From: an uncultured Clostridia bacterium
GTDB lineage: Bacteria; Bacillota; Clostridia; Christensenellales; CAAEEZ01
Assembly (NCBI GenBank): GCA_934365195.1
Contig: CAKRNA010000006.1
Span: forward strand, 72,962 to 136,961
DNA length: 64,000 bases
Direction of reading: 5' to 3'
The notes beneath the pieces are model-generated. The model did not search any database. It had not been told where the DNA came from and saw only the letters and a list, made by a program, of their open reading frames with translations. This document shows positions 1-64,000 of this stretch, one piece after another. Numbering within the stretch: position 1 is the first letter of the stretch; each line of letters begins with the position of its first letter. Position numbers and translations under genes: made by a program.

Positions 1-1
1 A

Positions 2-700
2 AAGGAACTAATAAATAAGGTAAGTTTTGCGGTTGCCACTGACGATTCGAGACCTATGCTTAAAGGTTGTTGCTTAGACGTAACTAAAAATTTGGTAACT
101 GCGGTTGCTTCTGACGGTTATAGGCTTGCTCTTGTAAATAAATCTATCGATTACAACGGAAACGATATAAAAATTATTATTCCGCAAAGGGCAATAGTGG
201 AAATTGTAAAACTTCTTGATGACGACGAGGACTTTGTAAAGGTAAATATCGATAAAAATATGATTACCTTGGATATGTTCCACACCAAGATTGCTACAAA
301 ACTAATTGCCGGCGATTATATCAATTACAGAAGAATTATTCCAACCACTTTTGAAAGTGAAATAAGCGTGGATAAAACCGCTTTTGACCACGGTATCGAA
401 AGGGCAGGAATTATATCAAGAGAAGGCAATAATACCGTTATTTTGGACGTAAAAGAGGACGTACTTACCATTGACTCTAAATCCGAAATAGGTACTATTA
501 AAGAGAATATTAAAATTAAATTAGAAGGTAAGGACATAAAGATAGGATTTAACGTAAAATATATCTCTGATTGTTTGAAAAATATAAGCGACGAGTTTAT
601 ATCAATAAACTGCAATAGCCCGTCTGTACCTGTAATTATAAAGCAAGTGGAACGTGAAAAATGCGATTACTTATTCCTTGTTCTTCCTGTAAGAATTTAA
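2..700 (+). CDS. dnaN: DNA polymerase III beta subunit (sliding clamp), C-terminal part; the 5' end lies upstream of the window
   Basis: Frame is open from nt 2 (KELINKVSFAVATDDSRPMLKGC...). Sequence is beta-clamp-like, and ori-linked genes lie nearby. Confidence 0.85.
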   Translation, partial: KELINKVSFAVATDDSRPMLKGCCLDVTKNLVTAVASDGYRLALVNKSIDYNGNDIKIIIPQRAIVEIVKLLDDDEDFVKVNIDKNMITLDMFHTKIATKLIAGDYINYRRIIPTTFESEISVDKTAFDHGIERAGIISREGNNTVILDVKEDVLTIDSKSEIGTIKENIKIKLEGKDIKIGFNVKYISDCLKNISDEFISINCNSPSVPVIIKQVEREKCDYLFLVLPVRI

Positions 701-910
701 AAAAACGTAATTAAAAGAAATTAAAAATTAAGTAAAAATAAAACTTTAAATAAAAACTATACTCTCTATTGATAAATAAAATAGAGGGTATTTTTTTAAT
801 AATAAATATTTTTTCAACTTAATAAAATAAAAGTAGTTTAAATTATAATAAATACCGAAAAAATAAGATAAAAGTAGTTTAAAAATATAATAAATACTAA
901 AAAAATGCAA

Positions 911-938
911 TAAAAAAAGCCTAACTAAAAAGTAGGCT
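911..938 (-). terminator. Hairpin plus U-run downstream of the tRNA (AGCCTA/TAGGCT stem, flanked by an A-run and a T-run; possibly bidirectional)
   Basis: aaaaaaAGCCTAactaaaaagTAGGCTttt read directly. Confidence 0.5.
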
Positions 939-943
939 TTTGT

Positions 944-1019
944 TGGCACCCTTAGCGGGGTTCGAACCCGCGATACCGGCGTGAGAGGCCAGCGTCCTAG
1001 ACCGCTAGACTATAAGGGC
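944..1019 (-). tRNA. tRNA-Glu, anticodon CUC, with encoded CCA
   Basis: The reverse complement GCCCTTATAGTCTAGCGGTCTAGGACGCTGGCCTCTCACGCCGGTATCGCGGGTTCGAACCCCGCTAAGGGTGCCA folds as a cloverleaf. The anticodon loop is CUCUCAC, the T-loop is GGTTCGAAC, and the D-arm resembles E. coli tRNA-Glu. Confidence 0.85.
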
Positions 1020-1097
1020 ATGCCTTAACGATAACTAATATATCATAAAATAGCCGTTGTTTCAACTATTTTAAGGATGTTTTAATAAAATTTTTAT

Positions 1098-2096
1098 TTA
1101 AGCGGTTATTTTATTAAAATTTAGTTTAGTATTTTGCGTTTTATATTCCTCTAAAAGTGGATCAGGAACGTAAATAACAAGGTCCTTATTATAATTTACA
1201 AATACGTTATCAAGTGCCAAAACTTCTGTTGAATTTAGGGTAACTGCCTTTAATGACGAACAGTTTTTAAAAGAGTTTTGATATAACCTAGTAACCGTGC
1301 TAGATAAGTTAATACTTTCGATAGAGGTGTTTGAAAAAGCGCTGTCCCCTATTGTTTTAAGCAAAGAGCCGTTTTCAAAAGTTATTGTTTTTAGCCTGCA
1401 GTTATTTGCAAACGAATTTGCTTTAATAGTCGTTACCGAGGACGGAATTGTAATTTTTTCAATTTTATTACAAATAGTGATAAAACTTGGCGGGATAACC
1501 TTAACGCTTGGTAAAGTAAGCGACGTAAGGTTAACGCAGCCTGTAATTTGAAGTTTTTCAATACTACTTAGTTTTGATAAATCGATAGTTTCGATGCCCT
1601 CTCCGGATATTAAAAGTTTGTCTATTTGAACGTTTTCAAAAGATAAGGATTTTAGCCAAGAGTGATTTATAGACGTTATATTTACGTTTTTAACAGGGTA
1701 ATTAGTGCCGTTTATAGTAATATTATTTGGGATAACAACGTCCTTATTTAAGTGGCAATTAAGTAAGTTTGTAATTGTTACCGTGCCGTCATTATTTAAG
1801 GTGTAATCGAAAATACCCTCTCTAAATTTAGCGTATAAAGTCATATTTTTTGTAGGTTTTACGGGGAAAACAACAGGGTTTCCCGTAAAATCAGCGTTAT
1901 AATACCAGTTTTCAAAATAGTAATCTTTCTTTGCAGGAATAGGCTTGTAACTTAAAAACGAGGTGGTAACGCTCTCAACCTCCGTTCCGCCGTTTACTTC
2001 GAAAGTAATGGTGTATTTCGGTTCTTCTTTATTACAGCCGTAAAGACACAAGATAGCCGTAAATATAGTAAGTAATAACGCAATTTTTTTCTTCAT
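1098..2096 (-). CDS. Lipoprotein with a Listeria-Bacteroides-type repeat and BspA-like leucine-rich repeats
   Basis: Signal peptide with lipobox (LCLYGC). The YTITFEVNGG...YFENWYYNADFTG...LYAKF repeat is followed by LRR_5-like repeats (IPSSVTTIKANSFANNCRLKTITF...). Confidence 0.7.
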   Translation of the reverse strand: MKKKIALLLTIFTAILCLYGCNKEEPKYTITFEVNGGTEVESVTTSFLSYKPIPAKKDYYFENWYYNADFTGNPVVFPVKPTKNMTLYAKFREGIFDYTLNNDGTVTITNLLNCHLNKDVVIPNNITINGTNYPVKNVNITSINHSWLKSLSFENVQIDKLLISGEGIETIDLSKLSSIEKLQITGCVNLTSLTLPSVKVIPPSFITICNKIEKITIPSSVTTIKANSFANNCRLKTITFENGSLLKTIGDSAFSNTSIESINLSSTVTRLYQNSFKNCSSLKAVTLNSTEVLALDNVFVNYNKDLVIYVPDPLLEEYKTQNTKLNFNKITA

Positions 2097-2293
2097 AAAG
2101 TCCTCTAATAAAATTAAAGTACTACTTACGAGTAGTTTTTTGTTTATATAATTATTATATCACAAAACAAGATTTTGACAATTTTTATACTAAAAAACTA
2201 TAAAAAAACTATTAAAAATAACTTTATTTTTTACTTAAAAAATGGTTATATTATCCTTATAAAAAAAAACATAAATTAAAAACAAAAATAAAT

Positions 2294-2322
2294 AAAAAAA
2301 ACTCTCACCGCAAGGTAAGAGT
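2294..2322 (-). terminator. Intrinsic terminator downstream of parB
   Basis: On the minus strand: ACUCUUACC-UUGC-GGUGAGAGU followed by U7. Confidence 0.6.
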
Positions 2323-2329
2323 GTTTTTC

Positions 2330-3232
2330 TTATACTTCTCTATTTATTTCTCTTCTTAGTTTTTCGATAATATCGAAGATACGTTGCAAATCGTCCTCGT
2401 TGTAGTAGTCTATGTAAATTCTACCTTTTTGGTTGTTTCCAAGCGCTTTTACTTTAGTACCGAAAATACGTTTCATATCGTTAATAAGCGATTTAACTTC
2501 TTTTGATTGAGCCTCTTTTCTTCTTGGACCTTGAGGGATAAGTTTCCTATTAAAGTAAAGTTTTACTTGTGTTTCAAGTTGACGAACGCTCATTTTATTA
2601 TCAGCGGCTTGGTTTGCAAGTTTTACTTGGAAATCTTTGTCGTCCACAACTACAAGCGCTCTTGCGTGGCCTGCTGAAAGTCTGCCCTCTCTAACAAGGT
2701 TAATTACCTCTTTTTCTAGTGTAAGTAGACGAAGTGAGTTGGTAATTCCCGGCCTACTTTTTCCGATTTTAGAAGCAACTTGCTCTTGCGTTAGGTTGTG
2801 GCTAACCATAAGTTCTTGAATAGCCTCAGCGGCTTCGATAGGGTTTAAGTCCTCCCTTTGTAAGTTTTCGATAAGTGCGATTTCTTGAACTTCTTGATTT
2901 GTAAGTTCCTTAATAACGGCAGGAACAAACTTTAACCCTGCAAGTTTTGCTGCCCTAAACCTTCTTTCACCGGCGATAATTAGGTATCTTTCGCCCGTTT
3001 GAAGAAGAATAAGAGGTTGGATAATACCGTAATACTTTACCGACTCGGCAAGGTCGTTTAAAGCGTCCTCGTCAAAGTATTTTCTTGGTTGGTTTGGGTT
3101 GGTATCGATTAAATTGATATCAACGTCGTCTAATTGTTTTTTAATAATAGTTTTAGTTTCGATAAAGTCATCGTCTAATATATCGCTAAATAATGCGTTA
3201 AGACCTTTTCCTAGTGGATTTTTTTCACTCAT
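2330..3232 (-). CDS. parB: Chromosome partitioning protein ParB/Spo0J
   Basis: ParB box (IENLQREDLNPIEAA), HTH (GKSRPGITNSLRLL), and gene order rsmG-parA-parB. Confidence 0.9.
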   Translation of the reverse strand: MSEKNPLGKGLNALFSDILDDDFIETKTIIKKQLDDVDINLIDTNPNQPRKYFDEDALNDLAESVKYYGIIQPLILLQTGERYLIIAGERRFRAAKLAGLKFVPAVIKELTNQEVQEIALIENLQREDLNPIEAAEAIQELMVSHNLTQEQVASKIGKSRPGITNSLRLLTLEKEVINLVREGRLSAGHARALVVVDDKDFQVKLANQAADNKMSVRQLETQVKLYFNRKLIPQGPRRKEAQSKEVKSLINDMKRIFGTKVKALGNNQKGRIYIDYYNEDDLQRIFDIIEKLRREINREV

Positions 3233-3240
3233 AGTTCACC

Positions 3241-4020
3241 TCAGTTTTGTGCTTGACGTTTTATAAACTCAATAGTTAATTTAGTATAAGCGATTGCACC
3301 GTTGCAGGACTTATCGTACACAACGATAGGCTTACCGTAACTTGGCGCTTCCGCAAGTTTTACGTTACGTGGAATTTTGGTTTCGTACACAACGTTGCCA
3401 AAGAACTTTCGTATTTCGTCTTCTACTTGGAAGGAAAGTTTAGACCTACTATCGAACATAGTAAGCACAACGCCCTCGATTTCAAGGTCCTTATTAAGAA
3501 ATTTTTTAACGATACGAACAGTGTTGATTAGTTGCGACAAACCTTCTAGCGCATAAAATTCGCATTGAATAGGAATAATCAAAGAATCGCTAGCGGTAAG
3601 AGAGTTTAACGTTAGTAGTCCAAGTGACGGCGGACAGTCAAGAACGATAAAATCGAACATATCCTTAACCGGCGCAATTTTTTGTTTTAGAATTTTTTCC
3701 CTGCCTCTTTCAATGCCTGCAAGTTCAATCTCTGCGCCCGCTAAATCGATATTTGAAGGCAAAATCGATAGGTTAGGAACAGACGTTTCTTGCAAAACGC
3801 CATCGTCTAAGATAGACTTGTCGGTACAAAGCAAATTATATACCGAGAAGGAATTTTTAGATTTTTTTGCGCCCAGTCCGCTACTTGCGTTGCCCTGAGG
3901 ATCCATATCGATAAGTAGCACCTTTTTCCCCGCTATTGCAAGATAAGACGCAATATTTACGCAAGTTGTCGTTTTACCAACGCCACCTTTTTGGTTGGTG
4001 AAAGTGATAATTTTTCCCAT
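3241..4020 (-). CDS. soj: ParA/Soj partition ATPase
   Basis: Deviant Walker A (NQKGGVGKTTT); ParA-family sequence throughout; adjacent to parB. Confidence 0.9.
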   Translation of the reverse strand: MGKIITFTNQKGGVGKTTTCVNIASYLAIAGKKVLLIDMDPQGNASSGLGAKKSKNSFSVYNLLCTDKSILDDGVLQETSVPNLSILPSNIDLAGAEIELAGIERGREKILKQKIAPVKDMFDFIVLDCPPSLGLLTLNSLTASDSLIIPIQCEFYALEGLSQLINTVRIVKKFLNKDLEIEGVVLTMFDSRSKLSFQVEDEIRKFFGNVVYETKIPRNVKLAEAPSYGKPIVVYDKSCNGAIAYTKLTIEFIKRQAQN

Positions 4021-4149
4021 TAAAACCTCTTACTTTGTTTTATACCTATAATTATATCATTTTTTAGAATAAAATAAAGCAAAAAATGACATCTAAACCT
4101 TTTTATTTTATTTATATTAAAAAAATTTAATAAAATAATTGAAATTTTG

Positions 4150-4845
4150 TTATAGCGGGCTTAGTTTCGGCTTGTTTTTATCCCTAGGGTAAATCTTGTC
4201 GGTTTTTGCCTCTTTTTTGATAATTACAAGCGACCTATTGTAGTCGGTTTCGGGCAGAGTGAAGTTTTCTACCTCGATAATTTTGGCGTGTAATTTGTTA
4301 AGAGCGTTTTTGGACGCTATAATTTCCTCTTCACAATTACCCTTGTATGCAATAAAAATTCCGCCCACTTTTAGTAGCGGGACAGCGTACTCAATAAGGG
4401 TGTTTAGCGAGGCAACCGCCCTTGCAACCACCACGTCGAACTTCTCTCTAAAATCCTTTTTAGCAGCGTCCTCTACACGAGTGTGGTAAGCGGTGATATT
4501 GCTTAGCCCAAGCAGTTTTACCGTGTCGTTAAGGAAAGTTACCCTTTTATTAAGGCTGTCAATAAGAGTAAAGTCTAGGTCAGGTCGAACGATTTTAAGT
4601 GGTATACTAGGAAAGCCTGCCCCTGCCCCGATATCGCAAACTTTAAGGTTTTTACCGATAAATTTTTGCCCCGAAATGCTGTCTATTAAATGTTTGTCTA
4701 CAAACTCTGTTTCTTCCAAAATCGAGGTTAAATTGCACGTTTTGTTACGTAAAACTATGTTTTGGTAATAATCGTCGAAAAGTTTGTTTTGATTTTCGGT
4801 AATAGTTACGCCAAGCAGCGCCGCTTTTTCAATTAGTTTTTCCAT
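4150..4845 (-). CDS. rsmG: 16S rRNA (guanine527-N7)-methyltransferase
   Basis: GidB-like sequence with SAM motif DIGAGAGFP; sits upstream of parA as in the canonical ori cluster. Confidence 0.9.
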   Translation of the reverse strand: MEKLIEKAALLGVTITENQNKLFDDYYQNIVLRNKTCNLTSILEETEFVDKHLIDSISGQKFIGKNLKVCDIGAGAGFPSIPLKIVRPDLDFTLIDSLNKRVTFLNDTVKLLGLSNITAYHTRVEDAAKKDFREKFDVVVARAVASLNTLIEYAVPLLKVGGIFIAYKGNCEEEIIASKNALNKLHAKIIEVENFTLPETDYNRSLVIIKKEAKTDKIYPRDKNKPKLSPL

Positions 4846-4938
4846 TGTCCGTCCTTTAGTTTTACTATTTCTTTTTATTATTATATCATTTATTTTCCGT
4901 TTTTACAAACTTGTGATATAATAAATCGTGAGGTAATT

Positions 4939-5631
4939 ATGAAACGTATAGGAATAATAGTTGCTATGAAGTCGGAATTTGAGGCTTTGTACGACAAAAT
5001 AGGAGAAAAACAAAAAACCATAACGGTTGGCAGCAGGGAAATTTACCATTACGTAAACGGCACGCTTGATTTGTACGTAACCGATACCGCCGAGGGTGAG
5101 ATACAGGCGGCAATGATGACGCAATACCTAATCACCAAGTTCGACGTGGATATGATTTTAAACTTTGGGCTTTGCGGCTCTTTAAAATCGGAGTTTAAAT
5201 GCAAGGATTTAGTGCTTGTAAAAGAGGTGGTTCACTTTGATTTTGATATTACCGCTCTAAACCCGAATATGAAAGTTGGGCAATATCCTGAAAGGGACGA
5301 GATATTCTTTAAAACCGACGAATTGCTTAGAAAAGAGGTGCTTAACATAGAGAATATCAAGGAAGTAAGGGTGGCATCGTCCGATAAGTTTATCGGGGAA
5401 GAAGGTATGAAACGCAGGCTAATTAGCGATTTTAACGCCGACGTTTGCGAGATGGAAAGCGCAGGAATTACTATCACCGCTTTATCTAATCACGTTCCTT
5501 GTTTGCTAATTAAATGTATATCCGACAATGCCGGTGACGACGCTAAGTTCGAGTTTAGAGATATTGTGAAAACGGGCGTTGAAGAGTACGTGGATTTAAT
5601 CGTAAAACTATTAAAAGTACTACAAAAATAG
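4939..5631 (+). CDS. mtnN: 5'-methylthioadenosine/S-adenosylhomocysteine nucleosidase
   Basis: MKRIGIIVAMKSEFEAL... N-terminus and CEMESAG motif typical of Pfs/MtnN. Confidence 0.85.
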   Translation: MKRIGIIVAMKSEFEALYDKIGEKQKTITVGSREIYHYVNGTLDLYVTDTAEGEIQAAMMTQYLITKFDVDMILNFGLCGSLKSEFKCKDLVLVKEVVHFDFDITALNPNMKVGQYPERDEIFFKTDELLRKEVLNIENIKEVRVASSDKFIGEEGMKRRLISDFNADVCEMESAGITITALSNHVPCLLIKCISDNAGDDAKFEFRDIVKTGVEEYVDLIVKLLKVLQK

Positions 5632-5639
5632 AGGATAAA

Positions 5640-6074
5640 ATGGAAGAATTACAAAGAATTAAATCGTTTACAATAGACCACACAATCCATAAGGAAGGTT
5701 TTTATTTGTCAGGGGTGAGTAACAATATTTTCACCTACGACCTAAGATTCAAAAAGCCAAACGGAGATAATTACGTTCCAATCGCAGCAATGCACACTAT
5801 CGAGCACCTTTTTGCAACGGTGGTTAGGAATAGCGACGTAAAGGAAAAGGTGGTTTACTTCGGGCCAATGGGTTGCAGGACAGGTTTTTATTTGCTTCTT
5901 TTAGGCATTGATAAGGAAGAGGCAAGGGCGCTTACCGTAAAATGTATGGAAAAATGCCTAGAACTCGATTATATCCCGGGCTGCTCTGAAAAAGAGTGCG
6001 GCAACTACAAAGAACACGACTTACAAACCGCAAAAGAGGAAATCACACAGTATCTTAGCGTGTTAAAAGGCTAA
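5640..6074 (+). CDS. luxS: S-ribosylhomocysteine lyase (AI-2 synthase)
   Basis: HTIEH metal motif and GPMGCRTGFY motif; 144 aa; 8 nt after mtnN. Confidence 0.9.
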   Translation: MEELQRIKSFTIDHTIHKEGFYLSGVSNNIFTYDLRFKKPNGDNYVPIAAMHTIEHLFATVVRNSDVKEKVVYFGPMGCRTGFYLLLLGIDKEEARALTVKCMEKCLELDYIPGCSEKECGNYKEHDLQTAKEEITQYLSVLKG

Positions 6075-6110
6075 TCATAATAAGAAATCGCTTTAAAAAG
6101 TTGCAAAAAA

Positions 6111-6137
6111 AGGCTACGAAGGTAGCCTTTTATTTTT
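6111..6137 (+). terminator. Intrinsic terminator of mtnN-luxS
   Basis: AGGCTAC-GAAG-GTAGCCT followed by TTTTATTTTT. Confidence 0.8.
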
Positions 6138-6527
6138 GCTTAAATACCTATAAAAACAATGGTTTTAACGGTTAAAAACTAAAATTTGCGGGGAGAAATG
6201 GTAAAAACGCCTGAAAAACAAAACTAATTTTGCTAAAATAAACCTAAAAAAAATGAGACTAAAAACTACAATAAAATCTTTAAATATATCTTTAACAAAA
6301 CCAAATGTTACCACGTAATATAAATAGTTATAATTTGCTAGTAAACAACGAAAAAAAGAGGCAAATAATAGGTAAGACAAAATATAACCGAATAGAAGGT
6401 ATTATAAATTTTTTAGCCATATAAAGCCTTAGCGTAAAATGTTATTATTTTTCAAAAAACCTAGTGAATAGTAGGAAAAGAGGTGATTTTATTTTACACG
6501 ATAAAAGCAATTAAGCAAAAACACCCT

Positions 6528-6593
6528 GTAAAATGAAGTGCACTCAAAAAGTTAGACTGAAATATAAAACTTTTGGAGTGCATTTTTAAAGGC
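6528..6593. repeat. Left copy of a ~66-bp inverted repeat; it is itself a hairpin (CACTCAAAAAGTT...AACTTTTGGAGTG)
   Basis: About 85 percent identical by eye to the reverse complement of 6970-7036, including the loop sequence and flanks. Confidence 0.7.
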
Positions 6594-6659
6594 ACAAAAA
6601 TTTCAAACGACCGTTGCCGTCGTAGTTAAGGAAACTATAAATTAAAAATTATAAATCAA

Positions 6660-6835
6660 GGAACAGGATATACGGACGAGTATACCGGGACGTATTTTAC
6701 TGGTGACACAACGCATAACGGCTGGGAAAATACTATATCACGGGATATTTATATGATCAATTTGATGTCGCCACGGACAGAAGCAAACTGGAAATTGAAA
6801 CGTGGAGCGGTACTTTCACATTGTCTTTACAATAG
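6660..6835 (+). pseudogene. Possible 3' relic of a protein gene, frameshifted and without a start
   Basis: This segment has higher GC than its flanks. Two frames give protein-like text (GTGYTDEYTGTYFTGDTTHNGWENTISRDIY... then ...QFDVATDRSKLEIETWSGTFTLSLQ*), and a terminator follows. Confidence 0.3.
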
Positions 6836-6906
6836 TTACCGAAAAGAACTATGATTTGTTATTAAGAGAGAATAGAATTCTCGTCATTCGCTCCGATATA
6901 AGCTAA

Positions 6907-6932
6907 GCGCCCTTAAACGGGTGCTTTTTTTT
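6907..6932 (+). terminator. Intrinsic terminator inside the IR-bounded element
   Basis: GCGCCC-TTAAAC-GGGTGC followed by T8. Confidence 0.7.
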
Positions 6933-6969
6933 GCAAGGATTCGATTTTCTAAACGCTGGTCCCTTTTTT

Positions 6970-7036
6970 GCCATTAAAAATGCACCTCCAAAAGTTTTAC
7001 ATTTCTGTCCAACTTTGGGGGAGCACTTCATATTTT
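6970..7036. repeat. Right, inverted copy of the ~66-bp repeat; may also terminate the minus-strand lipoprotein gene
   Basis: Reverse complement aligns with 6528-6593; hairpin CTCCAAAAGTT...AACTTTGGGGGAG. Confidence 0.7.
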
Positions 7037-7093
7037 GGTAGTTTTATTTATTTTTTATCTTTACTAGATTTTAATAATTTAGGTAGCCGTCAA

Positions 7094-7801
7094 TTATGAA
7101 ACGTTAATAGGCACAAGCAAGTGTGCTTTCTCATTTGATACGCCGTTTGTAAGTTCAATATCCAAGTAAGTTTTTCCACTTTGTATTCCGGCGGTATCAA
7201 TTTTTATAATTAATTCCATCAAAATATTGCCGTCCGGTCTTGTTTTGGTTTCAACACGTATGTCTCCGGCTGAGTATGTTTGTCCGTACTTATCCTTTTC
7301 ATGCCTAACGTTAATTATATTTCTATCAAGGGGTACAATAACCCAAAATAGATTATCTGCAGTTAGCAAATTATCATTTAACTTTATTTTTAATTCGGCA
7401 ATTCCGCTATTTATTACTAAATCTTTTGGATTATTATCTTTATCGTAATTAGCAAAAGATTGACCGTAAACGATATTTCCAAGTTCCACTTTCACATAAG
7501 CGTCTTTGTCTTGCATACTGAAAGTGTAAGTATCCGTACCCGTTTTGCTCACGTCATTACCATTATATGTAACCTTTTTTATATATTTATTAGTGTTGGT
7601 TACGGTTACAATAACGTTTATTAATTCGTATTCTGTTGCTTCTGATTTTACGTTTACCATACAATCATCGGGCTTTTCAACAAAAATGTTATATTTTTTA
7701 GGTGGTGGCGGATCGTTATTTGCACACGACGTTAGAACAATTCCACCGATAATTACTACTAATATTAGGCTTAGCGCCACAAAAAATTTTTTATTTTTCA
7801 T
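7094..7801 (-). CDS. Lipoprotein of unknown function
   Basis: Signal peptide with lipobox (IVLTSC); 235-aa ORF in otherwise ORF-poor DNA. Confidence 0.65.
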   Translation of the reverse strand: MKNKKFFVALSLILVVIIGGIVLTSCANNDPPPPKKYNIFVEKPDDCMVNVKSEATEYELINVIVTVTNTNKYIKKVTYNGNDVSKTGTDTYTFSMQDKDAYVKVELGNIVYGQSFANYDKDNNPKDLVINSGIAELKIKLNDNLLTADNLFWVIVPLDRNIINVRHEKDKYGQTYSAGDIRVETKTRPDGNILMELIIKIDTAGIQSGKTYLDIELTNGVSNEKAHLLVPINVS

Positions 7802-8344
7802 AATACTCTCCTTATGGTGATTTGCACCATTCCTACTTAAATTTTAATACATACCTGCCTTAAAATCAATAATTCATAAATTTTTTATCGATTTATATAT
7901 AGTAAATCGTGCATTTTAATATAGAAAAACCTATATTTATTTCAATAATTATTTGTTGTAAAACCTTTGCAAAACGAATAGATTAACCGTAATTTGTATG
8001 ATAAACTTTTTTAATAATAAATATTTTTATTATGTAAACTAGAATAAATTAAAAAATATTTGTGTTAATTAAATTGATTAAATAAAATATCCAAAATAAC
8101 GAAATTGTAAAAAAATATAAATGCGTTTTTTCGAGGAGCAAAGATATATTTTGTAAATGTGGAGAAAAGGTGTATTTAGCGCTGGTTTTAACTATAAAAA
8201 AATTTTCAAAACAATAAAACTCAAGTCAAAGATAAAAAATTGCTAAATGTTATTCCAAATAGAGCGTTCTGCGTAAAAAATTGTATTATAATACTGCAAA
8301 TTTTTCACGAAAAAACCAGTAAATAAAGTAAATTTCAACAAATC

Positions 8345-8440
8345 AGAGCGGTTTAGAGGCAATTTTATTAAAAAATAGAGCATTTCAGAGGCGATTTTAT
8401 TGCAAATGAGATATTTTAGCGTGATTTAATTAAAAAATAA
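8345..8440 (+). repeat. Three tandem 32-bp iteron-like units (AGAGCnnTTnAGAGGCnATTTTATT...)
   Basis: Units start at 8345, 8377 and 8409. Units 1 and 2 match at 24/32 positions counted by eye; unit 3 is more diverged. Confidence 0.6.
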
Positions 8441-8830
8441 CCATATTTAAACTAATATTTGGTGAAACTGATTAAAAAAAACATAATAATTTATAAGTAA
8501 AAAGTGCTGTGAAACAAAATAGTAAATTTATGCAAATTATAGCATATAAATACAAAAAATATTAGTAAATATTCAACAATATTCATTATTTTATTAAAAA
8601 AAGCAAATATTTATAAATAAAATGAATATTAAATAATATGTTAAACAATTTTAGGTATTTTTTCAAGGAGCAAACATTAAATTTTATAGCAAATTTTTCA
8701 AGGAGCAAATTTGGACGATTATTTTTTGCAAAATTTATTGTATAAAACATTGTCAAATATACACAATAAAGCCGCAAATATACATAATTATTGAATAAAT
8801 ACGGAATGTATGCATAAATAATGTATAAAT

Positions 8831-8846
8831 TGTTCAACGTGAAACG
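8831..8846. other. parS-like site TGTTCAACGTGAAACG (2 mismatches to TGTTCCACGTGAAACA)
   Basis: Direct read; compared with the B. subtilis 16-bp parS consensus. Confidence 0.5.
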
Positions 8847-8863
8847 ATGCCGAAGTTTACGAA

Positions 8864-8879
8864 TGTAAAACGTGAAACA
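8864..8879. other. Degenerate parS-like site TGTAAAACGTGAAACA (3 mismatches; right half perfect)
   Basis: Direct read; lies 33 bp from the previous site. Confidence 0.35.
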
Positions 8880-9384
8880 TAATATTTTAACACAATATAG
8901 TATTTGATATATTTAGTTAAATAGAAACAGTTTATGTTGATAGGTATTTCGTGTTTTCTGTAAAAAAAATTATCAAAGTATTAAAGCAGGCAATACGGAA
9001 ATGGTTAAAAATAGGTATTCTAACAATGAGTTCTGTTTGTAAAGCATAATTAAAACTCTTCGAGCCACAAAATATAAAAGTTTAGCCGCAAAAAGCAAGT
9101 TAAATTACGTTTAATCCGTTTAAAATTGTAAATGAAAGGAGTTTTATAATTAAATTAGTTGTAATTGCATAAACCTTAGGCTATGACTATCAAAACCGTT
9201 TTTATTTTGTGATTCGTTTGAATGGAGGAAGTAAGGGCTTATGATAATAAACGTTAAAAAGGTGTAAGTAATATGCCTAGAAGAATTTTATGCTGTATTT
9301 TAAGTTAGGAATTGTTCGAAATATTTTTCTGACAGACATTATAAATTCTATATAAAACAGCAAAAAAATACTAAAAAATCTAAT

Positions 9385-9400
9385 TGTTCCACGTGAAACA
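9385..9400. other. Perfect parS centromere site TGTTCCACGTGAAACA
   Basis: Exact match to the Bacillus-type 16-bp palindromic ParB binding site; parB and parA are encoded about 6 kb away. Confidence 0.8.
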
Positions 9401-9469
9401 AAAATAAAAAATGATAATAAAGCCAAGTGATTTTTAGAAAAATAATTTAAGTTTTTAAACGCTTGAAAT

Positions 9470-9509
9470 TGTGGAAAACTAAACTTTTTGTGGATAACTT
9501 TGTGGATAA
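9470..9509 (-). promoter_or_regulatory. Cluster of three DnaA boxes in the same orientation (TGTGGAAAA, TGTGGATAA, TGTGGATAA = reverse complement of TTATCCACA)
   Basis: Boxes at 9470-9478 (1 mismatch), 9489-9497 (perfect) and 9501-9509 (perfect). Confidence 0.7.
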
Positions 9510-9704
9510 GTATGTAAAAATATAGAAAAATAAGTGTAATTTGTGATAAAACGCTGTTTTAAAGGGATAGCAACAATCGGGAGTAAAGACTTGTTTTGCC
9601 TAAATATTAAGTAGTGAAAGTTAAGGTTTTTGCTGCAATCGATAAAGCCGGTTATGTTTAATACGTAGTAGTATAGATTTGAATACCTAAGCGGTTGTGG
9701 GTGG

Positions 9705-9975
9705 AAAAAATTTTTCTAAATGAGGTTTTAAAATATTTATAAAAAACGTGTTTTAATAAAGAATAGGATATTTTTGGCAATATTTTTAAAAAATCTTTGT
9801 TTTTATAAAAACTTAGTAATGTCGGGAAGACGCTAATAGAAAAATTTTCTAAAGGAAGTTTAAATTTTTTTATATGAATCGTGTTTTTTATAATAAAAAT
9901 AGGAAGATTTTGGCAATATTTCTAAAAAAATCATTGTTTTTGTAAAAATATACTATTGTCCTGCAGAGAGTTAAA
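9705..9975 (+). repeat. Two tandem ~135-bp AT-rich units; more degenerate copies continue to about 10250
   Basis: The unit AAAAATTTTCTAAAnGAnGTTT...CGTGTTTT...ATAGGAnATTTTGGCAATATTT...TTGTTTTT is repeated at 9705 and 9840, roughly 75 percent identical by eye. Confidence 0.6.
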
Positions 9976-10444
9976 AAATTTTTTGTTAAAAATACACAAA
10001 TAGACGCTATAATACGGTCAAAAAAATGTTTTTAGTAAAATAAATAAACTTGCAGCAAGACGTTTAAAAAGTGTGTTTTATAACAAAATAAATAAAATTA
10101 CGTTATTACCATTAAAAGATTGCGTTTATTTTATAAAATATACGAATAATTATATAAGACTTTTTCGTAATAAAATATATAAATCTACCTCATAATACAC
10201 TAAAAATCGCTGTTTTATTTAATATAATGGATAAAAATGGGGCGAAAAAACTAAAAAAAGGTTTAGTAACAAGATGAAGATAAATGCTACATGAAGAAAA
10301 AAGTAATTATTTAGTAAAATGAACGAAATGTCTTATGCGCCAGGAAAAACTACCTTGATAATATGCTGATTCGTTGATTGCACGAACCACCGGCTATACT
10401 TGAAAGAGAAGGATTAAAAATATTCTGATTTTAAAAGTTTTTTG

Positions 10445-10535
10445 TTAAAATTATAGTGTTTAGTTAAATTTCGTACAATATTTATGCAATTTGGTATATG
10501 CCGAACACGGTTTAGCATTTTTTTAGTAAGCAAAA
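10445..10535 (+). repeat. Copy a of a ~80-90-bp repeat family (TTAGTTAnATTTCGnACAATATTTATGCAATT...TATATnCCGAA...)
   Basis: Aligns with 10703-10785. Partial copies lie at 10621-10680 and about 9301-9350. Confidence 0.6.
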
Positions 10536-10702
10536 GTTTTAATTAGACCGATACCGGTTTAAAAAATATTTTTTTTACTATTTTTTTTGTTATAATTATT
10601 GTATTTACTTAAATTGCTAGGAATATGTATAATATTTTCTATATGCCGGATATGTCTTAGAAGTTTTCTAGTAAGCCAGATGCAATATTTGGCAGAATAG
10701 TG

Positions 10703-10785
10703 TAAAATTATTGTTATTAGTTATATTTCGAACAATATTTATGCAATTCCTATATCCGAATACGCTTTAAGATTTTGTTTGTAAT
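10703..10785 (+). repeat. Copy b of the same repeat family
   Basis: About 80 percent identical by eye to copy a; offset 258 bp. Confidence 0.6.
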
Positions 10786-12760
10786 TGGTTGTTATATTTC
10801 AGTATCTATGGATCTATAATAACCTTTTTGTCTAGATTTAAAATGCCGCATTATTTAAACATTAAAAGATAGTTGCTAATTAGTATTTAGTGAAAATAAT
10901 TAAACTAACACAAATTTAGATGCTGCTAGCGTGCGTTTAGTAGGATAATTTAGTGATATAACGATATTTTGATAAAAAATTAGGGGGTATTGTTAAAAAT
11001 GCACCAGTTTGCTTGTTTGTGGCTTTTTGAATGGCAATATATTTAACGGTATATTTAAATAACAATGTTTAGAGGTTATTTTAATATTTAATTAAAAATA
11101 GGAGAATGGGTAAAAATTAGATTTAATTCAAGTAAAATCTAAATATTTTTGCAATAACAGGGATAAAATATATTATTTTAGAGTTAAAAAGTATTTAATA
11201 TGAAATTTTTTAAATATTAAAATATTTATTATTTTATATTAGAATAGGTTTTTAATCTATTTTTCTTTAATAAAGTGATTATCTTGATAATAAATACTAG
11301 AATATTTGCTACGTTAAATTATAAATTAGTAAAAAATTTTTTAGGCGAAAAGAGGTAATTGCTTGTTTTTAATTATTACAAATTAAAAATTTTTCTATAT
11401 TGCTATGTTAATGTAGTATTCAATAGTATGCAATAAAAACTAATAGAATTTTATTATAAATGTATAAATATACGGCGAAATCTTATTTATTGCATATCTA
11501 TACAAATTAAAAAAGCAAAAATTTATATAAATATGTTATAAACGTTTGCTCACAAGATAAAGCGGTTAAACTGCCGTTTACAGATATTCTTTATTCGGAA
11601 TTTTTTAATAAGTATTTTTAAATATAATTTTATATGAAAAAATGTTTTTGTTCAGTTTGTTTAGCGTTTGATAATTTTTGGTTAAAACTTTATTTTCGTA
11701 TTCGTTTTTATTTTTCTATTACTTATATCTGCATGCATAGTAAAACAATAAGTAAATTTAGTTGAACCGATTCAAGCAGGTTGCTTTGTCAGTATGATTC
11801 GTCAATTTTTAGGAAAAGGAGTGGTGAGGCTTAGGGGGAAACATTTTTTTCTAATTATTATGAAGCGAAGATGTTAAAATTAAATGGAACAACAGTTTCA
11901 ATTTAAAAAGATAAAGGAATAAGGACATTAAATTCTACTGCTACTTAGGTGGAGTGCAACAGTGGATACCTAAAAATTGCAAAGTTGAAACGTTTCAAGT
12001 TAATTAGAATACCGGTATTATCTCGAATGCCAAAGACTAATTTGATGAAACGTGATTGCTTGAATGTTTTAAATAATCTATATAAATTTAGCAGTACGAA
12101 GTTGTAAAAAAACCTCTATTAGTAAAAAGTCGAATTGTTTTAAGTTGCGTTTATTATATCTCTACGAGGAGAATTACGGTGTATTTTTTGGGAAAAGATT
12201 AAAAAGAATCGAGGTCGAAAAAACTGAACAAACGTTTGGTTTTTATTGACTAGATAAGATTTGTTTTCATTAACGTGGGAGGATTTGGTTTAACATATTA
12301 AATTTTTCTAATTACAAATAAAAGTAGTTATTTCAGTGCTTGTTTAACAAAAAATTGAAATATAAATAGTTAAGGAATACAATAGTTAGAATTATTAGGG
12401 GCAATTTTTTTCCTTACATATATAAATCAGTGGCAGGAAAGTTAGGGTTTAATCGGTTCACCATTATTGAATGCAGCAAGTATTTGTTTGATGCTATTTA
12501 AAAAGGGGAAAATCAACAATAATATCGGAAAAAAATAATTAAAATTGTCAATATGGCGTGGAAAAAGTTCATAATTGTGATAAAAACGGCGGTTTGCGTA
12601 GATATTTTTTATTTTGGGTTGGTAAGCGCTGTGAAACTGGTAGCAAATATTTGCAATTTTTGTAAAACGTAAGAAAATATGGCAGAAGAAAATGATTCGA
12701 AAGAAAATAAGAAAAAGAGTAGATGATAAGATGAGAAGAAGAGAGAAAGGAAAGGGGGAA

Positions 12761-12945
12761 ATTAGCCAAGGGAAAAGGCGTAAAAAAGGTGATTTGCGGG
12801 CAAAAAGCGAAAAATAGTGTGAGAAGTTTGTATCGAGGGAATCAAATTAGGAAATTGAGGGGGAGGAATGAAGTAGAGGCTTAAAACATAAAACGGGCGG
12901 TGTTAGGTTGAATATAAAACGGGCGTGGTTTAGCGTGGATATAAA
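12761..12945 (+). repeat. Left purine-rich bracket segment of the small-gene island
   Basis: It shares the exact 23-mer GGTGATTTGCGGGCAAAAAGCGA (12788-12810) with 17974-17996. It also shares colinear AAGGGGGAAAT and GTGGATATAAA blocks. Confidence 0.65.
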
Positions 12946-13031
12946 GCGGACGAGGGTAAAATTTACAAGGTGAAAAAGGAAGAATAAAAAATTTTTTAGG
13001 AAGGCGGCGGTTATCTAAAGATAAAAAAATC

Positions 13032-13059
13032 TTGACAAAAAAAGGGGATATGATATAAT
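13032..13059 (+). promoter_or_regulatory. Near-consensus sigma-A promoter (TTGACA-N16-TGaTATAAT)
   Basis: TTGACA at 13032-13037 and TATAAT at 13054-13059 with a TG extension; no CDS for the next ~465 nt. Confidence 0.65.
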
Positions 13060-13524
13060 GAAAGTAGGTGGCAAGGGTTTTCCTGATTAACCGATTTGAA
13101 AATTGTTTTATTGATTTTGAATTTAGTTTAAATTTTTTCTTGTATAGTATTAAAAAAGTTTAGAAAGTTTTGCAAGTTATTTTATTTTGGTTTTTTGTTT
13201 TTAATTTAAGCGTAAAAAGTTGGTTTGGCGTTTTGAGAATTAAAAATATGGTTGAATTTGAACGAATTAGTTGTTTTAGTAAGCCTGTTTGGTGCGGCTT
13301 AGCATCATTTTGGGGCATGAAAGGATTTAGGTTAAAGCCGTGAATTGTTTTTGGAAAATGGGCGGTTTGAAAGTAAGTAAGATTTTAAAGTATTTAAAAT
13401 GTTTGGTTAAACGGTTTGTGGCGTTTTATTTAAAAATTTGATTATCGTATTTGATAAGTATCACGAAAAAAAAGTAATCCTATTAAATAGGTTTTGAAAA
13501 TTAAGTAATAAAAGGAGGAAGGAT

Positions 13525-13818
13525 ATGGCGTTATTTGACAAATCTTATCTTGATAAAGAAAGAAACGTTATGGTGTTTGAAGTAAATAGGTACATGCTTG
13601 AAGACGAAAGCGAAGAAGAAAGAAAAACCGGTATGGCAGGGGTTCTAATTTATGAATTTAAAAAAATGTTTCCTGAAAAAAAGGAAGAGTTGGCAAAAGT
13701 TGGAGCAAATATAGCAGAACTTGAAAACGGAGACCCAGATGACGCAGAAAATACTTTAACGTTAAAAAGTATAAACAAGTTTGCATACGAATTATTTATG
13801 GTATTAAAAGATGAATAA
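13525..13818 (+). CDS. Small acidic protein, array A copy 1 (family not recognised)
   Basis: RBS AAAGGAGG about 6 nt upstream; MALFDKSYLDKERNVMVFEV...; 4 tandem paralogs. Confidence 0.75.
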   Translation: MALFDKSYLDKERNVMVFEVNRYMLEDESEEERKTGMAGVLIYEFKKMFPEKKEELAKVGANIAELENGDPDDAENTLTLKSINKFAYELFMVLKDE

Positions 13819-13896
13819 ACGGTTTAGTAAATATAGTTTGAAAAATTAGTTATTACAAAAAATATGAAAAAATATCTGATAAAAAGGAGGCACGAT

Positions 13897-14187
13897 ATGG
13901 CGTTATTTGACAAATCTTATTTAGACGAAGAAAGAAACGTTATGGTGTATGAAATCAATAAGCACACTCTTGAAGACGAAAGCGAAGAGGCTTGCAAAAA
14001 CGGTATTGTAGCGGCTTTAATTTTTGAACTTAAAAAAATGTTTCCTGAAAAAAAGGAAGAGTTAACAAAAATTAGAGCAAATATAACAGAACTTAAAAAC
14101 GGGGACCCAAATGATGCAGAAAATACTTTAATGTTAAAAAGTATAAATAAGTTTGCGTACGAATTATTTATGGTATTGAAAGATTAA
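13897..14187 (+). CDS. Small acidic protein, array A copy 2
   Basis: The start is moved to the MALFDKSY ATG, which is preceded by AAAGGAGG. It is closest to copy 1. Confidence 0.75.
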   Translation: MALFDKSYLDEERNVMVYEINKHTLEDESEEACKNGIVAALIFELKKMFPEKKEELTKIRANITELKNGDPNDAENTLMLKSINKFAYELFMVLKD

Positions 14188-14279
14188 TAAACGGTTTAGT
14201 AAAGATGGCTTGAAAGAATTAGTTATTACAAGAAATTAAAAAAATATGAAAAAAATATCTGATAAAAAGGAGGCACGAT

Positions 14280-14573
14280 ATGGCGTTATTTGACAAATCT
14301 TATTTAGACGAAGAAAGGAATGTTATGGTGTATGAAGTAGGTAGGTACACCCTTGAAGATATGGGGGAAGAAGAAAGAAAGGTTGGTATGGTATCCTCAT
14401 ATATCGACCGAATAATTGAAAAATATCCTCAAAAAGAAGAGGAATTAAGAAAAATAAATAAGTACGTAAATGAACTAATGCAATCGTGTTATGAAAATGT
14501 AGAAGAATTGTTAATGCTTTATGGTATGGATAAAATTTTAGAAATGCTTTACGAAGTTTTACGAAATGAATAA
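14280..14573 (+). CDS. Small acidic protein, array A copy 3 (most diverged C-terminal half)
   Basis: Same N-terminus MALFDKSYLDEERNVMVYEV; RBS AAAGGAGG. Confidence 0.75.
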   Translation: MALFDKSYLDEERNVMVYEVGRYTLEDMGEEERKVGMVSSYIDRIIEKYPQKEEELRKINKYVNELMQSCYENVEELLMLYGMDKILEMLYEVLRNE

Positions 14574-14665
14574 AGCAGAAGACTTAGCGTTTTTAAATAG
14601 AAAAGGAAAAGCAATTTTATTAAAAAGGGTTTTGATAAAAAAAGTAATAAAAGGAGAAGAAAAAA

Positions 14666-14995
14666 ATGGCATTATTTGACAAATCTTATTTAGACAAAGA
14701 AAGGGACGTTTGTGTATTCGAAGTAGATAAGGAAAAACTTGAAGACGTAAGCGAAGAGGCTTACAAAGACGGCATTGTAGGTGTTTTGGTTGGCGAACTT
14801 ATGGATATGTTTCCAAAAAAAGAGGACGAACTTCTAAAAATCACTACCAAAATAAATAAACTTAAATATAGAGAGCCTAGGGATGCAGAAAACACTTTAA
14901 TCCTAGAAGGTATCAATAGTTTTGCTGAGCAGTTGTTTATGGTTCTGAAAGACTGTAAAACAAGAAAAAAGCAAAAGTTTTTGGGGAGAAATTAA
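14666..14995 (+). CDS. Small acidic protein, array A copy 4 (basic C-terminal extension)
   Basis: MALFDKSYLDKERDVCVFEV...; RBS AAGGAGAAG. Confidence 0.75.
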   Translation: MALFDKSYLDKERDVCVFEVDKEKLEDVSEEAYKDGIVGVLVGELMDMFPKKEDELLKITTKINKLKYREPRDAENTLILEGINSFAEQLFMVLKDCKTRKKQKFLGRN

Positions 14996-15099
14996 GGAAA
15001 TAAAACCCCCGCAAAATGAAGAAAAAGTAGAACACGATAAAATCGTTAAAATAATTGAAAAGAGAAAATGGAAATAACAAAAAACAGGAGGAATTTGTT

Positions 15100-15489
15100 A
15101 TGATTATAATAGAAGAACATCACGTACAAGGGGACGGCCCAACCGTACAAGAGATACGAGCAATGGAAAGAGCAGAGAAAATGAAAACAGAGCCGGAGAA
15201 CGTGGTAGATTTGGGCAAGTGGGGAACGCAAGCGATAAATATAATGGAAGAGGGAAACAAGGAACTGTATATGAAACTGAAAAAAGAGATGAAGTTAGTG
15301 CCGTTCCTATTAGACCTGAACGAAACGTGCTTGCAGTCGTTTATAAAAATGAAAGAACAAATGTGGCCAAAAGCGACAGGCGACTTTTTGACGGACTGGC
15401 AGAACAGAGAGGCAGTAGTGAGGACGATAGACGAAATCCTACTGAACGACGTAATAATCCCTGCAGTAATGGTGGGTAAAAAGTATTAG
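15100..15489 (+). CDS. TnpV-like protein (transposon/ICE-associated small protein family)
   Basis: The start is set at the ATG after AGGAGG (MIIIEEHH...). The pattern LGKWG...LY.KL...L.FLLDLNE...W....R......DEIL.NDVI resembles Tn4451 TnpV as I remember it. Confidence 0.5.
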   Translation: MIIIEEHHVQGDGPTVQEIRAMERAEKMKTEPENVVDLGKWGTQAINIMEEGNKELYMKLKKEMKLVPFLLDLNETCLQSFIKMKEQMWPKATGDFLTDWQNREAVVRTIDEILLNDVIIPAVMVGKKY

Positions 15490-15706
15490 AAATATAAGAA
15501 AGAGGAATGAAATGTAAGTAAAGCCTAATAGCGTGGCATTATAGTGTGTTTTTGATATTAAATTAAGTGGATATGGCAAGAAAACATTGCTAAAGCGAAA
15601 AGGTCGCCTTATCAAAAAGGAATATGTCTAAGACTAATAAATCTATTAGGAGTATTTGATATTAGACAGAAAAACTTGTTGAGAAACTGTTGCGCTTTGC
15701 TAAAAA

Positions 15707-15734
15707 TTGACTTTTGGTGAAAAATTAGTATAAT
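15707..15734 (+). promoter_or_regulatory. Promoter of array B copy 1 (TTGACT-N16-TATAAT)
   Basis: Read directly; repeated with a 496-bp period. Confidence 0.6.
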
Positions 15735-15762
15735 AAGAAAACAAATGAGAGGACGATGCCTT

Positions 15763-16104
15763 ATGATGAAAATGTTGATACAACTTGACGAAGAAAAAGT
15801 TTTGAGCGATGAAAAGTACGCACTTGAAGATATGTGGAGAGTAATAGATAAGCAGTTTGCCGGAGAATGCGACAAGGAAGTACAGCCAGACGGCTCAGTA
15901 TTGTATTCGGGTAATCCAAACAAAGATTATTATACTCGTATAAATTTGGCGTATTATTCATTAAAGAGAAAGAAGTGGTTTGCCGAATATTGTAAACGTT
16001 GGGTATGGTATGATAATGATTACAATGAATCAATGCCGTTGGACGAGATAGATGTTATAGCAGAAGAAAAAAAAGACAATCCGCTGTTTGCAACAGATAA
16101 GTAG
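15763..16104 (+). CDS. Small protein, array B copy 1 (family not recognised)
   Basis: The start is set at MMKMLIQLDEEK, 9 nt after GAGAGGA. The ORF-track start at 15745 would lie about 4 nt from the predicted TSS. Confidence 0.7.
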   Translation: MMKMLIQLDEEKVLSDEKYALEDMWRVIDKQFAGECDKEVQPDGSVLYSGNPNKDYYTRINLAYYSLKRKKWFAEYCKRWVWYDNDYNESMPLDEIDVIAEEKKDNPLFATDK

Positions 16105-16202
16105 CGAATTGAAAAAGAAATTCAAAATCTAATAAGTTTAATAAAAGTTTTTTATATCAAACAGAAGAAAATTGCTAAGAAACTGTTGTGTTTTGCGAAA
16201 AA

Positions 16203-16230
16203 TTGACTTTTGGTGAAAAATTAGTATAAT
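16203..16230 (+). promoter_or_regulatory. Promoter of array B copy 2
   Basis: Identical TTGACT...TATAAT, 496 bp after the copy 1 promoter. Confidence 0.6.
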
Positions 16231-16258
16231 AAGAAAAAAAATGAGAGGACTATGCCCT

Positions 16259-16600
16259 ATGATGAAAATGTTAATACAACTTGACGAAGAAAAAGTTTTG
16301 AGCGATGAAAAGTACGCACTAGAAGATATGTGGAGAATAATAGATAAGCAGTTTGCCGGAGAATGCGACAAGGAAGTGCAGCCTGATGGTGCGGTTTTAT
16401 ACTCAGGTAATCCAAACAAAGATTATTTTACTCGTATCGGAGTGGCTTATGTATATTTGAAAAGAAAGAAGTGGTTTGCAGAATATTGTAAACGTTGGAT
16501 ATGGTATGATAATGATTACAATGAATCAATGCCATTTGATGAAATAGATGTTTTATCTCGCCAAAGGGAAAAGAATCCGCTGTTTGCAACAGATAAGTAG
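16259..16600 (+). CDS. Small protein, array B copy 2
   Basis: Paralog; its 3' ~190 nt are identical to copy 4 except for one codon. Confidence 0.7.
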   Translation: MMKMLIQLDEEKVLSDEKYALEDMWRIIDKQFAGECDKEVQPDGAVLYSGNPNKDYFTRIGVAYVYLKRKKWFAEYCKRWIWYDNDYNESMPFDEIDVLSRQREKNPLFATDK

Positions 16601-16698
16601 CGAATTGCAAAAGAAATTCAAAATCTAATAAGTTTAATAAAAGTTTTTTATATCAAACAGAAGAAACTTGCTGAGAAACTGTTGCGCTTTGCTAAAAA

Positions 16699-16726
16699 TT
16701 GACTTTTGGTGAAAAATTAGTATAAT
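16699..16726 (+). promoter_or_regulatory. Promoter of array B copy 3
   Basis: Identical TTGACT...TATAAT, a further 496 bp downstream. Confidence 0.6.
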
Positions 16727-16754
16727 AAGAAAACAAATGAGAGGACGATGCCTT

Positions 16755-17096
16755 ATGATGAAAATGTTGATACAACTTGACGAAGAACGAGTTTTGAGCG
16801 ATGAAAAGTACGCACTAGAAGATATGTGGAGAGTAATAGATAAGCAGTTTGCCGGAGAATGCGACAAGGAAGTACAGCCTGACGGCTCGGTCTTGTATTC
16901 GGGCAATCCAAACAAAGATTATTATACTAAAATAATGTTAGCCTATATGAGTTTAAGTGATAAAAAATGGTTTGCGGAATACTGCATTAAATGGATATGG
17001 TATGATAATGATGACAATGAGGAGTTACCGTTTCAAAATATTGACGTGCTGGGAAAGGAAAGAAAGAGAAACCCCTTATTTGCAATAGAGCAGTAA
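16755..17096 (+). CDS. Small protein, array B copy 3 (most diverged C-terminal half)
   Basis: Paralog; its N-terminal half is nearly identical to copy 1. Confidence 0.7.
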   Translation: MMKMLIQLDEERVLSDEKYALEDMWRVIDKQFAGECDKEVQPDGSVLYSGNPNKDYYTKIMLAYMSLSDKKWFAEYCIKWIWYDNDDNEELPFQNIDVLGKERKRNPLFAIEQ

Positions 17097-17288
17097 CGGA
17101 ATGTAAAAGAAAGGCTAAGTTTAATAAGCAATATGCCTAATAAAAAACAAGATGTTCAAGCCTTATCGAAAATGAATATATCTAAGACTAATAAATCTAT
17201 TAGGAGATTTTATATCAAAAGAAAAAACTTGCTAAGAAACTGTTGTGTTTTGCGAAAAAATACTAAAAAAAAGAGAGGATTATACCTT

Positions 17289-17630
17289 ATGATGAAAATG
17301 TTGATACAACTTGATGAAGAAAAAGTGTTAAGCGATGAAAAGTACGCACTTGAAGATATGTGGAGAGTAATAGATAAGCAGTTTGCCGGAGAATGCGACA
17401 AGGAAGTGCAACCTGATGGTTCGGTTTTGTACTCAGGTAATCCAAACAAAGATTATTTTACTCGTATCGGAGTGGCTTATGTATATTTGAAAAGAAAGAA
17501 GTGGTTTGCAGAATATTGTAAACGTTGGATATGGTATGATAATGATTACAATGAATCAATGCCATTTGATGAAATAGATGTTTTATCTCGCCAAAGGGAA
17601 AAGAATCCGCTGTTTATAACAGATAAGTAG
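17289..17630 (+). CDS. Small protein, array B copy 4 (own promoter replaced)
   Basis: The start is set at MMKMLIQL. The ORF-track N-terminal extension from 17133 runs through the repeat-unit leader. The TTGACT...TATAAT block is missing upstream. Confidence 0.7.
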   Translation: MMKMLIQLDEEKVLSDEKYALEDMWRVIDKQFAGECDKEVQPDGSVLYSGNPNKDYFTRIGVAYVYLKRKKWFAEYCKRWIWYDNDYNESMPFDEIDVLSRQREKNPLFITDK

Positions 17631-17890
17631 CAAATTAAAAAAGCAGGCAAAAAACAAAAGCGAATAAACTTTTTAATAACGTGGCTAAAAGGCTGTAAAA
17701 TAAAGAGAAACAAACGTTAAAAAGGCAAAGCAATAATTGTAATTAAAGGTAAACGACGGTGACAAAATTGTTAGTAAACAGTTGGGTTACAGGTCGTTTT
17801 ATTTTTGATTAGCATATTACGATAAGCGTAATTATCGTTGTACGACGTAGAAAAAATAAAAAAAACACGATGAAAAGTAAGGTAATTAAA

Positions 17891-18111
17891 GAAGGGGGAA
17901 ATGAATAATTAGAGCAGAAGAGAAGAAAAAAAATAGGAAAGTAGCCTAGGATAAAGGTTTGAAAAAGGAAAAGGGTGATTTGCGGGCAAAAAGCGACTAA
18001 AAAAGGAAAGAGGAATCCAAAAATAAAGGACTTTAATGAAAGATTGCGGAGCATTACTAAATTTTAAAGCCGCAAAACCCTAGGTAAACGGCGATAAGTA
18101 GTGGATATAAA
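17891..18111 (+). repeat. Right purine-rich bracket segment (rpmH upstream region)
   Basis: Exact 23-mer at 17974-17996, plus AAGGGGGAAAT and GTGGATATAAA blocks colinear with 12761-12945. Confidence 0.65.
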
Positions 18112-18134
18112 AAGTAATATGTCTTAATTTTTGT

Positions 18135-18163
18135 TTGACATAGCACTTTCTTTCATATATAAT
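18135..18163 (+). promoter_or_regulatory. Consensus sigma-A promoter of rpmH (TTGACA-N17-TATAAT)
   Basis: TTGACA at 18135-18140 and TATAAT at 18158-18163, 46 nt before the rpmH ATG. Confidence 0.75.
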
Positions 18164-18208
18164 TTAATGGTTATTATAAAATACAATTATAAGCGGAGGG
18201 CTAAATAA

Positions 18209-18343
18209 ATGAAAAGAACTTATCAACCAAAGAAGAGACAAAGAAACAAGGTACACGGATTTAGAAAGAGAATGAGTAGCAAAGCGGGCAGAAACGTAAT
18301 CGCTAGAAGAAGAAAAAGAGGTAGAAAAGCACTTAGTGCCTAA
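18209..18343 (+). CDS. rpmH: 50S ribosomal protein L34 (below the ORF-track length cut-off)
   Basis: [44 protein letters not shown]; RBS GGAGGG; upstream of rnpA. Confidence 0.95.
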
Positions 18344-18354
18344 TCGATGGGGAT

Positions 18355-18693
18355 ATGCAAAAACAATATAGATTAAAAAAGAACGCTTCGTTTAATTACA
18401 TTTACCGTAACGGCAAAAGCGTATCGAATAAATATATGGTTCTTGTGTATGTAAAATCCTATCAATCGATAAAGGTAGGCTTTTCGGTAAGTAAAAAAGT
18501 TGGAAATAGTGTGGTGAGAAACCACGTGAAGAGATTGATGAGAGAGAGCGTGAGAGTGCTTATTCCTAATATGGACAAGCATACGCATTACGTTTTCGTG
18601 GCAAGACCGCAGGTGACCGGCCTAACGTTTTGCCAGCATCAAGAAAAAATGAAAGACTTGCTTACCAAAGCCTCGCTATACGTGGAACAATGA
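18355..18693 (+). CDS. rnpA: Ribonuclease P protein component
   Basis: Basic 112-aa protein with the RNR-type motif ([12 protein letters not shown]); rpmH-rnpA synteny. Confidence 0.9.
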
Positions 18694-18932
18694 AAAGGCT
18701 GCTGATATATTTAGTAAGGGGCTACCAAAGGTTTTTCTCCCCGTTACTTGGCAAAAACTGTGTATACACTCCAACGTGCTCTACTTATATGATAGAGGCG
18801 ATTGAAAAAAGAGGCGTAATTACGGGCGTAATGCTGGGAGTGTGGCGAATACTTAGGTGCAATCCGTTTTCTAAAGGTGGCTTTGATCCCGTAAAAGATA
18901 ATTTGAAAGGAAAAGCAAAATGGTTAATTTAA
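18690..18932 (+). CDS. yidD: Membrane protein insertion efficiency factor YidD
   Basis: The start is set at the ATGA overlap with the rnpA stop. Sequence: [18 protein letters not shown]...[15 protein letters not shown]...RCNPF. Confidence 0.85.
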
Positions 18933-19951
18933 CAAACGTATTTATGCTTGCACAGACGGGCAACTTAATAGGTGACTGGCTATACGGTTTAAGTAATAGC
19001 ATTGGTAACTTCGGTTGGACGGTAGTGGTGTTCACTATTATTCTAAAACTTGTTACCTCTCCTTTTGATATATGGCAAAAGGTGGTAATGAGGAAGAATA
19101 ACAACGCAATGAAAAGAATGAAACCGGAACTTGAAAAATTGCAAAAGCAATACGCTAACAACCAACAACTTTTAGCGGAAAAGCAAATGCAACTTTACAA
19201 GAGGGAGCATTTTTCAACGCTTGGCGCATGCCTACCTATGATTATCACGATGGTAATATTCTTCGTGGTGTTCGCAGGGTTTAATGCAACCGTTCAATAT
19301 CAAAACAAAGTAGTGTTTTTGGAACTTCAACAAACCTACAACGTGGCAGAGCAAGAGGCAAACGCCGACGCAACGCTAACGACGGACGAGGCAAAACAAC
19401 AATATATTAACGAAAAAGTACTGGAAAAATACGAAGGCGAAATAAGAGCAAAACAAGGCTTTTTGTGGATAGAGAATATCTTTATGCCGGACACTTGGTC
19501 TAAGCCTATCCCTGCATGGGGTACGTTCATCGGAACGGGTATGGGCAAACTAAATATTCAAATTCCGGGGCTGGAATCTAGGGAATACCAAAAGGTTATG
19601 AGCCCTATTATCGCTAAGTACAACACACGTTGGAACGGATATTTAATTCTTCCTATCCTTGCGTTTGTGCTAAACGTGGTTACCAGCAAGATGATGCAAA
19701 AGTCTAACCCGCAAATGCCTCAAGCAGGTAGCGCAGAAATGCAAAAAGCAAACCAACTGAATATGAAAATGATGCAATGGCTAATGCCTATTATGATGTT
19801 GGTTTTTGCAGTTTTGTATAGTTCGGCGTTCACCTTGTACATGTTCGTATCGGCGCTAGTTACTACGTTGTTCCAACTAATTACGAATTTGGCATTTAAG
19901 ATTATAGACAAAAAAGCCGAGGAAAAGAAACTTTCCACGACGTACAAATAA
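18920..19951 (+). CDS. yidC: Membrane protein insertase YidC/Oxa1 family
   Basis: Multi-TM protein with YidC-like core motifs; canonical position after rnpA/yidD. Confidence 0.85.
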
Positions 19952-19960
19952 GGAGAGACG

Positions 19961-20671
19961 ATGGCTAGAACTATAGAAATAGAGGCATCTACCGTTGAAG
20001 AGGCAACTAAGCAAGGTATTGAAGAGTTGCAAGCAAGAAAAGAGGACGTAACGGTAGAAGTTCTTAAAGAGGGAGGCTTGTTCAGTAAAGCAAAGGTAAG
20101 GCTTACGGTAAGTGACGTGTGCGAAAACGTTGAAAACTTCGTGAATACCTTGCTTGAAAAAATGGGCATTACCGCAACTTGTAAGGCTGAAAGGCTAGAA
20201 GATAAGATCAGCGTTAAAATCGAAGGAAAGGATAGCGCAAAAGCAATAGGCTATCGTGGAGAAGCGCTTGACGCAATACAATATCTTGCCGTAATAGAGG
20301 CAAACAAGGGCAGCGAAAAGGATTACGTAAAAGTGGTGGTAGACGCTGAAAACTACCGTGAAAAACGTAACGTCACCCTAAGCAGCCTTGCTAAAAAACT
20401 TGCCTACAAGGCGTACAAAACGAGCAAAAAAGTGGAACTTGAACCTATGAATCCTTTTGAAAGAAGGATTATCCACACGGCGCTGCAAAGCAATCAATAC
20501 GTAGAGACGGTTAGCGAGGGCGAGGGCATCGACAGGCACGTAGTTATTGTGCCTAAGAAAAAGACCGACGACAACGTAAGTTTGGATATTTTAGGAGCAA
20601 GCAACAGCAATTTCAAGAAAAACGGACCGAAAAAAATGAGAAGTTTCGGATATTCTAGAAACAGGTTTTAG
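19961..20671 (+). CDS. jag: Jag/KhpB RNA-binding protein (Jag_N, KH, R3H)
   Basis: R3H region PMNPFERRIIHTALQ; canonical position after yidC. Confidence 0.85.
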   Translation: MARTIEIEASTVEEATKQGIEELQARKEDVTVEVLKEGGLFSKAKVRLTVSDVCENVENFVNTLLEKMGITATCKAERLEDKISVKIEGKDSAKAIGYRGEALDAIQYLAVIEANKGSEKDYVKVVVDAENYREKRNVTLSSLAKKLAYKAYKTSKKVELEPMNPFERRIIHTALQSNQYVETVSEGEGIDRHVVIVPKKKTDDNVSLDILGASNSNFKKNGPKKMRSFGYSRNRF

Positions 20672-20715
20672 AGCGAAAAGGAAAATTCCGAAAGGGTTTT
20701 CCTTTATTTATTTAT

Positions 20716-22044
20716 ATGGATACGATTGTAGCGATTAGTACACCCCTTGGTAGCGGTGGAATAGGCATAATAAGAATGAGTGGATACGGCGCAAAAGAGA
20801 TTGCGTCAAAGGTTTTCTCTACCAAAAAACTGGCTAGTTTTATAGAGGCTACGCCAAATTATATGTACCTTGGCAATATCGACGAGGGCAGCGTGAAGGA
20901 AAAGTGCTTTGCCGTGTATTTCAAAGCCCCTAATTCTTACACGGGCGAGGACGTGGTGGAACTGCAATGTCACGGCGGTGTGGCGCTTATAAACAAGATT
21001 GTGGATTTACTGCTTAGCAAGGGCGCAAAACTTGCCGATAGGGGCGAATTTACGAGGCGTGCGTTTATAAACGGAAAGATGGCGCTTGCCGATTGCGAGG
21101 GCGTAATCGAGATGATAAACGCCGATAGCGACGCTAGTTTGAACGCAGGATACAGGCTGATGGAAGGCAAACTTACTAAGCAAATAGTTGCCCTTCAAGA
21201 CGAAATTACCGACCTACTTGCAAGAGGTGAGGCAAGCCTTGACTACCCTGAGGAACTTGAAGAGGAAGTGGACGAGTACACAAGGGAAAAAATGAAAAGC
21301 GTAAAGGCGGAGATTGAAGACCTTGTAAATAGTTACACTTACGGCAGGATTGTAAAAGAGGGCGTAAAGGTTGCGCTGGTTGGCAAAACTAACGTTGGCA
21401 AAAGTTCTATGCTGAACGCTTTTTTGGGCAAAGACAGAGCAATCGTAACCGATATTGCGGGCACAACCCGTGACGTTATTGAGGAAAGCGTGGAGCGAGA
21501 CGGCATAAAAATCACTTTTATCGACACGGCAGGCATTCGTGAAAGCGACGACGTTGTGGAAAAAGCGGGCATCGAAAAGGCAAAAAGCGAACTGAAAAAC
21601 AGCGATATCGTTTTGTACGTGGTAGATGCAACCGACAAGGCTTACGACGAAGAGTTTGAAAGGCTACTTGATGGCAAAAAAGTAATAAGAGTAGTAAACA
21701 AAATAGACAAAATAAAAGATGCAAAATTTGAAGAAGGCGTGCTTTATGTGTCTTGTAAAACGGGCGAAAACGTTGGGCTGGTTTTGGACGAAATCGTAAA
21801 AACCGTTACGGAAGGCAAAGTAACTCAGGGCGGCGAAACGGTGGTACTAAAAAGGCATTATCAAGCGATTGTCGAGGCGAAAAAGAGCATTGACGAGGTG
21901 TTTGACAATTACGATATGATGGACAACTGCCTAAGACTGATGGAACTAAAAAACGCTTGGAACAAACTGGGCGAAGTGACAGGAACAACCGCAACCGAGG
22001 ATATAATCGACGCAATTTTTTCAAAGTTTTGTTTGGGTAAATAG
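20716..22044 (+). CDS. mnmE: tRNA modification GTPase MnmE
   Basis: G-domain motifs GKTNVGKSS and DTAGIR; C-terminal FCLGK. Confidence 0.95.
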   Translation: MDTIVAISTPLGSGGIGIIRMSGYGAKEIASKVFSTKKLASFIEATPNYMYLGNIDEGSVKEKCFAVYFKAPNSYTGEDVVELQCHGGVALINKIVDLLLSKGAKLADRGEFTRRAFINGKMALADCEGVIEMINADSDASLNAGYRLMEGKLTKQIVALQDEITDLLARGEASLDYPEELEEEVDEYTREKMKSVKAEIEDLVNSYTYGRIVKEGVKVALVGKTNVGKSSMLNAFLGKDRAIVTDIAGTTRDVIEESVERDGIKITFIDTAGIRESDDVVEKAGIEKAKSELKNSDIVLYVVDATDKAYDEEFERLLDGKKVIRVVNKIDKIKDAKFEEGVLYVSCKTGENVGLVLDEIVKTVTEGKVTQGGETVVLKRHYQAIVEAKKSIDEVFDNYDMMDNCLRLMELKNAWNKLGEVTGTTATEDIIDAIFSKFCLGK

Positions 22045-22046
22045 AT

Positions 22047-23900
22047 ATGCAAGAATATGATGCGATAGTAGTCGGAGCAGGCCACGCAGGTATCGAGGCG
22101 GGGCTATCTCTGGCAAGAATGGGACACAAAACCGTAATAATGACAATTAGCCTAGATAACGTAGGCTTTTTGGCGTGCAATCCGTCCATAGGGGGCACGG
22201 CAAAGGGGCATTTAGTAAGGGAAATCGATGCGCTAGGCGGCGAAATGGGAATTGCCGCTGACCACACGCTTTTACAAATAAAAATGCTAAATACGGGCAA
22301 AGGCCCTGCCGTTCAGTCGTTAAGAGGGCAAGCGGATAAGGTGCTTTACCATCAATATATGAAACGCACGCTAGAAGAGGAAAAAAACCTTGACCTAGTG
22401 CAACAAGAGGCAACCGAACTAATTGTCGAAAACGGCAAAATCTTGGGCGTCAAAACCGCAATGGGCATAGAGTACAGGGCAAAAGCGGTGGTTGTGTGTA
22501 GCGGTGTGTACCTAAACGCAAGGATTATTATCGGCGAGTACTTAAAGGACGAAGGTCCGTCGGGCTTTGCTAGGGCTACAAAACTTACCCAAAGTTTTAT
22601 AGATAACGGCATTGAAATAAGAAGATTTAAGACGGGGACTCCTGCAAGACTGGATAAAAACAGCATTGATTTTAGCAAAATGACAAGACAGGACGGCGAC
22701 GAAAACATATCGGCGTTTTCCTTTATGACTAAGGAAAAACTTGTGAACAAAGAGCCTTGCTACCTAACCTATACCAACCCGAAAACCCACGAAGTTATTA
22801 TGAAAAACTTGGATAGGTCACCAATTTATAACGGCGAAATCGTGGGGGTAGGCCCTAGGTATTGCCCGTCGATAGAAACAAAAGTTATGAGGTTTAAGGA
22901 CAAGGAGCGCCACCAAATCTTTATCGAGCCGGAGAGCACCACCACAAACGAAATGTACGCACAAGGGCTAAGTTCGTCTTTGCCGTACGACGTGCAGGAG
23001 GAAATGTACCGCACGATAGAGGGCTTGGAGCATTGCAAATTTTTGCGTTACGCTTACGCTATCGAGTACGATTGCTTGAACCCGTTAGAATTACTTCCCA
23101 GCCTAATGACCAAAAAAATAGAGGGCTTGTTCACCGCCGGTCAAATCAACGGTAGCAGCGGCTACGAGGAGGCAGGTGCACAAGGGCTTATCGCAGGAAT
23201 TAACGCCAGCCTTTACATAAGAGGCTTAGAGCCGCTGGTTTTAAGGCGAGACGAGGCTTATATCGGCGTGCTAATCGACGACCTTGTTACAAAAGGCACG
23301 GAAGAGCCGTACAGAATGATGACGTCTAGGGCGGAGTATAGGCTATTTTTAAGGCAAGATAACGCAGATTTAAGACTAACCGAAATCGGCTACAAAATAG
23401 GGCTTGCCACAAAAGAAAGGCTGGATAACACCTTGGAGAAAAAGGCGCAAGTAGAGAAAATTATAGAACTTGCAAGCCGCAGCGTGTCGCCTAGCGCCGT
23501 AAACGGAATGTTAGAGGAAAAGGGCGAAACAACGGTAAAAAGCGGCATTATGATAAAAGATTTGTTCAAGAGGGCAAACGTAAAATATACGGACGTCGTA
23601 AACTTGTTTGAAGAGTTTAGGGATTTTAGGGAAGATGCGCTTGTCGAGGCGGAAACCGAACTAAAATACGAGGGGTATCTTCAAAAACAACTGGCACAAA
23701 TCAAGGAAATGGCAAAACTTGAAAACAAGAAATTGCCCGAAAATATCGACTATTTTCAAATGAACGGACTTAGGGTGGAGGCAAGGCAAAAATTAGATAC
23801 GATTCGCCCGTTAAACCTAGGTCAAGCAAGCAGAATTAGTGGCGTATCGCCGGCAGATATCAACGTGCTTATCGTGTACTTGCAAAAAAACAAGCAATAG
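22047..23900 (+). CDS. mnmG: tRNA uridine 5-carboxymethylaminomethyl modification enzyme MnmG (GidA)
   Basis: FAD motif VVGAGHAGIEA; GidA-like throughout; 617 aa. Confidence 0.95.
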   Translation: MQEYDAIVVGAGHAGIEAGLSLARMGHKTVIMTISLDNVGFLACNPSIGGTAKGHLVREIDALGGEMGIAADHTLLQIKMLNTGKGPAVQSLRGQADKVLYHQYMKRTLEEEKNLDLVQQEATELIVENGKILGVKTAMGIEYRAKAVVVCSGVYLNARIIIGEYLKDEGPSGFARATKLTQSFIDNGIEIRRFKTGTPARLDKNSIDFSKMTRQDGDENISAFSFMTKEKLVNKEPCYLTYTNPKTHEVIMKNLDRSPIYNGEIVGVGPRYCPSIETKVMRFKDKERHQIFIEPESTTTNEMYAQGLSSSLPYDVQEEMYRTIEGLEHCKFLRYAYAIEYDCLNPLELLPSLMTKKIEGLFTAGQINGSSGYEEAGAQGLIAGINASLYIRGLEPLVLRRDEAYIGVLIDDLVTKGTEEPYRMMTSRAEYRLFLRQDNADLRLTEIGYKIGLATKERLDNTLEKKAQVEKIIELASRSVSPSAVNGMLEEKGETTVKSGIMIKDLFKRANVKYTDVVNLFEEFRDFREDALVEAETELKYEGYLQKQLAQIKEMAKLENKKLPENIDYFQMNGLRVEARQKLDTIRPLNLGQASRISGVSPADINVLIVYLQKNKQ

Positions 23901-23960
23901 TACATAACGAAAGACGGTAGCGGGTAAAAGCAAATAAAAAAATATAGATAATAGAAAAAA

Positions 23961-23990
23961 ATACCGATAAAAATCGGTATTTTTTATTTT
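23961..23990 (+). terminator. Intrinsic terminator after mnmG
   Basis: ATACCGAT-AAAA-ATCGGTAT followed by TTTTTATTTT. Confidence 0.8.
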
Positions 23991-24165
23991 AGGAGTAAGT
24001 TCTATATGAAGTATAACGTAATCATATCGTAATAAACGTAGCGTTATATGACAATTTGGTTTAATTACGATGTAATTAGCGTTATTGTTAGCAATTTTTT
24101 GTGCTAAACCCCTAGTAAACGCTGACAAAACGAAAAACTAGCATCTTTTTTCGTAAGGCGTATCG

Positions 24166-24726
24166 TTACTTGTAATTATCGATAAAACTAAACGCCTGCT
24201 CCACCATGGTTTTAATTTGATTGTCGTACTCGGGCTGGTATTTTCCGCCTTTTAACGAGCGTAGCCACAACTGAAAAGTGGAGGTTAGCCCGCCGGAGAT
24301 AAACTCCAAAGCGTAGTCGTTTAATGTGGAATAAAGCCTAATATGATTTTTTAGGTTTAGCGTGATTCTGTCGTAGAAAACGGCTTGGTGGTACTTGCTT
24401 TTTTGTAGTAGCCATAAAAACGAATTAGAAAAGTACGATTTTGTTATCCCCTTGAACAAGTCCTGAGTAGCAGAAATAAGAGGCATCGACGGGTTAAGGT
24501 AAGCCTTAGCGTAGCCGTCAGCGGATTCTATTGCTTGCTCGGTCAAAAAATCGTTTACGTTTTGGTAGTGCAAATAAAAGGTTTTCCTTGTGATATTTGC
24601 CATATTTGTAAGTTCGCTAACCGTAATTTGCGATAGGTTTTTGCCTGCCTCGTAAAGTTTATGTATCGCCTCTTCTATTGCACTCTTACTTTTTTGGTAG
24701 CGCTTGTCTTTTTCGGTTTTTTCCAT
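24166..24726 (-). CDS. TetR/AcrR family transcriptional regulator
   Basis: The start is moved to MEKTEKDK. N-terminal HTH: ITVSELTNMANITRKTFYLHY. Confidence 0.7.
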   Translation of the reverse strand: MEKTEKDKRYQKSKSAIEEAIHKLYEAGKNLSQITVSELTNMANITRKTFYLHYQNVNDFLTEQAIESADGYAKAYLNPSMPLISATQDLFKGITKSYFSNSFLWLLQKSKYHQAVFYDRITLNLKNHIRLYSTLNDYALEFISGGLTSTFQLWLRSLKGGKYQPEYDNQIKTMVEQAFSFIDNYK

Positions 24727-24851
24727 TTTTTCGTTTCCTGTTGACAAAATACTTTTTGGTAGTATAATAAGATTATAATACACATTTGTGTAATAAGTCA
24801 ATAGGAAGTTTAACTTGCCTATAAAAAGTGAAGAATTAAACGGGACATAAT

Positions 24852-26018
24852 ATGGTTATAACGTTAGTAATGGATCAATACGTCGGTGACGACGGTAAAA
24901 TAACAAACGGAACGACAATGACGACGTTGAGGTTTGCAAAAAAACTTCAAGAATTTGGCAACGAGGTAAGGATTGTTACTTGCACGAAAAACAGCGATGA
25001 CAACGTGTACGTAGTGCCGGAGTATCATTTTTGGTTTCTTGACAAAATAATACACGAGCAAGGTATGGCAATAGCAAAGCCCGAAACGAAGATTTTAAAA
25101 AAGGCGTTCGAGGGCAGCGACGTTATCCACTTTTTAATGCCGTTCTTTTTGGCAAGGAAGGGCAAAAAACTTGCCGACAAAATGGGAATTGCTACAACCT
25201 GCGCATTCCACGTTCAGCCCGAAAATATGACTTTTTCGGTGGGGCTTGGCAAAATGAAGTGGGCAAACGAGGTTATTTACAGAAGTTTTAGGGGCTATTA
25301 CAACAAGTTCACGCATATTCATTGCCCTAGCAAAATGATTGCAAACCAACTTGCTATTCACGGCTACACGGGGAAAACTCACGTAATTAGTAACGGTGTG
25401 GACAAAGGGTTTAAGCCCGAAAAGGTGGAAAGACCTAAGGAATACGATGGCAAAATCATCGTAATGATGATAGGCAGATACTCTAAGGAAAAACGTCAAG
25501 ACCTAATTATCAACGCAATCAGCGAAAGCAAGTACAAGGACAAAATGGTGCTTGTGCTTTGTGGAGTAGGCCCTGAAAAGAAGAATTTGCAAAAACTTGC
25601 CGCAGCCAAGGGAGTAGCGGTGGAGTTTAAGTTCTTGCAGCAACCCGACCTTGTAAAACTGTGCAACTATGCCGACGTTTACGTGCACGCATCAGACGCA
25701 GAAATAGAGGCGATTGCTTGCATAGAGGCGTTCTCGTGCGGAATTGTCCCTATTATATCGGATAGCGAAATATCCGCCACAAATCAGTTTGCGCTTTGCG
25801 ATAAAAACCTGTTTAAGCACGGCGACTACCTAGATTTGCGTGACAAAATGGAGTATTTAATCGAGCATAAAGAGGAAAAGGAAGAACTAAGCAAACAGTA
25901 CGTAGAGTACGCAAAACAGTTCGAACTTGACAACTGCGTAAGAGAACTGGAAAAGGTGTTTAAGCAGGCTGTTAAGGAGAAAAAGCAAGAAAAAGAGCAA
26001 CTCGGCGAAAACAAATAA
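24852..26018 (+). CDS. GT4-family glycosyltransferase (glycolipid-synthase-like)
   Basis: GT-B fold-like sequence with an E(x7)E-type C-terminal region (EIEAIACIEAFSCG); TTGACA/TATAAT promoter at about 24745-24772. Confidence 0.7.
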   Translation: MVITLVMDQYVGDDGKITNGTTMTTLRFAKKLQEFGNEVRIVTCTKNSDDNVYVVPEYHFWFLDKIIHEQGMAIAKPETKILKKAFEGSDVIHFLMPFFLARKGKKLADKMGIATTCAFHVQPENMTFSVGLGKMKWANEVIYRSFRGYYNKFTHIHCPSKMIANQLAIHGYTGKTHVISNGVDKGFKPEKVERPKEYDGKIIVMMIGRYSKEKRQDLIINAISESKYKDKMVLVLCGVGPEKKNLQKLAAAKGVAVEFKFLQQPDLVKLCNYADVYVHASDAEIEAIACIEAFSCGIVPIISDSEISATNQFALCDKNLFKHGDYLDLRDKMEYLIEHKEEKEELSKQYVEYAKQFELDNCVRELEKVFKQAVKEKKQEKEQLGENK

Positions 26019-26075
26019 GAAAAAAGAAAGAACTCAGGAATGAGTGACTTCAGAATATAGCCAAAATCCCAAAAA

Positions 26076-26107
26076 GAAAAGATAGCCTATACGTCGGCTA
26101 TCTTTTC
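26076..26107. terminator. 12-bp perfect hairpin between the convergent GT4 and ftsH genes
   Basis: GAAAAGATAGCC-8 nt-GGCTATCTTTTC. Confidence 0.65.
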
Positions 26108-26127
26108 TCGTATTTGGTTAATTTTTG

Positions 26128-28245
26128 TTATTTTTCCTCGGGCTTTTCGCTGTTTTCTTCGCTTGCCGTAGAGGACTTTTCCTCGGTTTTTTCGGCTGGC
26201 TTGGTTTCAGCGTCGCTTTTAGGGTTTTCGGTAGATTCGCTTACCGTTTCGGTTTTATTTGGCTCGTCTTTTTCGCTTGTAGGCTCTGCCGCTTTTTCCT
26301 CGGTAGGCGCTTGAACTACGACTGCGCTTTCGGGGGTTTCGGTTTTCTTGGATTTGTTGTACAAGTCCTCGTCACGTTTTTTGCTGTAAGCGATTACTTC
26401 TTCGGCGCTCTTGCCCTCGAATAGTAAAGAAACCTCGTCGCTGTAAATGGTTTCTCTTTCGAATAGCACCATTACCATATTGTTTAGTACTGATTTGTGC
26501 TCGGTAAGAATGGAGATGGCACGCTCGTAGTTTCTGTCAAGAATATCCTTGATTTCCTCGTCGATAATGCCTGCAATTTCCTCGCTGTATTGATGTTGGC
26601 TACCAAAATCTCTTCCGATAAACACTTCGCCCGATTGACCTAGGAAGAAGTTGCCAAGTTTCTTGCTCATACCCCATTCGGTAACCATTTTTCTTGCAAT
26701 ACCGCTTGCTCTTTGGATATCGTTAGATGCGCCCGTGGAGATGTCTTGGATAATAATTTCCTCGGCTGCTCTACCTGCAAGCATCATAGCGATGGTGTCT
26801 TCCAGTTTGTTTTTAGTTACGTGTTCGTCATCGGTGTCCGGGCGGGTGATGGTGTATCCTGCCGCCATACCACGAGGGATAATACTTACTTCGTGTACGT
26901 TGTCGCAGTAAGGAAGTAGGTGACCGACGATTGCGTGTCCTGATTCGTGGAATGCCGTGATACGCTTGTCGATTTCGGTAACGACGTGGCTCTTCTTTTG
27001 AGGGCCTGCGATTACCTTGTTAATAGCCTCGTTTATTTCCACCATAGTGATAACTTTTAGGTTTTTCCTAGCCGCTAAGATTGCTGCCTCGTTAAGTAGG
27101 TTTTCGATATCGGCACCTGTAAAGCCGGTGGTTAGTCTGCCCAACTTTTTAAAGTCAACGTCTTTTCCAAGCGGTTTGTTTCTTGCGTGCACCTTAAAGA
27201 TTGCCTCTCTACCTTTTACGTCAGGAGGGTTGACAGCAATTTGACGGTCGAACCTACCCGGACGAAGTAGTGCAGGATCTAGTATGTCGGCACGGTTGGT
27301 CGCAGCCATAATGATAATGCCGTCAGAGTGCTCGAAACCGTCCATTTGAACAAGTAGTTGGTTTAGCGTTTGCTCTCTTTCGTCGTGACCACCGCCAAGG
27401 CCTGTGCCCCTTTGTCTACCAACTGCGTCAATTTCGTCTATAAACACTATGCAAGGCATATTTTTTCTTGCCTCGGCAAACATATCTCTTACTCTTGCAG
27501 CACCCGTTCCGACAAACATTTCCACAAAGTCAGAGCCGCTTATCGAGAAGAACGGAACGCCCGCCTCGCCAGCAACAGCCTTTGCAAACAAGGTTTTACC
27601 TGTTCCCGGAGGGCCTACAAGTAGTACGCCTTTTGGTATTCTTGCGCCAAGTTCAGAGAACTTTTTAGGGTTTTTCAAAAACTCCACTATTTCTTGCAAC
27701 TCTTCCTTTTCCTCGTCGGCACCTGCTACGTCGTCAAAGCGAACCTTAATGTTGGTGTTCAGCCTTGCTCTGTTTTTAGAGAAGTTCATAACCATGCTGT
27801 TGCCACCTTGGTTTTGCCTGAAAATGTAGATAAAAATGCCCGCAATTACCAAGAAGCCTAGGATAGGCACAAGGTTTACCCAGAAAGAGCCGCTGTCCGG
27901 ATTATCGTAAGAAACGATAGGCTTAGTAAATCCGGAGCCCGCTTCGTCTTGAATATTGTGAAGATAAGTTTCAAAGTCCCTTCTAGAGAAGATTTTTACG
28001 TAATAATCTGCTTGAGTAGGGAATTTATTAGCATCTACTTTGCTATTAGGCGACTTTAACAAAACGTACGCCTCGAAATTACCTTTAATGTAGATTTCTT
28101 GAACGGTGCCTTCCTTTATCATGTTTTCAAGTTCACCTTGTTTTATCTCTTTCGGCTTACCAAAATTGCTTAAGGATAGTGCAAGAACTACTATTAAAAC
28201 GACAACAAGTAGACATATCAAAATTGTTTTCGTGCTTTTTTTCAC
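26128..28245 (-). CDS. ftsH: ATP-dependent zinc metalloprotease FtsH with an acidic low-complexity C-terminal tail
   Basis: Walker A GPPGTGKT, zinc motif HESGHA, two N-terminal TM segments. Confidence 0.95.
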
Positions 28246-28335
28246 TTAATCGTTGCCTCCGTTAATTATTGAATATATATCTGTATATGGTATTATATCA
28301 TAGAATATGAAAAGTGCCAAATACTTTTTCAATAA

Positions 28336-28797
28336 TCAGCCTCTCACAAGGGGCGAAGTGGTAAAAGACGAAATTATTAAATCTGCAAGATATTTACCAA
28401 AAGCGGAGATAAACTCGGGTTTCACGCTACGTAAAACGCCGATTACGTCGGTTGAGTAATAATTTACAACGCCAAGGATACCCACGTCGCCAAGTTTAGT
28501 AGCGCTTTTATTTATAGCGCCCGGAGGCTTTAATCCGCCCTTAGTTATCTTCACCGTGCCGATAGGTTCTTGTTTGCTTAGCCCCGCATCTATTACGACA
28601 AGCAGGCTGTTTTTGTGTGTTTCTTTGATAAAATTAACGTAGGAAGAAAGGTTTTTTGCGTTCACGTTGCGCAAAGAAGTGCCGTACACGTAGCAGGGTA
28701 AATTGCTACAAGACAGATAATCCCCGATAACAGGAGCAAGCGAATCGCCTACTACGTTACTTGTTCCCACGCATAAAAATACTAATTGTTTGTTCAT
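28336..28797 (-). CDS. yyaC: YyaC-family putative sporulation protease
   Basis: FLCVGTSNVVGDSLAPVIG resembles the YyaC signature (CIGTDRSTGDSLGP). Confidence 0.65.
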   Translation of the reverse strand: MNKQLVFLCVGTSNVVGDSLAPVIGDYLSCSNLPCYVYGTSLRNVNAKNLSSYVNFIKETHKNSLLVVIDAGLSKQEPIGTVKITKGGLKPPGAINKSATKLGDVGILGVVNYYSTDVIGVLRSVKPEFISAFGKYLADLIISSFTTSPLVRG

Positions 28798-28986
28798 AAT
28801 TTACCTCGAAAAGAGTATTACCAAACAAAAATCTTTAATACTTATAAGAGGGCAGGCAAAATTTATAAAAAAACCGATTTTTTTAGAAAATAATTAGAAA
28901 ATAGGTAAAAAACAATAACAGGGTTGTAAATATAATTATTGTTATGTTATAATTATCAATGTTATAAATGACAAATAGGAGGAGAT

Positions 28987-29757
28987 ATGGCATATTCAAT
29001 GCTAGCGTCCACCGTACCATATTTAGATATAGCAATCGGCGTAATCGTAGGAATAGGATTACTGATTGGCGCAATACGAGGATTTGGTAAGGCACTTAAA
29101 AATTCGTTTATTATCATCGTACTTATTTCCTTGCTTCTAAGCGGAGTAACCGCAACGGGATTAAAGGGTTCGTCAATCGGTGCGTCCATTACCTCGTCGC
29201 TTACTACAAGTTTGGAGTCGGCAGGCGGAGAGGCAGCAACCACGCCTATCCAGTACGACGAGGAAAACAATAGATATTACGTAGAACTTGAAGGGGAAGA
29301 AGTAGAGGTTGCCGAGGCTTTAAAGTCCACAAACCTTAAATGGCTGTCGCTTATAGTTAAACTTACGCTACCTAAAATTATGAAAGGCGAGTCGGGAATT
29401 TCGCTTGTGGAAAAAGTAGCCCCTGCATTAACGAATATTATCTTTTTTGTAATAGCCTTCGTGCTGCTGTGTATAGTTATCAAAATTTTGTTTATAATTT
29501 TGAACAAATTGTACCAAGGACTACTGGAAAGAACGTACGTTTTAAAGGTGTTAGACAAGGTGCTTGGTTCGGTTTATAGCGGCATAAAAGGTGTGGTACT
29601 TGTGATTATAGGAATGGCAATAGTGGGCTTTGTTGCATCGTTAAATTTCCCTGCGGCAAGTGTTCTAGCGGAGCAAATAGAGATTTCCACCATGGGCAAA
29701 TGGCTTGTGGAAAACAATCTTTTAGGGCAAATCTTTTCTAAATTATTCGGGGTGTAA
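28987..29757 (+). CDS. CvpA-like integral membrane protein
   Basis: N-terminal YLDIAIGVIVGIGLLIGAIRGFGKAL resembles the CvpA family; several TM segments. Confidence 0.5.
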   Translation: MAYSMLASTVPYLDIAIGVIVGIGLLIGAIRGFGKALKNSFIIIVLISLLLSGVTATGLKGSSIGASITSSLTTSLESAGGEAATTPIQYDEENNRYYVELEGEEVEVAEALKSTNLKWLSLIVKLTLPKIMKGESGISLVEKVAPALTNIIFFVIAFVLLCIVIKILFIILNKLYQGLLERTYVLKVLDKVLGSVYSGIKGVVLVIIGMAIVGFVASLNFPAASVLAEQIEISTMGKWLVENNLLGQIFSKLFGV

Positions 29758-29759
29758 AT

Positions 29760-30986
29760 ATGGGAAAGTTTTTTTCGGGGTTTTTGACCGGTATAATAGT
29801 ATTACTTTTAGTACTCTGCATTGCGTTCTACGTGGTTTTTGCAGTAGTACCGCTTTCTACTATCGAGGGAATGTTTGGCATAGACCTTACTCCCGGTGAA
29901 GATAATAAGAACGCAGACAAGTCCATTTACGAGATGGGACAACTCGTTATAGGCACGGTGACTAATTTGCAGGCAACCAGCCTAAACGACGTGAAGGACA
30001 AATTCGGGATAGACGTTATCAGCATACTTAAAAAGTCGCTTGGCGAGGACAAGAATTACGACTGCTTAAAGGACGTTATGGCGGCAAAACTTCCTGACGT
30101 ATTTTCAAAAGTTAAGGAAATAAAAACGGGCGATATTATGGGGCTTGTAGGTTTTAGTTTCAACGAGGAAGTTCCTAAGGAAAAGAGCCTAAAAGATATA
30201 CTTGCGCCTATGCTAAACGCAAGCATACAGGATATGACTAGCGGCACGACCAACGTGTTTGAGGACGTTATTAACGGCATTACGATAGGCAACCTAAGAG
30301 GGCTTGATAGTACGCTACTACCTAGCGACGTGCCTATGTTCGAGGATAATGAGGTGAACAATAAAAGGACGCTTATGGACGTTATGAAGGGGCTACAAGA
30401 AGGTTCTGCCGAGCCCGTAACCCTTGGCGACGTACTAAAAATCACCGATAGTTCGCCACTAATATTAAAGGCGCTAAAAGACGAGCCTGTTATGAAGATA
30501 TCAACGGCTATCAACAACTTCACTCTTGGCGATATTTTAGAAATAGATGAAACAAACGTAAATACGCCGATGATATTAAAGGCTTTAAAAGGAACAAAGA
30601 TACAAGAAATTAGCACTCGTATAAATTCGCTAAAATTAAACGAAATTATAGCGATTGATATGGAGAGCGCCGATACGCCGCAATTGTTAAAAACTCTTGC
30701 GAACGAGAATGTAACGACGATTGATAAAACAATAAATAATTTGACGTTAGGTCAAGTAATCGATACTACCAAGAGCGGATTACTTACCGAATTAAAGGAT
30801 ACGAAAATCAGTAATATCCAAACGGAAATGCCACAAAAAGTAAGAGCGGCGACGCTAGATAAATTAAAAGAATGGGAAATGATTGACGAGAATATGAATC
30901 TAGATAAGACAATCTACGGGCAAAGGCTTGGCGATATGACGTTAGATGATATAATGACGTATATCAACAATTTGCCGGCGACGTAA
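29760..30986 (+). CDS. Membrane-anchored protein with four ~36-aa internal repeats
   Basis: One N-terminal TM segment; the repeat LGD(V/I)L.I(D)....P.ILKALK......IST.IN occupies aa 221-365. Confidence 0.6.
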   Translation: MGKFFSGFLTGIIVLLLVLCIAFYVVFAVVPLSTIEGMFGIDLTPGEDNKNADKSIYEMGQLVIGTVTNLQATSLNDVKDKFGIDVISILKKSLGEDKNYDCLKDVMAAKLPDVFSKVKEIKTGDIMGLVGFSFNEEVPKEKSLKDILAPMLNASIQDMTSGTTNVFEDVINGITIGNLRGLDSTLLPSDVPMFEDNEVNNKRTLMDVMKGLQEGSAEPVTLGDVLKITDSSPLILKALKDEPVMKISTAINNFTLGDILEIDETNVNTPMILKALKGTKIQEISTRINSLKLNEIIAIDMESADTPQLLKTLANENVTTIDKTINNLTLGQVIDTTKSGLLTELKDTKISNIQTEMPQKVRAATLDKLKEWEMIDENMNLDKTIYGQRLGDMTLDDIMTYINNLPAT

Positions 30987-31037
30987 ATAAAAGGAGGTTA
31001 GCCTCCTTTTTTGGTAAATAGTTATAGCGAAGAGAAA

Positions 31038-31583
31038 ATGGAAATTAAAGAAATTGTAAAAGACGACCTTGCGGTATTACAAGATATTTGCGTAAGCACC
31101 GCCTCGGGAATATATAAGGATAAGCCAGAGCAAACCAAACTGCTGTTTTTGGACTACTACGTCCTTTACGGCATAGGTTACAAACTAATTTGCGGAAAGA
31201 ATACGGTTGGATACGCAATCGCAAGCGAGGATTATAAAAAGTACGTAAAGGTATACAAAGCGGAGTTTTTGTTAAGATTAAAGGAAATAGACAAGGCGGA
31301 GTACTTAAAGAAAAAGGCGGAACTCGTGCTTGATAAAAGGCTTGGCAGAAAGTATCCTGCGCACCTTCATATCGATATTTTAGAGGGGTATCAAGGTAAA
31401 GGCAACGGCTCGAAACTACTTAGTGCGCTTCTTGATAGGCTAAAAGCGGACGGGGTAAAGGGCGTGTGGCTTGGCGTGGACGTTAAAAACGAGAGGGCAA
31501 TAAACTTTTACCTAAAACACGGCTTTAAAAAGCATCGGCTACTTGGTAGAAACGGAGTTTACGTGAAGAAATTAAGTGATTAA
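31038..31583 (+). CDS. GNAT family N-acetyltransferase
   Basis: GYQGKGNGSKLL acetyl-CoA motif. The start is moved to the ATG because the ORF-track TTG lies in the upstream terminator. Confidence 0.7.
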   Translation: MEIKEIVKDDLAVLQDICVSTASGIYKDKPEQTKLLFLDYYVLYGIGYKLICGKNTVGYAIASEDYKKYVKVYKAEFLLRLKEIDKAEYLKKKAELVLDKRLGRKYPAHLHIDILEGYQGKGNGSKLLSALLDRLKADGVKGVWLGVDVKNERAINFYLKHGFKKHRLLGRNGVYVKKLSD

Positions 31584-31598
31584 CAAAGAAAAATCAAC

Positions 31599-31626
31599 TT
31601 GACAATAACATAGAATATTGTATAAT
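31599..31626 (+). promoter_or_regulatory. Promoter of the cysS leader (TTGACA-N16-TATAAT)
   Basis: Read directly. Confidence 0.65.
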
Positions 31627-31639
31627 ATTATTACAAACT

Positions 31640-31842
31640 AATAAATGCGTAGGCAGTAAGATTAAGCGTAAGCCTTTTTTACAGAGAATGGAAGTAACCT
31701 GCTGAAAACTTCCTAAAAAGTCCCGCCCAAGTGCGACTGCTTAGCAGAGCGAAGGAAATGTCGCTACGTATGGCTGCGTTAAAGTTTACAAGTAAATTAA
31801 GGTGGAACAACGACTATCGTCCTTATTTAAGGGCGATTTTTT
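31640..31842 (+). ncRNA. T-box leader (Cys specifier TGC) with terminator
   Basis: AGAGA and GAAGTAA stem I elements are present, and UGC sits in ...CCAAGUGCGA.... The T-box-like AAATTAAGGTGGAACAACG is followed by terminator ATCGTCC-N8-GGGCGAT-T5. The ORF-track 5' extension of cysS runs through this leader. Confidence 0.7.
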
Positions 31843-31859
31843 ATATAAGGAGAGTAAAA

Positions 31860-33248
31860 ATGCTAAGTCTTTACAACACGCTTACAAGAAAAAAAGAGGA
31901 ATTCATGCCGATTGCGGATAACAAAGTAACTATGTATTCGTGCGGACCTACCGTGTACAGTTTTGCACATATCGGCAATATGCGTACCTATATTTTTATG
32001 GATATTTTGCGCAGAGTACTTAAGTACGACGGGTTCAAACTAAAAGGCGTAATGAATATAACCGACGTAGGTCACCTTCAATCCGATGCCGACGAGGGCG
32101 AGGACAAGATGGAAAAAGCCGCTAAAAAGGAGCAAAAAAGCCCTTACGAAATAGCGGAGTTTTACACCAAAGTGTTCTTTGAGGATTTGGAAAAGTTAAA
32201 TATCGCAAAGCCTGAAATAATTGCAAAAGCCACCGACCACATTGACGATATGATAAAGTACGTGGAAAAACTTATCGAAAAGGGCTACGCTTACGAAACC
32301 AGCGACGGAATTTACTACGATATATCAAAATTCCCTAAGTATGGTCAACTTTCTAGGTTGAATTTAGACGAGCAAATCGCAGGCGCAAGGGTGGAGGTAA
32401 ACCCTGAAAAGCGCAATCCGTACGACTTTGCCGTTTGGAAAAAAGCACCAAAGGAACACATTATGCAATGGCCTTCGCCTTGGGGGATGGGCTATCCGGG
32501 TTGGCATATCGAGTGCTCGGCAATGAGCATTAAGTATCTTGGTCAACACTTCGATATTCACACGGGCGGTGTGGACCATATTCCTGTTCACCACGAAAAC
32601 GAGATTGCGCAAAACGAGGCAATCACGGGCAAAAAGAGTGTAAACTTCTGGTGTCACGGCGAATTTATGCTTGTAAATAACGGCAAAATGAGTAAGAGCC
32701 TAGGCAACGTGTACACGATAAGCGAACTTGAACAAAAGGGTTACGAGCCGCTTGTGTACAGATACTTCTGTCTAAACGCACACTACAGAAACAAACTAAA
32801 CTTCACTTTCGAGGGTATGGACGGGGCAAAAACGTCGTATAACAGATTGCTTGGCTTGTTGTACCAACACAAAACCTCAAACGCTCCTACCGAAAAGGCG
32901 GTTATTGACGGCTACCTAGAGGAGTTTAAAGAGGCAATCAACGACGATTTGAACTTGCCACTTGCACTTGGCGTACTTTGGAAAGCGGTTAAAGAGCCAA
33001 AGAGCAAGGATATTTACGATTTAGCATTAGAAATGGACAAAGTGTTCGGTTTAAGGCTAAACGAGGCAAAAGCGCCTAAGGTGGACACGGCTGATATCCC
33101 TAGCGAAGTAATGGAACTTGTAGAAAAGAGAAAAGAGGCAAAAGCCGAGAAGGACTGGGCAAAAGCCGACGAGTACAGAAACGAAATTACAAAACTTGGC
33201 TACCAAGTAAAAGACACCAAAGAGGGTGTGGAGATAACAAAACTTTAA
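31860..33248 (+). CDS. cysS: Cysteine--tRNA ligase
   Basis: The start is set at MLSLYNT after AGGAGAG. HIGH-type motif (AHIGN) and KMSKS are present. Confidence 0.95.
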   Translation: MLSLYNTLTRKKEEFMPIADNKVTMYSCGPTVYSFAHIGNMRTYIFMDILRRVLKYDGFKLKGVMNITDVGHLQSDADEGEDKMEKAAKKEQKSPYEIAEFYTKVFFEDLEKLNIAKPEIIAKATDHIDDMIKYVEKLIEKGYAYETSDGIYYDISKFPKYGQLSRLNLDEQIAGARVEVNPEKRNPYDFAVWKKAPKEHIMQWPSPWGMGYPGWHIECSAMSIKYLGQHFDIHTGGVDHIPVHHENEIAQNEAITGKKSVNFWCHGEFMLVNNGKMSKSLGNVYTISELEQKGYEPLVYRYFCLNAHYRNKLNFTFEGMDGAKTSYNRLLGLLYQHKTSNAPTEKAVIDGYLEEFKEAINDDLNLPLALGVLWKAVKEPKSKDIYDLALEMDKVFGLRLNEAKAPKVDTADIPSEVMELVEKRKEAKAEKDWAKADEYRNEITKLGYQVKDTKEGVEITKL

Positions 33249-33290
33249 AAAGAATTTAATTATAGGGAATAATTAAGATTTTTGCTAATT

Positions 33291-33329
33291 AAGAAAGGGC
33301 GCATTTTTGCGTCCTTTCTTAACTTTTTT
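33291..33329 (+). terminator. Intrinsic terminator after cysS
   Basis: 12-bp stem AAGAAAGGGCGC/GCGTCCTTTCTT, then AACTTTTTT. Confidence 0.75.
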
Positions 33330-33596
33330 GGTTAAATTTGGTTTTAAAATCGTCACCGTGGTATAGCAAGGTCATAACCATCATAACCGTGGCTTTAAAG
33401 CAAGGTGAAATTGTGACTTTTATGCTAAAAAACAAGGCGTATTTTTCCAAAAATTTGCTTATTTACCCATTAAAAAAGTCGATTATTTAGAAAACAACCC
33501 TTACGATAAACGTGATTAAGCACGCACGTAAAACGCCAAATCGCTAGTAAATAGCGGGGATTAAGGCTATTATTTTTTTAATTAACCGTGCACGAA

Positions 33597-34472
33597 TTAG
33601 TCAAAACGCTTGTTTTTGCAGTCCACGAATATAGAATTTTGAATGCTGGAAAGTTTTTTGTTTTTGTGAGTTATAATGTAAGCCACTCTGTCTAGGTCCT
33701 CGTCCGTTATTTTGAAGGCTTTTACTTGACCTCGCTCAACGTAAGGCGCAACGATATTTTCGGGCAAAACCGATACGCCTTGTCCCTCAATCACCGAGGA
33801 GATAATCGCTTGGTTACTAATAGATTCCATCGTAGGCGTTGCAGTAAGTCCGTTTAGGGCAAGCAAACTGTCTAGGTAGTCACGAGAGGCGCTGCCTTTT
33901 TCTCTTAGTAGTAGGTCGCAAGAGTTCAATTCTTGCAAGGTAAGTTCCTCTTTTTTTAGGTAGTTAGCCCCGCTTATTGCAATCAGCCTGTCACGGTCGA
34001 ACTCAAAAGAGAGGATATTTGGCGAGTGTACCGAGGTTTCCACTATCGCAAAGTCGAGGTTGCCTAAGGACAGTTCCTTTTCAATCACCGACGCCTTGTC
34101 AATTTTAAGCACGGGCTTTACGGTAGGGTAGTTTTCCCTTAGGTTTTTAAGTATTTTAGGCACGAATTGTTTGCCTATTGTCACCGACGTACCTATTTTA
34201 ATCGTGGAAGTGTAGTCGCCGTTAAACGCAAGGTTTTCAAATTCGTCAAAGCATTCCACCACGTCTTTTGCCTTAAAATACAGGTCTTTTCCCGCCTCGG
34301 TAATCACAAGGCGCTGTTTTATCCTGTCGAAAAGCACCACGTCGTAGTATTTTTCCATTTCGCTTATCGTTTGGCTAACGGCAGGTTGGGCAACCCTAAG
34401 TTCTTTGGCTGCCGCTGTAATTCCCCCGCATTTTATTACTGCAATAAAAGTTTTTAAGTGTCTTATCGTCAT
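33597..34472 (-). CDS. LysR family transcriptional regulator, divergent from citrate synthase
   Basis: N-terminal HTH MTIRHLKTFIAVIKCGGITAAAKELRVAQPAVSQ. Confidence 0.85.
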   Translation of the reverse strand: MTIRHLKTFIAVIKCGGITAAAKELRVAQPAVSQTISEMEKYYDVVLFDRIKQRLVITEAGKDLYFKAKDVVECFDEFENLAFNGDYTSTIKIGTSVTIGKQFVPKILKNLRENYPTVKPVLKIDKASVIEKELSLGNLDFAIVETSVHSPNILSFEFDRDRLIAISGANYLKKEELTLQELNSCDLLLREKGSASRDYLDSLLALNGLTATPTMESISNQAIISSVIEGQGVSVLPENIVAPYVERGQVKAFKITDEDLDRVAYIITHKNKKLSSIQNSIFVDCKNKRFD

Positions 34473-34579
34473 AGTTCATAACCTTTTACTTATCAATGTT
34501 ATAACATTATAATATTTTATAAAACAGTTGTCAAGTTGTATAATAGAAAGGTAGTAGTAATAAGGAGGTGTGTAAAACT

Positions 34580-35941
34580 ATGAGGAACAACTATTCAGAA
34601 ATCACACCATACGTTAGGGAACTGGCAAAGGCGTCGGACAGGCGCAACAAAATCGCTCCCGAATGGTATGCAAAATACGACGTAAAAAAGGGGCTTAGGG
34701 ATATAAACGGCAACGGCATCGTGGCAGGGCTTACCGAGATATCCAAAATCAAAGCAAAGGACGTGGACGAGGACGGCAACAAAATTCCTTGCGAGGGCGA
34801 ACTATTTTATAGGGGCGTGAACGTAAAGGACATAGTAGAGGGCTTTTCTAAGGAGAACAGGCACGGCTTTGAGGAAGTGACCTACCTATTGCTTTCGTCA
34901 AAACTACCAACCTCAAAACAACTTAGAGAGTTTGAGGAGGAACTTAGCGAACTTAGGTGCTTGCCGCCTAGTTTTGTTAGGGATATGATACTAAAAGCGC
35001 CGGGAAAAAGCGTGATGAATATGCTGTCTAGGTGCGTGCTTGCCTTGTATTCTTACGACGATTATCCGGACGACACGTCTACGGCGAACGTACTAAGGCA
35101 ATGCTTAAAACTTATTGCAGAGTTTCCACTTCTTGCGGTGTACTCTTACCTATCGCAACAGCACTATCACAACGAAAAAACGCTGGTAATCCACTATCCG
35201 AAAAAGGAGTACGACACGGCGGAAAATATATTGTACCTTCTTCGTGAGGACGGCAAGTTCACCGAACTTGAAGCAAAAATTCTTGACCTTGCGCTTGTTC
35301 TACACGCAGAGCACGGTGGCGGTAACAACAGCACGTTTACCACCCACGTAGTTAGTTCGTCAGGCACGGATACTTACTCGGCAATAGCGGCGGCACTTGG
35401 CTCTTTGAAAGGGCCAAAACACGGCGGCGCAAACATAAAGGTTGTGGAAATGTTCGACGATATGAAAAAGAACGTTGACGTTAAGAATCCGGCAAAAGTC
35501 GAGGTTTATCTACGCAAATTGTTAAATAAAGAGGCGTTTGATAAGCAAGGGCTAATTTACGGTATGGGGCACGCAGTGTATTCTTTGTCCGATCCAAGAG
35601 CCGAAATACTGAAAAGTTACGTAAAAGAGTTGTCGGTGGAAAAGGGCATGGAAGAGGAATTTAAACTGTACGAAACCGTGGCTGAAATTGCGCCAAGAAT
35701 TATCGCTGAAAAAAGGCACATGTACAAGGGCGTTAGCGCAAATATCGACTTTTACTCGGGGCTGGTGTACAAAATTTTGGGCTTACCGTACGAATTGTAC
35801 ACACCGATTTTCGCAATAGCCAGAATATCGGGCTGGAGCGCACATAGGATAGAGGAACTACAATGCGCAGGCAAAATCATTCGTCCTGCTTACGTATCTG
35901 TAAAGCAAAACAAAAAGTACGTTCCTATCCACGATAGATAA
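34580..35941 (+). CDS. Citrate synthase family protein
   Basis: The start is set at the ATG after AAGGAGG. Motifs GMGHAVY and HGGGNNS are typical of citrate (or 2-methylcitrate) synthases. Confidence 0.8.
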   Translation: MRNNYSEITPYVRELAKASDRRNKIAPEWYAKYDVKKGLRDINGNGIVAGLTEISKIKAKDVDEDGNKIPCEGELFYRGVNVKDIVEGFSKENRHGFEEVTYLLLSSKLPTSKQLREFEEELSELRCLPPSFVRDMILKAPGKSVMNMLSRCVLALYSYDDYPDDTSTANVLRQCLKLIAEFPLLAVYSYLSQQHYHNEKTLVIHYPKKEYDTAENILYLLREDGKFTELEAKILDLALVLHAEHGGGNNSTFTTHVVSSSGTDTYSAIAAALGSLKGPKHGGANIKVVEMFDDMKKNVDVKNPAKVEVYLRKLLNKEAFDKQGLIYGMGHAVYSLSDPRAEILKSYVKELSVEKGMEEEFKLYETVAEIAPRIIAEKRHMYKGVSANIDFYSGLVYKILGLPYELYTPIFAIARISGWSAHRIEELQCAGKIIRPAYVSVKQNKKYVPIHDR

Positions 35942-36060
35942 GTAAATCATAATCTTCAAATAAACCACCAATATGAAACTAGGGGGCACTATGCCTCCTT
36001 TTTTCATTGTTTGAAATAAATTTTTTGATTAGGTAAATGTTGGAATAGAAAGACTGCTAA

Positions 36061-36177
36061 TTAAAGGTCGTCGGCGTCTTGAGTGGGGGTGGGAAACATT
36101 GTGGAGTTGCCGCTATAACTACCTAGCGGGGATTTTTTGTTGTAGGCGTCTATTACTTCTTTCACTTTTTTGTGCAT
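36061..36177 (-). CDS. Candidate 38-aa small protein (below the ORF-track cut-off)
   Basis: AAGGAGA RBS 4-5 nt before the ATG; MHKKVKEVIDAYNKKSPLGSYSGNSTMFPTPTQDADDL; higher GC than surrounding spacer. Confidence 0.35.
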   Translation of the reverse strand: MHKKVKEVIDAYNKKSPLGSYSGNSTMFPTPTQDADDL

Positions 36178-36286
36178 AATTTCTCCTTTTATTTACAAAT
36201 AGTATGGCAAATAAGCCGTAATTTATCCAAAAAGAAAAAAAGCGAAAAAAAGAAGAAGGAGTAAATTTTTGTCTTTAATTAAGTTA

Positions 36287-36332
36287 TTATTAGATAAATC
36301 TATTGTTATTAGATAATCTAATGTGATATAAT
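36287..36332 (+). promoter_or_regulatory. Two direct copies of TTATTAGATAA(A)TCTA overlapping an extended -10 promoter upstream of the permease. Each copy contains a TAGAT/ATCTA palindrome.
   Basis: Copies at 36287-36302 and 36306-36320; TGATATAAT at 36324-36332. Confidence 0.4.
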
Positions 36333-36367
36333 AAAAATAGTTTATTTTATTAAAAAGGAGTTTTATT

Positions 36368-37846
36368 ATGAAGTTTTCACAAAAGTTGGACAATTTCTTC
36401 GAAATTTCAGCAAGAAATTCAACGATTAAAACCGAAATAATGGGCGGTGTAACCACTTTCTTTGCAATGTGTTACATAATGTTTGTTAACCCAAGCACTA
36501 TGTCCGGAGTAAATAGTGGTGCAATTTATAATTCTATTTATATTGCTACTGCTATCGGTGCTATCGTTGGTACTTTGCTTATGGCATTCTATGCAAAAAT
36601 GCCTTATGCACAAGCATCAGGAATGGGACTAAACGCATTCTTCTTCACGTCGTTTATGCTATTTGGTTTCGGCGGAGCAAGTGCATTCTCAAACGAGGCT
36701 TATTTTGCAGGTCTATCGGTAATCTTTGTTGCAGGTCTTGTATTTATGTTCTTATCGGTTACCGGTTTAAGAAAGAAAATTGCAGAGGCTTTGCCTATGT
36801 GTCTTAAAAAGGCAGTTCCTGCAGGTATCGGTTTGTTTATTGCGTTTATCGGTTTGAAAAATGCCGGATTAGTTGCTGCTAATCAATTCACTTTCGTTCA
36901 ATTAGTTAACCTAAACGTATATACCGGCGGTGCTACTTGGTATGGCATTGCTCCTGCACTTGCAGCATTCTTCGGTTTCTTGTTTATTGCTGCTTTGTCT
37001 AAGACGAAACTTGCAAAAGCAAACGTAATCGTTGGTATTTTGTTCACAACTTGTTTGTACTACTTGTTTAATATCGGTAACGACGCTGCTTTTGCTGCTT
37101 TTAAAAACATTTTAAACCCTGGCGACACCTTTAAAGATTTCGGTCAATTAGGCGTTCAAGGTTGGTTCAAAGGTTTCTCTTACTGGACTGCTAATACTGC
37201 TATTTCGGTTATCTTGCTAGTTATCACTTTCTGCCTAGTAGATATGTTCGATACTTTAGGAACTTTACAAGGTACTGCTGCTGAGGCTGGTATGTTAGAC
37301 GAAAACGGCAACCCACAAAACTTAGACAAATGCTTATTTGCTGACTCTACCGCAACCGTTGTTGGCGCTATGATGGGTACTTCTACCGTAACCACTTTCG
37401 TTGAGTCTGCTTCAGGTGTTTCTGCAGGTGCTAGAACCGGTCTTGCAAGCGTAGTAACCGCATTCCTATTCTTTATAGCAATGTTCCTATCTCCACTTGC
37501 TGCTATGATTCCAAGCGCAGCAACTGCTCCTGCACTTATCTACGTTGGCGTATTGATGCTTAAGAACTTTAAGGAAGTTGACTTCAGCGACCTAACAAAC
37601 GCTGTTCCTGCATTCTTAACTCTAGTTATGATGCCTTTAACTTACAGCATTTCAAACGGTATCGCAGTAGGTATGATTTCTTACATGATTTTGAAATTAT
37701 TCAAAGTATTCTTCACCAAAGAGTACAGCGTAAAAGAGTACTTCATGATTAAGAAAGGCGAAAACGGGGAGTTCTTCTCTAAGGATATCATCATTTTAGT
37801 AATTGCTATCTTGTTTATCGTAAGATTCTTCATGGTAACAATGTAA
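36368..37846 (+). CDS. NCS2 (AzgA/PbuG-type) purine permease
   Basis: N-terminus FFEISARNSTIKTEIMGGVTTFFAMCYIMFVNP is typical of adenine/guanine/hypoxanthine permeases; multi-TM. Confidence 0.8.
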   Translation: MKFSQKLDNFFEISARNSTIKTEIMGGVTTFFAMCYIMFVNPSTMSGVNSGAIYNSIYIATAIGAIVGTLLMAFYAKMPYAQASGMGLNAFFFTSFMLFGFGGASAFSNEAYFAGLSVIFVAGLVFMFLSVTGLRKKIAEALPMCLKKAVPAGIGLFIAFIGLKNAGLVAANQFTFVQLVNLNVYTGGATWYGIAPALAAFFGFLFIAALSKTKLAKANVIVGILFTTCLYYLFNIGNDAAFAAFKNILNPGDTFKDFGQLGVQGWFKGFSYWTANTAISVILLVITFCLVDMFDTLGTLQGTAAEAGMLDENGNPQNLDKCLFADSTATVVGAMMGTSTVTTFVESASGVSAGARTGLASVVTAFLFFIAMFLSPLAAMIPSAATAPALIYVGVLMLKNFKEVDFSDLTNAVPAFLTLVMMPLTYSISNGIAVGMISYMILKLFKVFFTKEYSVKEYFMIKKGENGEFFSKDIIILVIAILFIVRFFMVTM

Positions 37847-37861
37847 TTAAAATAAAATTAA

Positions 37862-37887
37862 AGTGGGCAATTTGCCCACTTTTTTTA
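37862..37887 (+). terminator. Intrinsic terminator after the permease
   Basis: AGTGGGCA-ATT-TGCCCACT followed by T7. Confidence 0.8.
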
Positions 37888-37921
37888 TGCCAAAAAACAA
37901 ATAAAACCGGTAAAAAACCAA

Positions 37922-37950
37922 CAAAAAAGAGGAGCAGCGCTCCTCCTTTA
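37922..37950 (-). terminator. Terminator after serS (hairpin GAGGAGC-AGC-GCTCCTC, flanked by A/T runs on both sides)
   Basis: Read directly. Confidence 0.65.
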
Positions 37951-37967
37951 TTTTTAAATGGTTTGAT

Positions 37968-39233
37968 TTATTTTATTACGTCCACAGGCATATACTTTTT
38001 AAGCGCCTCAGGAATTGTTATCGAGCCGTCAGCGTTTTGGTAGTTTTCCATAATGGCAGCAACGGTTCTTCCTACGGCAAGTCCGCTACCGTTTAGGGTG
38101 TGTACGAGTTTTAGTTTGCCGTCGTCGTCACGGAACTTAATGTTTGCCCTACGTGCTTGGAAATCCTCAAAATTCGAGCAAGAACTGATTTCCACGTATC
38201 TGTTGTAACTTGGCATCCAAACCTCGATATCGTAGGTTTTAGCGCTAGAAAAACCAACGTCGCCCGAGCACAACGTTACCACTCTGTACGGCAGTTTTAG
38301 TTGTTGCAAAACGTACTCTGCGTCAGCGGTAAGTTTTTCAAGTTCGTCGTAACTATTTTCAGGGTTTGCAAATTTTACAAGTTCCACCTTATTGAATTGA
38401 TGTTGGCGGATAAGACCTCTTGTGTCTCTTCCTGCCGAGCCTGCCTCCCCCCTAAAACAAGCGGTGTAAGCGCAGTATTTAATAGGTAGGTCTGCCTTAT
38501 TTAGTATTTCGTCACGGTGTAGGTTAGTTACGGGAACTTCGGCGGTTGGCACAAGGTAGTAGTCGGTGTTTTCCACGTGGTACATATCCTCGGCAAACTT
38601 AGGCAGTTGTCCCGTGCCTTTCATAGAGGCGGTGTTTACCATAAACGGTGGCAAAATTTCGGTGTAGCCGTGAATGAAGTGAGAGTCTAGCATAAAGTTT
38701 ATTACGGCTCTTTCTAGTTTTGCGCCAAGCCCACGATAAACGGTGAACCTTGCGCCCGTGATTTTGCCGGCCCTTGGCCAGTCTAAAATATTTAGGTTAA
38801 CGCCCAAATCCCAATGTGCCTTTGGCTCGAAGTCGAAGGCGGTAGGCTCTAAAAACTTCCTTTCCTCACGGTTGTCCTTGTCGCTTTCGCCGATAGGAAG
38901 CGAGTCGTCGTACACGTTAGGGATAGCGTACATAGCGGTTTGAAGGTCTTCCTCCACTTTTGCTAGTTCGTCGTCTAAGCGGGTGATTTCGTCGCCAAGT
39001 TTTTTGGTTTCGTTAATCACGTCGCTAGCGTCCTTTTTCTCCCTTTTTAGCACGGCAATTTGCTGTGATACGGCGTTCTTTTCAGCCTTTAATTGCTCCA
39101 CTTCTCTTATTATTTCCTTTCTTCTTAGGGCTAAATCCCTAGCCTCTCTTACAGGGAAAGGACCACCGCTACGGTGAGATAGTTTTTCAAAAACCTCGTC
39201 GTTATGCTCGGTCAAATATTTTAAGTCTAGCAT
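37968..39233 (-). CDS. serS: Serine--tRNA ligase
   Basis: N-terminal coiled-coil arm plus class II core motifs; 421 aa. Confidence 0.95.
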
Positions 39234-39247
39234 ATTTCCTCCTTATA

Positions 39248-41677
39248 TTACGCTAAAACGATATTTATCAATCTGTTAGGTATAGCAATAAGTTTCTTTA
39301 CGGTTTTGCCTTGGATTAGTTCTTTTACGGTTTCGTCATTAAGCACTAATTTTTCAAGTTCCTCTTTGCTTATTGAGGAAGGAACTACGATTTTTGCCTT
39401 TACCTTGCTGTTGATTTGAACGGCAAGTTCCACCTCGTCAAGAACAAGCGCTTTTTCGTCGTAGATCGGGTATTTTTGGTTAAATACCGAGCCCTTGAAG
39501 AATCCGCATTTCTCGTTGATTTCCTCAGCAAAGTGAGGGGTGATAGGTGCAAGTAGTAGGATTAAATCCTTCAAACAGTCCTCGTAAAGCCTATTTTTAA
39601 CTTCGCAAGAAGCGTCGTATTTGTTTAGTGCGTTGGTAAGTTCCATAATCTTAGCAATAGCGGTGTTGAACGCAAAGTCGTCCATATCGGTAGTGCAAGC
39701 CTTAATGGTGTTGTTACGAACGTAATTTAGTTCCTTTTCAGCCTTTTGGTAAGGTGCGTCAACGTACTTGTAAGATTTAGCGGTTTCGTACATTCTGTCC
39801 ACTTTTTCGATATACTTGTTGATAGCCTTAATGCCGTCCTCGTTCCAAGGGCCACCGTCGATATAACTAAATCCGAACATTAAGTACATTCTAAATACGT
39901 CCGAACCAAACTCTTTTACAAAAGTGTCAGGAGAGATTACGTTGCCCTTTGACTTGCTCATTTTGTTTCCGTCGCTGCCTAGGATAGTGCCTTGGTGAAC
40001 AAGCGACTGGAATGGCTCGTCAAAACTTAAATAGCCCATATCCCTTAACGCTTTGGTGAAAAATCTTGCGTAAAGTAGGTGCATACAAGCGTGCTCAGCA
40101 CCGCCGATATACTTGTCAACAGGTAGCATTTTGTCCACGATTTCCTTATTGAAAGCCTCTTTGTCGTTGTGCGGATCGGCATAACGCAAGAAGTACCAAC
40201 TTGAACATACGAAAGTGTCCAAAGTGTCCACCTCACGCTTTGCAGGGCGTCCACAGATAGGGCAAACGGTGTTTACGAATTCGTCACACTTAGCAAGCGG
40301 AGATTTTCCGTCAGGCTTAAACTCTACGTTGTAAGGAAGTTCCACAGGTAGTTGCTCCTCAGGAACGGGAACAATGCCACAATGGTCGCAGTAAACTACA
40401 GGAATCGGGCAACCCCAGTACCTTTGCCTTGAAACCAGCCAGTCACGTAGCCTGTAATTAGTTACAAGCCTTCCGTTTCCGTCCTCTTTCAGTTTTTTGG
40501 TGATAGCAGCCTTAGCCTCTTCGGTGGTCATACCGTCAAAGCCCGGGGTGTTACAGACGATACCCTCTTCGCAGTATGGCAAAGTGTCGTCGCCGTTAGG
40601 GTTTTGAATTACTCTAACGATAGGCAAGTTGTGTTTTTTAGCAAAGATATAGTCTCTATCGTCGTGAGCGGCAACGCCCATTACAGCGCCCGTGCCGTAA
40701 CTTGCTAGTACGTAGTCGGCAACAAGAACGGGAACTTTTTCGTTGTTTATAGGGTTAATGGCGTAAGCACCTGTAAATACGCCCGTTTTTTCACGAGCGG
40801 TGGATAGCCTTTCGATTTCGTTAATTTTAGCGCAATCCTCTCTATACTTTTCCACAATCGCCTTATTTTCAGGGGTGGTGATTTTGTCCACAAGTTCGTT
40901 TTCAGGGGCAAGAACAACGTAGGTTACGCCGTTTAGGGTGTCCACACGGGTGGTGAATACGTTAAACTTCTCGCCGGAAGTTAAGGTGAAAGTAACCTCT
41001 GTACCGGTGGATTTACCTATCCAATGCTTTTGCATTAGCACCGTCTTTTTAGGCCAGTCCAAAGTGTCTAAGCCTTGAAGCAACTCCTCAGAATAGTCGG
41101 TGATTTTGAAGAACCATTGCGTAAGGTTTTTCCTAATTACTTCAGAGCCACATCTTTCGCAACGATTGTCTACGACTTGCTCGTTAGCAAGAACGGTTTG
41201 GCAACTAGGACACCAGTTAACAGGCGCTTCCTTTCTGTAAGCAAGACCGTGCTTGTAAAGTTGTAAGAAAATCCATTGAGTCCACTTATAATACTCAGGG
41301 GTGCAGGTGATTACCTCGTTTTCCCAGTTAAAAGTAGCGCCCATTTCTTTTAGGGTTTCTTCCATCGTTGCTATATTTTTCATCGTGCTGTCTTTAGGGT
41401 GAACGCCGGTTTTAATAGCGTAGTTTTCAGCAGGCAAACCGAAAGCGTCAAATCCCATTGGTTGAAAAACTTCGTAGCCTTGCATACGCTTAAAACGTGC
41501 GTAACTGTCGCTAGGACCGTAGTTATACCAGTGTCCAACGTGAAGTTTAGCAGCAGAAGGGTAGGAGAACATTTCGAGTACGTACCATTTTTTGTCCATA
41601 TTCTCTTTATGGAACTTGTACAACTCGCTTTCTTCCCAAATTTTTTGCCACTTTTTCTCGGTTTCAACTAAATTCAT
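39248..41677 (-). CDS. leuS: Leucine--tRNA ligase
   Basis: HIGH-type motif (LHVGH), KMSKS, editing domain; 809 aa. Confidence 0.95.
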
Positions 41678-41949
41678 TTTTATTCTCCATACGTTAAATT
41701 ATAATATATATTTTTAATACTAATACTATTACAAAATTATGTCAATCTAATTTTGACGTAAGAGAGGCACGGCAAGGGTTAATTTTTTCTTAAATTCTGC
41801 TAAAAGGAAGAATTTTTTATTAAAACGAGCGGAAAATTAAAAAAATTACTTAACCAAACACAATTATTGAAGTAATATTGCAATTTTACTTAAAATATTG
41901 TATGATAAAAATGGATAATTTTGAAAGATGATTTTATAAGGAGAGAGAG

Positions 41950-43614
41950 ATGGCAAGATTAAATAAAGCATGTCCTATATGCTTTTTAAAAAACGTTTTC
42001 AAACCAAAATACGCTTTGGTTGATATAAATACGGACGAAGTTTTTAATAACGGCGTTTTGTTGACTCCGCCTATGGGTTGGAGCAGTTGGAACTGTTTTA
42101 GAAATAAAATCAGCGAGGAGATGATACTTGACGTAGCAAAGGCTTACCAAAAGAGCGGTCTTATCGAGGCAGGCTACAAGTACTTCAACCTAGACGACGA
42201 CTGGCATTCTAGTTTGCGTGACGAAAACGGCGAACTTCAAGGCGATTTGTCCAAGTTCCCAAGAAACGTAGCGCCACTTGTAAAAGACCTTAACGATATG
42301 GGGCTAAAAGTGGGCATTTATTCGTCTAACGGCACTCTTACTTGCGAGGATTTGCCTGCAAGCGAGGGCAACGAGGACAGAGACGCTTACACCTTTGCAA
42401 AGTGGGGCATAGAGTACTTTAAGTACGACTTCTGCCACAACGTACCGCTATCTAAAAACGCACCGCTTATTTCTGTTATGAGCCTTGCAAAACTTGGCGA
42501 AAAGGAGAAGTATTCTTACAGCGTGGATACGGCGCACCTTGAAGGCTCGGCTAGGATATTTAAGGATAAAAAGTTGCCAAACGGCAAGTTCGTATCGGGC
42601 TTAGACGCAAACAAGGGCTCTATTACGTTTGAAAACGTAAACGTGGACGAGGCGGGCAAATACGCCCTAACCCTTACCGTTAAAAAGTACGGCTGGACTT
42701 ACGATAAGTATGCAATGATAATCGTAAACGGCAACAAAAAATACGAGATTTCCACCCCGGGCTGTAAGCCTTGGAACGACTATACGAGGTGTCAAGTCGT
42801 AGTGGAACTTGAAAAGGGCGTGAACACGATAAAAATATTCAACCCGATTGCAACTAGAGTGGACAGCGCAAGGATTCTTTACAAGCGTATGAGCGACGCT
42901 TTAATCAGGCAAACCGAAAGGCACGCAAAAGAAACGGGCAGCGAGGTTAAGCCGATTGCTTTTTCTATTTGCGAATGGGGATTCAACAAGCCGTATTTGT
43001 GGGGAAGATTTACGGGCAATTTGTGGAGAACCACTATGGATATCCGCCCGTGGATAACCCTAATCAACAAAATATATCGCCACAACGTAAAACTGTACGA
43101 GTACGCAGGCGTTGGCACTTACAACGATCCCGATATGTTAGAGGTGGGCAACGGCAAACTTACCCCAAATCAAAACAAATCGCACTTCTCGTTGTGGTGT
43201 ATGATGGCGTCGCCTTTAATTCTCGGTAACGACCTAAGAAAGTTTATTTTGCCAAACGGCGAAGTGGACGAAAGCAACGAAACCTTGAAGATAATCACTA
43301 ATAAAAACCTAATAGCAATCGACCAAGACAAACTATGCAAGCCTGCAAAACCTATTAAGTTAGGCAGGATTGACATATTAGCAAGACCATTAGAGAGCGG
43401 CAGAGTTGCGCTATGCTTATACAACAAGTCAAGGATAGGCAAAACCGCTCGTTTCGACGTAAGGAAACTAATTAACGACAAGTACGTTTGCCTAGACGAG
43501 GCTAAGGCTTACGAAATTGTAGAGCAATGGAGCGGGGAAACCGCAGAGGAAAAAATCAGCGTAAAATTAGAGGCGTTCCAGTCTAAAGTTTACGTTATTA
43601 CCCCTATAAAATAA
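41950..43614 (+). CDS. GH27 alpha-galactosidase-like enzyme with a large internal insertion
   Basis: PPMGWSSWN, LDDDW and nucleophile motif KYDFC. About 145 extra aa come before MSDAL...SICEWG. Confidence 0.75.
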   Translation: MARLNKACPICFLKNVFKPKYALVDINTDEVFNNGVLLTPPMGWSSWNCFRNKISEEMILDVAKAYQKSGLIEAGYKYFNLDDDWHSSLRDENGELQGDLSKFPRNVAPLVKDLNDMGLKVGIYSSNGTLTCEDLPASEGNEDRDAYTFAKWGIEYFKYDFCHNVPLSKNAPLISVMSLAKLGEKEKYSYSVDTAHLEGSARIFKDKKLPNGKFVSGLDANKGSITFENVNVDEAGKYALTLTVKKYGWTYDKYAMIIVNGNKKYEISTPGCKPWNDYTRCQVVVELEKGVNTIKIFNPIATRVDSARILYKRMSDALIRQTERHAKETGSEVKPIAFSICEWGFNKPYLWGRFTGNLWRTTMDIRPWITLINKIYRHNVKLYEYAGVGTYNDPDMLEVGNGKLTPNQNKSHFSLWCMMASPLILGNDLRKFILPNGEVDESNETLKIITNKNLIAIDQDKLCKPAKPIKLGRIDILARPLESGRVALCLYNKSRIGKTARFDVRKLINDKYVCLDEAKAYEIVEQWSGETAEEKISVKLEAFQSKVYVITPIK

Positions 43615-43624
43615 GAGGTATTTT

Positions 43625-45412
43625 ATGAAAATTCTTAGTACAAATTTTGGCAAAGCAATCGACAAAAACAATCCGCTACCTGAGTATCCAAGACCTCAAA
43701 TGGTAAGGGATAATTACCTAATGCTTAACGGATATTGGGATTATGCAATATGCAATATCAACAAAACGAGGAATAAGTACGACGGCAAAATCGTAGTTCC
43801 GTTTTCGCCCGAGGCAAAACTTTCAGGCGTGCAAAGGCAAGTATCTCCTGACGACGTATTGTACTATAAAAAGGAGTTTAAACTTGACTTTTTGAAAGAT
43901 AAACCTCGTGTTTTGTTGCATTTTGATGCTGTTGACTATATTGCGGAGGTTACTCTAAACGGCGTGGTTATAGGCAAGCACAACGGCGGATTTTTGCCGT
44001 TTACATTCGACGTAACTAATTACGTAGACAAGGAAAACGTGCTTGAAGTAAAGGTGACTGATCCTACCGACACGATGGCGCAAGCAAGAGGAAAGCAGAA
44101 GTTAAAAAGAGGCGGCATTTTCTACACGGCGCAAAGCGGTATTTGGCAAAGCGTGTGGATAGAGCAAGTGGCTGAAAACTACGTGGAAAAGATAAAACTT
44201 ACCCCCGATATCGATACTCGCACATTAGAGTTGAAACTTTTCCCGTCGGGCGAGATTGAAAAGAAAAAAATCAAAGTCAGCCTAAGAGGAGAGGTGGTTT
44301 TGGAGCAAGAGTTTACCCAAAACGAATGCACCCTTCAATTTGGCGAGGTGGAGTTGTGGTCGCCTGAAAATCCGACTTTGTACGACTACGAAATAACCGC
44401 AGGAGAGGATAGTTTTACGGGCTATTTTGCAATGCGCAAGTTCAGTACAAAGGTAGCCGACGACGGAAAAACAAGGTTTTATTTAAACAATTTGCCGTAC
44501 TTCCAAAGCGGGCTATTAGACCAAGGCTACTGGCCTGACGGACTACTTACCGCTCCTAGCGACGAGGCTATGATTTACGATATTAAAACCATGAAAGAAA
44601 TGGGCTTTAATATGTTAAGAAAACATATCAAAATAGAGCCGCTTAGGTGGTATTATCATTGCGACAGGCTGGGCATGATAGTATGGCAGGACTTTGTAAA
44701 CGGTGGTGGCAAAATCCACATGGGTAGAATGGGTATTGCAGGAATGTTGCACCTACCCGTTTCGGACACGAATTACAAGTTCTTCTCTAGGACGAACATT
44801 ATGGGCAGAGCCGAGTATCTAAACGAAGTGGAGCAAACTATCGAGCATTTGTACAACGTGCCGTCTATTGCCGTATGGGTTCCGTTTAACGAGGGCTGGG
44901 GACAGTTTGACAGCGCTATGGTGGTAAGCAAAATTTTGTCCATCGACGACACGAGGCTTATCGACCACGCAAGCGGTTGGGTGGACCAAAGAATAGGCGA
45001 TTTTAGAAGTTTGCACGTGTACTGGCGCAAGGTAAGAATACCAAAAGACGCTAGGTGCGTTGCTTTAACCGAGTTCGGTGGCTATTCGCTAGCGGTTGAC
45101 GGGCATTACGCTAAAAACAAAAAGGCGTTCGGCTACAAGTTTATGAAGAGTAGCGAGGTGCTTGAAGTAGGGTTAAAGAGGTTGTTCGAAAGAGATATTA
45201 TCGGCAATATCGAAAAGGGCTTGTCCGCATCTATTTACACGCAACTTAGCGACGTGGAGGACGAGATTAACGGACTACTTACCTACGACAGAAAGGCGGA
45301 AAAAGTTAGCAAGGAAAAAATGCAGGAAATCAACGTTGCAATTCAAGATAAGTTTAACGAGGTGCTAGGTAGCAAACTTCCAAACGGCAAGTATCAAGTT
45401 AAGGAAGACTAA
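43625..45412 (+). CDS. Glycoside hydrolase family 2-like protein
   Basis: GH2 sugar-binding-like N-terminus and TIM-barrel motif VWVPFNEGWGQ. Confidence 0.65.
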   Translation: MKILSTNFGKAIDKNNPLPEYPRPQMVRDNYLMLNGYWDYAICNINKTRNKYDGKIVVPFSPEAKLSGVQRQVSPDDVLYYKKEFKLDFLKDKPRVLLHFDAVDYIAEVTLNGVVIGKHNGGFLPFTFDVTNYVDKENVLEVKVTDPTDTMAQARGKQKLKRGGIFYTAQSGIWQSVWIEQVAENYVEKIKLTPDIDTRTLELKLFPSGEIEKKKIKVSLRGEVVLEQEFTQNECTLQFGEVELWSPENPTLYDYEITAGEDSFTGYFAMRKFSTKVADDGKTRFYLNNLPYFQSGLLDQGYWPDGLLTAPSDEAMIYDIKTMKEMGFNMLRKHIKIEPLRWYYHCDRLGMIVWQDFVNGGGKIHMGRMGIAGMLHLPVSDTNYKFFSRTNIMGRAEYLNEVEQTIEHLYNVPSIAVWVPFNEGWGQFDSAMVVSKILSIDDTRLIDHASGWVDQRIGDFRSLHVYWRKVRIPKDARCVALTEFGGYSLAVDGHYAKNKKAFGYKFMKSSEVLEVGLKRLFERDIIGNIEKGLSASIYTQLSDVEDEINGLLTYDRKAEKVSKEKMQEINVAIQDKFNEVLGSKLPNGKYQVKED

Positions 45413-45439
45413 ATAGTAAAAAGCAAATAAGTTTTAAAA

Positions 45440-45459
45440 AGAGCCAAACGGCTCTTTTT
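45440..45459 (+). terminator. Intrinsic terminator after the GH2 gene
   Basis: AGAGCC-AAAC-GGCTCT followed by TTTTTATT. Confidence 0.75.
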
Positions 45460-45484
45460 ATTATAAAAAAACAATGCTGAAACG

Positions 45485-45519
45485 CTAGTAAATAGTGGCA
45501 GTTTAGAAATCAACGTTGC
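45485..45519 (+). repeat. Dispersed ~35-bp repeat CTAGTAAATAGT..A.TTTAGAAAT.AACG
   Basis: 28 of 32 aligned positions match 54997-55032. Confidence 0.55.
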
Positions 45520-45860
45520 GTTTAATCGGAGAAAACGAAGGCAAGTTTAATCGGGCAAAACAAAAGTACTCTAAGCGAAAAAAATAAATAAAGCAAATAC
45601 GCCAAGATAGGTAGGTAGGGATAAGTAAATACAAAAAATATAAATAAGGATAAGCAAGAAAAAAGCGTAGGGAAGGTTGGTATGTGGAAAAAACAACAAA
45701 GCGTGCTTTAAAAAAGGGGCAAAAGCCGAGGGAATAAGGATAAGTAAAAAGCGATAAAAACCATAAAAAAGCGCAGGGGATTGTGCGGTGGGTAAATAAA
45801 AAAGCGTGCCAAAAAGCACGCAAAGTTTTCTAGTAAACGGTGTTAAATTTTATAGAAGGC

Positions 45861-46214
45861 TTAGAAAAGTTGGTCACAAGAAGGGTTATCTTCCGTGCCC
45901 TTATCCAAAAACCTAATTGCAGTACCGTAGGCAATTACTTCGGCAGCACCCGTTATGATTGTGGACGAGGTGTACTTTATGCCAAGGATAGCGTCTGCAC
46001 CCATACCCGTAGCCTCCTCAACCATACGTTTAGTAGCGTATTGCCTTGCCTCGTTCATCATTTTGGTGTAGGAGCGCAGTTCTCCGCCAAAAATACTTTT
46101 TAGCGAGGAGAAAATATCTTTAAACACGTTCTTAGTTTGCACCATATTGCCCTTAACTATGCCAAGAACTTCGTATTGTCTGTTTGGAACGTTATCAATA
46201 GTTGCTAATATCAT
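45861..46214 (-). CDS. YbjQ/UPF0145 family protein
   Basis: ...FGGELRSYTKMMNEARQYATKRMVEEATGMGADAILGIKY... is typical of the YbjQ family. Confidence 0.8.
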   Translation of the reverse strand: MILATIDNVPNRQYEVLGIVKGNMVQTKNVFKDIFSSLKSIFGGELRSYTKMMNEARQYATKRMVEEATGMGADAILGIKYTSSTIITGAAEVIAYGTAIRFLDKGTEDNPSCDQLF

Positions 46215-46422
46215 CGTCTTTGGTCTCCTTTATTTCTTTAATTCGTTGTAAACATACCCCTATTGATACTACCGATAATGCGGACGGCACTAAAAGTAGT
46301 ATGATTTTAAGCCACAATTCTATATCGGGAATTTTGGTAAAGCCGTATGCCATAAGCACTAAAAATGCGATTAGTACGATAGCGATAACGATAGGCGCTA
46401 CGTAATGTTTAAAGTTTTTCAT
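46195..46422 (-). CDS. Small two-TM membrane protein, overlapping the ybjQ-like start by 20 nt
   Basis: Two hydrophobic segments; translational coupling geometry. Confidence 0.5.
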   Translation of the reverse strand: MKNFKHYVAPIVIAIVLIAFLVLMAYGFTKIPDIELWLKIILLLVPSALSVVSIGVCLQRIKEIKETKDDDISNY

Positions 46423-46569
46423 TTTTACTCCGTTTTTATCATTATATCACAAAAACTTAAAAATCCAACAAAACCTATAAAGTTAAGGAAAATATCGTTT
46501 TATTTTATTGCTAATTCGTGTTATAATGTATTAAATACTGTAAAATACGGTTAAAAATAAGGATTTAGT

Positions 46570-47220
46570 ATGAAAAAACTTTGTGTATTTGATTTGGACG
46601 GAACGCTAACCGACACGTTAGAAAACCTTGCTTACGTAACTAACGCCGCACTTGGAAAATTCGGCATCAGTCCTAGCCCGACGGAAAAGTTTAAGTATTT
46701 TGCCGGCGACGGCACGAAAATGCTTATAAAAAGGGTGATGGAATATCAAAATGCGGATATGGAAAATTACGACGCTTGCCTTAAAGAGTATCTTGACTTG
46801 TTTGAAACTAAGTGCTCGTATCTGGTTAAGCCGTACGACGATATCGTAAACCTAATAAAAGAGTTAAAAGCAAGAAGAATGCACCTTGCCGTGTACTCTA
46901 ACAAGCCGCACGAAATGGCTATCAGCGTGGTGGAGGAAATCTTTGGAAAGGGTACGTTTGATATAATTATCGGGCAGAGAGAGGGGCACGAGGTAAAGCC
47001 TTCTGCGGAAGGTGTGTTTGAAGCAATGGAGAAGTTTAACGTAAAAGCAAAGGACGTGCTGTACGTGGGCGACACCAACACCGACGTAAAAACGGGCAAG
47101 AACGCAGGCGTATTTACTATCGGCGTAACTTGGGGTTTTAGAACGAGAGAGGAACTAGAAAAGGCGGGAGCGGACGTGATTATAGATAATCCGCTACAAG
47201 TATTGAACTATTTAGATTAA
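46570..47220 (+). CDS. HAD-superfamily phosphatase (phosphoglycolate phosphatase-like)
   Basis: DLDGTLTDT motif I and GDTNTD motif. Confidence 0.75.
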   Translation: MKKLCVFDLDGTLTDTLENLAYVTNAALGKFGISPSPTEKFKYFAGDGTKMLIKRVMEYQNADMENYDACLKEYLDLFETKCSYLVKPYDDIVNLIKELKARRMHLAVYSNKPHEMAISVVEEIFGKGTFDIIIGQREGHEVKPSAEGVFEAMEKFNVKAKDVLYVGDTNTDVKTGKNAGVFTIGVTWGFRTREELEKAGADVIIDNPLQVLNYLD

Positions 47221-47235
47221 CAGGAGGAAAGAGAG

Positions 47236-47658
47236 ATGTTATTAGAGGATTTAAAAAAAGAAAAAGTAGCCTATATGAAAGAAAAAAACAAAGAGGCTGT
47301 AAACGCTATGAACGCACTTATCAATAAGGCAATGCTACTAACTATCGAAAAGAGAAAGGACGGCTTAGACCTTACCGACGCCGACGTAGACGTACTATTG
47401 CAAAAGACGGAAAAAGAACTTATCGAGGAGCAAGTTGCTTACAAAAACGCAGGCAGAGAGGAGACCGTTCAAAGCCTAGAAGTTCAACTTGAAACCATCA
47501 GAAAGTACTTGCCAAAACTACTTAGCGACGACGAAATCAAGGAAATAATCAGGTCGCTAGACGATAAATCTATGCCTAACGTAATGAAGTACTTTAAGGC
47601 TAATTACAACGGCAAAGTAGATATGAAAAGAGTAGGAATAGTATTGAAACAAATATAG
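47236..47658 (+). CDS. GatB/YqeY domain protein
   Basis: YqeY-like helical sequence, 140 aa. Confidence 0.65.
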   Translation: MLLEDLKKEKVAYMKEKNKEAVNAMNALINKAMLLTIEKRKDGLDLTDADVDVLLQKTEKELIEEQVAYKNAGREETVQSLEVQLETIRKYLPKLLSDDEIKEIIRSLDDKSMPNVMKYFKANYNGKVDMKRVGIVLKQI

Positions 47659-47691
47659 AATTATATAACGTAAAAGATGAAGGAGTAAGAA

Positions 47692-48063
47692 ATGGAAGTT
47701 ATTTATTCAAACCACGCCCCAGAGGCAATAGGTCCGTATTCGCAAGCAATTAAGGTGGACGGATTTTTGTTTACGTCGGGGCAAATCCCTATTAACTCTG
47801 TTACAGGGGACGTAATAATCGGTGATATCACAAACCAAACCGAACAAGTGTGCAGAAACTTGCAAGAGGTGTTATCGGCGGCAGGCGTGGGCTTTGCAAA
47901 CGTAATCAAAACCACTTGTTTTCTTAAAGATATGTCGGACTTTGCTAGGTTTAACGAAGTGTACGCAAAGTACTTTGTGTCTAAGCCGGCAAGAAGTTGC
48001 GTTGCGGTAAAAACCTTGCCGAAAGACGTTTTGGTGGAAATTGAACTAATTGCAAAATTATAA
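47692..48063 (+). CDS. ridA: RidA/YjgF family reactive-intermediate deaminase
   Basis: APEAIGPYSQAI...GQIPI...; 123 aa. Confidence 0.85.
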   Translation: MEVIYSNHAPEAIGPYSQAIKVDGFLFTSGQIPINSVTGDVIIGDITNQTEQVCRNLQEVLSAAGVGFANVIKTTCFLKDMSDFARFNEVYAKYFVSKPARSCVAVKTLPKDVLVEIELIAKL

Positions 48064-48138
48064 CATAAAACGAGGTTTATACCTCGTTTTTGTGTGTATA
48101 AAAGCAGTTTTATGTGATTTTGGATAAAGAGAGAGAGT

Positions 48139-48591
48139 ATGATAAAAGTAGCGTTTGTTTGCCATGGTAATATTTGTAGGTCGCCTATGGCTGAGATGAT
48201 TATGGCAAAAAGAATAAAGGAAGAAGGGCTGGACGGTATTGTTACGGTGCTTTCGTTTGCAACCTCGCTTGAGGAGATAGGAAATGGCGTACATTACGGA
48301 ACGAGGGCGGTACTAGGAAGGCGAGGAGTACCCGTTTTGCCGCACAAAGCCACTAGGATAACGAAGAGCGATTACGATAATATGGATTATATAATATGTA
48401 TGGATAATAACAATATACGTAATCTTAACTACTTGCTTGGCGAATGCGACAAAGCCACGTTGCTACTGTCTTACTGTCAGGACGAGGGAGAGGTGGACGA
48501 TCCGTGGTACACAGGCGACTTTGAAAGGGCGTATTACGATATATCCCGAGGAGTTGAGGGACTAATCGGGCACATTAAGGAGAATTTATGA
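48139..48591 (+). CDS. Low-molecular-weight protein-tyrosine phosphatase
   Basis: CX5R(S) motif VCHGNICRSPMAE and DPWY. Confidence 0.85.
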   Translation: MIKVAFVCHGNICRSPMAEMIMAKRIKEEGLDGIVTVLSFATSLEEIGNGVHYGTRAVLGRRGVPVLPHKATRITKSDYDNMDYIICMDNNNIRNLNYLLGECDKATLLLSYCQDEGEVDDPWYTGDFERAYYDISRGVEGLIGHIKENL

Positions 48592-49253
48592 TAAAAGCGG
48601 TAATTTTCGATATGGACGGCGTGCTGTTAGACACCGAGCGCATGATGTCGGAGTGTTATTTTGACTTGCTTACAAAAATGGGGCTACCTAACGCTAAGGA
48701 AATAGTGCAAGAAAATTTGGGAATTGCCGGCTGCGAAATTCAAAGGCGTATGGGCGAAAGGTTTGGCAGCGAAAAGGCGGGCAAAAAGTTTTACAATAAG
48801 TTTTGCAAAACGTACGTAAAAAGGCTAATTTTAGAGGGTTTCCCCGTAAAAGAGGGTGTTAAGGAGACTCTTAGTTACCTTAAAGAGAAGGGTTATACCT
48901 TAGCCGTTGCCTCCACAACCGACACCGTGCTAGTAAAAATTACTCTAACTTTAAGCGGACTAAGAAAGTATTTTGATAGCGTCACGGGTGGCACGGACGT
49001 AAAAAACCGCAAGCCTGCCCCTGACGTGTACTTAAAAAGTATGGAGAAGATAGGCAAAACAAAGGACGAGTGCTACGCTGTGGAGGATTCCAACGTGGGA
49101 GTAAAAGCGGCAATATCGTCAGGGATAAAAACCATAATTATTCCCGACCTAATTATGCCAAATGAGGAAAACACAAACAGGGCGTTCAGAATTTTTAACA
49201 ATATGGACGAACTATTACAGTTTTTTAAAAAGGAAAACGAAGAGCCAAATTAA
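48588..49253 (+). CDS. HAD-superfamily hydrolase (beta-phosphoglucomutase-like subfamily)
   Basis: FDMDGVLLDTE motif I; 4-nt overlap with the upstream gene. Confidence 0.75.
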   Translation: MIKAVIFDMDGVLLDTERMMSECYFDLLTKMGLPNAKEIVQENLGIAGCEIQRRMGERFGSEKAGKKFYNKFCKTYVKRLILEGFPVKEGVKETLSYLKEKGYTLAVASTTDTVLVKITLTLSGLRKYFDSVTGGTDVKNRKPAPDVYLKSMEKIGKTKDECYAVEDSNVGVKAAISSGIKTIIIPDLIMPNEENTNRAFRIFNNMDELLQFFKKENEEPN

Positions 49254-49597
49254 AGGCTCTTTTTTATTAAGTTATATTTTTAAATAATATATTTACCATT
49301 TTTAGTAGCGTTTTAGCAGCGAGTTTATGGCTAAGATTTTAAAAAGATAGAAGTAAGCAAAAAATTGCTTTTTAATTATTTTTAAAAATTGCGCTATCTT
49401 TAAAACAAAAAAACAAAAACATTAAAATTAAAAAACCACAAAACGAAAACAGATAGAAGAGGTTTTAAAAGCGGATAACCCTAGCAATTTGGTTTGATAA
49501 AAAAAGTAAAAATCAAGGCGAAAACAATAAAAAATCCGATAAAAAGTGCATATTAGTAGATTTTTGTGGAAAAACTTTTATAAAAGGCTGAAAACGA

Positions 49598-49615
49598 TTG
49601 TTAATTAGTTGACAA
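49598..49615 (+). promoter_or_regulatory. Rex-type operator TTGTTAATTAGTTGACAA, overlapping the -35 of the adhE promoter
   Basis: 1 mismatch to the clostridial Rex consensus TTGTTAAnnnnTTAACAA. Confidence 0.55.
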
Positions 49616-49642
49616 AGTGTATGCAAATGGTATATAGTGATA

Positions 49643-49660
49643 TTGTTAATTTTTTAACAG
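49643..49660 (+). promoter_or_regulatory. Second Rex-type operator TTGTTAATTTTTTAACAG
   Basis: 1 mismatch to the consensus; lies just downstream of the putative -10 (TATATA, about 49631). Confidence 0.55.
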
Positions 49661-49693
49661 CGGAAAAAGACAATAATTTTTTAGGAGATATAT

Positions 49694-52291
49694 ATGAAAG
49701 ATTTTGTAGTGAACAACGAAGAAAGTTTACAAGAAATGCTTAGAAGAGTTAGAGAGGCTCAAAGGAAATATGCTACCTACACGCAAGAGCAAGTAGACAA
49801 AATTTTCTACGAGGCTGCTATGGCTGCAAACAAGGCAAGGATTCCTCTTGCTAAGATGGCAGTTGAAGAAACGGGTATGGGTATTGTTGAAGATAAAGTT
49901 ATCAAAAATAACTACGCTGCAGAGTATATCTACAACGCTTACAAACACACCAGAACCTGCGGAGTGCTAGAAGAGGACGACGGATTTGGTTATATGAAAA
50001 TTGCAGAGCCTATCGGCGTAATCGCTGCGGTTATCCCTACCACGAACCCGACTTCTACCGCAATATTTAAGGCGCTTCTTGCTTTAAAAACTCGTAACGG
50101 CTTGATTTTCTCGCCACACCCAAGAGCAAAAAATTGCACGATTGCAGCAGGTAAATTAGTGCTTGAAGCAGCAGTTAAGGCAGGTGCTCCTGAGGATATT
50201 ATCGGCTGGATTGACGAGCCAAGCGTTCCGCTAAGCAACTTTATTATGAAAGAGGCAGATATCATTCTTGCAACCGGTGGTCCGGGCATGGTTAAGGCTG
50301 CTTATAGTTCAGGTAAGCCTGCAGTCGGCGTTGGCGCAGGTAACACCCCTGCAATTATCGACGAATCTGCAAATATCGAACTTGCCGTAAACTCTATCCT
50401 ACTTTCAAAAACTTTTGATAACGGTATGATTTGTGCGTCAGAGCAATCTTGTATCGTAGACAAAAAGATTTACGATAAGGTTAAAAAAGAGTTTAGTAAG
50501 AGGGGCGCATACTTCTTAAAGGACGACGAAATCGACAAAGTAAGAAAAACCATTTTGATAAACGGCGCATTGAACGCAAAAATCGTTGGTCAATCTGCAT
50601 ATAATATCGCAAAACTAGCCGGCGTTGAAGTTCCTGAGAGCGCAAAAGTGCTAATCGGCGAGGTAGAAAGCGTGGAAATCGAGGAAGAATTTGCACACGA
50701 GAAACTTAGCCCGGTACTTGCTATGTACAAGAGCGACAACTTCGACGACGCTGTAAACAAGGCTGAAAAACTTATTGCCGACGGTGGCTACGGTCACACC
50801 TCTAGCGTGTACCTTGACGAGCACACCGAGGACGAAAAATTACACAAATTCTACGCAAGAATGAAAACTTGCAGAGTACTTGTCAATACCCCTTCTTCTC
50901 AAGGCGGTATCGGTGACTTGTACAACTTCAAACTTGCTCCTAGCCTTACTCTTGGTTGTGGTTCTTGGGGCGGAAATAGTGTAAGCGAAAACGTTGGCGT
51001 AAAACATTTAATCAATATTAAGACCGTTGCTAAAAGGAGAGAAAATATGTTGTGGTTTAGAGCACCGGAAAAAGTATACTTCAAGAGAGGCTCTTTGAAA
51101 GTTGCTTTGGACGAACTAAAAGCAGTTATGGGCAAAAAGAGAGCGTTTATCGTAACCGATAAATTCTTGTACGAGAACGGATACACTAAAAACATTACCG
51201 AAAAATTAGAGGAAATGGGCATCGATTACGAAGTATTCAGCAGCGTTACCCCTGATCCTACTTTAACTTGCGCTAAGGAAGGTGCTAAAATTATGACCGC
51301 TTTCAAGCCTGACGTAATTATCTCTGTCGGCGGTGGTTCTCCTATGGACGCAGGTAAAATTATGTGGGTTATGTACGAGCACCCTGAAATCGAGTTCGAA
51401 GACCTTGCAATGAGATTTATGGATATTCGTAAGAGGGTGTACACCTTCCCTAAGATGGGCGAAAAGGCTTACTTTATCGCTATCCCAACCACAGCAGGTA
51501 CAGGTAGTGAGGTTACTCCGTTCGCCGTTATTACCGACGACAGAACGGGTACTAAATATCCGCTTGCAGACTATCAACTAATGCCTAATATGGCAATTAT
51601 CGACGCTGACCTTATGAGAAATATCCCAAGAGGACTAACCAGCGCATCAGGTATCGACGCTTTAACCCACGCTTTAGAGGCTATTGCAAGCATGATGGCT
51701 ACCGACTACACCGACGGCTTGGCATTAAAGGCTATCAAACTAATATTCGAATACCTACCTAGAGCATACGAACTAGGCAAAGACGATATGGAGGCAAGAG
51801 AGAGAATGGCAAACGCAAGTACCCTTGCAGGTATGGCTTTTGCAAACGCATTCCTTGGCGTATGTCACTCTATGGCTCACAAACTAGGCGCATACTTCCA
51901 CATTCCTCACGGCGTAGCAAACGCACTTATGATTGACGAAGTTATCCGCTTCAACGCAAGTGACGCTCCTGCTAAAATGGGTACGTTCCCTCAATACGCT
52001 TTCCCTAACTGTAAACGTCGTTATGCAGAGATTGCCGAGAACCTAGGCTTAACAGGAAAAACTGACGATGAAAAAATTGAGAAATTAATTGCTAAAATCG
52101 ACGAATTAAAGAGTATAATAAAATTACCAAGAACTATTAAAGAGTTCGGCGTAGACGAAACGGAGTTTTTGGAAAGACTTGATCAAATGACCGAAGACGC
52201 ATTCGACGATCAATGTACAGGCGCAAACCCTCGTTATCCACTAATGAAGGAAATCAAACAAATGTATTTGAATGCTTACTACGGCAAATAA
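49694..52291 (+). CDS. adhE: Bifunctional acetaldehyde-CoA/alcohol dehydrogenase
   Basis: 865 aa; N-terminal ALDH domain plus C-terminal Fe-ADH domain (GGGSPMDAGK). Confidence 0.95.
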   Translation: MKDFVVNNEESLQEMLRRVREAQRKYATYTQEQVDKIFYEAAMAANKARIPLAKMAVEETGMGIVEDKVIKNNYAAEYIYNAYKHTRTCGVLEEDDGFGYMKIAEPIGVIAAVIPTTNPTSTAIFKALLALKTRNGLIFSPHPRAKNCTIAAGKLVLEAAVKAGAPEDIIGWIDEPSVPLSNFIMKEADIILATGGPGMVKAAYSSGKPAVGVGAGNTPAIIDESANIELAVNSILLSKTFDNGMICASEQSCIVDKKIYDKVKKEFSKRGAYFLKDDEIDKVRKTILINGALNAKIVGQSAYNIAKLAGVEVPESAKVLIGEVESVEIEEEFAHEKLSPVLAMYKSDNFDDAVNKAEKLIADGGYGHTSSVYLDEHTEDEKLHKFYARMKTCRVLVNTPSSQGGIGDLYNFKLAPSLTLGCGSWGGNSVSENVGVKHLINIKTVAKRRENMLWFRAPEKVYFKRGSLKVALDELKAVMGKKRAFIVTDKFLYENGYTKNITEKLEEMGIDYEVFSSVTPDPTLTCAKEGAKIMTAFKPDVIISVGGGSPMDAGKIMWVMYEHPEIEFEDLAMRFMDIRKRVYTFPKMGEKAYFIAIPTTAGTGSEVTPFAVITDDRTGTKYPLADYQLMPNMAIIDADLMRNIPRGLTSASGIDALTHALEAIASMMATDYTDGLALKAIKLIFEYLPRAYELGKDDMEARERMANASTLAGMAFANAFLGVCHSMAHKLGAYFHIPHGVANALMIDEVIRFNASDAPAKMGTFPQYAFPNCKRRYAEIAENLGLTGKTDDEKIEKLIAKIDELKSIIKLPRTIKEFGVDETEFLERLDQMTEDAFDDQCTGANPRYPLMKEIKQMYLNAYYGK

Positions 52292-52300
52292 GGAGGAAAA

Positions 52301-53050
52301 ATGGAACTAAAAAAAGTTGTTGCTAAAAGAAGCAATAAAACCATCTACAAATCGGGAGATAATTGCGTAAAAGTTTTCTCCGAGGAATTCAAACATTCCG
52401 ACGTGTTGAACGAGGCGCTTAACCACGCAAGAGCAGTTGAAACGGGACTTCTAGTACCTCAAATTAAAGACGTTGGTGTAATAGAAGGCGAAAAATGGGG
52501 CATCGTTACCGAGTACGTTGAGGGCAAAACCTTGTCTGCTTTGTTTAAGGAGAACCCTGATAAAATCGACGAGTACCTTGAAAATTTCGTTGACCTACAA
52601 TTAGAAATACATTCTAAAAAGTCACCTTTACTAAACAAATTAAAGGATAAAATGACAAGAAAAATCGACGAAACCACTTTCGACGCTACCACAAGATACG
52701 AATTAAAAATGCGTCTTGACAGCATGCCGAAGCACGATAAAGTTTGCCACGGTGACTTCACGCCAAGCAACATTATCGTAAACGATAAGGGTTGGTACGT
52801 TATCGACTGGTCACACGCAACCCAAGGTAACGCAAGTGCAGACGTTGCAAGAACCTACCTAATCTTCAACCTAAACTACAACGAGGAGATTGCTAACAAA
52901 TATCTTGATATTTTCTGCAAAAAGAGTGACACGGCAAAACAATACGTTTTAAAATGGTTGCCTATAGTTGCTGCTAGTCAATCGGTAAAAGGCAATAAGG
53001 AAGAAAGAGACTTCTTGGCAAAATGGGTAGACGTAGTAGAGTACGAATAA
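52301..53050 (+). CDS. APH/choline-kinase-family phosphotransferase
   Basis: Brenner-type motif CHGDFTPSNIIV and IDW. Confidence 0.7.
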   Translation: MELKKVVAKRSNKTIYKSGDNCVKVFSEEFKHSDVLNEALNHARAVETGLLVPQIKDVGVIEGEKWGIVTEYVEGKTLSALFKENPDKIDEYLENFVDLQLEIHSKKSPLLNKLKDKMTRKIDETTFDATTRYELKMRLDSMPKHDKVCHGDFTPSNIIVNDKGWYVIDWSHATQGNASADVARTYLIFNLNYNEEIANKYLDIFCKKSDTAKQYVLKWLPIVAASQSVKGNKEERDFLAKWVDVVEYE

Positions 53051-53076
53051 AAATAAATAGTAAAACGCAAATTAAA

Positions 53077-53101
53077 AGTCCGCTAAATGCGGACTTTTTT
53101 A
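53077..53101 (+). terminator. Intrinsic terminator
   Basis: AGTCCGC-TAAAT-GCGGACT followed by T6. Confidence 0.8.
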
Positions 53102-53349
53102 CAACTTAAATTGCTACAGCGGGATTGCTTAGGCAATTTTGTTGCGCAAGATAAACCCTACTAACTTACTAATTCGCTAATTTTTTAAAATACGCACTAA
53201 GCGTAGCGAACAATAAAGTTAAGTTAGCGGAAAGTAAAAATAATAGCCGTTTTTATAATAAAAATTAACAAAACGAGTATACATATATTATATATCACCA
53301 AACGGTGAAATGTCAAGAGGTAGTCTCCATTCGGTGATATAGTAAAGGT

Positions 53350-53550
53350 ATGTACAAAGAAAGTTTTGCAAAGATTTTAAAGGAGTACATCGGGGAAAGA
53401 AGTATAAACCAAGTAGCAAAAGAAATTGGTATTCCCACCCAAACTTTGCATCGTTACGTAAATTGTCAGCGTGAAATCGGGCTGGAAAACCTTGTGAAGA
53501 TTGCGGATTATTTTGATGTAACGCTTGACGAACTCGTCGGGCGCAAATAG
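53350..53550 (+). CDS. XRE-family HTH transcriptional regulator (66 aa)
   Basis: SINQVAKEIGIPTQTLHRYVNCQRE HTH. Confidence 0.8.
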   Translation: MYKESFAKILKEYIGERSINQVAKEIGIPTQTLHRYVNCQREIGLENLVKIADYFDVTLDELVGRK

Positions 53551-53573
53551 AATTTTTTTGTTGAGGTGATTAA

Positions 53574-53616
53574 GCGCCCCAAAGTTTTTAACTAAACTTT
53601 TGGAGTGCTTTTTTAT
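53574..53616 (+). terminator. Hairpin terminator related to the 6.5/7.0 kb hairpin repeats
   Basis: GCGCCCCAAAGTTT-loop-AACTTTTGGAGTGC followed by TTTTTTA; shares AACTTTTGGAGTGC with 6571-6584. Confidence 0.6.
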
Positions 53617-53682
53617 TTGTGTTTTTTTGGTAAAATCAACCGTTTTTATAGGCAAGCAAGCAAAAAGTGGTATAATAAAAAT

Positions 53683-54240
53683 ATGCTAACAGAACTTGAA
53701 AAGGAAATTAAAAATTGCACGAAATGTAGGCTTTGTAAAACCCGAACAAACGTGGTGGTGGGCGATGGTAATATTCGTGCAAAAATTATGCTAATAGGCG
53801 AAGGTCCGGGCGAAAACGAGGATTTAACGGGCGTTGCTTTCGTCGGGAAGGCAGGGCAACTACTGGATAAAATGTTGCTTAGTATAGGGCTGGATAGAAA
53901 AAGCACGTATATTTGCAATATTGTAAAATGCAGACCGCCAAAAAACCGCAATCCACAGCCTGACGAGGTTGCGGCTTGTATGGATTATTTAAGAAAGCAG
54001 TACTTGATAATGAAACCGAAAGCGGTGCTGCTGCTTGGTAGTATTGCGTGCAAAAATATTCTTGGCGAAAGTTTTTCAATAATGCGTAGCCACGGCAAAG
54101 AGGAAGTTAAAAAAGGCGTAATATTTATGCCGACTTTTCACCCGTCGGCGCTTTTAAGAAACGAAAACCTTAAAAAACTTGCGTGGGAAGACCTTAAAAA
54201 ATTTAGGAAAATATTAAAAGAGGAAAAGATAATTGAGTGA
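53683..54240 (+). CDS. Uracil-DNA glycosylase, family 4
   Basis: The start is set at MLTELEK. CxxC cluster, GEGPG motif and FHPSALLR motif are present. Confidence 0.85.
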   Translation: MLTELEKEIKNCTKCRLCKTRTNVVVGDGNIRAKIMLIGEGPGENEDLTGVAFVGKAGQLLDKMLLSIGLDRKSTYICNIVKCRPPKNRNPQPDEVAACMDYLRKQYLIMKPKAVLLLGSIACKNILGESFSIMRSHGKEEVKKGVIFMPTFHPSALLRNENLKKLAWEDLKKFRKILKEEKIIE

Positions 54241-54730
54241 GTTAAGACACGTAGTGCACACGTTTCTCCCCGTAAAAGACGAAAAAACCAAAGTTTTGGT
54301 GCTAGGTAGCGTGCCTAGTGTAAAGTCGATAGAGCAGGGCTTTTATTATATGCACAAGCAAAATAGGTTTTGGAAGGTGATGTCCAACCTATTAGGCGAG
54401 GACTTGTACTTTTGCCCGATAGAAAGGCGAACAGAGGCGCTGAAAAGCGCTAAGATAGGACTTTACGATGCGGTGGAAGAGTGCGATATCGAGGGCAGTA
54501 GCGACAATAAAATATATAATATCGTGCCAACAAACCTTGAAAAACTTATCGAAAACACCAAAGTAGAGGCGATATTTTGCTTAGGTGATAAAAGTTTTCA
54601 AATAGCGGTAAAAAACAACCCGAATTTAAGGGAAATTATCCATAAGTTGCCGTCAACAAGCCCTGCAAACGCCAAAATGAGCGTTGACGACCTAACAAAA
54701 GCGTTTAAGGTGATAATGGAATATCTATAA
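54233..54730 (+). CDS. UDG-superfamily glycosylase (family 6 / deoxyinosine glycosylase-like)
   Basis: LVLGSVPSVKS...GFYYMHKQNRFWKVM pattern; TTG start overlapping the upstream gene by 8 nt. Confidence 0.5.
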   Translation: MSELRHVVHTFLPVKDEKTKVLVLGSVPSVKSIEQGFYYMHKQNRFWKVMSNLLGEDLYFCPIERRTEALKSAKIGLYDAVEECDIEGSSDNKIYNIVPTNLEKLIENTKVEAIFCLGDKSFQIAVKNNPNLREIIHKLPSTSPANAKMSVDDLTKAFKVIMEYL

Positions 54731-54996
54731 GAAAACGAAAATCAAATTAAAACTTTAAAGCCAAAACCAAAAGACAAAATATCATTCGCTATGGTACGAT
54801 ACAAACTTAACGTAAAAAAAGATAGTAGTCGCTTTAAAGCGAAAACGAAAAAAGCCGAAAAGTCGGCTTTTTGTTGTATATTGAATTTTTAGTGCAAAAC
54901 GGAAGCATACGGTATTTTTAATTTAGAAAAACTATACGATAGAGGGTAAGTTTTGGTAATTATCTGTCGTAATTAAAAATAAAATGCACCTTATCC

Positions 54997-55032
54997 CTAG
55001 TAAATAGTAGTAATTTAGAAATTAACGCTTGC
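54997..55032 (+). repeat. Second copy of the dispersed CTAGTAAATAGT...TTTAGAAAT.AACG repeat, abutting the hlyIII stop codon
   Basis: Aligns with 45485-45519. Confidence 0.55.
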
Positions 55033-55656
55033 TTACAATACGTAGAAAAATACGCAGAAAAAGTGTAGCACGGCACCGGCAAGGCAGAAGAAATGCCAAA
55101 TGGAGTGCATGTACTCTTTGTGGATAGCGTAAAAGATTAAGCCAAGCATGTACATAAGCCCGCCGCTAGCAAGAAGGTAGACGCCGTTGCCTATTGCCGC
55201 ATACAAGTGGTTGATTACGAAAATGCACATCCAACCGGTGATTATGTAGCACGCCATAGTGATTGCCCTAAACTTTTTCACGTTGATAGAATTTAGAATA
55301 ATAGAAAATATCGATAGCCCGACAACAACGCCCGTTAGAATGTAGCCAAGTTTGTTTTGTAGTCCCCCTACAAAAAAAGCAACGTTACAACCTGCAATGG
55401 ATAAGTTCACGGACAAGTGGTCGAATTTTTGTGTTACACGCCTTACGTTTTCCTTTTTGGTGGAGTGGTAAACCGTGGAGGACAAGTAAATCTCTATAAA
55501 CGAAATTCCGTAAATTACAGCCGCCGCAATCTTGTTCGGGTTGCCCGTTTTTGCCGCCTTAATAGTAAGCAATATAAAACCTGCGATAGCAAGCAGCGTT
55601 CCTATCAAGTGCGAGATGATATTTAGTCTTTCTTCATTTTTTGTGTAAACCGGCAT
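55033..55656 (-). CDS. Hemolysin III / PAQR family membrane protein
   Basis: 7-TM protein; N-terminal EERLNIISHLIG and C-terminal HSIWHFF motifs. Confidence 0.85.
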   Translation of the reverse strand: MPVYTKNEERLNIISHLIGTLLAIAGFILLTIKAAKTGNPNKIAAAVIYGISFIEIYLSSTVYHSTKKENVRRVTQKFDHLSVNLSIAGCNVAFFVGGLQNKLGYILTGVVVGLSIFSIILNSINVKKFRAITMACYIITGWMCIFVINHLYAAIGNGVYLLASGGLMYMLGLIFYAIHKEYMHSIWHFFCLAGAVLHFFCVFFYVL

Positions 55657-55918
55657 ATATACCTCTTAGATTATAATTATATCAAAAAATTTTCTTCTTG
55701 GCAAATAAAGATTATAAAAGTAAAAACGCTACTATTAGTAACAAAAATGCGGTAAAATATTACAAAACCCGCCTAAAAGCCGATTAAATCAAAAAATATT
55801 AGGGTGATTTTTGAAAATATTCTTAAAATGTATAATATAAAACGAGGTCGCTATTGACAAGAAAAAAAACGGGGGGTATAATAAGATAAGTCGGTCAAGC
55901 GACTGATAAAAGGGGATT

Positions 55919-57112
55919 ATGATAAAACAAAATCTATGCGCAAAGTTTAACGAATTGCAAAAGGAATTACACTTCACAAGTTTTTCTATCTGCGCCTACG
56001 ATAACGGAATAGTCTACTACACCAAAGACGGCAAATCCGCCGGTGAAAAGCCTATTAAAGAGTTTGACAAGGGGCTAAGAGGTAAGGTAGTACAAAAGGT
56101 GTTTGGTAAAGGTAAGGCGAACGTCGTTGTGTTTTTCTATTCGCAAAATATCGAAAAATGCGCAGGTTTTGGCGGTATTCCCACCGCTCTTGACGACTAC
56201 ACCGAGATGTTCGGTAAGAAGTTAAAGGTGGTTGAATGCGACGAAAAAAAGGTACTTAGGGCGCTAAACCGAAATAAAAGCATTATCGTAAAAGGTAAGT
56301 ACTGCATTGCGCTTGCAAGGTCTATTGACGAGGCAGGCACTATGGCAAGAATTATCGACAAAAACGCTTTCGTCATTGCAAAATGTGAGGGCAAAACGGT
56401 AAAAATAAACAAGATTGTAGCAAAAGGTATGAATATCGGCTACACCAAGTATTATTCCAAAGGCAACCAAGATAGAGTATGGGAAAAGGAAAAAACTCAG
56501 CCTATCAACACCCTTAAGGACGTAAAAATCGAAATAGCGGATATTATAAATAGCGACAGAAGAATAGAGGCGCTTACGACGGCAAAAAAGGTGTACCAAG
56601 ACGATTTTACGCAAGGTACGTGGGGCAACGTGTCTATTAGGATAGACGACAAAACGCTGTACTGCACACCAAAGGCAATCGGCTACGGACTGCTTACCCC
56701 GGAGGACATCGTAACGATGGATTTTAGGACGGTAACGCAAATTGCAGGGGACGTAAAAGCCACCAGCGAAAAGGGTATCCATTGCAGGATAATGAACGAG
56801 AAAAAGGACGCATACGTTGTCGTTCACGCTCACCCAAGGTATAGTTCGGTGTTCTGCGCTAAGAATATGACCTTAGAGGTTTCTGAAGAAAACAGGGCGC
56901 TATTAGGCGATAAAGTGTATTGTTCAAAACACGCAATCCCTATGACGAAAAGGCTTGCGAATAACACCGTGGACGCTATGAACAAGAAAGCGGTGTTTAT
57001 GGGTAATCACGGCGTAGCGGTTTACGGCGAAAGCATCGAGGACGTATTCAACGTGCTTAACGCCCTTGAAAAAGAAACCAAATCGGCATTAAGCCACAAA
57101 AAAAGACAGTAG
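55919..57112 (+). CDS. Class II aldolase/adducin-domain protein with an extra N-terminal, possibly degenerate aldolase-like domain
   Basis: The C-terminal half has GTWGNVSIR and VVHAHP. A TTGACA-N17-TATAAT promoter lies at about 55854-55882. Confidence 0.6.
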   Translation: MIKQNLCAKFNELQKELHFTSFSICAYDNGIVYYTKDGKSAGEKPIKEFDKGLRGKVVQKVFGKGKANVVVFFYSQNIEKCAGFGGIPTALDDYTEMFGKKLKVVECDEKKVLRALNRNKSIIVKGKYCIALARSIDEAGTMARIIDKNAFVIAKCEGKTVKINKIVAKGMNIGYTKYYSKGNQDRVWEKEKTQPINTLKDVKIEIADIINSDRRIEALTTAKKVYQDDFTQGTWGNVSIRIDDKTLYCTPKAIGYGLLTPEDIVTMDFRTVTQIAGDVKATSEKGIHCRIMNEKKDAYVVVHAHPRYSSVFCAKNMTLEVSEENRALLGDKVYCSKHAIPMTKRLANNTVDAMNKKAVFMGNHGVAVYGESIEDVFNVLNALEKETKSALSHKKRQ

Positions 57113-57156
57113 TTAATTTTGTCCAAAATTAATTCACTTATATACTCTCTCTTAAA

Positions 57157-57180
57157 AGCCTGCGTTTTGCAGGCTTTTAT
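57157..57180 (+). terminator. Intrinsic terminator
   Basis: AGCCTGC-GTTTT-GCAGGCT followed by TTTAT. Confidence 0.7.
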
Positions 57181-57386
57181 CCTATAATTTTTTGGTAATT
57201 AAAGCGAAAAATATGGTAAATCTTAGAAAAAAGGAGATAAAAGAATAACGAAAAAAGAAAAGGGATAAGAAAGAGAAAAGAGGAGGGGAATTTTGGAAAG
57301 AAATAGGATAAAAAGAGACAAAATGCTACAAAAAGGTAGGCATTTTTGGGGGAAAATGGTACAATATAAATAGTAGGAGAGATAAT

Positions 57387-57893
57387 ATGAAAGTTAAATT
57401 TGAAGTAGTAGAAGGCGACATTTTAAATCAAGTAAACTGGGCTGACGCTATTGTGAATTGCGCAAACTCAATGATGATTCACGGCGGTGGAATATGCGGC
57501 ACTATTTTCGAGGCGGCAGGCAAGGAACTAGACAAGGAATGTAAGGAATTTAGGGGCAGAAACGTAGGCGACGCTATCCTTACAAGCGGCTACAATATCC
57601 CTACAAAAATCATACATGCAGTAGGTCCGAGATACGATAACAGCGGCTACGACACGGGAGATATACTATTAAAAACCTATCAAAACGTAATAAAAGTTGC
57701 TGAGGGAAACGGTATTGAAAAGGTTGCTTTTCCGCTAATTTCCAGCGGTATTTATAGGTATCCGCTACCGCTTGCGTCACAAGTGGCAACCGATTATTTA
57801 AAAAATTTGGAGTCTGAGGTAGTTAAGGAAGTAAGGCTGGTACTATTTAACAGAGTGTACTACTTGCTATGTAGGGAACTTGCAAACAATTAA
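57387..57893 (+). CDS. Macro domain protein (ADP-ribose binding/hydrolase)
   Basis: GDILNQ...AIVNCANSMMIHGGGICGTIFEAAG pattern. Confidence 0.8.
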   Translation: MKVKFEVVEGDILNQVNWADAIVNCANSMMIHGGGICGTIFEAAGKELDKECKEFRGRNVGDAILTSGYNIPTKIIHAVGPRYDNSGYDTGDILLKTYQNVIKVAEGNGIEKVAFPLISSGIYRYPLPLASQVATDYLKNLESEVVKEVRLVLFNRVYYLLCRELANN

Positions 57894-58224
57894 AAACTGC
57901 TAAACCAACCTAATTTTAATAAGGTTTTTGCTTAGAAAAACTACTAAAAACTGCAATCGCTATTTAAAATTTGGATATGACAATACCCAAAAAACAATAG
58001 CGATAAAGGTAATTTGCAAAAAAATAGAATAACGAAAAGAGCAAATACCTAACCAAAACTTGCGAAATAATAGTGAAAAATAAGTATAATCATAAAAGAA
58101 AAGTTGCAAAAAACAGCATAATGCAGAAAGCAAAAGTATAAAAAGTTACAAAAAATAGCGTAATAAAAGAGCAAAAACAATAATAAAAATAGCGAAAAAA
58201 TGGCTAAATAAAGAAAATAATAAA

Positions 58225-58256
58225 AACACAAAACCTCGCAAAAAGCGAGGTTTTTC
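58225..58256 (-). terminator. Terminator downstream of mgsA (possibly bidirectional)
   Basis: ACCTCGC-AAAAA-GCGAGGT with T/A runs on both sides. Confidence 0.65.
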
Positions 58257-58313
58257 TTCTAATTTTAACCGATAAACCCTTGATTGTGTCAAAATAAGCG
58301 CATTTTAAATAGT

Positions 58314-58706
58314 TTATTCAAATACGTTTTGAGGGAAGTTATTAGTTTCTAGCGCCTTTAACATAATCTCCGCACTTTTTAGGTTTGTTGCAAGCGGAAT
58401 GTTTTGAACGTCGCAAAGTCGTAGTAGCGCAGATACGTCAGGCTCGTGAGGTTGGGCAGTAAGCGGATCACGTAGGAAAATAATAAGGTCTAGTTTGCCT
58501 TCTGCTACCATAGAGCCTATTTGTTGGTCGCCGCCTAGCGGACCGCTTTTCATACGGGTGATGTTTAGCCCCGTTTCCCCCATAATTAGAGTACCGGTCG
58601 TGCCCGTTGCGAATAGTTCGTGCTTTGCCAAAACGTCTTTATGTTTTATAGCAAGTTTAATAATATCCCCTTTCTTTTTGTCGTGTGCTATTAGTGCAAT
58701 TCTCAT
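58314..58706 (-). CDS. mgsA: Methylglyoxal synthase
   Basis: [16 protein letters not shown] and [11 protein letters not shown] motifs. Confidence 0.9.
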
Positions 58707-58875
58707 ATTTAAGTCTCCTTGATTAAATTATAGCAAATATAAAGTTTGGGTGCAATGGTATTTCGTTTATAATTAGCCATATTTTGCAAATAATAAGTGA
58801 AAAAAAATTCAAAAAGTTTGCAAAAAACGATAAATACGTGTTGTTTATGATATTTTATTATAGTATAATGTGTTT

Positions 58876-59676
58876 ATGATTAGAAAGTGGTGTAATAAAG
58901 TTTATTACAAAATTTGTAGGGGAATAGCAAGAATAATATTCCCCAAAAGGAAAATGGACTACGCAGTTTTGCCCGAAGAAAACGAGGCAAGCGTTTTTGT
59001 GTGTAATCACTCAGGTGCGATAGGTCCTGTGAATATGACGTTGTACTTCGACAGACCTGCACGGCCGTGGATAGTGGAGTACATACTTGACAAGGAAGTG
59101 TCGGCAAACTTTGTTTTTCACGACTTCTTTTTTGCTCGTAGTAAAAAGTGCAAGTGGTTTTGGCGAGGGCTGGCAAGAGTGGTATCGTTTTTCCTTCGCC
59201 CGCTACTAGAAATGCAAAATGCGATACACGTTTTTAAGGCAAGCGCAAAGGCAAGGCAAACGTTTGACGAAAGCGTGGAGGCTTTAAAAAGTGGCAGTAA
59301 CGTAATCATTTTCCCGGAGTGCCCGAACAAGTACTCCAAGTATATTTGCGAACTGTACGACGGCTTTGTAATGATAGGCAAATATCTTTACGAGGAGACG
59401 GGTAAGATACTTAAATTCTACCCTGTGTACGTGCCACCGCAACTTAAAACGATAAACGTTGGCGAGCCGATTAGTTATAATCCGTCGCTTTCGCCTAAGG
59501 AAAACAGGCATATTATTGCTAACTACTTAAAAGAGCAAATAAATATAATTGCCGAAAATTTGCCAAAGCATAAGCCGATACCCTTCTTGACGGAGGACTT
59601 TTACAATTACTACGGCGAATTTATCGACAATATGGACGAATACTGGCAATTTGTAAATCAAAAACACTCTGATTAA
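58876..59676 (+). CDS. Acyltransferase (PlsC-like family)
   Basis: CNHSGAIGP and IIFPECPN motifs. The start is set at the ATG 6 nt after a TATAAT box. Confidence 0.5.
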   Translation: MIRKWCNKVYYKICRGIARIIFPKRKMDYAVLPEENEASVFVCNHSGAIGPVNMTLYFDRPARPWIVEYILDKEVSANFVFHDFFFARSKKCKWFWRGLARVVSFFLRPLLEMQNAIHVFKASAKARQTFDESVEALKSGSNVIIFPECPNKYSKYICELYDGFVMIGKYLYEETGKILKFYPVYVPPQLKTINVGEPISYNPSLSPKENRHIIANYLKEQINIIAENLPKHKPIPFLTEDFYNYYGEFIDNMDEYWQFVNQKHSD

Positions 59677-59693
59677 ACGAAAGGAGGAGAGTC

Positions 59694-60938
59694 TTGGGTA
59701 ATATTCAATCTATTTTAGCGGCTATTTTTACGGGCGTACCCGTGCTGATTTTGGTAATAGCAATAGCACGCTACAATATTTACAACAAGCATAACGTACT
59801 ACTACACGTATTTGGAATATTAACCATTTTGGCAGGCAGCGTTATGACCGGCGAAAAGATATGCCAAATTATTTCTCCCGAGGGCTTTTTGGGGTACTCT
59901 GGCGGAATGCTTTGTTTTGCAAGTTTTATTACCTTGCTGCTTGCTTATGCCATTGCCGTGAACGTATTTATGGAAATACAACTAAAAGACGACAACAGAC
60001 CTGCCATTTTAGGCACCTCGATTCTTGCGTTTGCAGGGTTTGTTTTCTATGCCGTTAACTCTATTCTAAACGTGATAGGCTACGGAATCGTAGTGGAATA
60101 CTGCGTGTACATAGTGGTGATGCTGTGTGCTTTCGGTATCTCTGGCGAAAGGAAAAAGTTGAAGAGGTATTGCAGAAAAAACAGCATTGAGTACGACGTT
60201 TTGACCAGCAGAAAAAAGGACGATATCGACTATAACGTGTACTGGGTAAACGTGGAAAAGGCAATACAAGAAAGAAGAGATTTGGTATTTAGCAAGGCTG
60301 CTTACAATAGATTAAAGGACGACTTGCCGGAGGGCGAAATAAAACTTGACGACCTTGAAGAAAAATTAGAGGACTTGTACAAAGGACTGTCAAAGCGTGA
60401 CCTTAAAAAGATGAGCAAGGACGACAAGAAGGAGCAAAAATTAGAGGAAAAGCAGGAAAAACGCAACAAGAAAGAGGAAAAGAAACATAAAAAAGAGAGC
60501 GCTAAAAATATCGAGGACGGGGTGATTTTGCCGCCTATCCAAAGCGATATAACGGGCGTAAACGAAACAAAGGAGCACGGTAGTGAGCCAACCGAAAGCG
60601 ATACCCCTACTAGCGAAGCAGTAGAAAGTGCTATTGTAAAAGTAGAAAACGCCGAAAGCGAGGCTGCTACTGAAAACGAGGATAGCGTAACTAATAGCGA
60701 AAACAACGAGGCAAGTGGAGAGGATAACGGCGAAAAAACCGCTATGGCTAACGAAGTTAGCGAGCCTACTATAAAAAGCGAAGAAACTGAAAATAAAGAA
60801 GGCGTAAATAAAGAAACGGACAAAAATAGCGCACTTATCGAGGAGGAAAACGACCTGTTTAGAGGCGTTGAGTTTGTGGAAATAGGCGAGGATAATGCTG
60901 CCGATACCGAAAGCGAGGTGAACAATGCAAAAGTGTAA
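59694..60938 (+). CDS. Membrane protein with an acidic/lysine-rich disordered C-terminal half
   Basis: TTG start after AAAGGAGGAG; about 5 TM segments, then low-complexity K/E-rich sequence. Confidence 0.55.
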   Translation: MGNIQSILAAIFTGVPVLILVIAIARYNIYNKHNVLLHVFGILTILAGSVMTGEKICQIISPEGFLGYSGGMLCFASFITLLLAYAIAVNVFMEIQLKDDNRPAILGTSILAFAGFVFYAVNSILNVIGYGIVVEYCVYIVVMLCAFGISGERKKLKRYCRKNSIEYDVLTSRKKDDIDYNVYWVNVEKAIQERRDLVFSKAAYNRLKDDLPEGEIKLDDLEEKLEDLYKGLSKRDLKKMSKDDKKEQKLEEKQEKRNKKEEKKHKKESAKNIEDGVILPPIQSDITGVNETKEHGSEPTESDTPTSEAVESAIVKVENAESEAATENEDSVTNSENNEASGEDNGEKTAMANEVSEPTIKSEETENKEGVNKETDKNSALIEEENDLFRGVEFVEIGEDNAADTESEVNNAKV

Positions 60939-61947
60939 ATATTGTTCAAGAGAATTCGAGGGGAAATTCTGCCCGTACTGTGGCAGGAGCGTAATCGACG
61001 GTAGCACTAATCCGCTTAACGACGTTGAGCCTATCGAAGAAAAGGCAAGCGTAGTAATTCCCGTTGTAAGTAGCGTAATAAATAAGCCCGTGGCTGACGT
61101 AGACATAGATAAAAGCCAAGAACAAGGAAGTCAGCCTAGTGAGGAAACATTAACCTGTAGTACTGAAATAGATGCTAGCAAGGAGAATGCGCTGGCAGGT
61201 GCAGAGGCTAACAAAAGCGATGGAACTATTAGCGAGGAAATTGAGAATAACGAAAACGCAGCCGAAAACGTGGCGGCAGAGGGAAATGCCGAGGACGAAC
61301 CCGTAAAAGAGGAAAACGCAAAGAGGAAGAAAGACAAAAACAAGCCTATAAGCGTGATGAAAAACGGCGCAAAAATCGTGGTTAGGAAAAGTTATAAAAA
61401 GCGAGGAATATTAGTAGGGCTTATGCTTGCCGTGATGGTGGTTGCGATGGTGATAGTAACGGGCGTACTATTTGCTCCTGCTTACTCAACCTACTGGATA
61501 AACACTTTTGACGTATCTACCGAAAGCCTTGCTTCTATGGAGCAACGTTTTGGAAAGAGCGTGGAGCAAGCGGGCAATAGATATATTTGGGTAAAAGGCT
61601 GCAAAACCATGGAGCAAGTTGTTCAGAAGGTGGAAAAAGGCGAAAAACCCGAAACTATTATAGTGTCCGTAAAGGACGGCAAGGTGATGACTTTTAACTA
61701 CTTAAAAAGTTATGACGGGCAAGAGATAAAGAGCATTAAGTTCTCCAAAACTACCGTAAAAAGTCAAAGCGAACTGGACAAAATCACTTACGTTGCCTTC
61801 TTTAATGACGGTAGCGTGGCAAAAGGCTATATCGGTGGCTGCGAGGCTAGGGAAAATCAAATAGATTTTGAAAACTACAAGGGCGAAACGGTGTACGAGT
61901 TTAGCGACGGATTACACGCATATTCCGTTAAACTTACCATTGTGTAA
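60925..61947 (+). CDS. Zinc-ribbon protein with a disordered acidic linker, one TM segment and a C-terminal globular domain
   Basis: CKYCSREFEGKFCPYCG; 14-nt overlap with the upstream gene. Confidence 0.6.
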   Translation: MQKCKYCSREFEGKFCPYCGRSVIDGSTNPLNDVEPIEEKASVVIPVVSSVINKPVADVDIDKSQEQGSQPSEETLTCSTEIDASKENALAGAEANKSDGTISEEIENNENAAENVAAEGNAEDEPVKEENAKRKKDKNKPISVMKNGAKIVVRKSYKKRGILVGLMLAVMVVAMVIVTGVLFAPAYSTYWINTFDVSTESLASMEQRFGKSVEQAGNRYIWVKGCKTMEQVVQKVEKGEKPETIIVSVKDGKVMTFNYLKSYDGQEIKSIKFSKTTVKSQSELDKITYVAFFNDGSVAKGYIGGCEARENQIDFENYKGETVYEFSDGLHAYSVKLTIV

Positions 61948-62034
61948 TTTGGAAAGGTTATTACTACGTAATAGCCTTTTTGTTTGACATTTTTCATAGC
62001 GTTGTGCTACACTTACAAGGCTTATGGAGGCAAT

Positions 62035-62259
62035 ATGACTTTAGATAAATTGCAAGTTGGAAAAAGTGCAAGAATAACAAAAGTTGGCGGAGAGGGTGCG
62101 CTAAGGCTAAGGCTACTTGATATGGGGCTAATTCCTAGGACGATTGTATCCGTTATCAAAAAAGCACCTATGGGTGATCCTATCGAGTTGTCGCTTAGGG
62201 GCTACGAACTGTCGATAAGGCTTGAAAGCGCCAAGGATATAGAGGTGGAAGAGATATGA
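62035..62259 (+). CDS. feoA: Ferrous iron transport protein A
   Basis: The start is set at MTLDKLQVGK after GGAGG. The sequence is a FeoA SH3-like domain. TTGACA at 61984 belongs to the promoter. Confidence 0.85.
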   Translation: MTLDKLQVGKSARITKVGGEGALRLRLLDMGLIPRTIVSVIKKAPMGDPIELSLRGYELSIRLESAKDIEVEEI

Positions 62260-64000
62260 AATACGCATTAGTAGGCAATCAAAACTGTGGCAAAACCACC
62301 TTGTTCAATCAACTGACGGGCTCTAATCAGCACGTGGGGAACTTCCCCGGCGTTACCGTTGACCAAAAGGTAGGCGTGATTAAGGACCTTAAAGATAGCA
62401 CTATCGTGGATTTGCCGGGCATATATTCAATCCGTCCGTATTCTAGCGAGGAGATTGTAACTAGGGATTTTATTATAAAACAAAAGCCCGACGCTATCGT
62501 CAATATCGTAGATGCGACAAATATTGAAAGAAACCTATATCTTACCTTGCAACTACTAGAAATGAGGCTGCCTATGGTGATAGCGCTTAATATGATGGAC
62601 GAGGTAGAAAACAACGGCGGCTCAATAGACGTGCAAAAACTAAGCGACGAATTAGGCGTTGCGGTAGTACCTATTAGTGCGGCAAAAAAGCAAGGCTTAG
62701 ACGACCTTATCAAAACGATGCACGAGGTTGCCACCAAGAAGATTTTGCCCGCAAAACTGGACTTTTGCTCGGGGGCGGTGCACCGTTCAATCCACTCGGT
62801 TTGCCATATTATAGAGGACCACGCAGAGTCCTGTAATTTGTCGCCAAGGTTCGTTGCGTCCAGCGTAATTCAAGGCGACGAGGACATAATTGCCGAACTA
62901 AACCTTGACGAAAACGAAAAAGAACTAATCGAGCACACTATCGTTCAAATGGAAAAGGAAATGGACCTTGACCGTAACGAAGCGCTTGCAGATATGCGCT
63001 ACACCTTTATTGAAAAAGCGGTGCAAGGCGCAGTAAAGAAAAAAACGAAGAAAAATAAAGAGAGAATACGTAGCGAAAAGATAGACAAAGTGCTGACAAA
63101 TAAGTGGCTTGCAATACCGGTGTTCGTGGGCATAATGCTACTGATTTTCTACCTATCGTTTGATTTAATCGGCGGAACGCTATCGAACCTACTTGGAAAG
63201 GGAATAGACGAACTAGGCGAGATTACGGCTAGCGCAATGCAGTCTGCGGGAATTAACCCCGTGGTAACCAGCCTCGTTGTAAACGGCATTTTCTCAGGGG
63301 TAGGCAGCGTGCTAAGTTTCTTGCCGGTAATCGTAATATTATTCTTCTTTTTGTCAATTCTTGAAGATACGGGATATATGGCAAGAATAGCGTTCGTTAT
63401 GGACAAACTGCTTAGGAAAATCGGCTTGTCGGGAAGAAGTATCGTGCCTATGCTTATCGGCTTTGGCTGTTCGGTTCCTGCCGTTATGAGCACGAGGACG
63501 CTATCTAGTAATAGGGATAGAAAAATGACGATTTTTCTTACTCCGTACATGAGTTGCTCGGCGAAAATCCCTATCTATTCGGTGTTTACAATGGCGTTTT
63601 TCCCGTCACATAGGGCGCTTGTTATGATGGGGCTATACCTAATGGGAATAGTGGTGGGAATACTAATTTCCTTAACCTTTAAAAATACTTTTTACAAGGG
63701 CAACCCAACGCCGTTTTTAATGGAATTGCCAAACTACCGTATGCCTAGCGTAAAAAGTGTACTATTACTAATGTGGGAAAAGGCAAAGGACTTTATCAAA
63801 AAAGCCTTCACCGTAATTTTCTTAGCGTCGCTTGTAATTTGGTTCTTGCAGACCTTCGATTACAAGTTCAACGTGGTAAGTAGTATCGACCAAAGTTTCT
63901 TAGGAATTATAGGCAGATGGCTTGCTCCTATCTTCTATCCGCTTGGCATAAACGACTGGAGGGTAAGCACCTCGCTAATTGCAGGTATCTCGGCAAAAGA
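62256..64000 (+). CDS. feoB: Ferrous iron transport protein B (partial; continues past the window end)
   Basis: ATGA overlap with feoA; G-domain MKYALVGNQNCGKTTLFNQLTG; open to nt 64000. Confidence 0.9.
   Translation, partial: MKYALVGNQNCGKTTLFNQLTGSNQHVGNFPGVTVDQKVGVIKDLKDSTIVDLPGIYSIRPYSSEEIVTRDFIIKQKPDAIVNIVDATNIERNLYLTLQLLEMRLPMVIALNMMDEVENNGGSIDVQKLSDELGVAVVPISAAKKQGLDDLIKTMHEVATKKILPAKLDFCSGAVHRSIHSVCHIIEDHAESCNLSPRFVASSVIQGDEDIIAELNLDENEKELIEHTIVQMEKEMDLDRNEALADMRYTFIEKAVQGAVKKKTKKNKERIRSEKIDKVLTNKWLAIPVFVGIMLLIFYLSFDLIGGTLSNLLGKGIDELGEITASAMQSAGINPVVTSLVVNGIFSGVGSVLSFLPVIVILFFFLSILEDTGYMARIAFVMDKLLRKIGLSGRSIVPMLIGFGCSVPAVMSTRTLSSNRDRKMTIFLTPYMSCSAKIPIYSVFTMAFFPSHRALVMMGLYLMGIVVGILISLTFKNTFYKGNPTPFLMELPNYRMPSVKSVLLLMWEKAKDFIKKAFTVIFLASLVIWFLQTFDYKFNVVSSIDQSFLGIIGRWLAPIFYPLGINDWRVSTSLIAGISAK

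Follow-up and report, generated by a model that had tools for sequence, protein, structure and literature searches.

The longest non-coding stretch in a small, tightly packed gut genome surrounds its only parS cluster. This block occupies positions 7802-13524 of the window, the 64,000-nucleotide stretch of DNA from an uncultured Clostridia bacterium that was analysed. It is real non-coding DNA: a familiar element, the parS centromere tract, in an unusually large form. Relatives show the same arrangement with unrelated spacer sequence. Judging from the sequence, we consider it probable that the block is an over-grown ancestral luxS-to-rpmH spacer whose functional core is the candidate single centromere of the chromosome, the rest being near-neutral spacer.

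A gene-free tract of outlying length

The tract lies between a lipoprotein gene (7094-7801, minus strand) and the first small-gene array, which starts at 13525 on the plus strand. Together with positions 6075-7093 it constitutes the luxS-to-rpmH interval, and its size is 5.7 kb, or 7.4 kb if 6075-7093 and the lipoprotein gene are included. At 5723 bp, or about 0.4% of the chromosome, the block compares with a median spacer of 243 bp and a 95th percentile of 791 bp in the 1.6-Mb Christensenellales assembly. It also forms the assembly's longest stretch lacking an ORF of at least 100 aa (6062 bp; the next case outside rRNA is 1966 bp). Its GC content is 25%, versus 40% for the genome and an average of 28.6% for the genome's spacers. 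Since this value is ordinary among these spacers, the block is an outlier by length, not by composition.

An earlier sequence-only reading had called the block ORF-free, and this was borne out: the only ORFs of at least 60 aa within 7802-13524 are at 8586-8837 and 12569-12769, both on the minus strand. No credible ORF was found there in any frame or genetic code, and when each single stop codon reassignment was tried, coding-length frames in the block did not go beyond the expectation for AT-rich DNA. A Shine-Dalgarno site precedes just one ORF of at least 15 aa (8711-8794, 27 aa), which the sister species G002 does not conserve. Misassembly, which that reading had allowed for, is excluded by L106, an assembly made independently from a different sample, which has the same 5723-bp block, with one mismatch in 16 kb; the look-up covered nine contigs with the same LuxS, seven of them 50-200 kb long. 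The block is also present in a strain at 2.6% divergence (L110).

In relatives, parS is likewise kept between luxS and rpmH, in spacers of approximately 0.3 kb (G024), 2.0 kb (G014), 2.1 kb (L113), 2.9 kb (G002) and 4.2 kb (L114), next to 5.7 kb in the genome studied here (G000). All sampled lineages of the family keep a tract of 2-6 kb.

parS sites and the conserved module

We searched the whole 1.6-Mb assembly for 16-bp inverted repeats of the TGTTNCACGTGAAACA type with at most two mismatches, and all three sites found are within the block. The earlier reading had listed parS sites here; of the three, one is perfect and two have two mismatches to the consensus. These are parS1 (TGTTCAACGTGAAACG, 8831-8846), parS2 (TGTAAAACGTGAAACA, 8864-8879) and the perfect parS3 (TGTTCCACGTGAAACA, 9385-9400). 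The spacing of 32-33 bp between parS1 and parS2 is kept in four lineages. Trios of parS sites occur at the same locus in G002, L113 and L114, and in G002 sites with at most two mismatches are again confined to the block. An isolated half-site, GTGAAACA, within TTGTGAAACAAA (8509-8516, plus strand), is conserved in four lineages, and 6 of the genome's 40 copies of the 7-mer GTGAAAC are in the block.

The first two sites belong to a conserved module of roughly 250 bp (8634-8884, plus strand), which occurs once in the genome and is specific to the family. Its elements are, in order, two TTTTCAAGGAGCAA boxes (8660 and 8695), two boxes resembling ATRCATAA-TATTGWATAAA (8780 and 8810), parS1 and parS2. 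The module was recovered full-length and in single copy from G000, L110, G002, L113 and L114; in other taxa, matches are limited to its parS part. An accessory box, TTTTCGAGGAGCAA (8128-8141, plus strand), is the first of three copies of a 14-mer family that is absent from the rest of the genome and has related copies in G002, L113 and L114. All three copies of the sequence TTTTCRAGGAGYAA in the 1.6 Mb lie within the block, and they share one strand.

The cognate partition genes, parB (2330-3232) and parA/soj (3241-4020), are both on the minus strand and 5 kb from the parS sites. In L106, the identical genes carry Pfam domains PF02195 (ParB_N) and PF17762 (HTH_ParB) for parB, and PF01656, PF10609 and PF13614 (ParA, CbiA) for parA. 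The sites (C6:81792-82361) are origin-proximal, with dnaA at C6:71004 and the lowest cumulative GC skew at C6 70-80 kb. The suggestion of an enlarged oriC or centromere can be retained in its centromere half, given that all parS-like sites are in the block and that the parS module is the block's best-conserved part. The enlarged-oriC half gained no support, as there are only three DnaA boxes and these are absent from two related lineages.

On established ParABS biology, ParB dimers would use the three parS sites to load as CTP-gated clamps. The clamps would then slide or bridge into flanking DNA, recruit SMC and ParA, and separate newly copied origin regions. Spreading of ParB, roadblocks to it and binding to half-sites have been described previously (PMC7022226). 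The DnaA boxes beside the parS sites would be an oriC-proximal cluster that binds the initiator near the Soj/Spo0J hub, and unwinding would start elsewhere. The remaining 4 kb or so would have no sequence-specific role, drifting at an approximately neutral rate and growing by tandem and segmental duplication, and may also hold insertions that have since decayed.

The variable remainder and the right edge

Repeat families, as noticed earlier, are present: a 32-bp unit in 1.9 copies, a 35-bp unit in two, a unit of 133-136 bp in two, a family with 145/112-bp spacing in three and a 27-bp unit in 2.6. The 32-bp tandem repeat is at 8340-8401, and the 133-136-bp units form a local tandem duplication with 79% identity (9707-9960). 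Three degenerate units at spacings of 145 and 112 bp, with 72-89% identity, are confined to the block (10411-10790). A purine-rich segment at 12733-12810 was duplicated from the region upstream of rpmH (window positions 17912-17996) and includes an identical 20-mer, GGTGATTTGCGGGCAAAAAG. The 27-bp tandem repeat (ATAAAACGGGCGG...) follows at 12888-12957; all of these repeats are given on the plus strand. The growth that can be seen is local tandem or segmental duplication, not insertion of repeats found elsewhere.

Divergence from L110 is 0.66% (7/1057) in the core (8471-9529), 2.28% over the whole block and 2.58% (19/736) at four-fold sites. It is highest at 10801-12500 (4.2-4.8%), where GC content falls to 18.6% and alignment with G002 is not possible. 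The L110 block also has a 167-bp insertion. In the same strain comparison luxS differs by 3.45% versus 0.4-0.9% for its neighbours, so recombination is evident nearby; because of this, and because divergence across the block is uneven, the low strain divergence of the core does not by itself prove constraint. Against G002, where four-fold sites are only 56% identical, positions 8471-8939 align at 68-74%, as do the segment with parS and DnaA sites and the promoter described next.

The right edge of the block is predicted to hold a regulated promoter, from which a long leader would run into the downstream small-gene array. At 13011-13059 (plus strand), a palindrome that is unique in the genome (TTATCTAAAGATAA) is followed by a sigma-70 promoter matching the consensus at 12 of 12 positions (TTGACA-N16-TATAAT, with a TG extension), and both are conserved in G002. 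The putative untranslated leader (13060-13524, plus strand; about 465 nt) is C-poor and contains no ORF and no structure signal.

Alternative explanations

A compact genome would be expected to delete 4 kb of useless DNA, and the retention of 2-6 kb argues for either a role that depends on length or composition, or continual re-insertion. The whole tract could be a selected centromere platform: a Christensenellales lineage would keep transcription-free, AT-rich kilobases around its only parS cluster, letting ParB clamps spread and condense without obstacles or shielding them from the strong rpmH promoter, and the TTTTCRAGGAGYAA and ATACATAAATATTGWATAAA boxes would bind an as-yet unknown accessory partition protein. 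These directional boxes are unique to the locus and are conserved across lineages whose synonymous divergence is saturated. We regard this explanation as possible, while leaning against it.

It is unlikely that the block outside parS consists of mobile-DNA remains, with the luxS-rpmH spacer acting as an insertion hot spot, the cargo decayed and the coding arrays on the right forming the youngest layer. A mobile-type island does sit between the tract and rpmH and carries a TnpV gene, and the flanking island of G002 encodes a zeta-toxin fusion with the array-A protein as its N-terminal domain. The L114 tract contains a PadR gene, G000 has an extra lipoprotein gene, island genes are AT-richer than the genome (29-34% GC), and tract sequences are unrelated between lineages, their non-core part being unalignable between species. 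However, the low GC content is typical of native spacers, and the visible growth by local duplication does not involve outside repeats. Moreover, a six-frame Pfam scan of the block gave nothing except one 13-residue chance match (E=0.021), tblastn of the block with 5201 ORFs of its own genome and the G002 zeta toxin gave only noise, and phages and plasmids showed no similarity to it at the DNA level. A decayed island, as originally proposed, could still account for the variable 4 kb, but a protein relic is undetectable.

Could the block be, or hold, the working oriC, either displaced or as half of a bipartite origin? Boxes at 9470-9509 would then nucleate DnaA, and one of the highly AT-rich stretches would unwind. 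The reported DnaA-box cluster is indeed present, but it is small: TGTGGAAAA, with one mismatch, and two perfect copies of TGTGGATAA 12 bp apart fall within 40 bp on the minus strand, starting 70 bp past the third parS site in AT-rich non-coding DNA. G002 has three boxes at the corresponding place, but in L113 and L114, which keep the tract and the parS module, no box with at most one mismatch was found in the block. No recognisable trio or DUE layout surrounds the three boxes, though the DNA all around is AT-rich. The spacer upstream of dnaA, on the other hand, is just 113 bp long and has no boxes, and therefore an upstream cluster of the incA/B type known from Bacillus subtilis is missing there.

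The GC-skew minimum is a broad plateau (C6 70-80 kb) that does not single out the block, which starts at 80.76 kb; initiation in the block's left part is compatible with the data, and strongly positive skew starts at its left edge. Skew at four-fold sites is leading-strand-like in those minus-strand genes of G000 that lie between dnaN and the block, but this signal was not replicated in G002, L112 and L113, and the test misclassified gyrA, gyrB and recF. The 25-mer containing the double box also occurs at C1:301603, within a six-box cluster without a skew switch (the second DnaA-box cluster of the genome, C1:301560-301650), and in other genera, which marks it as a general DnaA site. From its sequence layout, the better candidate for oriC is the spacer between dnaA and dnaN, some 8 kb to the left. 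It contains 3-7 boxes together with a tandem pair and an AT tract, and all four lineages keep its layout: three to five boxes on the left, two neighbouring boxes in the same direction and then an AT-rich tract. An origin within the block thus strikes us as quite improbable. For annotators, the case is a caution that DnaA boxes and AT-richness alone are insufficient to call an oriC.

Finally, it is very improbable that one or more ncRNAs, long or small, are encoded in the block, such as a rightward transcript from promoter-like sequences in the conserved module: the plus strand has a purine and G excess throughout (GC skew +0.31), promoter-like sites are slightly in excess (83 versus 65 ± 8 in shuffles) and a local double hairpin occurs at 12213-12310 (z = -3.4), but there is no Rfam match at E≤1 in the G000 block or at gathering score in the loci of three relatives, sliding-window folding z-scores are centred near 0 without a negative run, the module has a weak consensus fold (-9.7 kcal/mol over 254 columns, with a covariation penalty) and the variable parts change at about the neutral rate. 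The earlier proposal of large ncRNA genes thus gained no support, covariation being absent as well. The islands of higher GC content do exist, but they contain neither a gene relic nor RNA structure and fold no better than shuffles.

Significance and comparison with known systems

The usual description of a bacterial centromere is of a handful of 16-bp sites dispersed within ordinary genes or in the gaps between them. If the spacer around the candidate centromere is selected, it would represent a bacterial "regional" centromere, in which the flanks act by length or composition rather than by sequence, and would hint at an as-yet unknown ParB partner that binds the boxes. A neutral spacer would mark one of the few places in a streamlined genome that deletion does not clear of DNA, useful for neutral-rate estimates and for studying origin-region rearrangements in Christensenellales.

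The locus resembles the chromosomal ParABS centromeres of Bacillus subtilis and Pseudomonas aeruginosa, the latter with a four-site cluster (PMC7022226), in its 16-bp palindrome of the TGTTNCACGTGAAACA type, its three-site cluster with extra half-sites, its location within about 10 kb of dnaA and the nearby parA and parB genes. Unlike in those systems, all sites share a single gene-free tract of 2-6 kb dedicated to them instead of lying in or between ordinary genes, no further site occurs in the assembly, and directional boxes specific to the family (TTTTCRAGGAGYAA and ATACATAAATATTGWATAAA), which have no known binder, stand ahead of the sites.

Clusters of DnaA boxes close to oriC interact genetically with Spo0J/Soj (PMC3245932). 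The boxes in the block fit the definition of such clusters, the DBCs of Bacillus subtilis (Okumura et al. 2012, PMC3245932), in that several consensus boxes lie in intergenic DNA near the origin and distinct from oriC, and the genome likewise encodes Soj/Spo0J. In contrast to the DBCs, there are just three boxes, which two of four compared lineages have and which are placed directly beside parS.

The gene-free block and its surroundings

The sequence-only reading had described positions 7802-13524 as a block free of ORFs, and this block is real: only two ORFs reach 60 aa, and no counterparts of these two were found in relatives. That reading had also named short coding sequences tiling the block as a point that would count against it. 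We saw no such tiling, since just one ORF of at least 15 aa is led by a Shine-Dalgarno sequence, and this ORF is unconserved in the sister species (G002), where the alignment is ridden with indels. An alternative genetic code was rejected, as reading any one stop codon as sense gave no coding-length frames above expectation. Misassembly was ruled out by an independent assembly from another sample, which has the same 5723-bp interval with 1 mismatch in 16 kb; this look-up covered 9 contigs with the same LuxS, and 7 of these have lengths of 50-200 kb. A strain (L110) that is 2.6% diverged at four-fold sites also carries the block.

The genome under study (G000) is a 1.6-Mb assembly in 14 contigs with 40% GC, of which the window is C6:72962-136961. 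The block is its longest ORF-free interval (6062 bp without an ORF of at least 100 aa; the next, apart from rRNA, is 1966 bp), in a genome where spacers have a median of 243 bp and a 95th percentile of 791 bp. Its GC content is 25%, compared with an average of 28.6% for spacers, 29% of which are at or below 25%. The block is exceptional in length only; its GC content is ordinary for spacers of this genome.

To the left of the block are gyrA, gyrB and recF, all pointing leftward, followed by rightward dnaA and dnaN. The dnaN side continues with a tRNA gene, an LRR lipoprotein gene, parB, parA and rsmG (all leftward) and then mtnN and luxS (both rightward). An odd 1-kb spacer (6075-7093) and a leftward lipoprotein gene (7094-7801) separate luxS from the block. 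To the right come two sets of four paralogs, encoding proteins of 97 aa and then 119 aa, with a TnpV gene between the sets; rnpA, yidD, yidC, jag and mnmE are downstream of these small-gene arrays. A perfect promoter occurs at 18135-18163, where rpmH is expected.

The arrangement of this origin region (contig C6, 65075-91651) departs from that of most of the order, as it also does in the sister species and two relatives (L112 and L113). To the left of dnaA, which has only 113 bp of upstream DNA and no DnaA box there, recF, gyrB and gyrA are inverted. The parB, parA and rsmG genes are inverted between dnaN and mtnN, and rpmH is about 19 kb from dnaA. Second in length among the genome's ORF-free stretches is one on contig C2 (183254-185219; 1966 bp, 16.8% GC). 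It sits where the GC skew of that contig turns from positive to negative, at about 180 kb, and this region is likely the replication terminus.

Between luxS and the lipoprotein gene there is a hairpin-bounded element of about 0.5 kb (6528-7036), with related arms at C8:19320-19404 and C6:24229. In strain L110 this interval is replaced or strongly diverged (34% mismatches plus indels) between flanks that are 99% identical. Position 6993 is an exact break point in two Logan assemblies. The element resembles a small repeat that is mobile or recombinogenic.

Genes, RNA and mobile DNA

Phage or plasmid DNA and genome-wide repeats or MITEs were rejected, as blastn of the block gave no match and all of its repeat families are purely local. 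Modest 10-11-bp peaks of A-tract phasing in the block were the same in a coding control and are uninformative.

Gene relics had been suggested for this region, and the data do not bear this out. A six-frame Pfam scan of the block, with X at stops, returned a single 13-residue chance match, and tblastn of 5201 ORFs of the genome against the block revealed no relic. The zeta-toxin protein of the sister species likewise found no relic in the block by tblastn, though its domain is present at the matching place in that species.

Large non-coding RNA genes had been another candidate. There is no Rfam match in the block at the gathering score or at E<=1, and none at the gathering score in the corresponding loci of three relatives. 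In 120-nt folding windows on both strands, z is around zero, with isolated values of about -3 and no extended signal. The islands of higher GC, previously thought to be possible structured RNAs, fold no better than shuffled sequences (10300-10420, z=+0.8; 11950-12090, z=-1.9). Two adjacent stable hairpins, with stems of 17 bp and 14 bp, occur on the plus strand at 12213-12310 (z=-3.4), in a fast-evolving part of the block.

An expanded luxS-rpmH spacer

We examined the region upstream of rnpA in 38 genomes, 36 of them from other families of the order and 2 from the same genus. The usual arrangement has dnaA and rpmH diverging from a 0.2-0.8-kb spacer that is rich in DnaA boxes. In several families, dnaA-dnaN has moved off, leaving the order luxS, parS, rpmH. 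The relative G024 has a perfect parS about 100 bp ahead of the rpmH promoter in a spacer of about 0.3 kb in all. G014 has a 2.0-kb gap (27% GC) that opens with three parS-like sites, and in G012 a gap of 3.1 kb contains two or three such sites. Within the same family, the interval is 2.1 kb in L113 (12% GC), 2.9 kb in the sister species and 4.2 kb in L114, where it includes an internal PadR gene. In the genome under study it is 5.7 kb plus a further 1.7 kb.

The comparison with related genomes that the sequence-only reading had called for found the tract present in relatives with differing sequence. Given this series of intervals, we infer that the tract is an expanded luxS-rpmH spacer whose sequence turns over and whose presence persists. 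The block has grown by duplication, with tandem units of 133-136 bp and 145/112 bp, and a purine-rich segment is a copy from the rpmH upstream region.

Four-fold sites in seven flanking genes are just 56% identical between the genome under study and the sister species, so unconstrained DNA is expected to be unalignable, as most of the block is. Colinear alignment is restricted to three parts: 8471-8939 (68-74% identity), 9372-9529 and 12989-13209. Compared with strain L110, four-fold sites differ by 2.58% (19/736) and the whole block by 2.28%, with a 167-bp insertion in the block of L110. The core at 8471-9529 differs by 0.66%, versus 4.8% at 10801-11740 and 4.2% at 11741-12500. Local rates are noisy because recombination is visible nearby: luxS (5640-6074) differs by 3.45%, compared with 0.4-0.9% in neighbouring genes, which suggests a recombination tract. 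Overall, the divergence pattern fits a constrained core within a near-neutral spacer.

The right-edge promoter and small-gene arrays

A plus-strand promoter at 13032-13059 matches at 12/12 positions with the TG extension (extended -10) and is conserved in the sister species. Abutting it on the left, a perfect palindrome, TTATCTAAAGATAA, is unique in the genome and is also conserved in the sister species; the two together span 13011-13059. A leader of about 465 nt separates this promoter from the first array gene. The palindrome is likely an operator through which some repressor controls the small-gene array.

The first array (13525-14995) encodes four toxin-less tandem paralogs of a protein of about 97 aa that begins MALFDKSYLD. 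The sister species (L009:16777-17952) has it as the N-terminal domain of a longer protein of 391 aa, the rest of which is a Zeta_toxin domain (Pfam, E=1.6e-15). No zeta relic was found anywhere in the genome under study. The paralogs may be orphaned, amplified antitoxin-like domains. A metagenome scan with the array protein recovered only the sister-species sequence again, at 100% identity.

The origin question

An enlarged oriC had been proposed for the block, and a DnaA-box cluster noted in it. The cluster exists, as three boxes at 9470-9509 that include a perfect pair 12 bp apart, but it is probably not oriC. The matching place has three perfect DnaA boxes in the sister species and none in L113 or L114. 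The 201-bp dnaA-dnaN spacer, in contrast, has a layout kept in all four lineages: one to five left-hand boxes come first, followed by an adjacent pair pointing the same way (GTTATCCACTTTATCMACA) and then by an AT-rich tract ahead of the dnaN ribosome-binding site. In Bacillus-type origins, the incC part has this layout.

The GC-skew check suggested earlier does not single out the block. The cumulative minimum on contig C6 is a plateau at 70-80 kb, with dnaA (71.0 kb) inside it and the block (80.8 kb) at its end. We also tried to place the origin from the GC skew at four-fold sites in the genes that separate dnaA from the block, and discarded the result as unreliable; minus-strand genes appeared leading-like in the genome under study, which was not replicated in three other lineages, and gyrA, gyrB and recF were misclassified. 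On this comparative evidence, the block is probably not the replication origin.

parS sites and a conserved module

The sequence-only reading had also raised a centromere, and here the evidence is favourable. In a scan of the whole genome with TGTTNCACGTGAAACA, allowing up to 2 mismatches, every parS-like site falls inside the block, at 8831 (parS1), 8864 (parS2) and 9385 (parS3, a perfect match). The sister species has three parS sites, all within its own tract. Copies of the 7-mer GTGAAAC in the block (6 of the 40 in the genome) share a single orientation. This half-site is rare, with 40 copies in 1.6 Mb versus 71 of its complement, and the rarity may reflect selection against stray ParB half-sites.

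Part of the core is a module that we aligned across four lineages: the genome under study with strain L110, the sister species, L113 and L114, whose LuxS proteins are 72-97% identical to that of the first. The footprinting is based on four to five lineages, and all relatives are metagenome assemblies. In the alignment, a half-site, TTGTGAAACAAA, is followed by two or three TTTTCRAGGAGYAA boxes, by ATACATAAATATTGWATAAA and by parS1 and parS2. The spacing between parS1 and parS2 is fixed at 32-33 bp, and the third parS lies 40-520 bp beyond. The 14-mer TTTTCRAGGAGYAA has 3 copies in 1.6 Mb, all in the block and all on the plus strand. An nhmmer profile of the module has a single match per genome, confined to the aligned lineages; other taxa match the parS part only. 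Folding the alignment gave a consensus of -9.7 kcal/mol for 254 columns with a covariation term that is unfavourable, which does not support reading the module as an RNA. Searching the literature for parS in Christensenellales returned nothing relevant.

A probable centromere in near-neutral DNA

Direct observation covers the parS sites, which are unique in the genome and conserved, and the presence of parA and parB. By established ParABS biology (reviewed in PMC7022226), ParB would load at the three sites as CTP-gated clamps, would spread into neighbouring DNA, within limits that roadblocks can set, and would organise origin segregation with ParA and SMC. We favour, with reasonable though incomplete confidence, a centromere situated in a near-neutral spacer. 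The gene-free flanks could be a spreading platform, insulation from the rpmH promoter or simply tolerated DNA.

It is also possible, if rather unlikely, that the block is a selected platform with an accessory factor binding the boxes, which would refine the centromere reading and not exclude it. That a streamlined family has retained a tract of 2-6 kb in each lineage sampled speaks for some benefit or for constant renewal. The rate of change, however, is near-neutral and G024 has a compact spacer of 0.3 kb, both of which argue against a requirement for sequence or length.

Comparison with known systems

New in this analysis are the family-specific accessory-box module, the strain-level comparison of rates, the order-wide series of spacers from 0.3 to 5.7 kb and the explicit weighing of the block against dnaA-dnaN as the conserved candidate origin.

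The block's double-box 25-mer, TTTGTGGATAACTTTGTGGATAA, also occurs in other genera and in a cluster on contig C1 (301560-301650). The latter, with three perfect DnaA boxes among about six, occupies the spacer between two divergent genes, one amidase-like and one of 195 aa. Because the GC skew does not switch there, the C1 cluster is probably regulatory or titrating.

B. subtilis has DnaA-box clusters outside oriC that are close to the origin and show genetic interactions with Spo0J/Soj (PMC3245932). With their absence from two lineages and the occurrence of the 25-mer elsewhere, the block's DnaA boxes fit this class.

Follow-up and report, generated by a model that had tools for sequence, protein, structure and literature searches.

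Toxin-less tandem arrays of VapW-like and antitoxin-like genes in an apparent mobile-element relic upstream of rpmH

Within the window (the whole 64-kb stretch of DNA analyzed, from an uncultured Clostridia bacterium) nine small plus-strand genes lie upstream of rpmH. Four encode acidic proteins of ~97 aa (family A, A1-A4, pI 4.5-5.3), one a TnpV-like protein and four 113-aa proteins (family B, B1-B4). This arrangement had been proposed in a first-pass annotation, and the gene calls agree with it. All eight array genes and the TnpV gene are intact. The features of the island and its borders are:

12701-12818, + strand: left direct repeat (DR-L), purine-rich; the exact 23-mer core (12788-12810) includes a 12-bp palindrome, TTTGCGGGCAAA, at 12793-12804
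12888-12957, + strand: 27-nt tandem repeat, 2.6 copies (ATAAAACGGGCG...), 5' of the left promoter, TRF score 73
13011-13059, + strand: promoter P_A, TTGACA-N16-TGnTATAAT at 13032-13059, with palindrome TTATCTAAAGATAA at 13011-13024
13525-13818, + strand: A1, 97 aa, pI 4.6, antitoxin-like; related elements pair homologs of this family with Zeta toxins
13897-14187, + strand: A2, family-A paralog with 77% identity to A1
14280-14573, + strand: A3, deeply divergent family-A paralog, 42-48% identity to the other copies, dS 1.3-1.9
14666-14995, + strand: A4, family-A paralog of 109 aa
15015-15489, + strand: relic of the 5' part of a giant helicase/methylase gene, containing the TnpV-like CDS at 15100-15489 (129 aa)
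15574-15637, + strand: first relic of the giant-gene 3' end, just upstream of B1, paralogous to 17106-17192 (90% identity)
15707-16104, + strand: B1 unit, promoter TTGACT-N16-TATAAT at 15707-15734 and VapW-like CDS at 15763-16104 (113 aa)
16203-16600, + strand: B2 unit, promoter at 16203-16230 and VapW-like CDS at 16259-16600
16699-17096, + strand: B3 unit, promoter at 16699-16726 and VapW-like CDS at 16755-17096; the most divergent B copy, dS 0.7-2.0
17106-17192, + strand: second relic of the giant-gene 3' end, its last ~22 codons and stop codon
17289-17630, + strand: B4, VapW-like CDS with 97% identity to B2; its own promoter is deleted
17879-18006, + strand: right direct repeat (DR-R), 23-mer core at 17974-17996
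18135-18343, + strand: rpmH promoter (18135-18163) and rpmH (18209-18343), housekeeping, outside the island

TRF and a repeat search show that the arrays repeat every 372-386 nt and every 496 nt. The GC content is 33% in the island versus 41% in the flanking core, and parts of the island are 85-97% identical at the protein level to a conjugative element, in keeping with the earlier suggestion of a foreign block with a mobile-element footprint. Domain searches of the block agree that it has no recombinase, toxin or enzyme domain, and PADLOC gave zero hits. There is no vapD or Zeta gene in the 64-kb window, and no toxin gene lies within the 13 kb upstream or the 46 kb downstream of the island that it covers. 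Neither a recombinase nor a clear att site tying the island to an integration event was found, and no phage or viral homologs were found.

The first-pass annotation could name neither protein family. This holds for family A, which matches nothing known, but not for family B. A 42-member family-B profile matches the VapW antitoxin (9kan_B) with E=5e-9. The AF2 model (pLDDT 94.6) has the topology b1-a1'-a1-b2-b3-a2-a2'-b4-a3, which is that of VapD and VapW (PMC11980593), and in Foldseek the top match is VapW (TM 0.65-0.67), followed by VapD structures. At the position equivalent to the catalytic Asp all 42 members have Q, K, A, R or S, and never Asp. A vapD gene lies 3-40 nt downstream of the family-B relatives in L003-L010 and in 28 of 34 metagenome loci, apparently intact in 26 of these 28, and the encoded VapD matches VapD 9kan_A with E=6e-19. 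A Campylobacter fetus plasmid with an annotated vapD shows this pairing as well; in L025, the nearest relative outside the species, vapD is truncated. Judged by profile, predicted fold and topology, family B is VapW, the catalytically dead antitoxin of VapD/Cas2 fold in VapWD systems.

VapWD is a type II toxin-antitoxin system (Gilep et al., mBio 2025, PMC11980593; PDB 9KAN). Family B resembles VapW in sequence, fold and topology and in the likewise lost catalytic Asp, and its relatives lie directly upstream of vapD. Tandem duplication is also shared; multi-copy VapWD loci are enriched in gut bacteria, and loci with several copies and shuffled A/T order, A-A-T-T among them, are reported (PMC11980593). 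The window differs in having four vapW genes and zero vapD, in that three of its vapW units (B1-B3) have their own promoter, and in an array composition that varies between strains. The census in PMC11980593 was seeded with VapD, and the terms "orphan" and "solitary" are absent from its main text.

Family A is tiny: 1.84 billion proteins yield nine clusters of it at 50% identity. Neither by sequence nor by structure was it found to resemble epsilon, PezA or any entry in Pfam or PDB, and the AF2 model is poor (pLDDT 64). The array comprises three deep lineages. Residues 1-96 of A4 share 97% identity with the gene in the antitoxin position of a conjugative element (L021); the Zeta gene adjacent to that copy is deleted downstream of A4 in the window. 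The gene for P0060, a protein 97% identical to A4, has an 8-nt overlap with a 318-aa Zeta_toxin gene, in an element that also encodes a T4SS pilin, a VirB4-like ATPase, SSB, PrimPol and a 2241-aa SNF2/methylase. A distant homolog (P0065) shows the same arrangement, and in intact elements an Xre-type regulator gene precedes the family-A gene. Because it lies directly upstream of, and overlaps, the Zeta gene in intact elements, family A occupies the antitoxin position of epsilon/zeta-type modules. From gene position alone we describe it as antitoxin-like, a putative partner of Zeta.

The sister species (L011) carries the family-A domain as a fusion with a Zeta domain (PF06414, E=1.6e-15), whose Walker A sequence is GGQMGVEKE versus GGQPGAGKS in the element; this domain looks degenerate and inactivated. 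The fusion presumably resembles the cis-fused EzeT of E. coli. Like epsilon/zeta and PezAT modules, the family-A arrangement has a small acidic gene just 5' of, and overlapping, a Zeta_toxin (PF06414) gene, and the Xre-type gene ahead of it recalls omega-epsilon-zeta. It differs in that family A does not detectably resemble epsilon or PezA in sequence or structure, and in that the window's Zeta gene is deleted while the antitoxin-like gene is present four times.

The gene between the arrays was correctly recognized as TnpV-like, with 30.6 bits for PF14198, above the Pfam gathering score of 27. TnpV marks integrated elements of clostridia, and an Xis-like role has been postulated for it (PMC3158075). 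The 129-aa protein shares passage of that threshold with TnpV of the Tn4451/Tn4453-type mobilizable transposons, but the window has no TnpX-type recombinase, relaxase or transposon ends, and in the related conjugative element the TnpV ORF is embedded out of frame within the 2241-aa ORF. The frame under selection in the 5' relic is that of TnpV, with codon position 3 taking most of the substitutions (31/54, 29/51 and 16/29). The 3' relic at 17106-17192 is 86% identical to the element over 36 nt and 68% over 22 aa (E=0.007). Since TnpV and a short stretch ahead of each of B1 and B4 correspond to segments of the giant helicase/methylase gene of the element, the island appears to be a deletion-riddled relic of a conjugative element. 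Its source, by sequence comparison, is one such element or several related ones.

The island is restricted to the window's species and, in reduced form, its sister species, where the A-Zeta/TnpV part is present. It is absent from L013-L018, and in distant relatives ychF-argS abut rpmH; the synteny comparison proposed earlier thus gives the expected absence of the block from more distant relatives. Conspecifics carry 2A+2B (L019), at least 3A+3B (L066) or 1B (L067), although metagenome copy-number differences may be partly due to repeat collapse, for example in L001. L019 and L066 each have a VapW of a distant clade. Promoters and ribosome binding sites are kept across strains, and P_A across species too. 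Family-B dN/dS is 0.08-0.23 and that of family A 0.21-0.41, at dS values reaching 2.0; A4 against its L021 copy gives 0.05. By these values the array paralogs are old and subject to purifying selection.

A genuine direct repeat of ~120 nt flanks the island. As first noticed, its exact 23-mer occurs only at 12788 and 17974 (chance expectation 0 copies). The 88 nt 5' of it align with a score of 30 versus 18.3 +/- 2.7 in dinucleotide shuffles (0/500 reach 30), so that similarity does extend beyond the 23-mer, but it does not reach the promoters: the segment from the 23-mer to the promoter, including the supposedly shared GTGGATATAAA, is at chance level (424/500 shuffles score as high or higher). 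The bracket that had been described is thus reduced to 12701-12818 and 17879-18006. The repeat is kept in L019 (one mismatch in the core) and missing in L011. Each flank does end in a consensus sigma-70 promoter, with 12/12 matches at 13032-13059 and at 18135-18163, and the consensus hexamers are all that the two have in common. The palindrome, -35, -10 and +1 region of P_A are conserved in L011 and L019; on this conservation P_A is native to the family-A/TnpV operon as its promoter. The 27-nt tandem repeat may be a regulator-binding site. The first-pass annotation had proposed that the rpmH upstream region was duplicated together with its promoter, and that a cassette sitting between the copies makes use of this promoter context. 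The flanking repeat is what such a model would draw on, as each copy lies 140-220 nt upstream of a perfect promoter, and it could be an attL/attR-type footprint. We nevertheless regard this model as very unlikely. Since the promoters share only hexamers and P_A is kept in the repeat-less L011, the rpmH promoter region is not duplicated, and only the purine-rich segment is repeated. Upstream of rpmH, homology to L011 and L012 begins no earlier than 18129; DR-R therefore does not belong to the ancestral sequence ahead of rpmH in these genomes. Nor is the rpmH promoter hijacked: the 97-aa operon has P_A, and B1-B3 have their own TTGACT-N16-TATAAT promoters.

The block might instead be the inert, decaying remains of an old integration, in which small genes persist because they are harmless and copy number drifts by neutral slippage. 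The loss of toxins, transfer machinery and recombinase, the giant-gene fragments, the lost B4 promoter, the apparently inactivated Zeta domain of L011 and the truncated vapD of L025, a sign of ongoing decay, are all consistent with this. Yet all nine genes remain intact, constraint has persisted over the large dS, promoters and ribosome binding sites are conserved, and the arrays have expanded and recruited divergent members rather than shrunk; we consider simple decay rather unlikely. With only 64 kb of the genome in view, cognate VapD and Zeta toxins could lie unlinked elsewhere on the chromosome, and the shuffled, multi-copy orders reported for VapWD (PMC11980593) would allow for this. Such a split arrangement is unlikely given the toxin directly downstream of the antitoxin in L003-L010 and 28/34 metagenome loci, the toxin-free 13 kb and 46 kb on either side of the island, and the toxin decay in situ seen in L011 and L025. 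Finally, toxin-less VapW might act as a counter-defense decoy that binds Cas2 or VapD-fold proteins and disturbs CRISPR adaptation or another defense. VapW has the Cas2/VapD fold and binds its Cas2-like partner through the surface used by AcrVA5 on Cas2 (PMC11980593), and for L025/L026, the closest relative beyond this species, a type II-A cas9-cas1-cas2-csn2 locus is 2 kb away. This is a single co-location, however; with neither phage homologs nor PADLOC hits, and with vapD as the overwhelming linkage of the family, a decoy role is highly improbable.

We favor, with moderate confidence, the reading that the island is an eroded element without toxins whose multiplied antitoxin-type genes neutralize incoming toxins. 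One conjugative element, or several related ones, would have lodged upstream of rpmH in this Christensenellales-like gut species and then lost every transfer, replication and toxin gene, keeping the four-paralog family-A operon followed by the TnpV gene, the four VapW genes and scraps of the giant gene. To judge from their consensus promoters only, the arrays would be expressed constitutively and strongly. We infer that their most likely function is neutralization in trans of mobile-element toxins: family A and B proteins would bind Zeta and VapD of incoming or resident elements, so that the cell would escape toxin activation or post-segregational killing, a form of anti-addiction or immunity. 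Different toxin variants may be covered by the divergent paralogs. The arrays could grow and shrink by unequal crossing-over between the 372-496-nt units and by recombining with incoming elements at segments they share. The earlier guess of immunity or anti-defense cargo pointed in the right direction, both families being antitoxin-type partners, of VapD and Zeta.

One example of anti-addiction is chromosomal ccd against F-plasmid ccd. Orphan immunity-gene arrays are also known for polymorphic toxin, T6SS and CDI systems, as in the acquired interbacterial defense clusters of Bacteroidales; they guard against toxins that other cells deliver. The window shares with them tandem, strain-variable small genes, here predicted to be toxin-neutralizing, without toxins, and nearby mobile-element remnants in a gut bacterium; it differs in that its proteins belong to intracellular toxin-antitoxin families and in having no recombinase beside the array. 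Chromosomal anti-addiction modules and orphan antitoxins are discussed in PMC7354431, PMC7192599 and PMC12548467. Like these, the window has chromosomal antitoxin genes without a toxin, homologous to antitoxins of mobile elements (97% identity for A4). The differences are that two unrelated antitoxin families stand side by side, each a strain-variable tandem array of diverged paralogs, and that neutralization is predicted. The arrays probably shield this gut bacterium from toxins of incoming mobile DNA. If so, toxin-less antitoxin arrays would constitute a chromosomal anti-addiction or immunity repertoire.

The window opens with the end of dnaN, followed by parB, parA, rsmG (minus strand), an MTA nucleosidase gene, luxS and the gene for a 235-aa lipoprotein. 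Beyond these lies a long ORF-free stretch, and downstream of it nine small plus-strand genes lead into rpmH-rnpA-yidD-yidC-jag-mnmE. The first-pass description of the nine genes is borne out, with four ~97-aa acidic proteins (A1-A4, family A), a 129-aa TnpV-like protein and four 113-aa proteins (B1-B4, family B). The GC content of this island is 0.329, compared with 0.412 in the flanking core. The gene order over positions 1-20000 is unusual for Firmicutes, with dnaN and the rpmH-rnpA-yidC-jag-mnmE cluster co-directional and 18 kb apart, and parB-parA-rsmG inverted between them. The ORF-free region contains the following.

7802-13500: ORF-free stretch of ~5.7 kb, 21-31% GC, between the lipoprotein gene and the island
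9470-9509, plus strand: three DnaA boxes inside 40 nt (TGTGGAAAA, TGTGGATAA, TGTGGATAA)

GC skew within this stretch is strongly positive (0.18-0.46), and it may be oriC or a DnaA-binding region that has moved away from dnaA. It is 90-94% conserved in a conspecific strain, compared with 97-99.7% for the flanking genes, and in the sister species (L011) only 8508-8848 can be aligned. An Rfam search of 6000-19000 returned no RNA families.

The first-pass annotation could name neither protein family, and profile and structure searches now identify family B as VapW. A profile of 42 members matches the VapW antitoxin chain 9kan_B (PDB 9KAN) over residues 6-89 (E=5e-9, 39.3 bits). The AF2 model (pLDDT 94.6) has the element order b1-a1'-a1-b2-b3-a2-a2'-b4-a3, which matches the topology described for VapD and VapW, a modified ferredoxin (Cas2/VapD) fold with a C-terminal alpha3 helix (PMC11980593). 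When this model was submitted to Foldseek the first matches were 9kan_D and 9kan_B (TM 0.65-0.67), followed by VapD structures 3ui3 and 6zn8. A VapW antitoxin is expected to lack at least one of the catalytic residues of VapD, the Asp of beta1 and the Ser of the beta2-beta3 region. In family B the site corresponding to this Asp (position 7) is Q, K, A, R or S in 42/42 members and never Asp, and the Ser-equivalent position, on a tentative alignment, is S in 30 of the 42. A phage origin of the family was considered and rejected, as there are no relatives in 2.9 million viral contigs and no structural matches in BFVD.

Elsewhere the family is closely linked to its toxin. A VapD gene follows the family-B gene within a few bases at eight loci (L003-L010) and at 28 of the 34 metagenome loci, 26 of these 28 being apparently intact. 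A Campylobacter fetus plasmid has the pairing too, there with a neighbor annotated as VapD. No VapD gene was found in the 64-kb window, and B1-B4 are therefore VapW homologues and not a VapWD system. Immediately after the nearest family-B relative outside the species (80% identity, L025-L027) comes a truncated vapD of ~43 codons, and solitary vapW genes lacking vapD occur in an unrelated lineage of Clostridia (L068-L070, 10001-15428). VapW was described in 2025 in a census that started from VapD, and the terms "orphan" and "solitary" are absent from the main text (PMC11980593). Because that census was centered on VapD, VapW genes without vapD would escape detection.

Within 1-6500 of L025 and L026 the family-B relative lies ~2 kb downstream of a type II-A cas9-cas1-cas2-csn2 locus, with a gene for a TnpX-like large serine recombinase nearby. 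The solitary vapW of L068-L070 is ~2 kb from a jag-yidC-yidD-rnpA-rpmH-dnaN cluster, a second toxin-less vapW near origin-region genes. The 235-aa gene beside it in L068 is related neither to VapD nor to the 235-aa lipoprotein of the window.

Family A is very small, with 9 clusters in a first search and 9 representatives in a set of 1.84 billion proteins, and it is absent from PLSDB plasmids. It has no matches in Pfam, PHROG or NCBIfam, nor by sequence in the PDB using profiles of 12 or 16 members; scans of the island families against Pfam, PHROGs and NCBIfam returned TnpV only, and a PADLOC scan of families A and B gave no matches. Matches to DUF7399 and PDC-M02B were weak, below threshold and confined to single members. 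The AF2 model has low confidence (pLDDT 64), so the fold search was uninformative, with Foldseek and PDB profile searches returning noise. No likeness to epsilon (PF08998) or the C-terminal domain of PezA was found by sequence, or by structure with this model.

The genomic context of family A is more informative. A homologue lies directly upstream of a Zeta_toxin (PF06414) gene with an 8-nt overlap in L021-L024 and an 11-nt overlap in L030, and a distant homologue (P0065, 36% identity) has the same arrangement. The homologue in L021, P0060, is 97% identical to A4, and its gene overlaps the start of one encoding a 318-aa Zeta toxin. It is carried by a conjugative element that also encodes a T4SS pilin, ParA, SSB, a VirB4-like ATPase, an Xre regulator, a PrimPol-like protein and a 2241-aa SNF2/methylase protein. 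In the sister species the two domains are found in one chain.

L011 7189-8364: 391-aa fusion of a family-A domain and a Zeta domain (PF06414, E=1.6e-15)

The fusion has a single family-A domain, and its Zeta domain is 37% identical to that of the element. The Walker A motif is degenerate (GGQMGVEKE, compared with GGQPGAGKS in the element). This architecture is reminiscent of the cis-inhibited EzeT and may capture a toxin in the course of inactivation. In the window none of A1-A4 is followed by a Zeta gene, and no such gene lies elsewhere in it. Judged by gene order, family A appears to be the upstream partner of Zeta toxins, in the antitoxin position, and this small and previously undescribed family is likely to supply the antitoxin for one clade of Zeta toxins. 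We also considered that family A might be a VapD-like toxin, as its N-terminal MALFD resembles the beta1 motif of VapD. This was rejected because the protein is predicted to form a beta-hairpin and helices, has no match to VapD, and itself takes the antitoxin position beside its conserved partner, Zeta.

The remaining gene of the island encodes a protein matching Pfam PF14198 (TnpV) over residues 31-119 and scoring 30.6 bits (gathering score 27, E=3.5e-7). No recombinase was found in or beside the island, TnpX-type large serine enzymes included. Comparison with L021 gives 97% identity for A4, 85% for TnpV and 65-68% for fragments of the giant gene that encodes the SNF2 helicase/methylase. The antitoxin-position gene of L021 is retained in the window at 14666-14952 (94% DNA identity). 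After it 3.26 kb of the element are missing from the window, a segment with Zeta, PrimPol and ~570 nt from the 5' end of the giant gene, and homology restarts at 15071-15480 (85%), which holds the TnpV ORF. In the element this ORF is nested.

L021 12999-19724: giant helicase/methylase ORF of 2241 codons, uninterrupted
L021 13573-13956: TnpV ORF of 127 codons, in the +1 frame inside the giant ORF

Substitutions among the window, L011 and L021 cluster at third positions of the TnpV frame (31/54, 29/51 and 16/29), and TnpV is therefore the frame under selection. For the nested ORF of L021 the possible explanations are gene overlap, a frameshift site and a mis-called giant ORF. Two short stretches, one 5' of B1 and one 5' of B4, match the last codons of the giant gene together with its stop codon, which suggests that in the donor elements vapW came after this gene. 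No further element genes or relics were found in the window; matches to ParA and Xre were rejected as such, being ordinary chromosomal genes. On these homologies the island is the relic of a conjugative element of the L021 type.

It had been proposed that the island is bracketed by colinear segments, each ending in a promoter, that arose by duplication of the region upstream of rpmH. We measured the similarity by local alignment using dinucleotide shuffles as controls (n=500). An exact 23-mer is present in two copies in the window, where none is expected by chance, and the 88 nt on its 5' side are also related (score 30, compared with 18.3 ± 2.7 for the shuffles, reached by 0/500). The intervals from the 23-mer to the two promoters resemble each other at the level of chance, with 424/500 shuffles scoring as well. 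GTGGATATAAA lies in these intervals, and the idea that it is a DnaA box common to both flanks, or a colinear block, was rejected. The real feature is thus a direct repeat of ~120 nt. The repeat is kept in a conspecific strain and absent from the sister species. The left promoter and its adjoining palindrome are conserved in L011. At the rpmH promoter, conservation with L011 and L012 starts at position 18129. Since the promoter-side similarity is that of chance, and the left promoter is conserved in the repeat-less L011, promoter duplication is rejected, and the two promoters are not copies of one another.

12701-12818 and 17879-18006: direct repeat of ~120 nt
12793-12804 and 17979-17990: perfect 12-bp palindrome TTTGCGGGCAAA in the shared 23-mer
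12888-12957: 27-nt tandem repeat, 2.6 copies (ATAAAACGGGCG...), upstream of the left promoter
13011-13024: 14-bp palindrome TTATCTAAAGATAA, adjoining the -35 element and conserved in L011
13032-13059: perfect predicted left promoter, preceding a leader and the A1-A4-TnpV block
13060-13524: 465-nt untranslated leader between the strong left promoter and A1

The palindrome TTTGCGGGCAAA could serve for protein binding or as the core of a recombination site. The 27-nt repeat and TTATCTAAAGATAA look like regulator sites, but the island itself encodes no regulator. The possibility that TTATCTAAAGATAA is the operator of the element's Xre regulator was rejected, as the palindrome was not found in L021. 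Only the promoter-proximal part of the leader resembles L011, and the leader has no Rfam match and no convincing ORF. A predicted promoter, TTGACT-N16-TATAAT, lies upstream of each of B1, B2 and B3; that of B4 has been lost by a short deletion. The B4-rpmH interval contains no predicted plus-strand terminator.

The island is restricted in distribution. It is found in its own species (L001, L019, L066 and L067) and partly in L011. The synteny comparison reveals rpmH without the island in more distant relatives: it is absent from L013-L018, and ychF-argS lies directly upstream of rpmH in four of the more distant relatives. Its content differs between conspecific metagenome contigs.

L019: two A genes, TnpV and two B genes
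L066: at least three A genes, TnpV and three B genes
L067: TnpV and one B gene
L001: four A genes and one B gene, which may be an assembly collapse

A vapW belonging to a distant clade, and missing from the window, is present in L019 and L066, and the A array of the window contains three deep lineages. Strain differences thus exceed copy number alone.

What the arrays might do can be considered against several rival explanations. The toxin-less antitoxins may be retained to neutralize, in trans, Zeta and VapD toxins made by mobile elements, whether these arrive from outside or already reside in the cell, in which case diverged paralogues would provide coverage of different toxin variants. An anti-addiction or immunity function of this kind is what we infer from gene identity and context. 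Alternatively the island could be an inert relic. The family-B paralogues differ by dS of 0.13-2.0 with dN/dS of 0.08-0.23, dN/dS among the family-A paralogues is 0.21-0.41, and A4 compared with the element copy gives 0.05; these rates indicate that the paralogues are old and under purifying selection. Another rival has the antitoxins serving unlinked toxins encoded elsewhere in the genome; the searches that found neither Zeta nor VapD covered the window.

The VapW proteins might instead be decoys directed at Cas2, with which they share a fold; the partner found next to family-B genes in other genomes is VapD. An att-type duplication model addresses how the island arrived. As to integration, the island is flanked by a ~120-nt direct repeat with a core of 23 identical nt, which L011 lacks; there is no integrase, and no empty site was found. 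Returning to the anti-addiction reading, a possible but doubtful view of the locus as a whole is that it would be a dedicated chromosomal repertoire of toxin-less antitoxins from two unrelated families, VapW and a new Zeta-associated one, that is origin-proximal, constitutively expressed and strain-variable, and is actively maintained and renewed by capture from invading conjugative elements whose addiction or abortive toxins it disarms. Such a repertoire would be the intracellular counterpart of the orphan immunity-gene arrays that act against interbacterial toxins.

Orphan antitoxins and anti-addiction are both established ideas. To our knowledge there are few clear natural cases, and these are mostly single genes. 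What is new is that two unrelated antitoxin families occur together, in tandem arrays that vary between strains, within an element relic adjoining rpmH. Unlike in the earlier examples, the two families lie side by side, and the paralogues that make up each tandem array are old, diverged and under selection. A4 has a near-identical counterpart on an identified conjugative element that still bears the toxin, and stages of toxin loss are visible across related genomes, from the intact pair through a fused or degenerate toxin and a truncated toxin to none. Smaller additions are a candidate antitoxin family for a clade of Zeta toxins, and the occurrence of VapW without vapD. The locus thus provides a directly testable system in which to ask whether chromosomes gather antitoxins as immunity against the toxins of mobile elements.
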